DNA of 64,000 nt from contig JAQGDQ010000329.1 in assembly GCA_030141605.1 (NCBI GenBank), positions 203,028-267,027 on the forward strand, read 5' to 3'. The notes beneath the pieces are model-generated. The model searched no databases, was not told the DNA's origin, and saw nothing but the letters and a program-made list of their open reading frames with translations. Positions 1 to 64,000 of this stretch are shown here, piece after piece. Every line of letters starts with the position of its first letter. The stretch's first letter is position 1. This stretch comes from Tubiluchus corallicola (lineage: Eukaryota; Animalia; Priapulida). The position numbers and the translations under genes were made by a program.

Positions 1-340
1 CGCCACGTGAATTGGTTTAAGCAGCATGCTCTTACGGAAAGCCACAATGCGCTTACGAAAATCCACCAGTTACATCACAATTTTCAAGTGTATGGCGGCA
101 ACCACCGTGCCTGAAAATTTCTGTACAGCAGTAGTATAAATTAACTTTCTGGTTTATAGACAATTTTTGTCAATTTCTTTGTTATATTTTTCTAAATTTA
201 AGTGATGTACTTTCCTTTATTTCTCTACAGAAACAAAATTCTTGTCTATAAAACTTGTAAAGTTATAACTTTTGACAAAAGCAAAAAAATGAATTTAACA
301 ATGCAACTAATGACAGCATGCTAATGTAAAGCTCTATGAA

Positions 341-350
341 CAAAGGATAC
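341..350 (-). other. U12-type (minor spliceosome) 5' splice site of an EXOSC1 intron
   Basis: Minus strand directly after exon 351-401 reads GTATCCTTTG, the U12 donor consensus RTATCCTT. Confidence 0.85.
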
Positions 351-3300
351 TACTCTGGCTAAAATGATGTCACCGGGTCTGAAACTTTTGTAACACTCCA
401 CCTACAAAGACAACAAATAGCTGTATGGCGTGATCTATTCATTCAATAAACATAACAATAACATAAACCTTTGTTATATGCAGTTACGATAAGAAACCAA
501 ACAACATTTTTAAAAAAAGGATCAGTATTGCGTGTGTGCAAGTGTAAATAACAGTGATGGTGGTGGAATGGTGCTTAACGGAATAATGACCTTAAATACA
601 GTATGGCAGCATAAAAAAAACAGAGTTAGGGTAAACATACTTTATCTTTTTCCGTTGCTCTGATGTCTTCCTTACGTATTTGGCCTCTAAACGATTCCTG
701 CAGTACGCTGTCTTCCACACACAAAATAGCACATTTGCAATATCGTTGATATACATGAGTAATCTACTTGTATAAAAAACAGTTTTACTTTACATTTGAA
801 GTTCCAAAGTGAAGCGATTATAAAGGCACTTTAAAGAAAGCTATTTTCAAAGACAACTAAGCTTATATGTGTACATTTAAGTTCACAAAATTTTATACAA
901 AGATAATAATACAAATTTAATGCATTTTCCTTTTGAAATACAATCACTGTTACATGACTGAAATTTCACAATTCCATCACATAACATGCATAATCTGCAG
1001 ATTATGTAGTATAAAATAGTCATTAAAAACCATGTAACATCTTGTAAAATCAGTGAAAGTTTTCACCTTACCTTAGCTGTAACAATAGAACCAATGTGCG
1101 GTACAACCTTCTTTTCCACATCTCTTCTCACCTCAACAATCACTTTCTAATCATAAAATATAAAACAGCAATGAAACGGGTTTTGAGCACTATCTTTTGC
1201 ATACTAATAGTCTATATGCTATGCAGAAAATAGTGCAAATAATGTTTAAGTAAACAATTCACTACTTTTACATTACTTTTGCACTTTTCCATTTTCTTCT
1301 TTTGGCTTGGTTTGGTTTCAAAAATTTGGTAATTGTGGATTCGTTCCATCATTAACTGATAATGCCTTAATAAAAATAGTTAAATTAATGACAAAAATAA
1401 TCTAATTAATTGTAACTATACCAGCATGAGCAAACCAACACTTTGAGGTGGTGGTTTGGTTGGTGAAAGCTATTAGAATGAAATAAATCTTGCTTCGACC
1501 AAAGGTATTAAGGTTTATAATCTAAAGGTACAGTATGTAACAGGCTTCAACAGTATTCAACAGGCTCAGTCATAATTCTGTCACATAAAATTATTTACTT
1601 TTGGTCTAGTTTGACTTTAGAAATTTAACAATTTTCGATTCATTCTACAGCTTACTCGATAGTTATTTTTCTATCGACATGCAGCAGAAACAGTACTTAA
1701 AAGTAGGGCTGTCATATTTACATGTGTAAACATTAGCGTTTAGTTTAGTCACTCTAAATGTTTATTGATTTTTGTAAACAATAAATGATTGCCATTACCA
1801 TCACACTGCTTCTGAAATGACTATACTAGTAGTAGATGAAACACTTGCTTTTTTAACAGGGGGTATCTACAGTGATAATCTACTTTACTCATATATTATA
1901 ATTTTTTTAAATGTTATTTTCATCTGCTAGTAGCTAATATGTTACTATTTGATTGTGCATACCATCAGCATGAACATTTGTATATTTAACTCAGAAATTG
2001 AAGGGTTAAACTACTACAAGAGATAAACTTGTGCCATTTGAAATTTTGAACACTCCGAGCTTCTTTAATTTCCTGACATGGCTTATTAGTGAAATTTAAT
2101 GTTAAGTACTAAGCAGCCTGGCGAGCCTGTACAGCCAGACTGCTGCTTTTTGATACTCATAGGCTATCGAAGTATAATTTACCGCTACTATGGGGGAAAT
2201 ATTTGAAAGAATGGTTCACAAATTTCATGCCAAAGCAGCAGCTTCCCTCTCTGACTTTCATATTTTTACTATACGGCAGCAGACAAATTTGGCAGAATTT
2301 CATATTAAAATTCTTTAACAAACCTTTTAGTAGTAACAAACAATTGATAGCAATGACTACAATATTTAAAACAGAGCCACATGCAACCGTGTTTACCCAC
2401 ATAAAAGTTTATGTGTTAGGTAATCCAGATGTTACACTTGAACATAACATCAAAAGAATAACCAAATAGTTTAGGTAATAATAGCAGTTATTAATTAAGG
2501 CATCTACATGGTAAAGTTCAAGCTAGATCCTACAGATAAAAGTAATTATCAGCACAAATTTATTCTACATAGTCCCAAAGAATTTATTGCACGAGTTGGT
2601 ACCTTATACCTCCACTAATGCATAAACCTTGGCATATTATTTACATATAGAGTGTAAATGTAATCGTTCAATTTAAAAAACCTGACGGCCCTACTTATAA
2701 ATCCTATTAACAACTATTAATCATATACAAAAAATACTTTGTCATCTTTTTCATCCGACATGTGAACATAGCCAGCAAGACTTGCGTAGATAAAACCATG
2801 TCGACTGTAGGCTCCATTGCCCGGAATATGGTCATCACCTGAACGACAGATTCTCTGACCTAAACGAACATCAACACTAACATTACAAAAGTTTTACAAA
2901 TATTCATGTAAAAACAATAACATGCATTTTAAGCTTACTCGTTTACAATTTGTTTGCTTATTTAGTAAGCTATATATGCTTTCAAAAAATATAAGTATTG
3001 TAAAATGTGTGTGTAATATAATTTGCTCACATTTATAACGTAATTATTAAAACAATCTTATAATACAGTAGGCGCCGCTTAATAGACTCACTTTGGGACC
3101 CACGTATTTTGACCCAATTAACTGACTGATCCTATTAACCGATGGGTGTAGCATTACAGGTATAGAAGTATGAATCATCAGCTTACTACGCACTGCAAAG
3201 TTTTTTAATGAATTTTAGAAATGAAGTAATGCCTAAATTCTTTTGTGCAGTTAAAAATTAGAAAAAATATTTTAAAATATTAATTTATATAAGTGGATTA

Positions 3301-5744
3301 GCAATAAATTAAAAAGTATACTTTTCTAAATCACAGACTTTTCTCGAAGTCCGTTTATTTGCAAAAATTAAAAAATTTCTTCAAAGTCGGCTGCTTCATT
3401 TTCTCGCGAAGAAGTTGGCCCACAAAGTTCTCGTAATTATAAAAACGTTGAAAATCTGTTGTTGCGTGCCACTAAAATAGTTCTGAATCGTCTGCTCACT
3501 TACATTGCTCTTATTTGCTGTACGACGTTTCCTCTTGTAAGTCACAAGGAATACCAGCTGATTATACTGTACCTGCATCTTTGACTGTTAACTCATTAAG
3601 CCTGAAAGCTTGATTTGCAACGAGAGCATCAAAAGGAAACCGCTAGGCAAGTGATCAAATGTTTAGCTTCCAGAAATTCTTTGGATAACAGTGGGCGAGC
3701 AGGTAACAGATTCAGAGCAAAACTGCTATGCTAGCATATTAGCGCATGATAAACGTACCAGCTTACAAACAAAACAATACTAAATACATGATTATTTCTG
3801 TATACATAGCGCACAAAAGGGAAGTAAAGATGACATAAAAGTAGGAAAGGCTCTTTGGGCACATACAAATATCTTTTTTTAAGTAAGTGAATGAGAAATA
3901 CTGAGTCAATCATGCGGAGTTATTTGAGTCAATTACCTACAGTTTTTGTGTATATTTCAATAGAATGCCGTTCCAGGCATTTTTGAGTCAATTAAGCAAT
4001 TGAGTCTATTAACCGTGAGTCTATTAAGTGGTGCCTACTGTATTACAAAATATATACTTAATAGCTATTTAGAAAATTATGATAAAGACAAACATAATTT
4101 AAAAGTTTATAGCACGAACTCACAAATTGTGCCATAGTTATGACAACTTATCGTCTAAATGACACTTTATTATTTTATTTCCAGTTTTTTTATTTACTTA
4201 TGTTAATTTGTTGTTACATATGAATTTATCATGTTATATTAAAAGTTTTTCCAATGGCTTCAATGCTTGCTAAAGCAAGATCTGCCATTCCCTGAAGTTT
4301 CTGTGATGATTAATGATCAATTAACATAGCAGTCGTCCAATGGCAATGTTATCATAAAATGACAAATTTAAGCTAATTACTGACTGTCACAGACAAGTTT
4401 ATTTTACATATTACATACAATATTGTATATAAATATTACACTATTTATATATTTTATATATATATATGTATTGATTTTTATTTTCAATGATGACAAATTC
4501 ATTGTTGATAGGACAATAATATTAATACCAGGGTTTGCTCATGGGTGTTAACTTAGGATGGTATGGCACATTGCTCGGAATTCAAGCCTAACTTTGAAAT
4601 TTAACATTATTAAATTTCTATTCTTTCTTTCATTTACGAACTTGTTAAATCGGTGCAGAATTTGAGTAATGCAACATCTGCTTTAGGCTTATTTTGCTAA
4701 CTTTGGTTTGTTTGCATAATTTGCACACTTCTGTTTTGGCCTAAAATTCTGCTGTGTGTTACTGTGGATTTTTTTCTTTGGCCAAATATTTCTGCAGAGA
4801 ATTTGTTTCCTGTTTTTAGGTATTCTTGTCTAACTGTTTATGGTCACTACCATACAATGTGTGAACTACTTATCATTTAGTCTTATATTATTTTAAATGT
4901 TTGTGCTTTTTCAAGATATATGCTACAAACTATTGTACACAAGTTTTGTGTCAATCAAACCTCGCTTCACAGCATGTCTCTGTTTAGACATTGTCTATAC
5001 TAAAAGGTGAAATTTTGTTGGCTATTATCATTTCTATTTCTGTGGCTGACAGATAGCAGTTCACTGTTTTGCTCTACCCAAGACCTACAGTGCTGTTAAA
5101 ATTGCCCAATGTTGAATGCAATGTATGCCTAAGCACTGGTTGAGAAGCAAATAAGACTAAAAGTGGCTACCTAGCAATAATTTATTTATAAATTGTACTG
5201 ACGACTTTACTTTGGGAAGGATTTTATTTTTTGGTGTGACCACTTTACATAATTATAAGTTTTTTATTACTCAGGAACTGGTTAATTTCTTTACGTAAAT
5301 TCAATGCACTTTTTAACATGGGAACGCCTACACTAATATTTTTAAACAAGTCACGCCATCGCTGTATGCACTGCTATAATAGATTATAACAATTCTAACA
5401 GGACTAAAAATATAATTTTAATTACTAATTATTAATACTTTTCGTTTTAGTAGTACTTAATAGTAACACTACTGCTATGCCTGGCACGCTATTCACCAGT
5501 AAGTAAATGGCGTGTAGGTGTTAAGTAAGTAAAGTAAGTAAATGGCGTGTAAGCAAATAGTGGAGGCAATTATTGGTACTTGAACTTTTCTTTGACTTTA
5601 CCAGGGCAAAATGGACATTGCCACAAGGAATTGAAAGAAGTGAAAATAATTGCGATACTTCGATTATAATGATGTTTGTTATTTTTTTTTAATTTTAATG
5701 AAGAAAAAGTCACCAGGAACACAAATTGTCAAGTGTGCAGACAT
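351..5744 (-). CDS. EXOSC1: Exosome complex component CSL4 (EXOSC1), 5' part; 3' exons lie beyond the left edge
   Basis: Phase-consistent GT-AG exons 5714-5744 (MSAHLTICVPG), 2738-2859 (QRICRSGDDHIPGNGAYSRHGFIYASLAGYV...), 1072-1146 (KVIVEVRRDVEKKVVPHIGSIVTAK), 641-763 (ITHVYQRYCKCAIL...FRGQIRKEDIRATEKDK), 351-401 (VECYKSFRPGDIILARV). FRGxIRKEDxRATEKDK and FRPGDIxLAxV are hallmark Csl4 S1-domain motifs. Confidence 0.93.
3066..4040. mobile_element. Non-autonomous Tigger/pogo-like DNA transposon in an EXOSC1 intron
   Basis: ~26-bp TIRs CAGTAGGCGCCGCTTAATAGACTCAC / GTGAGTCTATTAAGTGGTGCCTACTG, with TA on both flanks; second copy at 17371. Confidence 0.85.
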
Positions 5745-5840
5745 GCTCTTTACAGATGAAATTTAGGAACGATTGATGCATCGTCACTTCCATATTCCAC
5801 AACGATCTTTCACTTTTTTCAACTTTATTATTGCACAATT

Positions 5841-5960
5841 GACTACGGCCAAATCACGTTGAAAACACCGGTTCTCGTCTGATCACCGAAGTTCAGCAAC
5901 GTAGAGCCTAGTTAGTACTTGGATGGGTGACCGCCTAGGAATACCAGGTGCTGTAAGCTT
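5841..5960 (+). rRNA. 5S rRNA-like head (probably the SINE's Pol III promoter rather than a functional 5S gene)
   Basis: GACTACGGCCA...GAAAACACCGGTTCTCGTCTGATCACCGAAGTTCAGCAAC...GTTAGTACTTGGATGGGTGACCGCCTAGGAATACCAGGTGCTGTAAGCTT matches metazoan 5S, including the internal control region, with several substitutions. Confidence 0.75.
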
Positions 5961-6243
5961 GCGGGATGCCCACACTGTATCTCGACACTAAGCGGAGGAG
6001 CTGCACAAGCAGCCAACGGCTAGAGGGCGAGGAGGTCAAGTTGCCCAACGACCATGTGTAGAGGAGTAAACCTTCCAAATCAGGAGTGGAGCCCCGAAGG
6101 CGGACCAGTGCACCCTGGAGATGTCAAGGATCAGATTGCTCAGCCACAGTCGGCACTGCGGCTCCATCAATGTGATCAATAACTGATTCTCTTAGTGCAC
6201 ACTCCATTGTCTTCCGAGACAGAAGGATGCCAACCATCCAACC
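5841..6243 (+). mobile_element. 5S rRNA-derived SINE (SINE3-type)
   Basis: 5841-5960 is a near full-length 5S rRNA-like sequence with no oligo-T terminator. It is followed by a ~280-bp GC-richer body ending CCAACCATCCAACC and flanked by a 14-bp direct repeat ATTATTGCACAATT (5827-5840, 6244-6257). Confidence 0.82.
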
Positions 6244-6257
6244 ATTATTGCACAATT

Positions 6258-6480
6258 CAATTTCAATTCAATTTCAATTTATTGCTCTAATACATAAATA
6301 TTGTGTACATTGGCAAAACACAGTACAGTACATGTAAATTGCACAAATACATTAATGTGCCATGGCAAAAATTGTCAATTACAAAAAAATGATAGTATAA
6401 GAACAAATACAATTATGCAACATTGAAAACCATGAGTTTGTACAACTTACTTAAATAGCCTACTTAAATTTAATATAAAA
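6258..6480 (-). mobile_element. Probable 3' tail fragment of a CR1/L2-type LINE
   Basis: Minus strand ends ...GCAATAAA followed by (TTGAA/TTGAAA)n short repeats, typical of CR1-clade 3' ends; boundaries approximate. Confidence 0.35.
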
Positions 6481-8830
6481 TTATGTGATCACTACGCAGA
6501 TTTAGTACCAAAGCAAGGGGGCGATAATTATTATTCACCAGATGCTCATTGCTCACCCTTGCAGTTAGCCAGCTACCCCTTCACAGTTGATACTTGAATA
6601 TACTTGAAAATTATGATGTAACTGATGGATTCTGTGACTTTTGACATGCTGCTTAAATTAATTCAAACTTCTGCAGCTTACCAGTCCTAACATTCATGCA
6701 AAAATATCACAAAATTAGCTATCTAATTTTTTTTGTAATAACTTATTATTATATTTTTGACGAAAGCTTATAGTGTATTACTTTTTTCAAAATGAATAAC
6801 GTCATTAGAAGACGAATGGGCTTTGAAAATAGATGGGACTTTGAAAACAGAGCGCCCAAGCCTGAAGTGATTGTGACTTCAAATTTAAAAGTGATTTTAC
6901 TAGTTAAGCGAGGCACTTATTACAATTTTATTACTAAATCCTTCTAACATTTTCGCAAACATTGAAACAAGCCTGTCTTCCCACAAAGCTACAGGTCTTT
7001 CCCGCAAAGATTTCTGCATCGCATTTTTTATATCATTTTCAATTCACATAATTTGGACACTATAAAAATGCATTCTGCCCAGTTTTGCTAGTTTCTACAA
7101 AATTATATTGATCCGTATTTTCCTCAAAATTGGATCCAATTAAATGTGCTAAAATGTATCAATGTTAAAATGTTATTGACATTAAAATTAATTATTTCGC
7201 AAATTTCTAATTATTGCAGAAATTGGGGAATGAAATATCTGTGTGGCCACATTGTGCGCTTGGTTGCGAGATAAAGCAAGTCCTGATTTAGTTAATAATT
7301 AGATTATGGATAAGTCACATGTCAAAAAATTTGAGCTTCGATTTTATTAAATGAAATGCAATTCTTAGGTAATCAAGCATGGCAAACTCAATGGAGGCAA
7401 TATTAAACATTACTAGTGTACGTTACTTCTGGCATGCTCAAGCTTTGGTGATGGATATTATTACAAATCTCTGACGTGGTTTATTTTTATGAAGTTTTAC
7501 ACTAGAACTATGAAATATTTGTTTTATGAAAATATTGGCTTGTTTTTCTTTCATTGGTGATGCAGTCGTGGAGTGCAGCTGGAAATCAGTCAGTAAGTTG
7601 GGAAAAAATAACCCACATTGCAAATTTTCAAAATGCGCAGCAAATTTAGGAAATTGTGAAAATCACAGGATTATTAAATTTTGTTGTGGTTTTTTGTATT
7701 TGTTTGTTTCATCCTTAAGTTTTTGAGCTTCAAAGTTAATATATTATAGCTGACCAGCATATACTACGGTCCCATAATTTTAGTTTAACATGATAGTTTG
7801 TGGTACTCAGTCAGTAGTTTCTATTGTCAATTTGTCATAGTCGCGCCTGTGGATAGTGTTTACATTCACTTTGTACATTCAATGCTGATAATATATTCAC
7901 AGTTGATGTGATTTAAATTTCACTGTGTTACTTGATAACCTCAATACGAGAAAGTGGTGATGTCAGATAAACATGGTCGTTCATCAAGTTTAAATATAGT
8001 GGAGGTAATTACGGAGTAACATTAGCCAATGCTGGGATGGCTATTTTCCGAGGTTTAGTTAACAGATATCTGAGATAGTGTTGCATGACCAAGGCATAAG
8101 TTTACTACGTCACACTACTTTTCATTAGTCATTACTCCTTTAAATTAATTAATTGATCATCACTGCATCACGTAATTTAAAAGTACTTGAGTTGGTGTGT
8201 GTGATTGGATAACGTATGTTTTTAGCCACCGCTTTCCATTTGTCTGGCTATCTGTTCATTGTACTAATTTCGTGTATATATTACTTTGGGATAAAAATGA
8301 AATGATGTAGTTGGTTTTGATTTGAGACATGTTACTGTTGCCATTCATCTCTATACAATATTACTGCTAACAAAAAGCAGCAAAATGTAGCACACAGAGT
8401 AGCTGTCAGCTGCGTCACAGTTGGACGGACCATATCAAACAAGAAAACATTGGTCAAGCTTCTTGCTATGAAACCTTGCTGCTTTGTTTTTTATTTTTGT
8501 TCTGTTCTTTGAGATTCTTTTGCATCAGACTTTACTTTCCAGAATATGCATTGCTCTTTGTGTAATATAGTAAACTTTGTAAGAATTAGTATTTAGCCTG
8601 GTAGGCCTCTTTTTTGTTTCTCTCTGCAAAATGTACTTAAAATTTAAATTTTATTGATGCTGGCATTGACCCGTATGTGACCTTGAACTCAGCCTTGTTT
8701 GAAATGTTCAACCTCCACCTCAATACAAAATTTATTTGGGGCTACAGCCCAGATCATTACTATAATTTTTCATAACTATTTTTGCTTATAAGGATTTTTT
8801 AAAAAGACCTACCATTCCCACTTTACAACT

Positions 8831-8872
<42 letters not shown>

Positions 8873-8904
8873 AAATAGTTAAGTTTGATTTGCATATTTT
8901 GCAG

Positions 8905-11900
8905 GCTTCCACTGGCTATGGCTCAGAATTTGAATATGATAGTGAACGAGAAAGAAAACGGTATGGTAATTAGACTTCATCACAGACTGTATAGTGACAT
9001 TAATGTCTGCTAAATACTAAATGTTTTTTATATTAGGAATAGGAATCCCCGAAGGCACATTTTCATCAAGCAAATCAAAGCCAATTTTTTATGCTTGATT
9101 GTCATTCTACCGAAGTTCATCCGCGTAATCTGTGTTGTACTGAGCCTAGTTCCGAATAAAATATCAAGTTAAAGTGGAACATCTGAACAGAGCCAAGCCG
9201 AATTTTTTACTGAAACCGAATTGAATTTTCTTGTAATATATTACTTAGAATGCAAACATTCCAGCAATTGAAAGGAATTGTAAAATTTGTGACATTTAAA
9301 TCGTTTTAAATTGGTAGTGGTTAGTGATCTCTGTAAAATTGTTCTGGTTGCTGAATCTGTGTTTTTATTTAATGATTAATGTAGTAAGGCATTACATATT
9401 TTAAAACATTTTAATTATTTAAAAAGCAGTCTAAGCTTTCACTAATTTATTTTCTCATGTACAAGCGAATACTCTGCGACCACACTATTGTGCATTGACA
9501 CTCATGAGTTGGATAGGGACCTACTGATGGTGCATCACACTTTTCAAGTTGTACAGAAACAGTACAAAAACAGAAACAAAATGTCTGGTGTTGTGCCATG
9601 TTGGCTGTTTACTATCACCTTTTTTCTGATAAGTTTTTGAGAGTAGCAGGCAAATATTTGGTCTGTTTAATATCATTTTCACAAAATGTTACCATAAGCT
9701 TTTTCATGTTACCACGATAATATTACCAATGATTGATGATGATCGTAAAAAGGTCAAAGGTTAAGTGTACCAAACAGCGTATTTGTGTACACTTGACAAT
9801 GCCTCCCAACCCAAGCTACTATAATACTAACAGTTTTAACAGCTAACTGGATAACTCTACGCACAGACTAATGCATAATTAAAGTCCACTTAAAACAGCT
9901 GAAGTTACTAAACTGATATGGGAGACGGCTTTGTTTACCCACATTTCACGTGACTATTGTACTTAAGACACGTTGCTGTGGTACATTTAACCTTTGACCT
10001 ACAGCAACTGTGAGTGTGCACAACGAAACTGTGAAATGATATACATACATACTTACGTTATATGTGCATTGTCACAAAGACATGCTTTCCAGCTGTTTAA
10101 CTTTGCAACTTTTTAGTGTACAGTCCAGAAAGTATGCCAAAATTCAAAAGCCTTTTCCTCTTTTAATACCGTTACAACATAATTTGTTTATATTTCGCCA
10201 GACGTGTTTGCTGTTTACATCTTTTTTCTGCTGGATAGATGTAATTTTACATGAATGTCACCATTTTATATCAGGTTAGTTATGCATGTCTATTGCTACT
10301 ACTTTTTCTAACTTGTATGTTCAGTTGATGCTCAGGTAACTTTTTCTTCTCATTTCAGTTTTAAGAGGAATGATCTAACTGCAAAAGAACCCATCCGAGC
10401 TGAGAATACTTGTTCGTCGAAGAAACATTATGAAAAAGAGCTTAAGAGGTTGGCCCATTTTAACAGTTTGGGGTGATGATTTATAAATAAAATGTAATTT
10501 TGGCAATCCTAACAAACCATGTAATTATATTTAAAGCATCACTTTAGTCATAAAATGAAATTCTAGTACCTGTAGAAGTTGAGCACCAGGTTCATTTGAT
10601 GTATTAATCCCTGATTGCGTTATCAGACCAGTCAGTTTTATCATCTTATTTATTTTTTGAGTTGTTTTGAGCATAACAATAATTGGTTATTCTTATTCAT
10701 CCTGTCCTCTGTCTGTTTGCTCATGCCACTGTTTTATTTGTCACTTAGTAAATTAAAATTAGCAAAAATTTGCTCATTTATTCTAACTATACCGGTTCAT
10801 ATCTGTGTCTGACTTTGTCTAAGAAATCCATCATGTAAAATGTTATTTTTACAATTTTTTAAGAATGAAACGTCGAGCTAGGAGTGCATCCCCAGTGCAT
10901 GAGCGAACAGACAGGGTAAAGTCGCACAACCGAAAGAAAAGACATCACCATAATGATATGAACCAAGAGCCTGACAGTGACGAACATGAATCAGACCGGT
11001 CTTCACACAGAAAAAAACGCAAGAGGCGATCGCCAATCATAAAGAGAGAGCCTTCGGCAGACCTAGATCCCAATCTGCCAATCAAAACTGAGCCTGTGGA
11101 TAATGGTTATGGTAGACGTTCACATTCGAGGCAGGATAGCCAAGATGTTAGTCGGCTTCATGACAAAGACGATAAAAATAAAAAGGCAAAATCAACTGAA
11201 AAACAAAAGCCAAATTTCGAAATCAGTGGTAAACTTGCAGAGGACACTAACACATATCGTGGAGTTGTAATAAAGTACAACCAACCGCCGGAAGCAAGAA
11301 GGCCCAAAACTCGTTGGAGGTTGTATCCGTTTAAGGGAGAAGCTACACTCCCTGTGCTGTATGTACATCGTCAAAGTGCGTATCTACTTGGTAGAGATCG
11401 ACTAGTGGCTGATATACCTGTTGATCATCCGTCGTGTTCAAAGCAGCATGCAGTGTTGCAGTTTCGGCTGGTGAACTATAACCGAGAAGATGGAACAGTT
11501 GGTCGTAGAGTCAGGCCATTCATAATTGATCTGGAGTCAGCTAACGGCACGTTTGTAAATAACAAAAAAATTGAGTCCAGGGTTTATGTAGAATTGATGG
11601 AAAAAGATGTGCTGAAGTTTGGCTACAGTTCTCGTGAATATGTGCTGCTGCATGAACAGTCCAAAGATGATGAAGCTGATCACGAGGATGCTGACTAATT
11701 TGACTTATTTGCTTATTTCAAATTCTTATCTTGTGTTTTTGACTAAGAAGTTAGACATTCTTAAACATGTGTAATTAGACCTTTGAAGTCTAGGGCTCTT
11801 TAGGATAAAATGGCAACATCATTGCAGCAACTTTTATCGATAATTGAATTGATCTGTCTATGTCTCCATTATTAAATGAAAATATGTGAACAGTATGTCC

Positions 11901-14900
11901 TGAAACATTTTAAACATTATTGTTTGTATAGTTTCAGTTAGATCGCATGGCATTTATGAAAGTTATATAGTTTAAACGGGCAATTTGGTCATGGAACTAT
12001 TGAAACATACAACCTGTCAATTCGACTTCTAACTTGAATATTTGTTGGCTAAGCTGCAAAACTTATTATTTTTTCTCAGTTTTAAAAATTTCTGTTTTAT
12101 CCCAATCGTGTCACTATGTGAAATGTGTTGTTGTCGCCTGAACATTTTTTGCTGTAAATAACTAATAAATGTAGAAAGAAACATGAGCTGTCTTGTGTTA
12201 AACATATCACTTAATTTGCTGATGTAGTGCATTTTGACGAAGTTCTATAGCAATGCAACAACTTTGTGTATGCAAACATGTAGTACAGTAGATTCTATTC
12301 AAGTGAGTCGCAATTTTCCATAGCTTCTTATTTCCAATGTTTATAAACAACCGATGATACACCTTCCTAAGTATGGCCTTTGATGTGCTAACACTAAAAT
12401 TTTTATTCGTAGAATTAAGAAAGTTTCATAACTACAATATACATACAACACAAAATTATCATTAAAATGTTTCCTGGCACAGATATAGGAACTTCCGAAA
12501 ATAAACAAGCACTTTGAATTGACTTGTACACTTAGCAACACCTTAGTAGCAGTTCATTAAAATCAATAAATAGTTCGTTACAAGAATTTGCAAATTTTGT
12601 GAATGTTGCATCAGAACATTTCTTAGTGGCATCATCCAGTGACAGTTAGTTACAATTTTTTGTAGCAGTCTGGAATGCAATATGTGTAGCAATTGTTTAG
12701 TTTTATAACCAAAACTTTGAAATAGATTTAAAATATCAATTCATGTGTACGCACTTGTTGCCACTCACTTTAATGATTAGTCAAACGCTTCCAGTTATTA
12801 AATTGTCCATAAAATGTGCCAAGACGTTATACTTGAAATCACTGTGATGGCTAATGAAGGCGGCAGCATTTGTTTTGTTTTTGACAGTCATAACAGCATG
12901 AATTTATATCTTACTGGCATGCAAAATTGCTACAGCTATTTTTTTCAGTACTTGTAGAATTGTAATTCAGAATTTCTTTGTTATAGGTACCAAGGGCAGC
13001 CATACAAATTTAGCACTTCTGGCTTAGATGCTGTATCCATTTTGGTAAACTAGGGACAAGATTTCTTCAGTTAACATCAAATTCACAGAGGAATTTAGTG
13101 GCCCTTTTGTGGTTTATCATTTTGAAAAGTGTAGGCCTTTGTTAGTACATCATAAATTGGCTTTACTGTTTGTTTAACTGCTTGAAGCATAGCAGACTTA
13201 TCATGATAGCAGAATAATGTGTTATTTGATTATAATTTAATACTGATTATGTGCAAAATGTTTCATGGTTTCTATTAGTAAAACCTCCTTATACTGCTCG
13301 CTATGCGACTCTAGAAAAAGCTGACATTAAGCAAGTTTGGCGTGATGATGAGATGCATTAATACATACATGTCTATGCAAATATGGACATTTTCTTTTAT
13401 CAAAAAATTGGGTGTTAAACGAGGTTAGCATTATAAATGCGGGCTATATAACGAGGTTTGGCTGCATTATATTTTAGTAATTCACAACATTTTCTTAACA
13501 CTTCTGTCAGTTCACAAGGCATAAACTCTTAGTCAACAACTACTTACTTTATTATCCTGGTGCCAGAGAAGAACATTTCAAACGAGATTCGTAAGTTTTA
13601 ATCATTCTGAAACTCATGTTATTTAACATTGTTGATCGTCAAACTAACAGTTATTAAATATAGATAGACTAAATTTTTTATACTTACTTTATTCAGTCAT
13701 TCTCCTTTATCAAATGGTGTCGGCCCACTTTAAAACTGCACGCTTTCATTTCAGAATAAGTGAAGTTTTACTTGTGTTTTCTATTCACATGGTGATTGAG
13801 GATTGATTTTTTCTAAACAAGAATGCCAATTCTTTGCTTCTGGGTTATGTGTTAACAAACTGTGTAGGTTAAGGAAAAATTCATGATGGGGTTTCACTTT
13901 AACAGCAGGAAATATTTTTGGTTTTCCTCATCCTGAAAAAATTGTCATTTTCTGTGCCTTTTAATCCCAAAATTCAACGTGTTTAGGTCAAAAGACAAAA
14001 AGGACATAGACGTCATCAGAGAGCATCATCAGTTTCTCTGGCGTGAAGATGACGATACTGACAGTTTGTGGTAAATTTCTAACAAGGTTTTGCCTAAATT
14101 TGTGATAGTGATTCTTACTAAAACTTACGTTAAACTCAAAAGGCAGTCAGTAGCCGTATGCATTTAACAGTGGTGTTTAGTACATTGTTTACACAATATT
14201 GTTTCACTCTTGTCAAAGTTTATGTTGGCATCTATAGGCATCTATGGTAAAGTAAAGGTGCAAATGGCAAAACTGAAAAATTAACATTAAAGTGGTTCAC
14301 AGTAAAATGGTAAACAATAAGCATGGAGATGTTTTTCGTAAATAATTCTGAAAGTAGTCATTTTCTTGCAGGGAAAAGAGGCTCGCAAAGAAATACTATG
14401 ACAAGCTTTTTAAAGAGTACTGTATCTGTGATCTTTCTCGATATAAAGAAAATAAGGTGATTAGTGATGTGCGGGTGCACTTAGTTGTTATACAACTGAA
14501 GAATCATGGTTTCTTAGTTTGTTATTCAAAAAAGATGTTTTCTTTGTATCCTTGACTGTCAGTCATTTTACCTTAACTAGCACAAAAAAATTATCTATAA
14601 TTATTCATTTGCAGTTGATACTTCTTGTAGGTAATGTAACCTGTGTTCATTCGTATAACATTATTGCATCTACATTGTTAGCCATCCTAAAAATCTCAGT
14701 TTTATTCTTAAGGTTGCAATGAGATGGAGAATAGAAGCTGAAGTAATATCTGGAAAAGGTACGTTTGATATCCCATTCGTTGTACATTCATTGTATTGGG
14801 AGTTGCAAGTTTTGCAAAATATTTGCAAGTTGCAGGTCTGCGCATGGTCAGAAATGTCATTGTTCTACAAGAATCTATGGGACTCATTTTTAAATTGTAT

Positions 14901-17900
14901 TTATAAATATACAGTCTAGCCTCGTTATCTCGCCCCTCGTTATGCCGCCAAACTCGTCTCTCGCCATAGATTTTACCAGGACGGATTTCCTGCTTTGATA
15001 TTTACCTCGTTAAATTGCCACCCTCGCCACGTCATGCTAGGATGAGTACTTAGGTAAACTATATTCGTTATGTCGCCAAACAGACAAACTCAGAGGTGAA
15101 TCGATCAATACATATACTGCGTGTGGATCAATATAACCGCGGTATGTAGACAATGCTGCTGTACTCAACAGACAGACATAATTAATCTAGTGTGTGTCTC
15201 ACCAGGATTAGATTAGGAGTGCTGTGGTTGGTTAATGCGCAGAGAAACTAAAGCGTCACCGATATCCTTACTCTATAACACCAAAGCTGCGTTTAAGTTT
15301 GAGTTTCCACAAAGTGTGAGCAACTTTACATGATGTCTCTGAAGCGAAAACTGTTTTGTCTTAATCCTGAACAAAAAAAGGAAATTTGTATTTATCATAC
15401 GAACGGGCAGGCCGCGGGCAGCAGCGATGAAGATGACACGGGCAGTTGCGATGAAGACGATGGCTCATCTCATGTATCGAATGACCAGGCAGCAGCAGCT
15501 GTCGACACACTGATGCGATATTTTGAACAGTCTGACATCGTCACAAGTGACGATATTCAAGGATTGTGTGTATCATCAATGAAACAGTCGTCTCTTCTGA
15601 ATTATTTCAGTCGTCAGTATCTCATTTGTGAACATTTCTAAATCTTTTGCTATGTTTATTGCATTTAAGTGTATACTCGAAAAAGGTTTTTTAAATAAAA
15701 AAATAACATTCTAAGATTATTTTTATGACATTTTTTTCATTTCTGATTTAATGTTGATTGGTATCATAATGCGAAATATATTTTATATGTACATAGAGGA
15801 ACACTATGTTAATCAACTATTATGTACAGTATGTATATACATATAGACTAACTTCGTTATATCACCGTTATCTCGCCATACTCGCCTCTCGCTAAAAATT
15901 TGCCCTAGACAGACAGGGGCGAGTATACTGTTAGACTGTATATGTTAATACAATGTTAATGGCCCTGTTGCAGATATACGCTTCGCTCGGCGATGAGGTA
16001 TTGAAAAAAAGTACAAGCGCTCACGGTACGTCGTCCACACTTAGTGCATTTATATAATGAATAAACTTTCTGTGCACTTTTTACATTAGTTGTCTGACTA
16101 GTTTATATGACCACCAGTGAACACAAAAAAGGGACCTCAGAACGAGTCAACGGACTGCCGTGCAGTCACATACAATATACACTTAGTGTGCCAATAGGAA
16201 AGAATAAAGTTTTGCAAACTGATGTTTGATGGGAAATGCGTAAGATTTGGGTTATCATAATAAGTCTTTTCACAGTCTTCACAGGTCAAAGGTTATGTGT
16301 ACCATATCAGTGTGTCTTAACTATAACCATCACACAGCATGTGCGTAAAGCAAAGCCATCTGCTCTGTACCAATTCAGTAATTCACGGTTGTTTTACATG
16401 GGCTTTACTTAATTATGCATTATTCTGTGCGTAGAGTGATTTACTAGCAGGATCTTGCTTGGGAACAAGAAAAAATTAACTGGGTGAGGTTCTCGGTAGC
16501 TGTTAAAACTGTTACTATTATAATGGCTTGGGCCATGAGGTGTTGTCAAGTGTACACAAATGCGTTGTCTGGTACACTTAACTTTTGAGCTTTTCGCAAT
16601 CATCATCAATCACTGGAACTGTGAAAAAGCTTATTATGTTAAGTCAAACTGTTATGCTTAAAGGCACTTAGAGGTTGATGTGGGTGTGAATACTTAATTT
16701 TAAATAAGGAATAGGCAGAGTTTCCTTACTGTGTATGACCTGAAAGCTTGTAACGAGGCAGATTCAACCCTGTGAGTTTACTCGACATTACGTGTCATTT
16801 GACAATCAAAGATGGCAAATGACAGCTTCGAGTCACTTGATGGCAATTTCTAGGACATGTCTAAGAAAAGCTCGATGCTATATTTAATAAAAAATAATAA
16901 AACCACAATGGCTCATTTTTTACTAGTCAAGGTTTCCCACATTTCTAAGCTTTTGTAGGACACTTTCAATGCGGAAATAACAAGTGCAACAACACAGAAT
17001 CGCTTAGGTCTTGGGAGGTCAATTTTGGATATGTGGAACATGGAGAGAAGAAGAATGCTCTAGTCAAACTAAGTATGTAACTATGATATTTCATTAAACT
17101 GAGACAAAACATATCTTTCTTACTAGAGATCCATATATGAATAGACTATAGGCTTATTAACACAGATCGAATAATTCAAAGTAACCCACTCCGCATTTAC
17201 CCAATGCCACAAATAAGTAAACACAATATACTGGGCACTTATAAAATTGCACTGGTAACTGTGATTAATGATTGTATCAATGATTAAATGTATTGTATGA
17301 ACTGCATTGATTGTAGGCATATAGTATTCTATTATATCGTACGGTAATGTATTGTTTTAAATCAATAATACAGTAGGCACCGCTTAATAGACTCACTTTG
17401 GGACCGAAGTGTTTTGACCCAATTAACCGACTGAACCTATTAACCGATGGGTGTAGTATTCCTGGTATAGAAGTTTGAGTCACCAGCTTACTATGCAAAA
17501 GTTTTTAATGAATTTTAGAAACGAAGTAATGCCTAAATTTCTTTGTGCAGTTAAAAATTAAAAAATGTATTTTAAAATATCAAATATTAATTTATATAAC
17601 TGAATTAGCAATGCATTAAAAAGTATACTTTTCTAAATCAGACAAGTCTGTTTATTTGCAAAAATTACAAAAATTCCTTCAAAGTCAGCTGTTTCATTTC
17701 ATCGCAAAGAAGTTGGCTCACAAAGTTCTCATAATGACAAAAACATTGAAAATCTGTTGTACGATGCATAAATTCTCGTAAAACACTTAGTGCTTGGCGT
17801 GCTTAAATTGTTGGTGATGCCCACGTTTCCCCGCAAGTAGCTTCGTCTGTAGTTTTGCCTAAGCTTCTGCTTGCTATTGTGACACACTTACTGTACTGTA

Positions 17901-19577
17901 CCTGTATCCCAGGCATAATGGCAAGATCTACCTGGTTAAACTTTCTGGCAAAGACAGCCTCAAAGGCAAACCGCTAAGCAAGTGATTAAATGTTTAGCCT
18001 CCAGGAATTCTTGGGTAACGAGGTTAATTGCAGTAGATGTGCTGGTCAAAGGAAACCATCAGGCTAGCATATTAGCGTATGATAAACGTTCCTGCTTACA
18101 ACAGACCAAACGGTACTTAACATGATTATTTCTATGTATATTATAGGACAAAAGCGAACTAAGATGATGTGAAAGTCATAAAAGCTTATTAGTCACACGA
18201 AAGTGTCTTACTGAAGTCAGTTATTGTATTGTATTGAATAATGGCTGCATAAAATGATCGTGACTCTCTTTTCTATTGTAAATGCAACTGAACCTGCTTA
18301 ATAAATCAATGATTTTTGTGTTATGATAGTTCAATTAGTCAGTGTGGATGGTATTAATTGTGTGATTAGCTTTCATTTGGTTTGTTCTGCTACTTTAGTT
18401 TAGTATTTTCATGTGCTCCTTGAACAACAGTTTTTTTCAAATACCAGTTTTTTATCTGTGATAAATTGCTGTTCATTAACTTCCTTATCATACACAACTG
18501 TTATTCAGTATAATAGTAAATAAAGATTATTCTATCTATCTAGGAATTGGGAAAGTGCATTAATAAAAACCATTAGCCATGTGCTTTGCTTTATTTTTGT
18601 AGGATTATGCCTGGACTGCTCTTACATGCTGAATTATCATCATAAGTAAGTAAACATTTTCTCGTATAGTTACTGAGTTAAATATCTTAGCAATGTATTG
18701 TGTTTTAGGTTAATTCATTTTATTAGTAGGCTGTATTTTTTGTTCATTTTCCAGAAGAAAAGATGTAACAAACAAGCGAAAAAAGAAAATCCTTACTCAC
18801 CATGGTGTTGATGAATTGACATCTACACCTGCTACCACTTCGAAGGGTAAGCATCATGGTTTACATCTCCCAGCAAATCTGTACAAGAAAACTTGTTCAC
18901 TTTTGTAAAAATTATAAATCATCTGGATTTTTTCAGACATTCCGTCTTCATCAAATAAAGGTACAATTTCATCAGAACAATCTGAAGATGAACCAGACCA
19001 GGTTGCAGAGTCTGCAGAAGATATATGGAAAGCGCCAGTTAAATTCACAGAAGATAAAACAAGGTTACATTTCATTTACTTTCTGCATTTTGCATTCTTT
19101 TAAAAAATTTTGGTAATAGTTAGGGTATGAACAGAAACTGGAAAATTCTACTTGCACAAAATTTTAAAATTAAATTGTTTGGATGAATATATACTTTATC
19201 AAATGTTTCAGTATTTGATTAGAGTGTATCAATATATCAAAGAATATTTCGCTACCCCAAGAAGACGTGTCATTATATATCATGAATGCATTAAAAGTAG
19301 TACATACTTCTTTTGTTTTGAAGATTCCTGGTAAGGGAAAGGTGCTGTTTGTTTGCTTTTCTGCAATGTTAAATGTGTCTTTATGTTCTACTTCTAATTA
19401 TGTGTAAGTGTGAACAGTTTCTAATGCCTTAATCAAGTGCAGTAACGATGACAACCAGTAATTATCCTTTTATTCTTTGTAAGCTTATATATAATGTTGT
19501 GCCGTTGTTTTATTTACTGTCTTTATTTTTTTAGGAATGAAGAATTTGAAGAATATTTTGAAGACCTGTTCTTATAA
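8905..19577 (+). CDS. FRA10AC1: Protein FRA10AC1 homolog (spliceosome-associated); start-codon exon not located
   Basis: Twelve phase-consistent exons: 8905-8960, 10359-10448, 12987-13032, 13511-13590, 13987-14070, 14372-14456, 14713-14758, 16959-17072, 18603-18645, 18755-18846, 18937-19063, 19535-19577 (906 nt, ends TAA). They encode DVIREHHQFLW, WEKRLAKKYYDKLFKEYCICDLSRYKENK, RWRIEAEVISGKG, CGNNKC, LRSWEVNFGYVEHGEKKNALVKLRLCLDCSYMLNYHHK and C-terminal EEFEEYFEDLFL, all matching FRA10AC1. AATAAA at 19941. Confidence 0.93.
9690..10040. mobile_element. MITE-like repeat, copy 1
   Basis: Internal inverted repeats AGGTCAAAGGTTAAGTGTACCA / TGGTACATTTAACCTTTGACCT; homologous in opposite orientation to 16255-16650. 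Confidence 0.55.
10865..11698 (+). CDS. SNIP1: Smad nuclear-interacting protein 1 (RES complex, Pml1 ortholog), intronless, nested in a FRA10AC1 intron
   Basis: 277-aa ORF with an R/S/K-rich N-terminus, KPNFEISGKLAEDTNTYRGVVIKYNQPPEARRP..RWRLYPFK and an FHA domain (YLLGRDR..DIPVDHPSCSKQHAVLQFR..IIDLESANGTFVN..LKFGYSSREYVLLHE). Acceptor-like TTTTTTAAG ends at 10863; ATTAAA at 11871. Confidence 0.95.
   Translation: MKRRARSASPVHERTDRVKSHNRKKRHHHNDMNQEPDSDEHESDRSSHRKKRKRRSPIIKREPSADLDPNLPIKTEPVDNGYGRRSHSRQDSQDVSRLHDKDDKNKKAKSTEKQKPNFEISGKLAEDTNTYRGVVIKYNQPPEARRPKTRWRLYPFKGEATLPVLYVHRQSAYLLGRDRLVADIPVDHPSCSKQHAVLQFRLVNYNREDGTVGRRVRPFIIDLESANGTFVNNKKIESRVYVELMEKDVLKFGYSSREYVLLHEQSKDDEADHEDAD
13033..13510 (+). 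other. U12-type intron of FRA10AC1
   Basis: Donor GTATCCATTT; branch-point-like TTTCTTAAC at 13491-13499, 11 nt before the exon start; no long pyrimidine tract. Joins ...GLDA to FTRHKLLVNNY in phase 0. Confidence 0.8.
13276..13464. mobile_element. ~190-200-bp Tigger-type MITE (other members at ~43628-43781, ~45254-45390, 51357-51559)
   Basis: Ends AGTAAAACCTC...GAGGTTTGGCTG; shared internal ATGTCTATGCAAATAT and AAAAATTGGG segments across copies. Confidence 0.6.
14912..15938 (+). mobile_element. Internally deleted Tigger/pogo element with residual ORF 15330-15641
   Basis: TA-CAGTCTA...TAGACTG-TA ends with subterminal CTCGTTA/TCGCC repeats. The ORF begins like a CENP-B/Tigger HTH (KRKLFCLNPEQKKEIC) and ends like a Tigger C-terminus (acidic tract, AAAAVDTLMRYFEQ, KQSSLLNYF); no DDE domain. 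Confidence 0.78.
16255..16650. mobile_element. MITE-like repeat, copy 2 (inverted relative to 9690-10040)
   Basis: Reverse-complement match, e.g. TGTCAAGTGTACACAAAT..TGGTACACTTAAC..ATCATCATCAATCA vs 9730-9800. Confidence 0.55.
17371..18180. mobile_element. Second, truncated copy of the 3066-4040 Tigger-like element
   Basis: TA-CAGTAGGCACCGCTTAATAGACTCACTTTGGGACC start and long colinear similarity to 3066-3850; right TIR not seen. Confidence 0.8.
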
Positions 19578-21680
19578 CAACAGACATTTCTAAAAGTGCA
19601 GTTTATCAAAAGTTTTGGAAGTATCCCCTTCTACATAAGCTTTGCTTAGTCATCAGTCACCTTACTGTATACTAAAAGTTGTCGATAACCTGTTGTGCAA
19701 AGTGCATTAGTGGTGGCACTTATTGATTTTTCGCTAAATTTAGGTATTTTTTTATAACTGAACATTCAGAGTGATTTAATTATTGATATTATTGAGAATT
19801 TTTAACAGCTGTTATCTACACCAACGGGAATTTAGCGGAAACGTACTGTCTTGTGAAACTGGAGATCCACTTACTATTTCCATAAGACACGCTGAGATAT
19901 GTAAATTAGGTTTTAAAAATGTTGATTATGACTTAATGTGAATAAAGCAAGTGTGTAGTGATATTCAGAGAGAGCCTGCTGCTGGTTATTAAATACGCCG
20001 TAAGCACATTAAAATGTATGACAATGAAATATGTACTTTCATGGTATTTTTGACCTAAAGTCATTTTCCATGGATTAATCATGACTGTTAGTAGATATTA
20101 TAATATCAGTAACATGTAGAGCAGAATAGAATAAATTTATTATGCAATAATGAATACAATCAATACGATAATAATAATAATGATTGAAATGTTATTGTAA
20201 GGAGGAAGTACTTTTTATCCTTCCTCCTACAGGTGATTACAATAACTGACAATATTAATTTATAACTACTTAAATTCATTTTAAAAGCAAACTGTAAATT
20301 TCAGGAAACCGGTGAAAATTTAGGGAACAGCTTTTACCTCACTGTGTCTTAACAACAGATAAACACTTAAACAACTGAAAAGCTCTGAAAAAACTATTCT
20401 CAGTCACCAACAATAACTCTTAAAGCAGATACATCTAGAACACACTTATTGGATATATTATGAATAATGATGAAATGGAATTTATTTAATTGATTATTTT
20501 AAACTTAAACATTTTAAATTCAATTAATGTAGAATTAAATTTAATTCAATTGTGTAGAATATCTAATTAATATAGTACAACAGATTTTTGTTTAATAATC
20601 AGCATTTTATTGGTTTTGTTGTTGTTGTATCGGATATCATCTTTGGAAGAATGCTCCATTCTCAGTACCAAACATTTAGCTATTTTACAAATACTAACTA
20701 AACACTCGTTGATTAACATTTGAAAAACAATGGAATTCAAAGAATTTAGCAATGCATTGTCAGATGTCAGAAGCAACTGGCACTGATTCCTAAAACTCAC
20801 AGAAATATAATGCTTACTGTAGTATAATTAATTTTTGTGGTCTGATACAGGTACATGTAATTGCCCAAAGTTTTATGATTCACGTTTGTAAATTGCTCGA
20901 ATCCACAATTGTCGATAGAAGATGGCGACACGATCCCAAAACAAAATCACAGTGGCGCGACTGCGTGGTGGTCGGGGGGAAGATTCTGCCGCCCGTAGAT
21001 GTACAATTTCTGTTGATGACAGTTATTTTATCGTTTTTGTGAAATTCAGAAAATGAGTTAAAAGTTTGATATGAACTAACGCAGCTATTGATAAGAGCAT
21101 ATTCAGTTTATTAATAGGCGATGCTACCGTTAGCATTTTGGAATCAAAATAGGAAACTTGAGCAGACGAAATCAGAAAGCGATGCGATGAAAGGTGGGTA
21201 GGAAACAGGGTTTTGACGTTGAGACTGCTTTTGGCCTGTTTTCGTATTGTTTTCGATTTTTACTCTTGTTTTGTTCGAACTGATACGACCACAGATTATC
21301 CGTTGTGCGCGTACTGCTCGCTGGCGCTTGCAGGCTGCATTTTGGCCGGGCACTAATTTTTAGCTTTTTCTAGTACTACTACTACTGAGTACTAGTGTGT
21401 GTTTTCACCGGTGTTAAAAAAAATAGACATTTCTATCTCTTAAAGAGAGACTAAAAAGAAGGAATTAAGAATTTTAGTGCTTACAGGTAGTGCTGGGAAT
21501 TAATTTCAGTTTTATGATTATTTGTCAACCTTCAGAAACGATTGATGACAGACTAATAATCGATCGTGATATTTAGTAATGCTGCTTCAAGATGAAATTA
21601 CAACTGACACTGTATGCGTTGTTTGTCCTACAGTAATTAAATTTCAGAAATGAGTGGTGAAGTGTGCAAAATCTTATGTT

Positions 21681-21799
21681 GCATTCAGGCATAATGACTT
21701 TTCTCACAACTTGCTGCACAACTTCTCTCTGAGAGTAAAGTCACACTTGTGAACGGGTTGACAACCTAAGTTGCGAGAGAAGTGTCTATGCCTGAGTGC
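21681..21799. repeat. Small inverted-repeat element (MITE-like)
   Basis: GCATTCAGGCATAATGACTTTTCTCACAACTT pairs imperfectly with AAGTTGCGAGAGAAGTGTCTATGCCTGAGTGC. Confidence 0.5.
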
Positions 21800-22327
21800 G
21801 CCATTATTCTCCTTAAACGATCGTCGATCATGTTATGTTATAAGCATCACGGTTGACAGCCTTTCCATAAAATCGATTAATCTGAGCAACACTACTTACA
21901 ACACACCATCAGTGAGTGTTGCCTGACCCTTAACCCTGACAATTTTTGTAACCTATCCTTTCAAAATCATACTCGATTACACAATATGAATTAGTTAAAG
22001 GTGTGAAGTTTCTTCTGTTGGTCTGCAAACTTATAATTTGAACTTCAAAACCAATCGTGCATTTGGACTTACAACGTTTTTAAATATTATGATATATTTT
22101 TGCAAGAATGGACACATATATACTTCCTAAAAGTATGTTTGTCGCGTATGAAATTTAGCAATTAACTTGTTGACACATTACTGGCAACACAGCTACCTTA
22201 AGTCTACCAAGCTTGTTGGTTTAGTGGTTTATTTTTGAATGAGTAATTATTGATAAAAACTGAACAATTTAAAATTAATTTTTGGTAGTAACAACTTAGA
22301 AAAGATTTCACTCATGAATTCGAATTA

Positions 22328-23598
22328 CAGTCAAACCTCGTTATATCGCCGACTGTTATACTGCCAAACTTGTTTAGCGCCTGCAAAATGTCATGGAATG
22401 CAAAATGCTAACAAAACGGCTGCATTCAAATGTATATAAAAATAACCCATTATACTATCTCCTGTTACCTGACATCCGACTGGCAAACTACACTCATATC
22501 TCGGTTTGCCGGACCTCGCTTTTACGGATATCAGCAAAGTCAGACAATATCTGGACCTTTAAAAGTTCTGCATTCAACGGATACAGTCCGTTGTTTCGCG
22601 AACTGACCGCTAATTGGTGGGCCGTGATTTCGTTTTCATTGTTACACCAGTGCAGCCAATTAGCGTGTAACGACACGTGTAGCTTGTATGTCAAATATTT
22701 TTGAGACAATTAGGCGATTGATTCTATATTATTGTGAGTCTAATACATGGCTGTATTACCTGAGTATCAGTAAATGCGGACGATCAGCAAATTCGGAACG
22801 ACATCCACCCGCTTTTGTCTGGCAAACCGAAGACGTGATATATGTTCAATGGGAAAATTCCACCAATGTCTCAACAAAGCTTATGAATGACTACCACTAT
22901 GAGCTGGTCTCTACTAGTGCCAGGGGCTTCTCTTTACAGCACCAACTGTTTGGCACTGCTATATACTCCGCTGAGTCGCTGTCACGCACTGGTCAGATGT
23001 CGCTTGTTATACTCTGCTGAGTCGCTGTCACACACTGGTCAGATGTCGCTTGTTTAAAATAATGCATGTTATAATGTTTTGATTGTCTACAAGTTGTACT
23101 ATACATCGTACAACACAATAACAATATTCTGACTATTGTCAATGCCAAGCAGTCATAATGGCAACTGACAAAAAAAAACATTACTCTTCTTTCATGAGTG
23201 AAAAGCGTGAAATTTTGCTTGTTTTCTAAGAATCTTCTAAGCAAATCACAACAAGAAAGTTGTAGTTATAACTCAAAGCTTTTTTTACATGTATCTTAGT
23301 GGAGACAACAGTTTATTGCATTTAAGACTGAGTACACGGCACGTTTATTATGTAAACAAAAAGTATTTAATAAAACTTGATTGATTTTGAGTGAATCATT
23401 AATTCACAGATAATAATTTAATAATTTTCTTTTAATTCATTCTCCTTTAGAGTGAAAATTGAGAACTCTAACCAGCATCTACTTGTTCTGACTGCTTCAA
23501 AATTTTACTATGGCAAAATTTAACACAACTCGTTATAATGCCAAACTCGCTATAAGGTCAACTTTTTTCCAGTCCCAAAATGGACGGAAGTTTGACCG
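22328..23598. mobile_element. Non-autonomous Tigger-like element (contains a 46-bp tandem duplication at ~22961-23053)
   Basis: TA-CAGTCAAACCTCGTTAT start, GAAGTTTGACCG-TA end, subterminal CTCGTTATAATGCCAAACTCG motifs shared with the other Tigger MITEs. Confidence 0.65.
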
Positions 23599-24579
23599 TA
23601 GTACATTGAGTACAGTCATAAATGTGTCAAGCACTTTTTCCTGTTACGGTTTTGTTTACACACAGATGATTTAGATCTTAGAAAACCACTTCCCAGAACA
23701 AAATTGCCGGAATTTTTTCCCAGAGAAACTATTTCCTAGAAAACTCATTTCGCAGAAAAAATGTTTCCCAGAAAGATTTTTTGATAAAAAACCACAGCTA
23801 TGTTTTCAAGTTCTAAATCTGCTATTTTAATAGAATAACACCTTGGACTTCTCTCTCTGTTTCCTTCTCCTCCTTTACCATCCTACACCCTCGCATCTTC
23901 TCCCTCTTTCCTTTCCTGCTTGTCTCTCTCTCCCTCTTTAAATAAGGGATCAACCTTGTTTTTTTATTTTATTTTGGAAAAATATTTTGTTTTGAAACTT
24001 CATTGCTGCAATTTCAAGTTTTTAGGATGAAATTGTTTTCTGGGCAAAGTAATTTGCAATGTATCATTTGCTGCATGTAATCACTGCATATAATAGGATT
24101 TGAAAATAAAGTTTAATAAATAATAATTATAAAAACTGAAAACACCAAGACTGCGAACCATACAGATTTGTTAATATTTTGAGTCAATTTTTGCTCAAAA
24201 ATTTATGTTTCTTTGAAATTTTTTTACAGATTCTTTTATGGTAGGGCCAGATCTAGTTCATTATCAAAATAATCCTCTGAGATGAAATACTGACTTTATT
24301 TTGTAAAATTGGAAGATTTTTGTTATGTTACTTATTACTCTGTTATTAGTGCTCCTAGCAGAGTGCTTTTCTGAAATGATGTTTTAGTTATATGTTAAAT
24401 CGCTGGTTGTAAAAGGGCAACTGACAGTTTGAAAATGTTAAGAGTGAGCTAAAAAAACTAACTATTTTATTTTCATTGTGTTACCGGAACTGGTGATCTC
24501 CTATAAGCATTATATGCTTTCACATTGAGTTTTTTAGTGACTTGATTAAAGTCATTTAACACTATAACTTTTTTAGTAA

Positions 24580-24910
24580 AACCTAAAGCAAGTCTTGTTT
24601 CAGTCGGAGATTTTTTTGCAGTGCTGCCTGTCGTTTATGGGAATGCGCTTTCAGATGAGGTCAAAAACTCCAAAAATATTGCTATTTTTAAATGCAAAAT
24701 TAAAACACTTTTATTCTTAGAAACTATTTAACTTTTTGTTATCTTCATCTGTGTCTATGTAATTGTGTTCTTTAAAATACAGTTCATAGCTTTTTGTGAC
24801 TTTTAAATGTTTGCATGCCAAAGATCATTTTTATATGGATATTAGTAATAAAATGATGATGATGATTATTACTGTTATTTTTATTATTACTATTATTATT
24901 GCTGTTGTTA
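24580..24910 (+). mobile_element. 3' fragment of an L2/CR1-type LINE
   Basis: Frameshifted translation ...NALSDEVKNSKNIAIFKCKIKTLLF resembles the LWNxLP..FKxxLKTxLF end of L2/CR1 ORF2, followed by AATAAA and an (ATG/ATT)n tail. Confidence 0.6.
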
Positions 24911-25452
24911 CTTTGTCTCTTTGGGTTAAATTGCCTATACAAAAAATTGGTTAAAACGATGGTAATTATTTGTTTGTTAATGTAAGTAACCTTAGATTAT
25001 TTTTACTTCAGTTATAAGATGTGCGAAACGAAACAAAGGTTTTGTATATTAGGCACTGAGTATAACCCCGAGAGACAAACTAACGACAATTCTGTCAATT
25101 CATGATACGCTTATTGTGACAAAACTGCATCTTAAAATTTCATTTATATTTAAACTTCTTATGTTTGGTGATCTTTCCTGAAATGAATAAACAAAATGTC
25201 TAGTCTTTAGTCAGCTGATAGTTGATACTGAAATTGCTGTTTCTGATTCTGATAAAGCAAGTAATATTGCCAATTCTCTCAATTTACCAAGGCTCTCAAT
25301 CTTCACTGTAGCTTAATGTTACAGCAATGCTGCAATAGTAAGTAACAGTCATGCATGATAAATCAATATGTCTGTCATAATATCCACAGAGCCCTTCAAG
25401 TTTCTAAAGCTTCTCGTGTTTATACACTGTACCTTTTCAATGTGTTTCAGCT

Positions 25453-28400
25453 ATGACAGATATCAGGAGGAGGTACTTTGTCAACAAGCTCGCTGACTAC
25501 AAGGAAGGACACATTGTCGTCGATAAAGAAAAATGGACGGAACGAATCATTTACTTGGTCAATAATATTACAAAGGATCAACCGGCTAAACTAGACCACT
25601 GTGATGGGGGTCTGTATGTGGGTTGTGCAGGTATTTCCTACACACTTTTTAGTCTGGCAAGATATGGTGCATTTAAAGACAATGAGACCATGCTGCTGAA
25701 AGCTGCTGAGAGTTATGCCACCACGGCGTTTCAGTTTGCGCAACTTCCAGAAAATAAGAATGACCAGCAGATGAGGTCTTCATTTTTGCTGGGCAACCTG
25801 GGTGCCTATGCTGTCGCTGCCGTTGTGTATAATGCTATTGGTCGTGATGATTTGACAGCAACGTGTTTAACTGAGTATGCACTGGCTGCGAATCTTGTAA
25901 CACCAACACATTTCTTACGTTGCGGATCTGATGAACTGTTTGTTGGCAGAGCTGGCTACCTGTGTGGTCTACTAATGTTGCATAAATTCACTGGACAACA
26001 GGTAAAGCTTTTAAAACCCTGCATGGCATTGCCAAAAACACTACTTGTTTTAAATTACCAAATAGAATTTGATTGTTAATGCACTGTAGGAACTTACACT
26101 CATTTTCTCATTCATTATTACTATTTTCTTTAGACATTTTTTATCTTCACACAAAGCAGTCTATAAAATATTGATATAATAAATGGCAATTTTTTCAACA
26201 TTACATTTATCTCAGAAGTTCTATACAACATACAAAATTAATATGTTTATAATATGCATATAAAGTCACACTCACACACACGCATGCATGCACGCACACA
26301 CGCGCGCACACACATGTCAACAGAAAAACCTTATTGTGTAAGGTTATGCTAGGACTAGTACCTTGCTCGTGAAGTTTAGTCCGCTAAGATTGCCACGTTC
26401 AGATTACCAGAATCAGTATGGAGAATGGAATCTTTAGCCTGACTCAACCATCTATTTACAGACTAGAGACTCCGTGTTGCTTAACTTGTGGTGCTCAGCA
26501 AAAATCGTGATCGCTCATCTATTCTCCTTGCCCTCATGCTTTTAAAACTAGACTAAAAATTCAAGCTGTCGATCACGTGCATTGTCTTCAACATGCACAT
26601 GATGACTCACACCTTCCTAGGCTCCTAGCTGACATAAGGAATCTGGTCTACCAGACGTTTGCTTCTGTGTGAACAATATTGTCAACTAGAAGGATCTCAC
26701 TCTGTGGTAAGCTTTGAAAACAACCCCTTTGGCATTTGATTTGTTCTGATACGCTTTCGGCAAAACCAAGTTGAACGTTTGTGTTTCATGTTTAGGCCTT
26801 TATGGTTTACATACGTTTAATATTAATTGCTACACATACATGTATGCTATGCATCTGGTAAAACTTTGCCTCTTGAATACAGGTGGTAAGCCAAGAACTG
26901 GTTGATGAAATTTGCTCTGCAATAATCAAGTCTGGTAAGGAATACTCAAAGCGTCATCGATCACCATCGCCTCTTATGTATGCTTACTATGACACAGAGT
27001 ATATAGGTAAATTCCTAAGTTAAGGTACTTTAAATTTAGTTTGTGAGATATGAGAACCGTTGTTATTAACTTTTTATTTTGTCAAATGAATTTCTTATAA
27101 AATTCTGTTTGTTCAAAATTTTTGGGGCATATTTGGTTTACAAAATGTTTAACTCGAAGTTATATGCAAATTTTTGATGCTGATTTATCTTATAAAACAC
27201 GAAAAAAGAGAGCTTATTTTTTAAAATCCGAGTTTATAGTGACAGTAAAATGTTAAACAGATACCACAGTGTACACGTTTAATTTTAAAGTCTTGTTTCC
27301 TTGTTTATGTTATCTTTGTTAACAGGACCTGCGCATGGCATAGCTGGTATTCTGCAGATGTTGCTGTGTTTTCCCGAATTTGTTAAAAAGGATCCGACTG
27401 TGGAGAAACTAGTCAGAGAATCAGTTGAATTTATATTGTCTTTAGAGCAATCGAATCACAATTATCCAGCAGGCATGGATGAAGTGAGTTTCTCATTTAT
27501 TTTAGTCTTAATTCTTAATCACATTCTTACCTATTAACAGCTAACATTTAAAGAAGAAGAAAATGAAATTTTGAAGTATATCTAAAGAACTTTCCAAACA
27601 AAGTTATATTACTTATTATTTCGCTTAAACTTTTGAAAGATTTATGTAACTGGAAAAGAAAATTCTGAATGACTTACTATATTCACTTCACCTGGTGAAA
27701 TGGCACTACATTCCAATGCGCACCACAGATTCATCAAAAAACACATTAATTTTATTGACAATATAAAGTAATTTAAACCTTTGCTTAGCAAAGATTGTGC
27801 TACGAATGTTCTGATTATTTTTTCAAACTTACTGCAATGTTAAGTATACTTGTTTCAAACGACTTATTGTTAAAATGGCTGCACCTAAAGGTCATCACGG
27901 GAATTTAAGTTTAATAAGCTTTATACAACGTTACTCGTTAACGTTACAATGTTAACGAAGCTCGTTGTCCTATAAGAGGGCATGTAACTGATGTAGCAGT
28001 AAAATTTCAAGGCAAATTTCTTAAGCTTGATTTATGAAGAGTGTTTTCTTGTACTTTAACTGTCTTTGGCATTATCCAGGATGCTTACAATATCCTGATA
28101 TTGTTCTACAAAATTTTGAATTTTTTAGAGTGCAATATCAATTTTCACCACAGCAAGTAGTATTTGCCTACTGCTGCTGCTGCAGCTGTCAAGATACAAA
28201 AGTTCAAACACGATAATCCATTGATCTGACACTGATATGCTTGCTTGTGTCAGCTTTACATTTTGGGCGTGAAGTTCTTGCTGCTTCTTAACACTGCTGG
28301 CTAGGCTTTGTTTGTTCTTGTTCAACTGAATCAATACTGTGAGCTGGATAAATTGCTTTTTAACCAAAAGTCTGAAACTGCAGCAGCTAATTCGGGGCAA

Positions 28401-31400
28401 TTGCCTCAGAAACCACTGTCATTAATTAAACTGTTGATGTGGTGCCTTGGTTTTAAAGGCCAAATACAGCATATTTTATGAAGTTTCAGTTTTGCACAAA
28501 AGCAGAAAGAAAATGCGATTTTCTGATACTTTTAACTTCTTCTTGGATAATTTATATAAGAGGGAAGTTGAAAGAAAAGTGTCATTTGCAAAGAAAGTGT
28601 GGAATTTTATCTCGCACATTTTGCTCGTTGGATGGCACCAGCAAAATATTCCCTTAGGTTACGGTGGCATTTTTGTTTGGTTATCTCTGTGTAGCATTGT
28701 TTACAAATTCAGAATCACAGAATCGATGCGTTATCCAAGGAAGCCGTTTCTAGCACTTGTTTTTAGCCTGCGATTTTCCGAAGTTTCACAAGCAAAACCG
28801 AACAAAATGTTTTGGAGAAAATGCAACTTCGAGACCAGATTTCATTAGGAAGGAAGCCTAGAAATTTAATAAAATCTGTATCAAATTTTAAGTTACACTT
28901 AGCTCTTTTTATTAAAGAAAACTTGTGTTTACGTTAAATTTGTGTTTATGTTACCTTTAAAAACATAATCTGTGATAAGCCTGACATAACTTTCCTGGGC
29001 ATGCGGTTTACTGTAGTTGTGCAAAAATCCATTGGGACATTATAATAGCTTGTTTTCTGAAACTCAGAAAGATCACTTTCAGGTAATGAACTCGTATCAA
29101 AAATTTTCTGATCCTGAATTCACAACTTTACAGTTACCTAGCTCTGATTGCCCATGCTGCTAGAGTACCACTTTGGTAGCTACATAATAATTAGATTTAT
29201 ACAAAGTGCATGCTTAATGCACAAAGACTAGTGTAATGCATTAATGAGTTGCCATTGTTATATTAAAATTCTATTCAAAACTTTTTTGGATAAAGAAAAA
29301 TCAGTGGTGTAATGAAGTATGTCATTAATTTCTTTTCCTCCAAAGAACCATTCTGCATGAGTAATGAATTGTTTTCTGAATTTCTTGCTCTCATGGCGTT
29401 TTTTATGCAAAAAAAATCATTTTAGATTGCTAAATGGTCTTTTTGTTTTGTCATATATTAATAAGTAAGTAAGATCTCAATTTAAACTTTATTTCAACAA
29501 TGAGCAAAACTGCTTTACATGTCTCTTGAGTGTAAAATAGATCTCAATTTAAACTTTATTTCAACAATGAGCAAAACTGCTTTACATGACTGTTGAGTGT
29601 AAAATACACTAACTGCACAATATATACACAGTAAATTATAAAACAGTCTATTTTAACCATATAACATATGACCCATCTGAGTTATTCATGAAGAATACAT
29701 CTCACTGTAGGTTTTTGAGCACTTCTTGTTAATATCATAGTTTTCAACGTTTTCAATTAGAATGTAAGCCAGTTGATGTTACAGGTTACTTCTAGAAGAC
29801 CCGAAGAAGAAGAATTGGTTCACTGGTGTCATGGTGCTCCTGGTAAATAACTTACTAGACTAGTTTTTTTTTTTTTTTATTTAACATAGACCTGTAACTA
29901 AGATTTTATTTGATATGCACTGGTACATTATAAATTTGGTTACTTATAAGTAATGATTTAATATAGTCTAGAAGCTATTTGAATAAATTTAATGTGATTT
30001 AATTTGGTTCAATGCAACATGTGCAAAGTGTAAAATTATCCATGTGACTTGGATTAAGCGATCACAATTATGTCATTTGAATTTTGTAATTGATATATGG
30101 TATAAAATAACTTAGTATGTTAGGAATCTTACGGTCCAAGCGAACTTTGTTAACGCTGTCTCGCTACATTTTTTCTGAAAGCCTGAAGTTAAAGCTGAAT
30201 CAGTGTTTCTGGAAATACAATTTAATGCCTTTACTTGGGGTGAGCATAGTCTACCAGAAAGTGAAATTGAATTGAATTTGTAGAACTTTGTTAAAATTAT
30301 GCTGTCTCGTTACATTTTTTCTGAAAGCCTGAAGTTAAAGCTGAATCAGTGTTTCTGGAAATACAATTTAATGCCTTTACTTGGGGTGAGCATAGTCTAC
30401 CAGAAAGCGAAATTGAATTGAATCTGTAACTTTCAGGCTTGAATTAAGCTGTATTTCAGCATATTCGAATCCAAATCGAATTTGAATACAGTTATGAAGA
30501 TTTTTGAATGACTAATAAAAAGCGGTCTCACAAAGATCATGCATACTACTTGATTTCATTCAGAAGTACAAACACTAATAATTAGTTGAAAATTGTGCTG
30601 ATTGTGTGATGTTTCAATGTTTTCATGATAATGAATGTTTGTAGTTGCAGTGCTCGATTGTTTAAATCTATAATTTTAGATTTGAATCAAATTAGAACTA
30701 AAACAACTCTTTCAAATCAAATTCGAGGGTCGATGCTCACACCTAGTCTTTACGACCATGTGTGAGTAAAAATAATTTGTACACAATTTGTTTCGTGCTT
30801 AGGGAACGTATCAGCTAAACAGCAAGTACATAGAAGCAAGCATAGTTATGCAAAAGTTTTGCCAAAGTACATACTTTTTTTTTATAAAGCCGACTCACAA
30901 ACCGATAGGAATATGTTACAAATTTTAAAGATATGTAAAGATATTCATTATCCGTCAATTATTTTTGTTTACATTTGTCACTTTGAGTGCAGTATGTTTG
31001 CATTTCATTATAACAAGTCTCAGAAATGAACACCACCTTTCCACCTTTTTTGGAGTTTATAAAAGAATTAAGGTAAAGATTTTTCACATTTTGAATGTCT
31101 GTGGCAACATCGTTGCGGCATACCATTCAATTTTATGCAGACCAATCAGTAGCTGAAAAACGTTTCGGTAAACACATAATTCAGTGCAAAATCCCAATGA
31201 TATTATTGATTTTAGTGTTTTTGATTATTAATAAGCAAAATATTAGTATTTTTATTCTGTTTTATTAGTAGTCTTATAATAGTAAAATAATTCTGAGCAC
31301 TAATGATGATGTAATGGATGCTGCACAGATTTCCAGGTTTCCACACAAACGCTGAAGTAAATAACTCATTTATGTTGTTGGTCTTTCTCACTGGCTATAA

Positions 31401-33410
31401 GGATTTTAAATGATACAAATTTGGCGATACAACAACGATACAATACTTTTTTCCAGTGATATCGATAACCTGTTTTTCAGATGATACGATCAATTATTTC
31501 AAATGATAACAACGATACTGAACTGGATACTCACTGTATTGAAACACCACATGTTTGCAGGCTGTCCTCCAGTTAAAGCATAGATATATGTAACCTATGA
31601 CAAAGTTCTCTTCTTTATCTAGTCGTAGAATAATATTAATATGTGCGCTACAACAGATAAATATATTACGTATAGATTTAATACTACAGTAACTGCCTGA
31701 ATGTAACTGGAAAAATGCCTCTAAAAATGCCACACTTGACATTCATGTGTCACTAAACCGACTGAAGACAACTGCTATTGCAAGAAGAAAGTACAAGAAG
31801 ATTACTGAACAACCTTATTGAATTAACTAAATCTCTTTTAATTTCTGGCATAATTTTGTGTCATAACTGAAAAAGCAAAGTGAAATGATTTTATGAAGGT
31901 GAGCAGTAGCAGGGATGTGCAGCAGATTTGATACCATAACAGTTAAACAAATTTTTTGTATCTATATGACATTCGATAATTATGGAGTTATTGTTAACAT
32001 TTCTACTTACTATAACAAGCAATGTGACTTGGCATTGCCAGCTAATGAGTCCATCTTTAAAATAAACTGTAACATAAGTAATAAAGCAATATGCATACAG
32101 TCTGCTAAGGTAAACTGGATAGCCAATGGTCACAGCATTTGTATCACAACTGAAATTGAGCAATGTTGAGAGCTTGAGGCTGGTCATTGAGTGACTCTTG
32201 ATCACCCGAGTTCAATACTCACTGTCGACGGTTTTATTAGCTGTATTGATTGTGGTATGTTGAGAGAAGATGGATACTATTCAAACATAGCTACGACATC
32301 TCTGCCGATATGGTGACCAATCATAAAGAGATATCGTTGACAGTGAGCAAGGTTCCAGTTTTGCAATAATGTCAAAATTAAGTAGGCCCTGCCATTGAGT
32401 GCTAGATTCCAGCTTGCAGTGTGGCAAAGTATGTACAAAGATCCTTAGCTAAAAACAGAATGTACATAAAAAGTCAAACATTATATAAACATCAATAAAC
32501 TTTTTTTAGCTTGTACTCAATAACTGATTTTTGCTGTTTTTAAACTCGTCTTGAAACCTATCTCATTTCCATAACGTTTAGTTAGTGTGCCTGATGAGTT
32601 TTTATTGTGTGCTTTATTTTTTATTTTTATTGCACTCATTTTTAATTGTAAGCCTGTATTATGGTGCAATTGATGACAATAATTGGTCGATTTCTGTGCT
32701 CTACAAATAAAATATCATTATCATTATAAACAATGTAGATAGGTACAAACAACACACAGACAACTACAGCAACAATATTATATATATATATATATATAAT
32801 ATAAAAACTTAACACAAATTTAGTTCTTAATGACAAGAATAACAACAAAATAATGATATAGAAAAACCACAAAATGTTAGTACTGGCATCATGTGATTTT
32901 CTTTTGTCACCTGATGATAAATGCTGCAGCGGTTTGAAACTTTCTTTTCATTGTTGTAAGTGTTTAACTTTTTAATAGTTGACAAACCTATAATGTACTG
33001 CAATTTTTGACTTTATCATAACGTGATTATGTCTTTTTATAGGTGTAGTTTATATGTTTGCAAGAGCCTACCTGTTCTGGAAAGATAACAAATATCTGGA
33101 GGCTTGCAGACGATGTGCGGATTTCACTTGGGAACGGGGTTTACTGTTGAAAGGTCCGGGTATTTGTCATGGGGTTGCCGGTAGCGGGTATGTCTTTCTG
33201 CTTTTATATCGACTCACCGGCGAACAAAAGTACTTACATAGGGCTAATTTATTTGCTGAGTTCATCTTCACCGATGCATTTAGGAAGTACACTAGAACAC
33301 CTGATAGCCCGTACAGCTTGTTTGAGGGTTATGCAGGTACTGTTTTGTTCCTTGCTGATTTGCTGGAACCAGACAATGCTTCTTTTCCATTTTTTAATGT
33401 CTTCTTGTAA
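25453..33410 (+). CDS. LANCL3: LanC-like protein 3 homolog, 418 aa
   Basis: Exons 25453-26001, 26883-27006, 27326-27483, 29785-29842, 33043-33410 (1257 nt, phases consistent). Motifs GGLYVGCAG, GSDELFVGRAGYLC, PLMYAYYDTEYIGPAHG, ELVHWCHGAPG, GPGICHGVAGSGYVFLLLYRLTG, PYSLFEG. AG acceptor at 25449-25450 implies an upstream non-coding exon; AATAAA at 33735. Confidence 0.92.
27548..28080 (+). repeat. Interspersed repeat family (copies at ~42410-42900 and ~49755-50125)
   Basis: Shared AAAGAACTTTCCA..AAAGTTAT, GCACCA..GATTCA.CAAAAAACACATTA, TTTGCTTAG, TTTCAAAC..AAAATGGCTGCACCT segments in three places. Confidence 0.7.
29472..29604. repeat. 67-bp tandem duplication
   Basis: AGATCTCAATTTAAACTTTATTTCAACAATGAGCAAAACTGCTTTACATG at 29472 and 29539. 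Confidence 0.85.
30155..30428. repeat. ~146-bp tandem duplication
   Basis: GCTGTCTCG.TACATTTTTTCTGAAAGCCTGAAG...GAAATTGAATTGAAT at 30155 and 30301. Confidence 0.85.
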
Positions 33411-35501
33411 CTTAACTTTGCCAGCTCAGTGGCATTGATATTGCTGCTTTTGTAAAATTAATCAATGTCCCATTCACTTTGTTGTAATAATTGCAATGTG
33501 CAATCACATAACTATATGGAGTTATTAGAGTTTTAGAATTCATTGTACAATTATGGGCTATGCTACTAGATGCATTTAGAAGTCACTTTTTTATTGGAGA
33601 CCTTTCTATTATAAAACTTTCTTAAACAAGAACAAATAAGTATTACGCAGTTAATGTAATTATGTGTGAGAAGCTCCATTAGCCTAGACGTGCATCTTGT
33701 ATTTAAAGTACAAAGTGTATAAGTGCATGTCTGTAATAAATGACTAGAAAAAATAATTTTTTTATTTTGTCACATGGTGTTGCACACTGTTCACTACTTA
33801 ATTCTCAGTCTTTATGAGTCATCCAGTGTTACATGCATTATTGCAGCTAGATTGTGCTTGATACTTCATCCTTTTACCTTAGTGTATGTGACAGATTGAA
33901 AATTTTTATCAACAATCTAGTCAGGTTTGATTTGGGATTAACATTCCAGTCTCTTGCTCTCCGAAGATCTATTGCCTCATTAAGCCTGTTTTAGCGCTAC
34001 TTTTTTAGGAGGTCATAATGAGGATCTCTCCCTATTAGTTCCTGAATCATGGTTTGCTTGGAGTACTCGGTCTTTTCATAATTTTAGCCTTCCCATTTCT
34101 AGTTGCAAAACAGCTGGTTATTTTAGTTCAGCGCATTCAGCATGGAAAGCTATGACAACATATTGATGGTTATAAAATAATTATGATTTTCTAAAATAAG
34201 ATACTGAATGGACTATGATTTTCCCATTTTCGGATGTTTATTCATCCTCCTCTGACGAGACAAATAGCCTAGAAGTGATTTTCCATGGTATCATACATCC
34301 ATTTACAACCACACCCAGTGTAGCTTACATTTCTACGTCAACCGTTAATTTTATTCCCTCACCTATTAACTTCAGCAGTCATATATATTAATAACTTGCT
34401 TGACTCAGACTGAAAGGTGGAATAAGTTGACAGGCATTATATCTCGTGTTTATGTAAAGAAGTGGAAGAAGATGTCTAACATGACTCATTTTGCTTAATG
34501 TCATCCAAACTAACAGCATTTGAAACAACATGTGCACTTTTTTGCAAGTGAGTATAAAAGTGGTATGATCCATTAGCTATGTGAAGAATTAACAAAACAT
34601 TTTCTCTAACAGCAATTAGTTGATTTTTTACTCCATAATAAAAAACTAAAAAAACTCCACCTAATAACTTGTGTTGAGCAAATCACAATAAAAATATTAA
34701 AAAATAATGTGTAGGTTGAAATTAATTTAATTTGCAAATTAATTTAGTATTACCACTAGGTTGTAAACAATTGAGATTTATAGACTTGGGTGAACATTCT
34801 TGACAATAGCTAATGATGGGTAAACTTGGAATTAATGAAAAACATTGAATTATAAAGTCGCCGAAGCTGTCTGGAAAACCAGATACAACAGGTGTCTTGA
34901 GTTTTTCAAAAGTCCGGCATTGAGATTTTACAAGAGGGTTCACATTTATTTCCTAATCAAATTTACATTAAACTTTCAGTGTGAAAGCTTGGAAAGCTGC
35001 TGTGGGAAACGTAATTATGAAATCTTACTGCATTTCACAACAAAACATGCACAGCCTACATTGCATGTAAACACCAATCATAAGGTTTGCAAAATTTGAC
35101 TAGAATTGATATGTTACTAAGAATCTTCTCACACCATTTGCACCATTTATTACATACACCTGCATACACATCAAGCTCAAGTTACATTTATACTTACTCA
35201 CATATACATGTACTAGATTTCAAAAATATATTTACACGTCAAAACTTTATGTAACAGTAGTATAAATCATCCTTATATATCACTTGTTTACTGCACCTCT
35301 TTGTGTTTATACTTTAGTGTGAAACAGTGAGCTGTATGATTGAAATCTGTGAGACAGTTCTATGCAGCCGACTTTGAAACATTTTACATTGCATGCAACA
35401 GTATAAAGCACAATAGCATAAAATTTGGATTGTAAATATGCATCCCTTACTTATTCAACAAATTATTTTAAGAGACCAGTGAATGCTAATCATCATCAAT
35501 G

Positions 35502-38475
35502 CTAATAAATGAATTTTTCGAAAAGCTTTGGCGTAGCTTCCTCAACATTTGAATCTGTGGCTATCCTTTTGTATTTTCTTTTGTTTGGTCTATTTGGCTG
35601 TCCTTCTATGCAATAACCCATAATCTAAAAACAATATTCTTATTGTCACAGGCTTTACTCGCCAATTAAATAATATCTAATATACGAGTATTAACGTTGA
35701 GAATTAAGGCCAAGTGAAAAAGTCAGAATGAAGGGAGGGCTGTTAAAAAGTCTTTAAGTAGCATCTATATAACACTAAATTTTTATTTAAATACAGCAAA
35801 AAGTTGACACTTAATTATAGGATTCTAATTTGTAAGTTGTCAGAATGCAAAAATGAATCTTACCTGTAATCTTTTGTGATAAACAATGTATGCTACTATT
35901 ATAATAGTAGTCCCTGCAAGAAAATATCCTATGAAGTGCTGCCCCTTCACATGGTTGATCACAGACTGTACCACTCTCTGTTTGCCTGTTGAAAGAAAAG
36001 ACCCAAACTTATTTTTGAAACTTTTGGCAGTTTTTTGTGTTTGCTCAACATTGCTTTCAAGAGAAAATTTAAATTTATCAGTTTTGTTGACAAAGGGCAT
36101 TAAATTTTTTAGCTTTAAGGCCAACAATTAATTCCAAAAAAAATTCTGTTGCAAATGTCACTTGTGTCACATCCATACTTATGGTACTTATTAGTGTCTT
36201 GTGTGTCAACTAAAGTGGTATAAGACTCTTAGAATTCATTGTTGATTAGCCATATGTGGATTTTCATATAATGTATAAAACTCAGAAAAGTGTGCGCTGA
36301 TTTAACTGATTGGAAACATGTCCTGTAGGAAGACTGGCAATTTTGGTTTTTTATCTTGTCCACAGAATTTAGTAAAGCATCTTAATATATTGCCTATTAA
36401 CATTCCGTTGTGATCAGTCAGCAAATTGACAGGAAGGAACTAAGAATGACTTCAGCTTATGCATTCTACCTTCTGTCAAAGTATTGACAATACTGGTCAT
36501 GAATAACATCCTGTAGTGTATTTTTTGTTTGTAATAAACAAATGCAGTGATCTTCAACTTTAAGTTTAAATTTTACCTGAAGTATTTTCACTGTTATCGC
36601 TATCTGGTTCATCTGTGGTACCTGCTTTTTTGTCCTTGGTTCGGTCGTTATTTCTGTTGTTGATTTGCTCTGCACTGCCTTTATTTACTTGCTGCATATT
36701 TTGTGGCTCTGGCATTTTGTTGTCGGTGTTCTCGGCACCCACTGTAGGAGTACTGTTAGACATGTCATCACCTTTGTGTATGTCACTCTGTATTGTGCTT
36801 GTATTTGAAGTTTCCTTTTCATCAGCTACGGGTTCAGCAGTGGTATTTGGTGTATGTGGTAAGGCTGAAGTGCTGCTCTTCTCAGGCTTACTGGATGTTG
36901 AAGTTGTTTTCTCATTGTTTTCATTTTTGGTTGTAACAGACACCAACTTTTCTGTCACTTCCTCTTTCTTATCAGGACTGCCATCTTTGCTACTTACTGT
37001 GCTTTCTGAAATGCCATTTCTGCTCTTATCAGATTCAGCAATTTGTTTTGCCAAACTTGCGAGTTCAACTTCAGCTTTGCGCCCATCTGCATAGCTAAGA
37101 ACTATCTTGGCCTCTACGGGAGATGGGTCTTCTGTAAAAAACAGAAAAACAAAACCTTCTCTACTGGGACGTATGAAAACCTTCACATTTATAATATTTA
37201 TACAATTCTTTTGATAATAAAAGTTCACATTGTATACATAAAATATTGAGATGTTTTTTACAATTGTTTTAATGGTGCTGCAGCCCCAAAGGAATAAAAT
37301 TTCGGAGGGATTTTTTATGTATTTACTCACGTTTTCCAGCTGCATTTTGGTTCCTAGAAATAGCAGACGTGGATTGAACTTCATTTTGGTTGCCATAGAA
37401 TCCAGCAGTCTGTAAATTCTTGTAATTTCTTTCCTGACCTTCATATTCGTTATATTTCTTAGCAGGGTGATGATTATTTAGATATCCCGGTTGGTCATTA
37501 ATTTGGCTACCTTGATAATCGTTTATGTAGAATTGTTGCTGAGGAGACTCAGTTATATAGCTATTTCTATTTCTGTGTTGAATGTTACGCTGAAAACCTA
37601 CAAAAAACATGCAGGTTTAGCTAGGTTAGAAATGACATGACCCTATCATGGCAAAATGGGCATTGAAATAAGGAATTCCTGTCTCTTTATGAATATTTAG
37701 CATGTTATAAAAACTTGTTGCCAATAATCACGAGAGCCAGCTGAAGTAAGTCTAGGATGGGTCCTGTACCAAGTGAGCCATGAGGTTTTCCAGGCTATAG
37801 TATGGAGATCCACGTCCTAATTATTTGAGACTAAATAAGCTTGCCAGTGTTTTACCCCGTACTTTTTGGAGAAATTATTAACTTCTTTCATGGTACTCGC
37901 AGGTCTCGAGTAGTACAGGACCAATAATAACAGATTTGTCAAAAATTTTGTGTCTGCCATGATGCGCCGACAGGACTCAAAAACCAAATCATTCCAAAGA
38001 AATGACTTTTATATGTAGCTTACAGCACGGCAAGCTTCAAAATTATCGCTAAAGAATATTCAGAAGTGGCTTTAAATTTATTGAAATTAAACTATTTACA
38101 TTATCTGATCTGCCAGTCGGTCACCCGATACTAACAATATTACATGATTTTACCAAAGGATCGATATAGCCTATTTTCACAAAGCGTTTCGCCAAACTGT
38201 GTGAGACAATACTAACTCACGCACACACAAACAGGCACTTACGCACGCACGGACACACACATTTGGTACAGCGTTAAGCTACGACTCCACGTGCGCGTAA
38301 TGCGTGATACCGAACGTCTGAATACGCATTACGCGCACGCGAGTCCTAGCTTAAACCAAGATAGAGAGAGCGAGCCTAAGAATGGAGTAATGAAAAAAAT
38401 TCTAGATACCGTTCGTATATTGTGGCTGCTGCTGATGAAAGCGCCCTTGTGCGTTAACTACTGTCAATCCCACTC
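35502..38475 (-). CDS. TGN38/TGOLN2/KCT2-like type I membrane protein, paralog A (start exon not located)
   Basis: Exons 38410-38475 (VGLTVVNAQGRFHQQQ, resembles a signal-peptide end; tentative), 37331-37597 (Q/N/Y-rich), 36577-37131 (S/T/E/K-rich), 35864-35985 (QHFIGYFLAGTTIIIVAYIVYHKRLQ, TM), 35502-35624 (IMGYCIEGQPNRPNKRKYKRIATDSNVEEATPKLFEKFIY*). HF..YF-TM-H..IxxxxxEG...YxxPhi resembles the TGN38 family C-terminus. Confidence 0.72.
38274..38354. repeat. ~80-bp hairpin/palindromic element bounded by TTAA
   Basis: Perfect 15-bp arms GTGCGCGTAATGCGT/ACGCATTACGCGCAC plus outer arms TTAAGCTACGACTC/GAGTCCTAGCTTAA. Confidence 0.7.
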
Positions 38476-38727
38476 CTAACAAAAACAACAAAAACACTTG
38501 CATTTTAAACACTAAACCTGCCCCCAAATACTTGCTCACAAACTGTATTGCCAACTCACACATTATGTAAGAAAACTTAATAATTCAAAACCGGTCACGA
38601 TTCTGAGTGGGTTAATGCATTCAGTAACGCTTGAAAAGCTAGGTCATTAGCACTTGGCTGCTATACGTGTTCAGGAAGCTATACAGTGCGCACCATTAAA
38701 ATATACGAAATATACGCACCCTAACTA

Positions 38728-41225
38728 GATAGGCATATTTTAGCACTCACAGTTCGATCTTAGATTTGGGGTAGTAACATAATGCGCCTGATAGATATAC
38801 GGGATGTCAAAATATTTTGACAGATATTAGAAGTTTTTGTATCCCTATACGATAGCTAGTTCTTGGTCATGTGCCTTCGTCGTGAAGAAAACTTCTTGAA
38901 AGGCAATATTTTGCACTTGAGATTGGCAGTCGAGGTTTCATTTCGAATACCAATCAGAAGAGTTTAAAACGTTTCATAAATTTATAGCATAACACATGAA
39001 GTTTAAAGATTTCAAACAGAAAGCTGCAATTGTCATATTTTATTATTTTTAAATCCAAAAACCGGACTTTTGTGAATCCAACATTTTTAGTCCCGTAGAT
39101 GTTTTAGGCCTGTGTTTCAATTTGATTTTACTATATTATTATTGCAACAATTTTAGATAATATACAACTTTTTTATAATGTTTAAAACAACTTATATTTG
39201 TATTGAATTATTTTATCTTGAAATTTGCATGTACTTAATTCTGTACTTTTTAATTTATTTTACGCACCATTTTTTCAGACTAAATGTCGGCGCGAAATAT
39301 AATAATTATTACTATTATTTCAAAAATGCTTGATAATTGCAGTAAAACTGTAATTCACTAACGCTGAAAATTTGTTTTCATGAATTTTAGCTAGAAAGGG
39401 CTAGGGTATTAATAGTTACAGTATTAGAAAGTTGTTACTAGCAGCTAATTCAAGAAAATGCTGCGATATTTACTAGTGACCAGCATATAAGTAGTGTCGA
39501 AAATTATAAAATCTGAGAAATACGATAAGATGGAGCACGCTTTGATGTACGGCATGCCGGCAGAGTTGCAAAAAATTGTACAGAATTTCTCAGAAAAGAA
39601 ATGAGCGTGTGCTTTAGCTATGGTACAAAATATTTGCAATCACTTTTGGTGGGGGTTCGTCGATATAAAATGGTGATGCCGATGATTTAGTGAAACGCTT
39701 CCAATCTGTTCTTCAACACTATTTTAATAGGTCTGCCTGATATGATGAAGCTTCGACTTAGCAACATTGTAATCAATTCACTAACGCTGAAAATTTGTTT
39801 TCATGAATTTTAGCTAGAAAGGGCTAGGGTATTAATAGTTACAGTATTAGAAAGTTGTTACTAGCAGCTAATTCAAGAAAATGCTGCGATATTTACTAGT
39901 GACCAGCATATAAGTAGTGTCGAAAATTATAAAATCTGAGAAATACGATAAGATGGAGCACGCTTTGATGTACGGCATGCCGGCAGAGTTGCAAAAAATT
40001 GTACAGAATTTCTCAGAAAAGAAATGAGCGTGTGCTTTAGCTATGGTACAAAATATTTGCAATCACTTTTGGTGGGGGTTCGTCGATATAAAATGGTGAT
40101 GCCGATGATTTAGTGAAACGCTTCCAATCTGTTCTTCAACACTATTTTAATAGGTCTGCCTGATATGATGAAGCTTCGACTTAGCAACATTGTAATCATA
40201 AGGAGATTACATCGAAGAAAAAAGAGAAAATTTTGTTTCATGCGAACAGCGAGTGTTACGAAAAGCTTTCAAGGGTACTGAGTACTTTCAAAACTCACTA
40301 AAGTAATTAGAAAATTGCGTTTTTTATTCATATGTCTGCACTTGAAATGTTTCATTATGTTTTACTAAAGCAAGCACCAAAGAGACTTTATCCCCCTCTT
40401 AGAAAACAAGTTAGCGAGAATTTAGCCAACATTGACTGATGAAAATGTCAACATGAGTCATGTTCTCCTTCTAGGATATCGTTAACCATCGTACAGAAAA
40501 ACAACAAAAAGGTTCCACGAAAGAAATGTCTATGAAAGAAAAGATTACAGCTGGCGCAGAATGTTACTTTGTGAAATTTTCAGACGCTATTATATTTAGT
40601 GTTTGTGAAATTTGGGCGATTAAAGTGTTTTTATTTTCCACAGTTTTAAAACAAGGAAGTTAAAAAAATAAGCTGAAGTTTAATAAAAAAAACTGACTAC
40701 TTCCTAGCTTAACATGTTCAATTTTTGTGATACAGCTGAAAACTTCTGATACAGTAGCGTTTTGTTTGTTTTTCGCATACGCGCGTTTTGTGAAAAGCGT
40801 TAGAGATACCATTGACGTCAATCGAAAACTAAAACAGCTTATTTCTGCATGTAGAAATTGCTTGTCAATTTTAAATATGATATAGTTATCCGCTTATAAT
40901 CAATAATGCGCGAACATTCTACAAGTGTTCATTTATTTATCTAACTCAAAGCTAACAACAGCTTTTACAGAAGCAAAATTATAGACCGAGTACAATAGCT
41001 GGCGTCAGAAAATAATGGCTTTGCGTCAGCAGTTTTGTAAGCTATAATCTTCCGAAACCGAACCTCTGAGCAACTCGTCATCGCTCCTCTTGGTGACGGC
41101 GACTCCAAAAGGGACGTTTTTGTTACAGGCTGTTCTGTCACAATTTTGAAAAAGTGTAGTTAGGTCCGTGAAAGCGTCCTTTAAGTGACACCATGGCCCT
41201 CCCGCCAATTCTAAATATGCCTACT
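38728..41225 (+). mobile_element. Decayed Mutator-like (MULE) DNA transposon
   Basis: Broken plus-strand translation gives DVRHAG.., ICNHFWWG..GDADDLVKRFQSVLQH and HMSALEMFHYVLLKQAPKR, resembling the DxWH / NHFWW / LExFHS..LKYAPKR motifs of animal Mutator-like transposases. Short inverted ends TAGGCATATTT / AAATATGCCTA; boundaries tentative. Confidence 0.55.
39352..40197. repeat. 423-bp apparently perfect tandem duplication
   Basis: AATTCACTAACGCTG starts at 39352 and 39775; identical 64-aa ORFs offset by 423 in the ORF track. Confidence 0.95.
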
Positions 41226-44218
41226 ATACACACACCGTTGAATGGGCTATCTAACCAATACCAGCACTCCCCTCAGCCCATTGCCGATTACTAGAAAAAG
41301 AGGCATAGGTTTTGCGAAAATGAGTGAGAAACGGCTATTTTTGGAAGTTTTTCGCCCCCGTTCCTATCAATGAGACGACATTAGATCTTGAATAGATTTT
41401 GCAAACTAAGAAGAGTTTGCTCATCTATTGATGAAGTGGATCTAGTGGAATCACAGGAATCACTACAGCTAGACCTTTCGTTACCAACCTGATTGAACCT
41501 TTCCCATATTAAAAGTAACAAGGGGAGTCTTAGCTCACACTAACTTGTGTTAGTATTAATTAGCTGTTAGTTTATATGATGACTTTAATCAGTAGCTGGG
41601 GGGGGGGAGGTATTCGTATTGTAATAGCTTTGCTAGAGTGTGCTTTATCGCTTAGGCAGAGACTGATTTTCGAAGTTTTGACAAGGAACAAAGAAACAGC
41701 AACTAAAATGTGACTACAAACAAATATCACAGTGTATTTTTTTATTAACACATCAACAACTCATTAAGCTTGCAAAATTTAAGCAAGTGTAACTTTGTAA
41801 AACTAACGGCGCATTCAAACTGGCGAGTTTTCTGTCTGACACCAACCTTGGAAGTGTGAACTATTTTGACTGTTGGCAAGCTATTGCAAACTCTCCGACA
41901 GTTGAGTTACTATCTAGTGTGAATACTTCAGCGAGTTACTCTGGACACTTCTCGCAGTAAATACAGAGTGTCAGCTGACGCTTACTGTCGGATAGCAGCT
42001 TGTAACAAGTTTTGCTCTATAGTCTGAACACGCTTGCAAAGTTAATGGCAAGAAAACTCACTAGTCTGAACACTGAACGCGCCATAACACAATGGCAGCT
42101 AAAACATGTTCGCTGTAAATAAATGTATAAAAATGTTCTAATGAATGTATTCTATTGCATATACTATTTTGCGTCTTGTTTAATCAAATCTGTTTGCTTG
42201 GGGTAATGTAAATCACAAAAAGGTGTGTCTACTCAGTTTTTAATTCAGTTCATAGCACATTTGTATTTCACTACTCTTGGTAAACAAAGGGCCAAACAGA
42301 GCAAACTTCTTTACATCTTATAATTCAAAAACTTATTTACTTGAAATCTTAATAAAATGCCACTTTCAGTTTTTTTAAATGATGGTGACTGCATGTACGA
42401 GGGGAAAAAGGGGGAATTTTAAAATATCTCCTAAAAAACTTTCCATACAAAGTTATATTAGTTTGCATTGTGCTTACCTGTTCTAAAGACTTATATAACT
42501 AGAAAAAACTTAGTTATTTAAAATGTTTGTGCCAGCTGGTAGATGTCACTGATTCACTTTCCCAGTGTGCACCACTGAGTCACCAAAAAACATATTATTA
42601 ACATTACTAACAAGATAAAGCAATTTATATTTATACTTTTGCTTAGTTAGTAAAGTGTGCCCTACAAATGCTATGATTATTTTCTTAAACTTTACTCAAT
42701 TTTATCTAAACTAGTTTCAAACGACCTACCATCAAAATGGCTGCTCCTAACAGTCATTGCGAGAGATTAAATTTTCACGTTTTATACAGTACTGCTGTTA
42801 ACACAAGCTCTTCGAGCAATAAGGCAGTATATAAGTGACACAAAATTTCAAGATGAATTTCTCTAGCTTTATGTAAGTAAATGGTTTTCTTGTTCTGTTA
42901 ACAAATACAATTGTTACGTGTGGAAACTTTACTGATGCCATCAAAACCAGAATGTCACAATGTAAATGCAATAATAACTTAGCTGCAGCGAGCCATCACA
43001 TCATTTTATACACCATTATATTTTTTACAGTGACGCCAAGTACACAAATACTTTAATAAAAAAATAAATTACAGCAAATATGAATGAATTATTGCAGTGT
43101 TTTACACAAGCGCACTATATGCTGAGGTGACCATACAGAGCACAAAATATACATAATGACCTCACAGTTTTATAACTAATTAAAAGGCACAATGGCTATG
43201 AACTACATACTCTGCATTTGGGCCATCTGATTCAAAGCCAAGTTACGTAGAAAAGTAATGCAAGTTACGCTCTAGCATAAAATCATTTATATATTTACTG
43301 AAAAACTTGGATAGTTGTTCAAAGTCAACACTTAACATTATCATGCATGGGTCTTTGGAAAAAGTTTGACAGAGTGACCATTTTCAAGCTTGTACTTAAC
43401 TATATTAATCACAAAAACGATAATACAGTGCACAACAGAAAAGCAAACTCGATTTACAAGTATAATGGCAATGTCATACATTACTATCATATTTAGCAAA
43501 AGATAAAACAGTTTATAGTTTTATAAATTCACACTTTTAAGCGCATTTGGCTATTTGGAAATCACAAAATTACTTTCTGCACAATTTATGTTATGAGTTC
43601 GCAAGGGTAAATAATAAAATAATGCTACACCTCGTTATAATGCCAACCTCATTTAATGCCCAAATTTTTAGCAAAACAAAAATATTTGTATTTGCATAAA
43701 CACGTATGCATTAATGCAAAACTCGTCTAATTACTGCCAACTTTTTTGTAGTGCCTACTCAGGCTGTATAAAGAGGTTTGAGGATCTAAGAATTTTGTTG
43801 ACAACCCACTGATAGTTACTTGCACCCAAAGCAAAAGTTATTACGTTACCAATGAAATCTGGGTGTAGCGAGTTCAGTACACACAAAAGCTACTGCTATT
43901 GTACTACTGTTCAAGCAAAAGCAAAAAGGTGGAGAAAAGAACCCTGCCCAAAAGGCTGTCACACCTCACCTTCAACACTAATCAAATAACATCATAATGC
44001 TCATGTCACACTTTACAAGCTTAAAAATTCACAAAATTGGCTTTTTACGGCATGATCAAAGCTTGAAATAGTCTACTAATACAGTTAAAAACACGTTATT
44101 TAAAACAATAATCTTAATAAAAAACTCAGTTAAGATATAATGCACAAGCTTGTCAAGTGGCCAACAGTATTTACATTTTGGAAATGGAATGTGTGTGAAC
44201 AGGAAATAAAAATCTTTT

Positions 44219-47200
44219 TCAGTATATATAACCTTCATGAGGAGTTTTTGTTTTCAAACTCTGCATCACATCTTCTACCTGTTCTTCTACTTTACCATAA
44301 TGTCTTCGAGAAGGTCGTTTTTCGCCCTTCCTCCGTCCTTCAATAATGACTGCAATTATCTGAAATAAAAGCTTAATTTCATTGACTTGGGCAATTTTAA
44401 TTACAAGTAGAAAATTCTAATGTCAGGTAGAGATACAATATTAGTCTTGAAGCCAAATGTTTTTCAGATTTCAGATTGTCTTGTTGGCACCAGTTTGTAT
44501 CAGTATTAGTCTGATTCCTATTTCTTGCATATTGCTACAGATTTTGTTCTTGGTCTTAACCTTTACTCTTATTTACACAAAATGCACTTAATGTTAATTT
44601 TAAATGTTAATTATTCATATCACCAGATAGTGCATGAAAAAGTAACATACATGAAAAAGTAACATAATTACGCAAAAATGTTTTGAATGCAGCATATTTA
44701 ATAGGTCTGAAACTGCTTTCTAGGAAAAAAGTAATGTCCGTTCCTACTCTCAGAACAGTCTTGATTTTGACAATCTTGGTTATAAATGTTAGAGTCTTAT
44801 TATTGGTCTTGAACATGGGTTTTGGTCTCGACTACTCTTATCTCGACGGTCTTTGTTGCCTTAGTGAACACCACAGTACAGTATTTTTTATCTTAAAATG
44901 ATCTCTTAAATTTCATCTGTGCATTCTTTTGGTATGTCTAAGTTGAATTTAGCACTGAACTGCTGGTGGCACCTGGTTCGGGCCTGCAGGTACAGAGGTG
45001 GAGCAGCCTAATAATGATTTGCACATAACCACAATTAAACAAAGCTGAAGATTTAACTACAAAGAGATTTAAATATTACAAGGCCTAAACTAACTATGAC
45101 AAGATTTTAAACAAATTAAAGAAAAACAGAACAAAGAAATAAAGGCCTATATTTTCTACATTTTTACTTTACATCTCTTTGTTTTCAATAGCCTACAGTT
45201 GGCATTGCTAGTACTAATTCTGCCACAACATTAGCTAAATGTGTTTTTATGAACAGTAAAACCTCATTATAACGTCCCCTTTTATAGTGCCTACCTCACT
45301 TAATGCCCAATTTTTTGGCAAAACAAAATGTTTATATTTGCATAGATGTGTATGTATTAATACACATCGTTATAATGCCAACTTTTTTGCCGTAGCAAAC
45401 TAGATAGTAAAAAGAAATTTGACTGAATCTGTCTTATTATTACAAACAACAAATAAAGGAATATCAAGTTACAATAACAACCTTGTTTTTATTATGGAAG
45501 AGAACGTAGCCAAGTATACAGAATGTTACTGCAAAGAGAAAGTATGCCATAAAATGTGTGGTTGGAGGAGAGTACGTCATTTGTGTTACATCGTTTTGAA
45601 CTTGTTCAACTGCAAACAAAAACATTATGAATCATTATGAAATGTCATTGTTTTGAATTGGAAAACTTGTATCATTAGGTTTGTTGTCACTGTTTAAGTG
45701 TTACGTGAACTATTATCGTAAGCATTATCGTAAACATCACAATAAATTTTAAGTTTTGAAATGCTTCCTAAAAACTTTCTGAATTACAGTAAGAGTGTAA
45801 TGAGAGATCGGGAAACAATAATCCTTGTGTATCTGCACTGCAGAAATGAAATAATATGGCATTTGGATAATTGACCTTTAGTTAAAGCAGAACTGACTTC
45901 GATGATAATTATTTTGGACACCCAGAATTTCTGACATACTATAACTAATAAAAACATATACAATCTGCACAGTGTCCAATACATAGCATAACCACTTTCA
46001 AAAAATAAAAGCTAGTCGACTAGTTAAACAAGATGTCAAACTACCATCTTTTCTCTAAACATTGTCCTGGTATAAAGAAAGCTTATGGGTAAAAATATTT
46101 AGATGATTAAACAGAAACAACTGAAAAAATCATTTCTACCAACAAGAGTCACATTTGACTAATTTCAGGCTGTACCATGTTTTTTATTTTGTTCTTTCTT
46201 TCTTAACTTATTAACTTAATAGTTATATATTCTTAAGAAACAGAATATTTAAAATTTCAAAACCCGTTAAATGAATAGCAACAACTTACTTGGCACTTCA
46301 TTCGGCTGTTTTTCTACTCCTGTTCCAGGTTCTTCATTTGCTCCTACAAAAACAAAAAAAACTAATGTTGCATACAAAATGTACCGCTTTTTTAAATTTA
46401 TAAAATACATAACATAGTTTCTATTTTTAATCTTATTTTTCATTCATTTTGCTTTTTGAGCAATAGCAGCATCAATGATAACGATAAAACTAACCAGCAT
46501 TTGGCAAATCTTCAGTATCCCCACCAACGATGTCTTGCTCATCATCTCTTTCTGTTTCTTCTGGGCCATCATCTGTAAACACGAAACATGAACTATGCCA
46601 GGAAATACTGTTATCACCCACAATATGTATATATTCGTTGCTACAAGCAGTACATAATTCAGAAGCAAGCAATTTTCATCTTTGGCAAACCAACAACTGA
46701 ATCTGAGGATTAATGTAAATGTGCCAAATGCAGACCTTTTGTAAAATACCTAGGCATTTTATATAATACCAGTGCATTTCAGGAGAAGTACGAAGCACAT
46801 TTTTTGTTGTCACACTTTTCCTAGACATTTTGTGTAATAGGTAGGATCTACATGGAATGCGTAAACTGGTTTTTGCAAAGTGCAGAGTAAACACAATTCG
46901 TGTTGAATTTAACTTTTCCTAGATATTTTATACAATATGTGAAATGACTTGGTCAACATATTAAATTAAGGGGATCAGTGGATCGAGCAAGCCCTTAGTT
47001 AATAACCCTAACCCTACATCTCTAACCCTAGCCAAAATTAATTGTGACTTTTTCTTAACCAAAACTGTAACTTCTGTCCGTGATTTTTCCCTGTGACTTT
47101 AGCACTGCCATATTTAACAGTCGCCTATATGAGACCTAGTGCTGTAAGCTTGCTTTTCTACAGGTCAACCATTCAACCAAACCACACTTTTACAATAACG

Positions 47201-50200
47201 AACAATCAATAGCCAGCTGCTTTTTGTACCACATGATTAAGTATTTACATAATTGATTAATTGCTGCCATTTTTGTCACTCAGAAAACAATCCTTCGATG
47301 CATTAGCTTGCCTTTCTTCTAAGCCAGTGTAAAATCATTCTTTGGTCTTAAGCACAAAATCAGTAGGTATCCATCCTGTACAGAACACAAAGCGTAACAC
47401 TTCTAACAGCAGACAGCAGCTGCTAATAAAACCATTATGTAACCTGAGCATTCACTTGAAGTGTTTTTATCACACGAATGCAAGCACCTTCAATCCTTGC
47501 TTAAATCCATTAAATATCTAAACACGGCTTATTTCACATATTGCCTAAAACAAAATTTGCGTAATATAAAATGTCTAGGAAAATCATCCCAAAACAATTG
47601 GCTATTTGTTTTGTTTTTCTATGGCATTTGGATAATTGACCATGTTTTAAAACAGAACTAACTTCGATGTAATTATTTTGGATACCCAGAACGTTTAAAA
47701 AGCTAAAACTATTCAAAACATGTACAGTTTATACAATTTGAAATTCAGAACAAAAAGTTAATATATTTCACAACCACTTTCAAAAAATAAAAGCTTGTCG
47801 ATCAGTTAAACGTAATGTGAAACTATTTTTTCACTAAACATTGTAGAGGTACGTTTAGACACTGCAAACACATAGTACCAATCGAAAGTATAAATTCTAT
47901 GAGCAAGAGTCACATTTGACTAATTTCAGGCTTTACTGCGTTTTTTTATTTTGTTCATTTTGTCTTAGCTTATTAACTTGTTAATGATACACTCTTAACA
48001 AATAGAATATTTAAGATCCGTGTATTGAAGAACAACAACTTACTTGATGCTTTATTGGGTTGTTTTTCTACTGTTGTTCTAGGTTCTTCATTTGCTGCTA
48101 CAAAAACAAAAAACATTTGTTTCTATTTTTAATCTTATATTCATTTATTTTGCTTTTTGAGCAATAGAAGCAAACAGCAGCATCAATGACAACAATAAAA
48201 CTAACCAGCATTTGGCAAATCCTTGGTATCCTCACTAACGATGTCTTGCCTATCATCTCTTTCTATTTCTTCTAGGCCATCATCTGTAAATACAAAATAT
48301 GAAACTATGCCAGGAAATACTGTATGACCCACATCTTAGGCAACCAAACAGGCTGAAAATTACAGTCTAACTCACATAAGCTGCCGTTTAGGGCATCTCG
48401 CCTATGACAAAAAATGGAAACTAGCGATGATCTTTATGGCTTAATCTATATTAAGAGGGTGACCGGAATCTGGATGATTGCTACAGAAGATATACATGTA
48501 TGTATTTATCGCTAAAGACAGTACATATACCAGAAGCAGACAATTCTTCTGTTTGACAAATCAACGAGTCAACCTGAGGATTAATCTATAAGTTACAGAC
48601 AATGCGCAAAATTTAGATCTTTTGTAAAATACCTAGGCACTTTATATAATCATATTATTATTGTAATATATAATTATACTAAACATAATTGATTTCGGGA
48701 CAAGTATGAAACACATTTTTTGCTGTGATCGTGTCACACTTTCCCTAGATATTTTGTACAACAGGTATGTAAAGTGGTTTTGGCAAAGTGCAGAATGAAT
48801 ATAATTCATGTTGAATTTAACGTTTCCTAGATAATATATACATACCCAGACATTTTACACAATGCGAGAAATGACTTGGCAAATGTTTAAATTAAGTAAG
48901 TGGGTCAAGAACAGACCTTTGCTGCATTAGTTTGTCTTTTTTCTAAGCTAGTGTAAAATCGGTCTCATTTTAAGCACAGAATCAGTAGGTATTTCTGCAT
49001 CCATCTTGCACTGAACATAAAAAGGTAACACTTCAAACAGCAAACAACAACTCTTAATGAAACCATCACGTAACCTGAGCATTTATTTGAAATGTTTTTA
49101 TCACACAAATGCAAGCACTTTCAATCGTTACTTAAAGCCATTAAATATCTAAACATAACTTATTTCACACATTGCCTAAAACAAAATTGGCATCATATAA
49201 AATGTCTAGGAAAATTATCCCAAAACAATAGGCCATTTGTTTTGTTTTTACATTAATTAAGTTGTATTCAACATTCTATACAATGACTAGGAAAAGCTGT
49301 AAAAAACTAAACACACCATACTTTGGTTACACAAACTTTTGCAACATATGTAATGCCTAGGAAAAATATAAAAAAAATATTTTAGACACTTTACCTGGTT
49401 TATTTTAGCACTTTGTAAAATGACTAATCATTTTGTAGAATGTCTCGCTTCACATTTTACCTGTCTAACATATATTGCTAGACAAACCTGTTAACACTAC
49501 TAAAAAGGAATCCAGCTAAACATTTTCACTCTTTTCAAGAGTTTTAAGCAAAAAGTCAAGATAACAACAACATGGTAAGGGATGTAAGAAACTGAAGCCG
49601 TTATTAATACTATTAACTTGTACCAGAAGTGGAAAAAGTCGGTTCTGTATAGTTCAAACCATCAACTGCAACTTGATCTGCACAATAATAAAAATGCTAA
49701 TGTTATGTAACATAGATGACAGTTGAACAAATAAACTAAAATGTACTAGAATGCTTAAAGAGGAAGAAAAGAGAATTTTAAAGTATATCTCAAAGAACTT
49801 TCCATGTAAAGTTATGTTACTCTGCATTACGCTAACCTGTTTGAAAGACACATGTAAATGGAAAAGAAAATTCTTTGTGTAGTCTAAATATAATGTTTAT
49901 GCCACCTGATAAAAGGACACTGCATCGCCATTCCAGTGTGTACCATTGATTCACCGAAAAACACATTATTGATTTTATTAACAACACAGAGTAATTTAAA
50001 CTTTTGCTTAGCTAGGGAAATGTGCACTACGCATGCTCTGATTATTTTTCAAATTTTACGCAATGCTGTCTCAACATGTTTCAAACACCTTATGGTTAAA
50101 ACAGCTGCACCTCTGCGCCTTATGGCTAAAATAGAAACACAGACCTGCTAGATAATCAGCTGCATTAATTTCCATAATTTACTGTAGCTAATTCTAACTT

Positions 50201-53200
50201 AATCGTACATTAAATATTAACTTTATATTGTTCACGTCATATCAATTAGTTTTAATAACTACAACGATGCCACCAAACCAACAGTTTCTATATCATGAAA
50301 AGTGTGACTGATTCGATAACTTCTGTTTTTTGCCACTCTTTTCCCTAGGGTATGAGTTATTTACGATATTTGTGTAACCTTACATTTACTATCGTAGGAA
50401 AAAATAAAAAGAATCTGAATCTGCAATATGCTGACAGTTTATATTTTAATGTTGCTCGATTATATACGATTACATTTCTACAACGAGACGTACGTCAGAG
50501 ACAACAATGATAAATAAATGTGCACAATATTTTTTCCTCAGTTACTTACAACATACCATCTTTTGGTTCTTCTTCGAAATGTTCAAATTCTGGTGCACTT
50601 TCATCTGCAAAACAAAATGATCCGTTAAATGAGTTAGAGAAGCTGGTGCAACTATCAAGAATAACGAAAATTGTAAAATATTAAATGTGGCAGCATAATA
50701 AACACTGAGGCAACATTCCTACTTGACTTTTTGTGACATTTTCTGACATCACAATACACGCATCTGCAAATAAATAAGATAATTCTTTTGATGAGTAAAA
50801 CCAAATGGAATTGCATTTTTTTGTTTTTATTGAACTCTTTTCTGGTGAGTTGAGCTGAAAAAGCTTAACAATTTATTGGAAAGAAAGAACCATTCAAGCA
50901 CACCCTCTGCAACACTGCTATAAGACGTGGCACAAAAACTAATGAAAAAATCTGACAATTAGGCGACTAACACCAAATTTTATTTTGACGTGAAAGAATA
51001 AGAAAGAAAAATACAAAAAAATGTTGCATAATATTGTCAATAGTAATTTTTGGGGGCATTTTCATATTATTAACACATAAAGATATCACCCTAAAAAGTA
51101 TACACTCACATACAACACAGAACCACAACCACAGCTAGGGGTGTTCGAGGATCGGGATGGATTGACGTTTGGGTCAAGATTAGCACTTCATGACGGTTTG
51201 TGGTGCGCATTTCCGAGGTTCGCGATCGGGATGAAATGTTTGAGATAGGAGTTCATGACCCAGAATCATAAATATAATTATCAGCAAATGGAAACGTGAA
51301 AATTAGAGCAAAATTCATATAATTTTATCTTCAACTTGTTACTTATAAGTGAATGACTGTAAAAAACCTCTTTATACCCCCTATTTCAAACTGCAAAAAA
51401 GTTGGCATTAAGCGAGTTTGGCATTATAACAAGGGGCATTAATGCATTCATGTCTATGCAAATATAGGCATTTTGTTTTGCCAAAAATTTGGGCGTTAAG
51501 TGAGGTTGGCAACTTGGCATTATAAGGGGGAGGGGGCGTTATAAACGGAGGTTTGACTGTACAGCAAAATCAGATTAAAACACTCACCAGGCGATTCAGT
51601 CAAAGGCTTGTCGTTTACATCCTCAGAGGGTTTTTCATCAGTTTTACCTAAATACATTGCACAATATTAGCTGTTACATTATTATTATTACATTATAAAA
51701 CCAACAAAAAACTATATTCTTTCACTTATCAGTAATAGATGGTACATGCAAAGCTTAGACATTCACAAAGACTATTAAAAATTAGATCATTTACAACCAC
51801 ACAAAAATAACAACACATAACAGGCACTTAAATTTTAATAAATCTGGAAGGTAAGAAGTTATGTGCTCATCAATTCAACTAACACAGCCAAAGTTAAGTT
51901 CCGAAAATTAATTTCAGGACATACCCTAATGTGGATAAGACACCTCTGCCATTCAGTATCTCAACTTAGAGGATTATCTTTAGTAATGAGCTACACACCA
52001 GTCCTGACACACACGTCACCATAACAAGTATCACAATTTAAAGCTGGATGCTGAATTACAGTGCGCCGACAAGAATAAAAAATGTAGTAAACTAGAAGAA
52101 AAATTCAACTTGGTATAAATGTCAAGAATTTGTAAACAAAATTTTGGCTGAGAACATTTGCATCTTAAAAATGTGCTCTAAACTTGTATTACTTTACATA
52201 TGCATGTGGTTAATGATTTTAAAGCATGGGTTAGTGTACCTGGAAAAATGCACCACAATAGAAAAGTGTATTAAACCAATATTTACCAACTGGGTATTTG
52301 TTAACTTCTTCACTTAGTTCTGCACTTCCACCTGCAAATATTTAGAGGAAAACCGGACTCAATCTTAAGCTATAACTCAAACCAATCTACTTCTTAAAAG
52401 ATTGAAAAGGAGCATACTATTTTTTTCAAAAATGACTTACGTGAAATAATTATTACCACAGAAACGTAATTTTGCATTTGTGGGGGTAGTTCTTCCCCGT
52501 TACATACATTTAGCCACATGCTAGTTAAACAGACAGTAGCGCCTGCATTTCAAAAACATGTTGCACAAAAAACAAACGCTGCACCTGTCAGTTTAGAAGT
52601 GTTCGGATGTGACATTGTACACACATTCAAAAGCTTATTTGTGAGTACAACGTTAAACTTGAAATTGGAATTTAAAATTTAAAAGTTGCCACGTTTTTGT
52701 GTATTACACCGAATGTTGTACATGCACTACTGACAAAAGTCTTAGAACACATCTATACATATATTACGTTTACGATTTCTGTTTAATATTTTTCTGACTA
52801 ACCTCGAAGATTTGCAGCACCAGCATTTTCTGGCAAAACAGATTGTTGCGGCTGATCTAAAAAAATATGGATAAATAAACTACGCATACATAGCCACTAA
52901 AAATCTTAAAACTTCAAATGCAAAGCTCAAAAAGCTGTAAGCAATAAAAACGAAAAATCGGATAAAATAGACCAAAATAAATTTGTTCCTACCAGCAGTA
53001 AACTTTGTCCGTGCTGCACTTTAAAGTAAATTTTGTTAAATTACTTTTGCATAAAAAGCCAAATGGCCTCATTCATATTAGTAACAGCTAAAGGGGATGT
53101 GATTGCAGGTGAAAGAATAACATCACCCCAATGTGTTTCAGGTTTAACTGGAGGCAGTTAGCAGTTACTATAGCCTCTCTGGATCTCATGCTTAACTGGA

Positions 53201-56200
53201 GGCACTCAGCAAAGGCTTCATTAGATTTTATGCTTCAAATGATGAATGTAGCCAAAAGCCATAAACTATATAGAAGGTCCAGTCAACTCTTAAAGCCCAG
53301 TCAAGCATTGTAACTATTGTACACCACCTGCCATCATTTAGGACAGTTGTTTGACATGCGACTATTTAGCATATATTATGCCATCTATAATGCTACCATT
53401 ATAGCTCTTTAAGCTATACTTCTAGAAAGGCACTACTTTTTGTGCATGAAATTAACACTGTGCTTTCTCAAGATCAACAAAACTGCAGGAGTTCCTCTAA
53501 AGCAATTAACTAAATGAATGGCAAAAGTAAAAATCAGAATGTATGAATCAGTACTTTCAGTTTATTGCAAAAGACTCATTCATTTGCACATCTCAAAACC
53601 TAGACTACAGGGTGTTTCAAAAGTCTCTATACACGTTGAAGTCTATTTTTCTTTTCAAATTTTCCTCCGAATTCAACAAGCTTTAGCATAATTCACAAAC
53701 GGTCTTTTGAAATTACTTCTCTGTTTAAGATTCAACTGGGTCACCATAATTATGATGATTGTTATGTAAAAGACTTTCTTAGCACAAGATTTCCATCAGG
53801 CAAAATGGTCATTAATGACCTCAATTATAAATACTGAGATTTGACAGAGTTGGCTCCTGCCAATCTTTTATGAGTCAACATCAGCTGAAACGTTCATATA
53901 TGCAATAGGATCAAGGCCCTTCCATGAACTTGAAACAATGATTAGGGATTGCCACACAAATATTAACTTGAAATGCTGATGTTGGAAATGTATTTGTTAA
54001 CTGAAGTGCTTGGAAAAAAGTGGTGAACAATCTATCAGTCACATCATTCGTTTCGGATTTTCATTTAATTTGACTAAAAAAAAATTCAGAAGTATTAATT
54101 TACACATAAAGTTTTGCTTTAAAAATAATACAAAATGTCAAGTGGATAGAGATGTCTAACACACTCATTTGTAACCTATAGCAACACTGCAGGTGATGTA
54201 TAGATAAAGTATTGCTTGCTCACTACTGTCTAGTATGTAATGCAACAGCATCTTGGAAAGATATTGTACATTTAGAAGTAAATTCTCACTGAGCAGTGTC
54301 TAGTATGTAATGCAACAGCATCTTGGAAAGATATTGTACATTTAGAAGTAAATTCTCATTGAGCAGGGTGTAAAAAATGCTATCCCATTGACATGTGGTT
54401 TCAAAAGCATTACCCAAGGTAAGTTGTAAGTGATCATCTTAAGTATTATAAGTGAAATGCCTTATGACTCACCAGATGAAGTTTTTTTGTCCATGTTATT
54501 CTCATCAAAATGCTTTTGCATCTCCTTAAGCTCACCTACAAGGACATATTTATTACGATGAATATACTAATGAGCAATAAACTTAACAAAAAAATGACAC
54601 AAAGACTTTTATCGATAAAACCTGTGACAATTTGGCTCATTATTCAAACTAACAAATCACAAACTTGTGCAATATCTAAGTGTAACTATACGTAAACATA
54701 TATAGTATGCATAGTAAACATATAATGCATTAGACAATTTGTTGCAGACAAGGTATTGCAAATTATCCTAATAACTCTATAATAAATCAGGCAGCATTTT
54801 GCAATCAAAAAAGGTCTATAAAGGTTCACGAAATTTCTAACGCAATGTCTAACACATCCAGTGAGTTAGTATTTCCTAGTTTTATGCACATTTCATAATG
54901 TATGTTGTAATGTAATCATAATGTAATTTAAGCACGTTGACAATTCCATTTTTTTCAATAATTAGCAGACACGCTAATGTAAACTGTTTGAAAATGTATA
55001 TCAACAACCAAATAAAAATTTAGAGACCAAGCTGAGTTTCTTTCTTCTGGAACCAAATTACGAGTGGAAATTCTTGAATGTCAACATTTATTCCATTCAA
55101 TGCCAACATCACCTCATTATTTTGTCTGTAAAGCAATTTTAATAAGCTAACTATCAAGTTACTTGTTGGCACATCTCAGCAGGATAGTGCTTTTAAAAAT
55201 AAAATAAAACCGAGAGAGAAAGAACTTTTGCACAAAAACTGTTTTTAAGCCTAAGTAAGTAAAGGACATATTTTTTCATAATATTTTTCCTCACTACATG
55301 GAAACTCCTTTCCCATTTTGTATCAAACATACGAGAATACAAAGCAACTATACAGTTTACTTCACAATTTTTCACATAAACATTTTAGTTTTCTGAAATT
55401 GCTGAAAACGAAAAGATAAATCCACTTTCCTCGCACGGCATGGTCAAGAGTGATAGAATTGACACTGTAGACAATGCCGTAACATAAGCAAGCTATGCCG
55501 TATGAAGTCATCACGAAAAGTTAACATAGCATAACACCTCACACAAGTGTTGTATAGCAGAAGTTAGGCTGTGCAAAGCAAGAAAGTTGCAGGTAACAGG
55601 CAACATAATTTCTTCATTGAATTGGCTTTTAAACAAGTAACAATAATGAAGTAACAAGTAACAGGATTTTGTGTCATCTTTTAAATGGCATTTTTCTTGT
55701 GAATCTTAATGCATAGGCACGCTGGACAATTGCCCTGGGTTCCCACGAGCATAGGCACTGTGAAATTTTCTTTCACTTGAGTGTATGGAAAATGACATCC
55801 TGAAGTCCATTGACATCAAGCGAAATATAAAACAATTTTGTGCAAAGAAATTTTGCGGAAGTTTGTGTTGAACACTTGATTAATAATAAATAATTCACAG
55901 TAATTTCATACTGTGTCATCTTCATCTGTATGGTTTACTAACTGAGTATCATATATCAGTTGAATTTTTTGTGTTTTTCAAGGCTCACGTTATATTGCTC
56001 AAACATTTGTGTTAATGAATCTTTGCTGAATAACATATTTTAGATGTTAGACATTGCTTTTGGTGGCAGTAGCAATACAACAATAATTTTATCGACCATT
56101 TACATTTTTATTCCTGTGAATGGTTGTTTAGATAGGGGCCCCAGTGTACTGCTTTGCTCAGGGTCCTATAATGCTGTTAAGATGGCCCTGCATAAGAAAT

Positions 56201-57574
56201 TTCATGAAATTTTATATAGTCTGTTATTGCTGTTTCTGGTAGTTTGCTAATTATTTTTGCAAGCATTGTTCTTTCGTAACTGGCGGTACATTACACTATG
56301 TAACAAAAAACTAGTTAACTTAAATAACAATAACAATGTCATTGAAGTATCAATGTTACTGGGTTCAAAACTCACCATCATTTGAAGGTGAACCAGATTC
56401 AAATGACTGTCTGCCTTTGTCTTCGGGTGCTACAAGTGTAAATTAAATAATTACAAAAAACTGAAACTACTTTACAGAAAACACTGTACATTGCACAACC
56501 AACTTCACAGTCAATTAATTCACTAAACATAACAAAAATAATTAACTTACAACACAATACCATTAAAGTGCTAAAATTTACCAGCATCTGGAGCCGAGTC
56601 ATGAACAAAGATTTGTCTGCCTCTCTCTACAGGTAATGAATCTGCAAGAGGAAAATAAATAATGACCTAAACTGCTTTACATAGCATGTATTCTGCATTG
56701 TACAACGAACTTCAACATGATTGGTTAAGACACTGAACATAAAGAACCTAAATAACTTGTAATAGTCTGTTATTGCTGTTTCTGGTAGTTCGGTGACTAT
56801 TTTTGTACGAACTGTTCTTCTGTAACTGGCGGTACATTACACTACGTAATAAAAAAACAGATTAACTTAAATAACAATAACAATGTCATTAAAGTGCCAC
56901 AGTTACTGCATTAAAAACTCACCAACAATTGAAGATGAGCCAGACTGAAATAATTGCTTATTCTCTCCTACAGGTGGTAAGCCTGCAAGTGTAAAATAAA
57001 CAGTAATTACATAAACTTCTTTACAGAGAATGAATTTCAACACAATTAACTAAGCCATTAATACTCTTGAACTACATGAAAACTTTTTATTGTCTAAAGC
57101 AATTTTGAAATCTTGGATTATTTGCAAAATATGAAAGTGCTTAAATTAGCTCCTAAGACATTTAGTTGCTACAACAAACCAGAACATGAAAGCAGCTAAA
57201 TGACCGAGAGTGCTTGTAAAGCATTCAATAGGTCAAGCCATGAGTTTCAATGACGTTTTATTAAGATGACCTCATGCAAAAGACTTTGTCAACATCAGAA
57301 TCAAACACCAGACTTCACACACAAATAATAACTACAATAAGTTACAAACAGAAAGAAGTGAACTATAAATTGGAAACTACAGTATGTACAAAAAATATAG
57401 ATCATCTGTAAACGTCTGTTTCATTATTTTTTTTAGTATTTTTAATGTGTTCTTTTTCAAGGTTTACCTATACAGTCCCAAGCTTCAACACGAGAATAAT
57501 ACATTCTTACTATAAGCAGAACGTACCATTTTGTTCCTGCTTGTAGTGTGGCACTTCTTCAAAGTCAGAAAAAC
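44219..57574 (-). CDS. TGN38/TGOLN2/KCT2-like type I membrane protein, paralog B, with many small lumenal exons (5' end not located)
   Basis: Tail exon 44219-44359 (IIAVIIEGRRKGEKRPSRRHYGKVEEQVEDVMQSLKTKTPHEGYIY*); TM exon 45482-45609 (THFMAYFLFAVTFCILGYVLFHNKNK). Phase 1-1 exons: 46290-46343, 46495-46572, 48044-48097, 48206-48283, 49624-49644, 50557-50604, 51588-51647, 52287-52331, 52803-52856, 52993-53013, 54473-54535, 56376-56429, 56582-56641, 56923-56982, 57527-57574. Individual small exons are less certain than the TM and tail exons. Confidence 0.75.
45857..49250. repeat. ~1.7-kb diverged tandem duplication carrying two exons per unit
   Basis: Units start TGGCATTTGGATAATTGACC at 45857 and 47621; each has a 54-nt and a 78-nt exon plus colinear intron sequence. 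Confidence 0.9.
53608..54166. mobile_element. Degenerate Tc1/mariner-derived element
   Basis: TA-CAGGGTGTTTCAAAAGTCTCTATACAC left end with an imperfect inverse (GTGGATAGAGATGTCTAACACACTC) at ~54142-54166. Confidence 0.4.
54226..54366. repeat. 71-bp tandem duplication
   Basis: TGTCTAGTATGTAATGCAACAGCATCTTGGAAAGATATTGTACATTTAGAAGTAAATTCTCA occurs twice. Confidence 0.85.
56215..57000. repeat. Diverged exon+intron duplication (~545-bp period)
   Basis: ATAGTCTGTTATTGCTGTTTCTGGTAGTT...AAAACTCACCA at ~56216 and ~56762, each leading to a related small exon. Confidence 0.8.
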
Positions 57575-58305
57575 CTAAAAAGCACTTTTTTTAATTATTT
57601 TCATCTAACTAATTATACTCACACACATTGACGTTAATAAGAAATTAAGATGAATGGGAACGTGTAATTAATGAAAACAATTGTCATTCCACACTCATAG
57701 ACGTAACTTACAACTTATGAACAGTAAACAGAGCATCAGGCACATACATTGCATACTAAGTGTCAGAAACAGATTAGAATTTATTAACACTCTAGTGCAA
57801 ATGAAAAAAAGCACAATAAGTTCAATAATATAAATCTGACAGAATAGTATATAAAAGTAAAAGATTTATTTAAAACAAGACATTTTGGTTTAATCGCTAA
57901 ACGTCTGAATTTTATATTGCATTACAATAATTATTGTAATGTTAGAGACATAAAATTTACGTAAAAATTATTGCTGACAAATGCTCTAAAAATAAATTAG
58001 TGAAGCCCAGATAGCAACCGATGGCATAAATTTTTAAAAATTTTACAATTTCAATTTGTTATGCTTAGGTTACAAAAAAACTAATGTGAATTTAATTTTT
58101 GTTACAGATATGTCCGCTAAAAATGATTTAACAAATAAACCAAGGCATTCTGATATGTCACGAGAATCATGATGTGATTTAAAATGCCTAATTCAAAACT
58201 ATAGTTTGCACGGCATCTATAAAATATCATTGACAAAGAAAATATGTATGTATGAATAATATGATATATGAATATCCATGACTATATATCTATAATTTGA
58301 TCAGA

Positions 58306-61300
58306 TGCCAACATGATCAACTTCAACAATGTTATCTTAGGCTGCCAAACTGATCAATTTCAACAATGCTAAACTGATCAACTTCAACAATATTATCTTA
58401 GGGCTGCCAAACTGATCAACTTCAACAATATTATCTTAGGGCTGCTAAACTGATCAACTTTAACAAAGTTATAATACAGCTGCCAAACTGATCAACTTCA
58501 ACAATATTACCTTAGGCCTGCCAAACTGATCAATTTCAACAATATTACCTTAGGGCTGCCAAACTGATCAACTTCAACAATATTATCTTTGGACTGCCAA
58601 ACTGATCAATTCCAACAATGCTATCTTAGGGCTGCCAAACTGATCAATTTCAACAATATTATCTTAGGACTGCCAAACTGATCAATTTCAACAATGTTAC
58701 CTTAAGGCTACCATACTGATCAATTTCAACAATGCTATCTTAGGGCTGCCAAACTGATCAATTTCAACAATGCTATCTTAGGGCTGCCAAACTGATCAAT
58801 TTCAACAATATTATCTTAGGACTGCCAAACTGATCAATTCCAACAATGCTATCTTAGGGCTGCCAAACTGATCAACTTCAACAATGTTATCATACAGCTG
58901 CCAAAATGATCAACTTCAACAATATTATCTTTGGACTGCCAAACTGATCAATTTCAACAATGCTATCTTAGGGCTGCCAAACTGATCAATTTCAACAATA
59001 TTATCTTAGGACTGCCAAACTGATCAATTTCAACAATGTTACCTTAAGGCTACCAAACTGATCAATTTCAATAATGTTACGTTAGGGCTGGGAAACTGAT
59101 CAATTTGAACAATATTATCTTAGGGCTGCCAAACTGATCAATTTTAACAATATTATCTTAGGGCTGCCAAACTGATCAATTTCAACAATATTATCTTAGG
59201 ACTGCCAAAATGATCAATTCCAACAATGCTATCTTAGGGCTGCCAAACTGATCAATTTCAACAATGTTATCATAGCTGCCAAACTGATCAACTTCAACAA
59301 TATTATCTTTGGACTGCCAAACTGATCAATTTCAACAATATTATCTTAGGGCTGCCAAATTGATCAATTCCAACAATGCTATCTTAAGACTGCCAAACTG
59401 ATCAATTCCAACAATGCTATCTTAGGGCTGCCAAACTGATCAATTTCAACAATATTATCTTAGGACTGCCAAACTGATCAATTTCAACAATGTTACCTTT
59501 AGGCTACCATACTGATCAATTTCAATAATGTTATGTTAGGGCTGCCAAACTGATCAATTTGAACAATATTATCTTAGGGCTGCCAAACTGATCAATTTTA
59601 ACAATATTATATTAGGGCTGCCAAACTGATCAATTTCAACAATATTATCTTAAGACTGCCAAACTGATCAATTCCAACAATGCTATCTTAGGGCTGCCAA
59701 ACTGATCAATTTCAACAATATTATCTTAGGGCTGCCAAACTGATCAACTTCAACAAAGTTACCTTAGGGCTGCCAAACTGATCAATTTAACAATGTTATC
59801 TTAGGGCTGCCAAACTGATCAATTTCAACAATATTATCTTAAGACTGCCAAACTGATCAATTCCAACAATGCTATCTTAGGGCTGCCAAACTGATCAATT
59901 TCAACAATATTATCTTAGGGCTGCCAAACTGATCAACTTCAACAAAGTTACTTAGGGCTGCCAAACTGATCAACTTCAACAATGTTATCTTTGGACTGCC
60001 AAACTGATTAATTTCAACAATATTATCTTAAGGCTGCCAAATTGATCAATTTCAACAATGCTATCTTAGGGCTGCCAAACTGATCAATTCCAACAATGCT
60101 ATCTTTGGACTGCCAAACTGATCAATTTCAACAATATTATCTTAGGGCTGCCAAATTGATCCATTTCAACAATATTATCTTACGACTGCCAAACTGATCA
60201 ATTTCAACAATGTTATCTTAGGGCTGCCAAACTGATCAATTTGAATAATATTATCTTAGGGCTGCCAAACTGATCAATTTTAACAATATTATCTTAGGGC
60301 TGCCAAACTGATCAATTTCAACAATATTATCTTAGGCCCAAAACAACAACAGCTGCCAAACTGATCAACTTCAACAATATTATCTTTGGACTGCCAAACT
60401 GATCAATTTCAACAATATTATCTTAGGGCTGCCAAATTGATCAATTCCAACAATGCTATCTTAGGACTGCCAAACTGATCAATTCCAACAATGCTATCTT
60501 AGGGCTGCCAAACTGATCAATTTCAACAATATTATCTTAGGACTGCCAAACTGATCAATTTCAACAATGTTACCTTAAGGCTACCATACTGATCAATTTC
60601 AATAATGTTATGTTAGGGCTGCCAAACTGATCAATTTGAACAATATTATCTTAGGGCTGCCAAACTGATCAATTTTAACAATATTACTTAGGGCTGCCAA
60701 ACTGATCAATTTCAACAATATTATCTTAAGACTGCCAAACTGATCAATTTCAACAATATTATCTTAGGGCTGCCAAATTGATCAATTTCAACAATGCTAT
60801 CTTAGGGCTGCCAAACTGATCAACTTCAACAATATTATCTTTGGACTGCCAAACTGATCAATTTCAACAATGTTATCTTAGGGCTGCCAAACTGATCAAT
60901 TTCAACAATATTATCTTAGGGCTGCCAAACTGATCAATTTCAACAATATTATCTTAGACTGCCAAACTGATCAATTCAACAATGCTATCTTAGGGCTGCC
61001 AAACTGATCAATTTCAACAATATTATCTTAGGACTGCCAAACTGATCAATTCAACAATCTATCTTAGGGCTGCCAAACTGATCAATTCAACAATTTATCT
61101 ACCTGCCAAACTGATCAACTTCAACAAAGTTATCTTTGGACTGCCAAACTGATCAATTTCAATAATGTTATGTTAGGGCTGCCAAACTGATCAATTTGAA
61201 CAATATTATCTTAGGGCTACCAAACTGATCAATTTCAACAATATTATCTTAGGGTTGCTAAACTGATCAACTTCAACAATATTATCTTTGGACTGCCAAA

Positions 61301-63586
61301 CTGATCAATTTCAACAATATTATCTTAGGGCTGGCAAATTGATCAATTTCAACAATATTATCTTAGGACTGCCAAACTGATCAATTCCAACAATGCTATC
61401 TTAGGGCTGCCAAACTGATCAATTTCAACAATATTATCTTAGGACTGCCAAACTGATCAATTTCAACAATGATACCTTAAGGCTACCAAACTGATCAATT
61501 TCAATAATGTTATGTTAGGGCTGCCAAACTGATCAATTTGAACAATATTATCTTAGGGCTGCCAAACTGATCAATTTTAACAATATTATCTTAGGGCTGC
61601 CAAACTGATCAATTTCAACAATATTATCTTAGGACTGCCAAAATGATCAATTCCAACAATGCTATCTTAGGGCTGCCAAACTGATCAATTTCAACAATGT
61701 TATCATAGCTGCCAAACTGATCAATTTCAACAATATTATCTTAGGGCTGGCAAATTGATCAATTTCAACAATATTATCTTAGGACTGCCAAATTGATCAA
61801 TTCCAACAATGCTATCTTAGGACTGCCAAACTGATCAATTCCAACAATGCTATCTTAGGGCTGCCAAACTGATCAATTTCAACAATATTATCTTAGGACT
61901 GCCAAACTGATCAATCTCAACAATGTTACCTTAAGGCTACCATACTGATCAATTTCAATAATGTTATGTTAGGGCTGCCAAACTGATCAATTTGAACAAT
62001 ATTATCTTAGGGCTGCCAAACTGATCAATTTTAACAATGTTATCTTAGGGCTGCCAAACTGATCAATTTCAACAATATTATCTTAAGACTGCCAAACTGA
62101 TCAATTCCAACAATGCTATCTTAGGGCTGCCAAACTGATCAATTTCAACAATATTATCTTAGGGCTGCCAAACTGATCAATTTCAACAAAGTTACCTTAG
62201 GGCTGCCAAACTGATCAACTTCAACAATGTTATCTTTGGACTGCCAAACTGATCAATTTCAACAATATTATCTTAAGGCTGCCAAATTGATCAATTTCAA
62301 CAATGCTATCTTAGGGCTGCCAAACTGATCAATTCCTACAATGCTATCTTTGGACTGCCAAACTGATCAATTTCAACAATATTATCTTAGGGCTGCCAAA
62401 TTGATCCATTTCAACAATATTATCTTACGACTGCCAAACTGATCAACTTCAACAAAGTTATCTTTGGACTGCCAAACTGATCAATTTCAATAATGTTATG
62501 TTAGGGCTGCCAAACTGATCAATTTGAACAATATTATCTTAGAGCTACCAAACTGATCAATTTCAACAATATTATCTTAGGGTTGCTAAACTGATCAACT
62601 TCAACAATATTATCTTACGACTGCCAAACTGATCAACTTCAACAAAGTTATCTTTGGACTGCCAAACTGATCAATTTCAATAATGTTATGTTAAGGCTGC
62701 CAAACTGATCAATTTGAACAATATTATCTTAGGGCTACCAAACTGATCAATTTCAACAATATTATCTTAGGGTTGCTAAACTGATCAACTTCAACAATAT
62801 TATCTTAGGGCTGCCAAACTGATCAACTTCAACAAAGTTACCTTAGGGCTGCCAAACTGATCAACTTCAACAATGTTATCTTTGGACTGCCAAACTGATT
62901 AATTTCAACAATATTATCTTAGGGCTGCCAAACTGATCAACTTCAACAATATTATCTTTGGACTGCCAAACTGATCAATTTCAACAATGCTATCTTAGGG
63001 CTGCCAAACTGATCAATTTCAACAATATTATCTTAGGGCTGCCAAATTGATCCATTTCAACAATATTATCTTACGACTGCCAAACTGATCAATTCCAACA
63101 ATGCTATCTTAAGGCTGCCAAACTGATCAATTTCAACAATATTATCTTAGGACTGCCAAACTGATCTATTTCAACAATGTTACCTTCAGGCTACCATACT
63201 GATCAATTTCAATGATGTTATGTTAAGGGCTGCCAAACTGATCAACTTCAACACTGTAATCATACAGGTGGCAAACTGATTAACTTCAATAATGTTATCA
63301 TACAGCTGGCAAACTGATCAAGTTCAATAATGTTATCTTAGGGCTGCCAAACTGATCAATTTCAACAATGTTACCTTAAGGCTACCATACTGATCAATTT
63401 CAATAATGTTATGTTAGGGCTGCCAAACTGATCAATTTGAACAATATTATCTTAGGGCTGCCAAACTGATCAATTCCAACAATATTATCTTAGGGCTGCC
63501 AAACTGATCAATTTCAACAATGTTATCATAGCTGCCAAACTGATCAACTTCAACAACGTTATCTCGCAGCTGGCAAAGTGATCAAC
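58306..63586. repeat. 38-bp tandem satellite/minisatellite, roughly 139 copies
   Basis: Consensus GGGCTGCCAAACTGATCAATTTCAACAATATTATCTTA; period 38 (e.g. 58743 to 58781); TGATCA palindrome in nearly every unit; no long ORF. Confidence 0.97.
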
Positions 63587-64000
63587 TAATTATTCATATT
63601 CAACCAAAAGTACATAATGAATGATAAACATATAACATTATTAAAGGTTCACAAGTTGCATGATTGTTAACATAAAGAAATAGAGAATGGTGAAGCTTTT
63701 TCAACTATAGACTCTGACTTTCGAAATACAAGCACAAAGGGTACTAGGCATAGACACAAAAGGTAATATTTAAATCTGTTTCATCAAACATTTTCGCATC
63801 TCCCATATTTGTTTTCAAGATTCAGCAACATTAATCTGCCATTATTCCTTGCAATTTACAAATGCAAACATCAAAGAGCAATTGACGACAAACATATTGG
63901 TCTATCGCTCCGCACCTGCTGTAACGTAAGCACCCTCAGCAGCATTCAGGACAACAGCTCACACAGGACAATAACTCTCTAAGCTAAACTAAACTAAACC

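Follow-up and report, generated by a model that had tools for sequence, protein, structure and literature searches.

A SNIP1 reading frame nested in the FRA10AC1 gene of the priapulid Tubiluchus corallicola, probably joined in frame to shared N-terminal exons

Locus organization

The window analysed here, a 64,000-nt stretch of Tubiluchus corallicola DNA, carries on its plus strand a 13-exon FRA10AC1 gene, and within intron 3 of this gene lies, on the same strand, an intact and intronless SNIP1 frame (10865-11698; Table 1). All introns of the FRA10AC1 model are GT-AG, and its 316-aa product carries PF09725. Spliced sequence is available from two different relatives, which differ in exon 3: X1, a set of contigs from a run of a related species approximately 93% identical to the window and presumed to be RNA, and P0242, a 316-aa protein encoded on a contig of 2,329 nt. 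An ATG at 4558 was considered as the start of FRA10AC1 exon 1 and was dropped, as P0242 places this exon at 7960-8004.

Table 1. Features of the SNIP1/FRA10AC1 locus (positions in the window).
Feature	Position	Strand	Remarks
Shared coding exon 1	7960..8004	+	Start codon at 7960; 13/15 residues match the start of P0242; GT donor
Shared coding exon 2	8905..8960	+	Acidic G-Y-x-S-x-F motif of FRA10AC1 proteins; matches P0242
Shared coding exon 3	10359..10448	+	Ends in phase 2; covered by X1 contig 1
Intron of 415 nt, removed for SNIP1	10449..10863	+	X1 joint skips 415 nt; GT..AG
SNIP1 guest exon as likely cassette, 907 nt	10864..11770	+	FHA domain; human SNIP1 match; entry junction in X1
Open frame, +1 relative to SNIP1	11688..11770	+	ATG 8 nt ahead of the SNIP1 stop
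ATTAAA, candidate poly(A) signal for a terminal SNIP1 exon	11871..11876	+	Sequence only
FRA10AC1 exon 4, first FRA10AC1-specific exon	12987..13032	+	Directly after exon 3 in P0242
FRA10AC1 exons 5-9	13511-13590, 13987-14070, 14372-14456, 14713-14758, 16959-17072	+	GT-AG introns
FRA10AC1 exons 10-13	18603-18645, 18755-18846, 18937-19063, 19535-19577 (stop)	+	GT-AG introns

The two products would diverge at the donor of exon 3 at 10449. The guest exon comprises one junction base, the SNIP1 ORF, 72 nt of 3' UTR and a donor at 11771. The acceptor that opens it, ending at 10863, is T-rich and is followed by an A at 10864 and the ATG at 10865; with a matrix built from 12 acceptors of the FRA10AC1 gene, it ranks first of the 149 AG sites in the intron, scoring 8.6 against -1.0 for the acceptor at 12987 when the latter is left out of its own matrix. 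The initial annotation had placed the phase-2 exon, its donor, this acceptor and the ATG at the same positions, and had described the exon at 12987 as opening in the same phase and an ATTAAA at 11871; all of these hold. A further candidate hexamer, AATAAA, is found at 12164. The +1 open frame is continuous, via the 11770 donor, with the frame of FRA10AC1 exons 4-13 and would encode 280 aa, though a stop-free stretch of its length was reached in 19% of shuffles and thus may be due to chance.

Identity of the SNIP1 frame and origin of the shared N-terminus

The SNIP1 frame encodes 277 aa, open to a TAA at 11696-11698, with an FHA domain (PF00498; E 4.5e-16) and a match to human SNIP1 (PDB 5z56_X; E 7e-78). 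Four human residues, K265, K301, R365 and E366, have been named for binding to phospho-SF3B1 or for disease (passages of PMC13194972), and in the alignment they are kept as K157, K193, R257 and E258. Among the differences listed between X1 and the window over 11242-11498, 18/21 are silent. The ORF looks functional on both these grounds, and its predicted architecture is that of SNIP1/Pml1 of the RES complex, with a C-terminal FHA domain bearing the phospho-SF3B1-binding residues. Close relatives are scarce in the databases searched, the closest among the SNIP1 matches listed being 61% identical. A tree built from the window and 36 rows, picked out of the 240 listed, had poor resolution; its nearest named row was Priapulus, but without support, and at least five rows had been misplaced in trimming. 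The Priapulus SNIP1 model (XP_014667962.1) carries the label partial in its annotation.

The part common to both products is 64 residues long and is encoded by the three shared exons. The motif in exon 2 is present in 27/42 of the FRA10AC1 homologs listed of at least 290 aa and in 0/240 of the SNIP1 homologs listed, which indicates that the shared exons are derived from FRA10AC1; an alignment of FRA10AC1 proteins (A1) also backs a host origin. The predicted products are a SNIP1 of 341 residues, the first 64 of them from FRA10AC1, and a FRA10AC1 of 316 residues. It had been proposed that SNIP1 carries some 49 or more FRA10AC1 residues: the FRA10AC1 N-terminus is borne out by the relatives, while the number becomes 64, from three exons. 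X1 contig 1 begins, in a loose end on its 5' side, with the last letters of exon 2.

Evidence from relatives for splicing into, past and out of the SNIP1 exon

The proposed junction 10448^10864 is used in the relative X1, in which contig 1 carries it exactly (exon 2 attached, GT..AG borders, shorter side of 89 letters), so that host 5' coding exons are joined in frame to the guest exon. The joint expected of splicing past SNIP1 is seen in P0242, in which exon 4 follows exon 3 directly and which is identical to the 13-exon model at 272/316 residues, gapless across the length including the exon 3/4 joint; distant FRA10AC1 proteins aligned across this joint leave no room for an insert. Inclusion is represented by X1 and, provided that SNIP1 lies in this intron there as well, skipping by P0242, and the 10448^12987 joint was not seen among the X1 contigs. 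The only near-identical run (X2; >99%) is unspliced across 10359, 10448, 10864, 11770, 12987 and 13032 and is uninformative on splicing, and none of the six X2 contigs examined, whose cover is patchy, is SNIP1-like at 80-95% identity. X2 ends in adapter-like letters, and X2 depth is raised over 10128-11861.

X1 also provides an exit from the guest exon: contig 5 enters FRA10AC1 exon 4 from 11770 and leaves it for 13511. As for the entry, the junction (11770^12987) is represented by one X1 contig. Exon 4 is preceded there by a loose end of 22 letters, whose best match in the whole window on both strands is 11749-11770, with 5 mismatches (next best 7). This placement directly precedes a GT; a match with 5 mismatches arose in 1/300 simulated introns, and in 0/300 when a GT was demanded. 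The piece has diverged more than the coding pieces (5/22 versus 46/642; Fisher p 0.02), as expected for UTR. In a filtered listing, the X1 contigs leave 11535-11748 and all that follows exon 6 uncovered, and across the former interval the cassette is presumed to be continuous. Since X1 enters exon 4 from 11770, the SNIP1 exon is likely also a cassette and need not be terminal. The SNIP1 stop of the exon-included form stands 72 nt ahead of a junction, with 10 junctions downstream. By the general 50-55 nt rule for decay targets, this form could be such a target.

Proposed model

The nesting of SNIP1 in FRA10AC1, with matching phases, is confirmed, and the window itself gives the anatomy, the phases and the intact frames. 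Because X1 carries 10448^10864 and P0242 runs from exon 3 to exon 4, a single transcription unit is the likely source of SNIP1 and FRA10AC1, which would have the 64 FRA10AC1-derived residues in common; we infer that the splices of the relatives also occur in this species, and both in one animal. The reading that we hold with good confidence is that a single-exon SNIP1 occupies intron 3 of FRA10AC1, with alternative splicing of the exon-3 donor giving either protein: inclusion of the exon would yield the 341-residue SNIP1, and skipping would yield the 316-residue FRA10AC1. The included form would leave via the 11770 splice, turning FRA10AC1 exons 4-13 into its 3' UTR, and perhaps also end by polyadenylation near 11890. 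As each transcript would yield one protein only, the rate of inclusion would set the ratio of SNIP1 to FRA10AC1. A single unit with a choice between 10864 and 12987 had been proposed in the initial annotation and is supported by the relatives; it came with a terminal exon and a poly(A) choice, for which the only spliced data, from X1, instead have the 3' UTR joined to exon 4. SNIP1 may have arrived in the FRA10AC1 intron by insertion, possibly retroposition, and would have retained its original start codon, a single base after the acquired acceptor. As to how the locus arose, a fusion that came about by accident and has stayed stable is favoured, in line with the case made for Su(var)3-9/eIF2-gamma.

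Alternative readings

The SNIP1 exon could instead be mainly terminal: transcripts spliced into 10864 would be cut and receive their poly(A) tail near 11890, and splicing at 11770 would be a minor by-product. The hexamers at 11871 and 12164 are consistent with this, as is a weak 11770 donor (2.7, where real donors score 0.6-7.6), which falls outside the top 15 of 138 GT sites; in the insect Su(var)3-9/eIF2-gamma gene, forms containing all exons have been termed splice artefacts (passages of PMC1435931). However, 11 such hexamers occur in the intron 10449-12986, so that finding one close to the stop says little, poly(A) ends were not observed, and the sole X1 contig over exon 4 enters it from 11770. 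We regard a mainly terminal exon as a real but lesser possibility. The 22 letters ahead of exon 4 in X1 might also belong to a separate small exon, from 11748 or 11751 to 11770, reached either from a phase-0 donor at 10915, which would add some 24 residues to FRA10AC1, or from exon 3, as a frame-breaking poison exon. Tandem AGs at 11747 and 11750 do follow branch-point-like words and a T-rich tract, and the donor at 10915, with a score of 4.6, offers a route that leaves the frame open; the path from exon 3 to 11751 meets a stop at once and shares with the genomic path exactly 22 letters, where contig 5 begins. The two acceptors nevertheless score 0.3 and -2.0 against 8.6 for 10864, a second joint is not listed for X1 contig 1, which spans 10448 and 10915, X1 contigs also break where splicing is not involved, and neither P0242 nor the distant homologs have an insert at this place, making a small exon quite improbable. 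More doubtful still is the reading of SNIP1 as a conventional nested gene, driven by a promoter of its own within the 415-nt intron and translated into a 277-aa protein; the X1 junction would then be leaky splicing. The ATG at 10865 does have an A at -3, a single TATA-like word stands at 10482, X2 depth is raised over 10128-11861, and the closest SNIP1 relative (P0001) has its own Met some 9 residues ahead of the stretch aligned to the window start. Yet none of the 8 intronic ATGs is in frame, the last two lying 32 and 25 nt ahead of the ORF; no acceptor in the intron scores higher than that at 10864, which is also in phase; and the X1 contig over the ORF start, with no intron cover listed, comes from exon 3 and joins exons 2-3 to the SNIP1 exon, whereas a nested gene of this kind would share no exon with its host.

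Other readings accept the fusion and differ in why it is kept. It may act as a putative feedback switch, in which weaker splicing gives more SNIP1 and less FRA10AC1, or the reverse. The two proteins both have roles in splicing: the RES complex is brought in by SNIP1 when the spliceosome is activated (passages of PMC13194972), and in Chlamydomonas mutated donors and acceptors are spliced again once FRA10 is lost (passages of PMC5881031). The competing acceptors are also unequal (10864 and 12987, above). Against this, the direction of a loop is not readable from sequence, 10420-10900 folds no better than shuffles (z 0.51) and so offers no unusual RNA structure, and the comparable insect fusion has been interpreted as an accident that was not selected for; a switch is accordingly considered unlikely. 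Very unlikely is a self-tuning module in which the efficiency of intron 3 sets the SNIP1:FRA10AC1 ratio, SNIP1 being the activation-stage factor and FRA10AC1 the late fidelity factor, and the exon-included mRNA is bicistronic. Ribosomes would then restart at the AUG overlapping the SNIP1 stop (11688 in the window) and make the 280-aa FRA10AC1, which would retain the ESS2-binding core; for X1, it is the 11770 junction that creates an AUG in frame.

Occurrence and known systems

Among the matches listed (SNIP1, 120/3,663 and 120/171; FRA10AC1, 120/413), no protein combines a FRA10AC1 start with a SNIP1 FHA domain, and homologs with both domains number 0/240 for SNIP1 and 0/120 for FRA10AC1. The 64-residue start had one match among 1.84 billion representatives, a FRA10AC1-like fragment of 75 aa. 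The same nesting is found in X1. FRA10AC1 was near SNIP1 in 0/80 metagenome loci, which are distant (36-73% identical; 42 of them at least 10 kb), with the window as a positive control. A search by sequence found no solved relative of FRA10AC1. SNIP1 and FRA10AC1 are separate genes in vertebrates, and CG17168 is presumably fly SNIP1. In the cholinergic locus (VAChT in ChAT) and in the CSB-PGBD3 alternative last exon, a same-strand guest exon is likewise spliced from host 5' exons; the shared exon of the cholinergic locus is largely non-coding, unlike that of FRA10AC1/SNIP1, and PGBD3 codes for a transposase and has no core housekeeping role. The human proteins, SNIP1 (PDB 5z56_X) and FRA10AC1, are orthologous to the two products, with the phospho-binding residues of the FHA domain kept; the ESS2-binding region of human FRA10AC1 (aa 146-253; passages of PMC10048706) falls downstream of the shared part.

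The closest parallel is the Su(var)3-9/eIF2-gamma gene of insects (Krauss et al. 2006; PMC1435931, in part), where a whole conserved gene also forms one large exon in the intron of an unrelated host, alternative splicing makes both products, transcripts with the guest exon and all host exons occur, and retroposition is the proposed origin. The features of this type recur here: two distinct conserved genes, a single guest exon in a host intron on the same strand, an in-frame host-guest splice (in X1) and a host-derived N-terminus, of 64 residues compared with 79-84 aa in insects. The genes and the lineage differ, the insect partners are functionally unrelated whereas both are spliceosomal here, and the insect fusion has been mapped over approximately 400 million years (PMC1435931, in part), while this one is seen in the present species and X1 only. 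The FlyBase class of 'genes with CDS overlap', comprising 10 pairs and one triplet of Drosophila annotations, similarly has a common promoter, first exons, translation start and short N-terminal stretch (PMC4528330, in part). The passages on this class name neither SNIP1 nor FRA10AC1, and CG17168 has no match in the main text (PMC4528330, in part). The arrangement had been thought undescribed, and for the gene pair this stands, a SNIP1/FRA10AC1 fusion not having been found in print, while its type is known (PMC1435931; PMC4528330).

Significance

The locus is a further case of the known Su(var)3-9/eIF2-gamma type of fusion, unusual in that both partners are spliceosome proteins. Fusion of ancient, unrelated genes through a common start and N-terminal exons is rare and mainly known from insects; SNIP1/FRA10AC1 adds an independent case with spliced-sequence support, in which the two partners are themselves part of the apparatus that decides which of them is made. 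At such loci, annotation risks calling one gene and losing the other, or placing the SNIP1 start 64 residues too late. With the inclusion ratio of one exon as a measurable quantity, the locus offers a natural test of neutral accident against regulatory fusion.

FRA10AC1 host gene and shared exons

In Tubiluchus corallicola, SNIP1 and FRA10AC1 probably constitute a real shared transcription unit, a reading supported by spliced sequences from relatives. The host gene was modelled on P0242, a 316 aa FRA10AC1 protein of a relative, recovered with a single FRA10AC1 exon as query and encoded on a contig of 2,329 nt. The model spans 7960–19577 in 13 coding exons, with every intron GT-AG, and its 316 aa product shares 272 identical residues with P0242 in a gapless alignment. 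We infer a transcript as the source of P0242, because 13 exons are joined within one short contig; it shows the form that skips SNIP1, in one relative.

Three FRA10AC1 exons lie upstream of SNIP1 and, with a junction base added to their 191 nt, encode 64 residues. Sequence comparison indicates that these shared exons derive from FRA10AC1, since their acidic motif recurs in 27 of 42 listed FRA10AC1 homologs of at least 290 aa (0 of 240 listed SNIP1 homologs) and alignments with distant FRA10AC1 homologs run through the exon 3/4 joint uninterrupted by any insert. The head is both basic and acidic (15 K/R, 12 D/E). As it lies upstream of the ESS2-binding region, placed at aa 146–253 of human FRA10AC1 in the available part of the source (PMC10048706), and is distant from the FHA domain, it need harm neither protein.

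SNIP1 frame within intron 3

The initial annotation described an exon at 10359–10448 ending in phase 2, an acceptor ending at 10863 and a 277-codon frame running from the ATG at 10865 to 11698, all of which the window sequence bears out. Its naming of SNIP1 also holds: the frame contains an FHA domain and is orthologous to human SNIP1 (E 7e-78). In human SNIP1, phosphorylated SF3B1 is bound by K265, K301 and R365, and E366 is a disease residue (PMC13194972, seen in part); all four are conserved in the alignment. Within the FHA half, 18 of 21 listed differences from the related sequence run X1 are silent. The acceptor opening the exon at 10864 ranks first among 149 intron AG sites, scored with a small matrix built from 12 acceptors of FRA10AC1 itself.

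SNIP1 is inferred to have entered FRA10AC1 as an intronless copy. Its closest relative has its own start methionine near the same place, a start chosen by the gene caller. In the SNIP1 tree, Priapulus is nearest among the named rows, unsupported; the Priapulus caudatus model (XP_014667962.1) is annotated as partial and lacks a start methionine.

Splicing into and out of SNIP1

Two sequence runs contain the stretch. X2 (>99% identical) is unspliced at every junction crossed and so does not bear on splicing, and X1 differs from the window at 46 of 642 coding letters and thus represents a related species. X1 contig 1, whose loose 5' end coincides with the end of exon 2, passes from exon 3 over 415 skipped letters with GT..AG ends into SNIP1, using exactly the predicted junction 10448^10864, in a relative. 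The predicted SNIP1 product of this inclusion form has 341 residues. X1 is guessed to be RNA; were it DNA, a copy joined in this way would in its own right represent a processed transcript. No 10448^12987 joint occurs among the listed X1 contigs, which lose rare forms and so do not indicate its absence. Over window positions 10128–11861, X2 has near-identical unspliced contigs with adapter-like ends at depth 73–114, versus ~1–22 on most nearby single-copy stretches.

The SNIP1 exon was initially proposed to be terminal. Entry from exon 3 stands; terminal use may occur, but in X1 the SNIP1 region is spliced onward to FRA10AC1 exon 4. Contig 5 of X1 joins exon 4 to exon 5, and the 22 letters ahead of exon 4 are not exon 3; across both strands of the window they best match 11749–11770, within the SNIP1 3' UTR and immediately followed by GT (5 mismatches, next best 7). 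A match with 5 mismatches arose in 1 of 300 simulated introns, and in 0 of 300 with the GT. Most simply, 10864–11770 would be a cassette exon of 907 nt, of which 11535–11748 has no bridging listed X1 contig. The 22 letters could instead form a separate small exon, entered from exon 3 at 11751, a path that accounts for their exact start and has tandem AGs at 11747/11750 behind a T-rich tract with branch-like words. However, those acceptors score low, neither 10448 nor 10915 carries a second joint in X1 contig 1, and the 22-letter piece diverges more than the coding exons (p 0.02), making a small exon improbable beside the cassette.

Surrounding features

The exosome subunit gene (Table), likely EXOSC1/Csl4, is oriented head to head with FRA10AC1, and its exon precedes the FRA10AC1 start codon by ~5 kb.

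Table. Features of the window around the FRA10AC1/SNIP1 locus
Feature	Position	Strand	Evidence	Remarks
Exosome subunit gene exon	2738–2860	minus	PF14382 ECR1_N	
High-copy repeat	3064–4045			Upstream of FRA10AC1; related to copy below
Strong donor-like site, ATG before it	4558–4566		Score 6.4 (sequence)	May end a candidate non-coding first exon of FRA10AC1
5S rRNA	5841–5959	plus	RF00001, 97 bits	Single copy, between exosome subunit gene and FRA10AC1
High-copy repeat	17367–18141			FRA10AC1 intron 9
LanC-like gene exons	25408–33410	plus	PF05147	Downstream of FRA10AC1
Possible tandem array	57000–64000		GC skew steady near -0.22 across ~6 kb	No ORF of at least 95 aa

Proposed working of the locus

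One promoter would drive exons 1–3. Joining the exon 3 donor to 12987 would yield FRA10AC1 mRNA, and joining it to 10864 would yield mRNA for SNIP1 with the 64-residue head, ending either at a candidate poly(A) site near 11890 or, through the onward splice seen in X1, with exons 4–13 as UTR. In none of the predicted forms does a single protein carry both the FHA and the Fra10Ac1 domain. A stop ahead of downstream junctions can mark an mRNA for decay; the onward-spliced form is a possible target, as its stop lies 72 nt ahead of a junction with 10 junctions downstream. This form also has ATGs in the FRA10AC1 frame shortly before the SNIP1 stop, and in X1 an in-frame ATG is created at the junction. 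It would have low odds of being bicistronic, since 19% of shuffles give a stop-free UTR frame this long.

Relation to known systems

The locus belongs to a rare, already known kind of shared-N-terminus gene fusion, of which FlyBase holds 10 pairs and one triplet (PMC4528330, in part). As in the Su(var)3-9/eIF2-gamma fusion of insects, described in the accessible portion of PMC1435931, a single large guest exon sits inside a host intron and a host-derived N-terminus is common to both proteins (79–84 aa there, 64 here); alternative splicing gives both products there, as proposed here. The authors of that report term its all-exon transcripts artefacts and judge the fusion accidental. No report of a SNIP1–FRA10AC1 pair was found in a search of literature with few subscription journals and, for PMC4528330, in passages of the article. 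No fused protein occurs among the database matches listed, where close relatives are almost absent, and FRA10AC1 adjoins SNIP1 at 0 of 80 metagenome SNIP1 loci, all distant.

In the available text of PMC13736545, FRA10AC1 is only named as one of the spliceosome-associated hits. By analogy with Chlamydomonas, where FRA10 loss restores splicing at mutated sites (PMC5881031, in part), a splicing feedback through the choice between SNIP1 and FRA10AC1 is thinkable.
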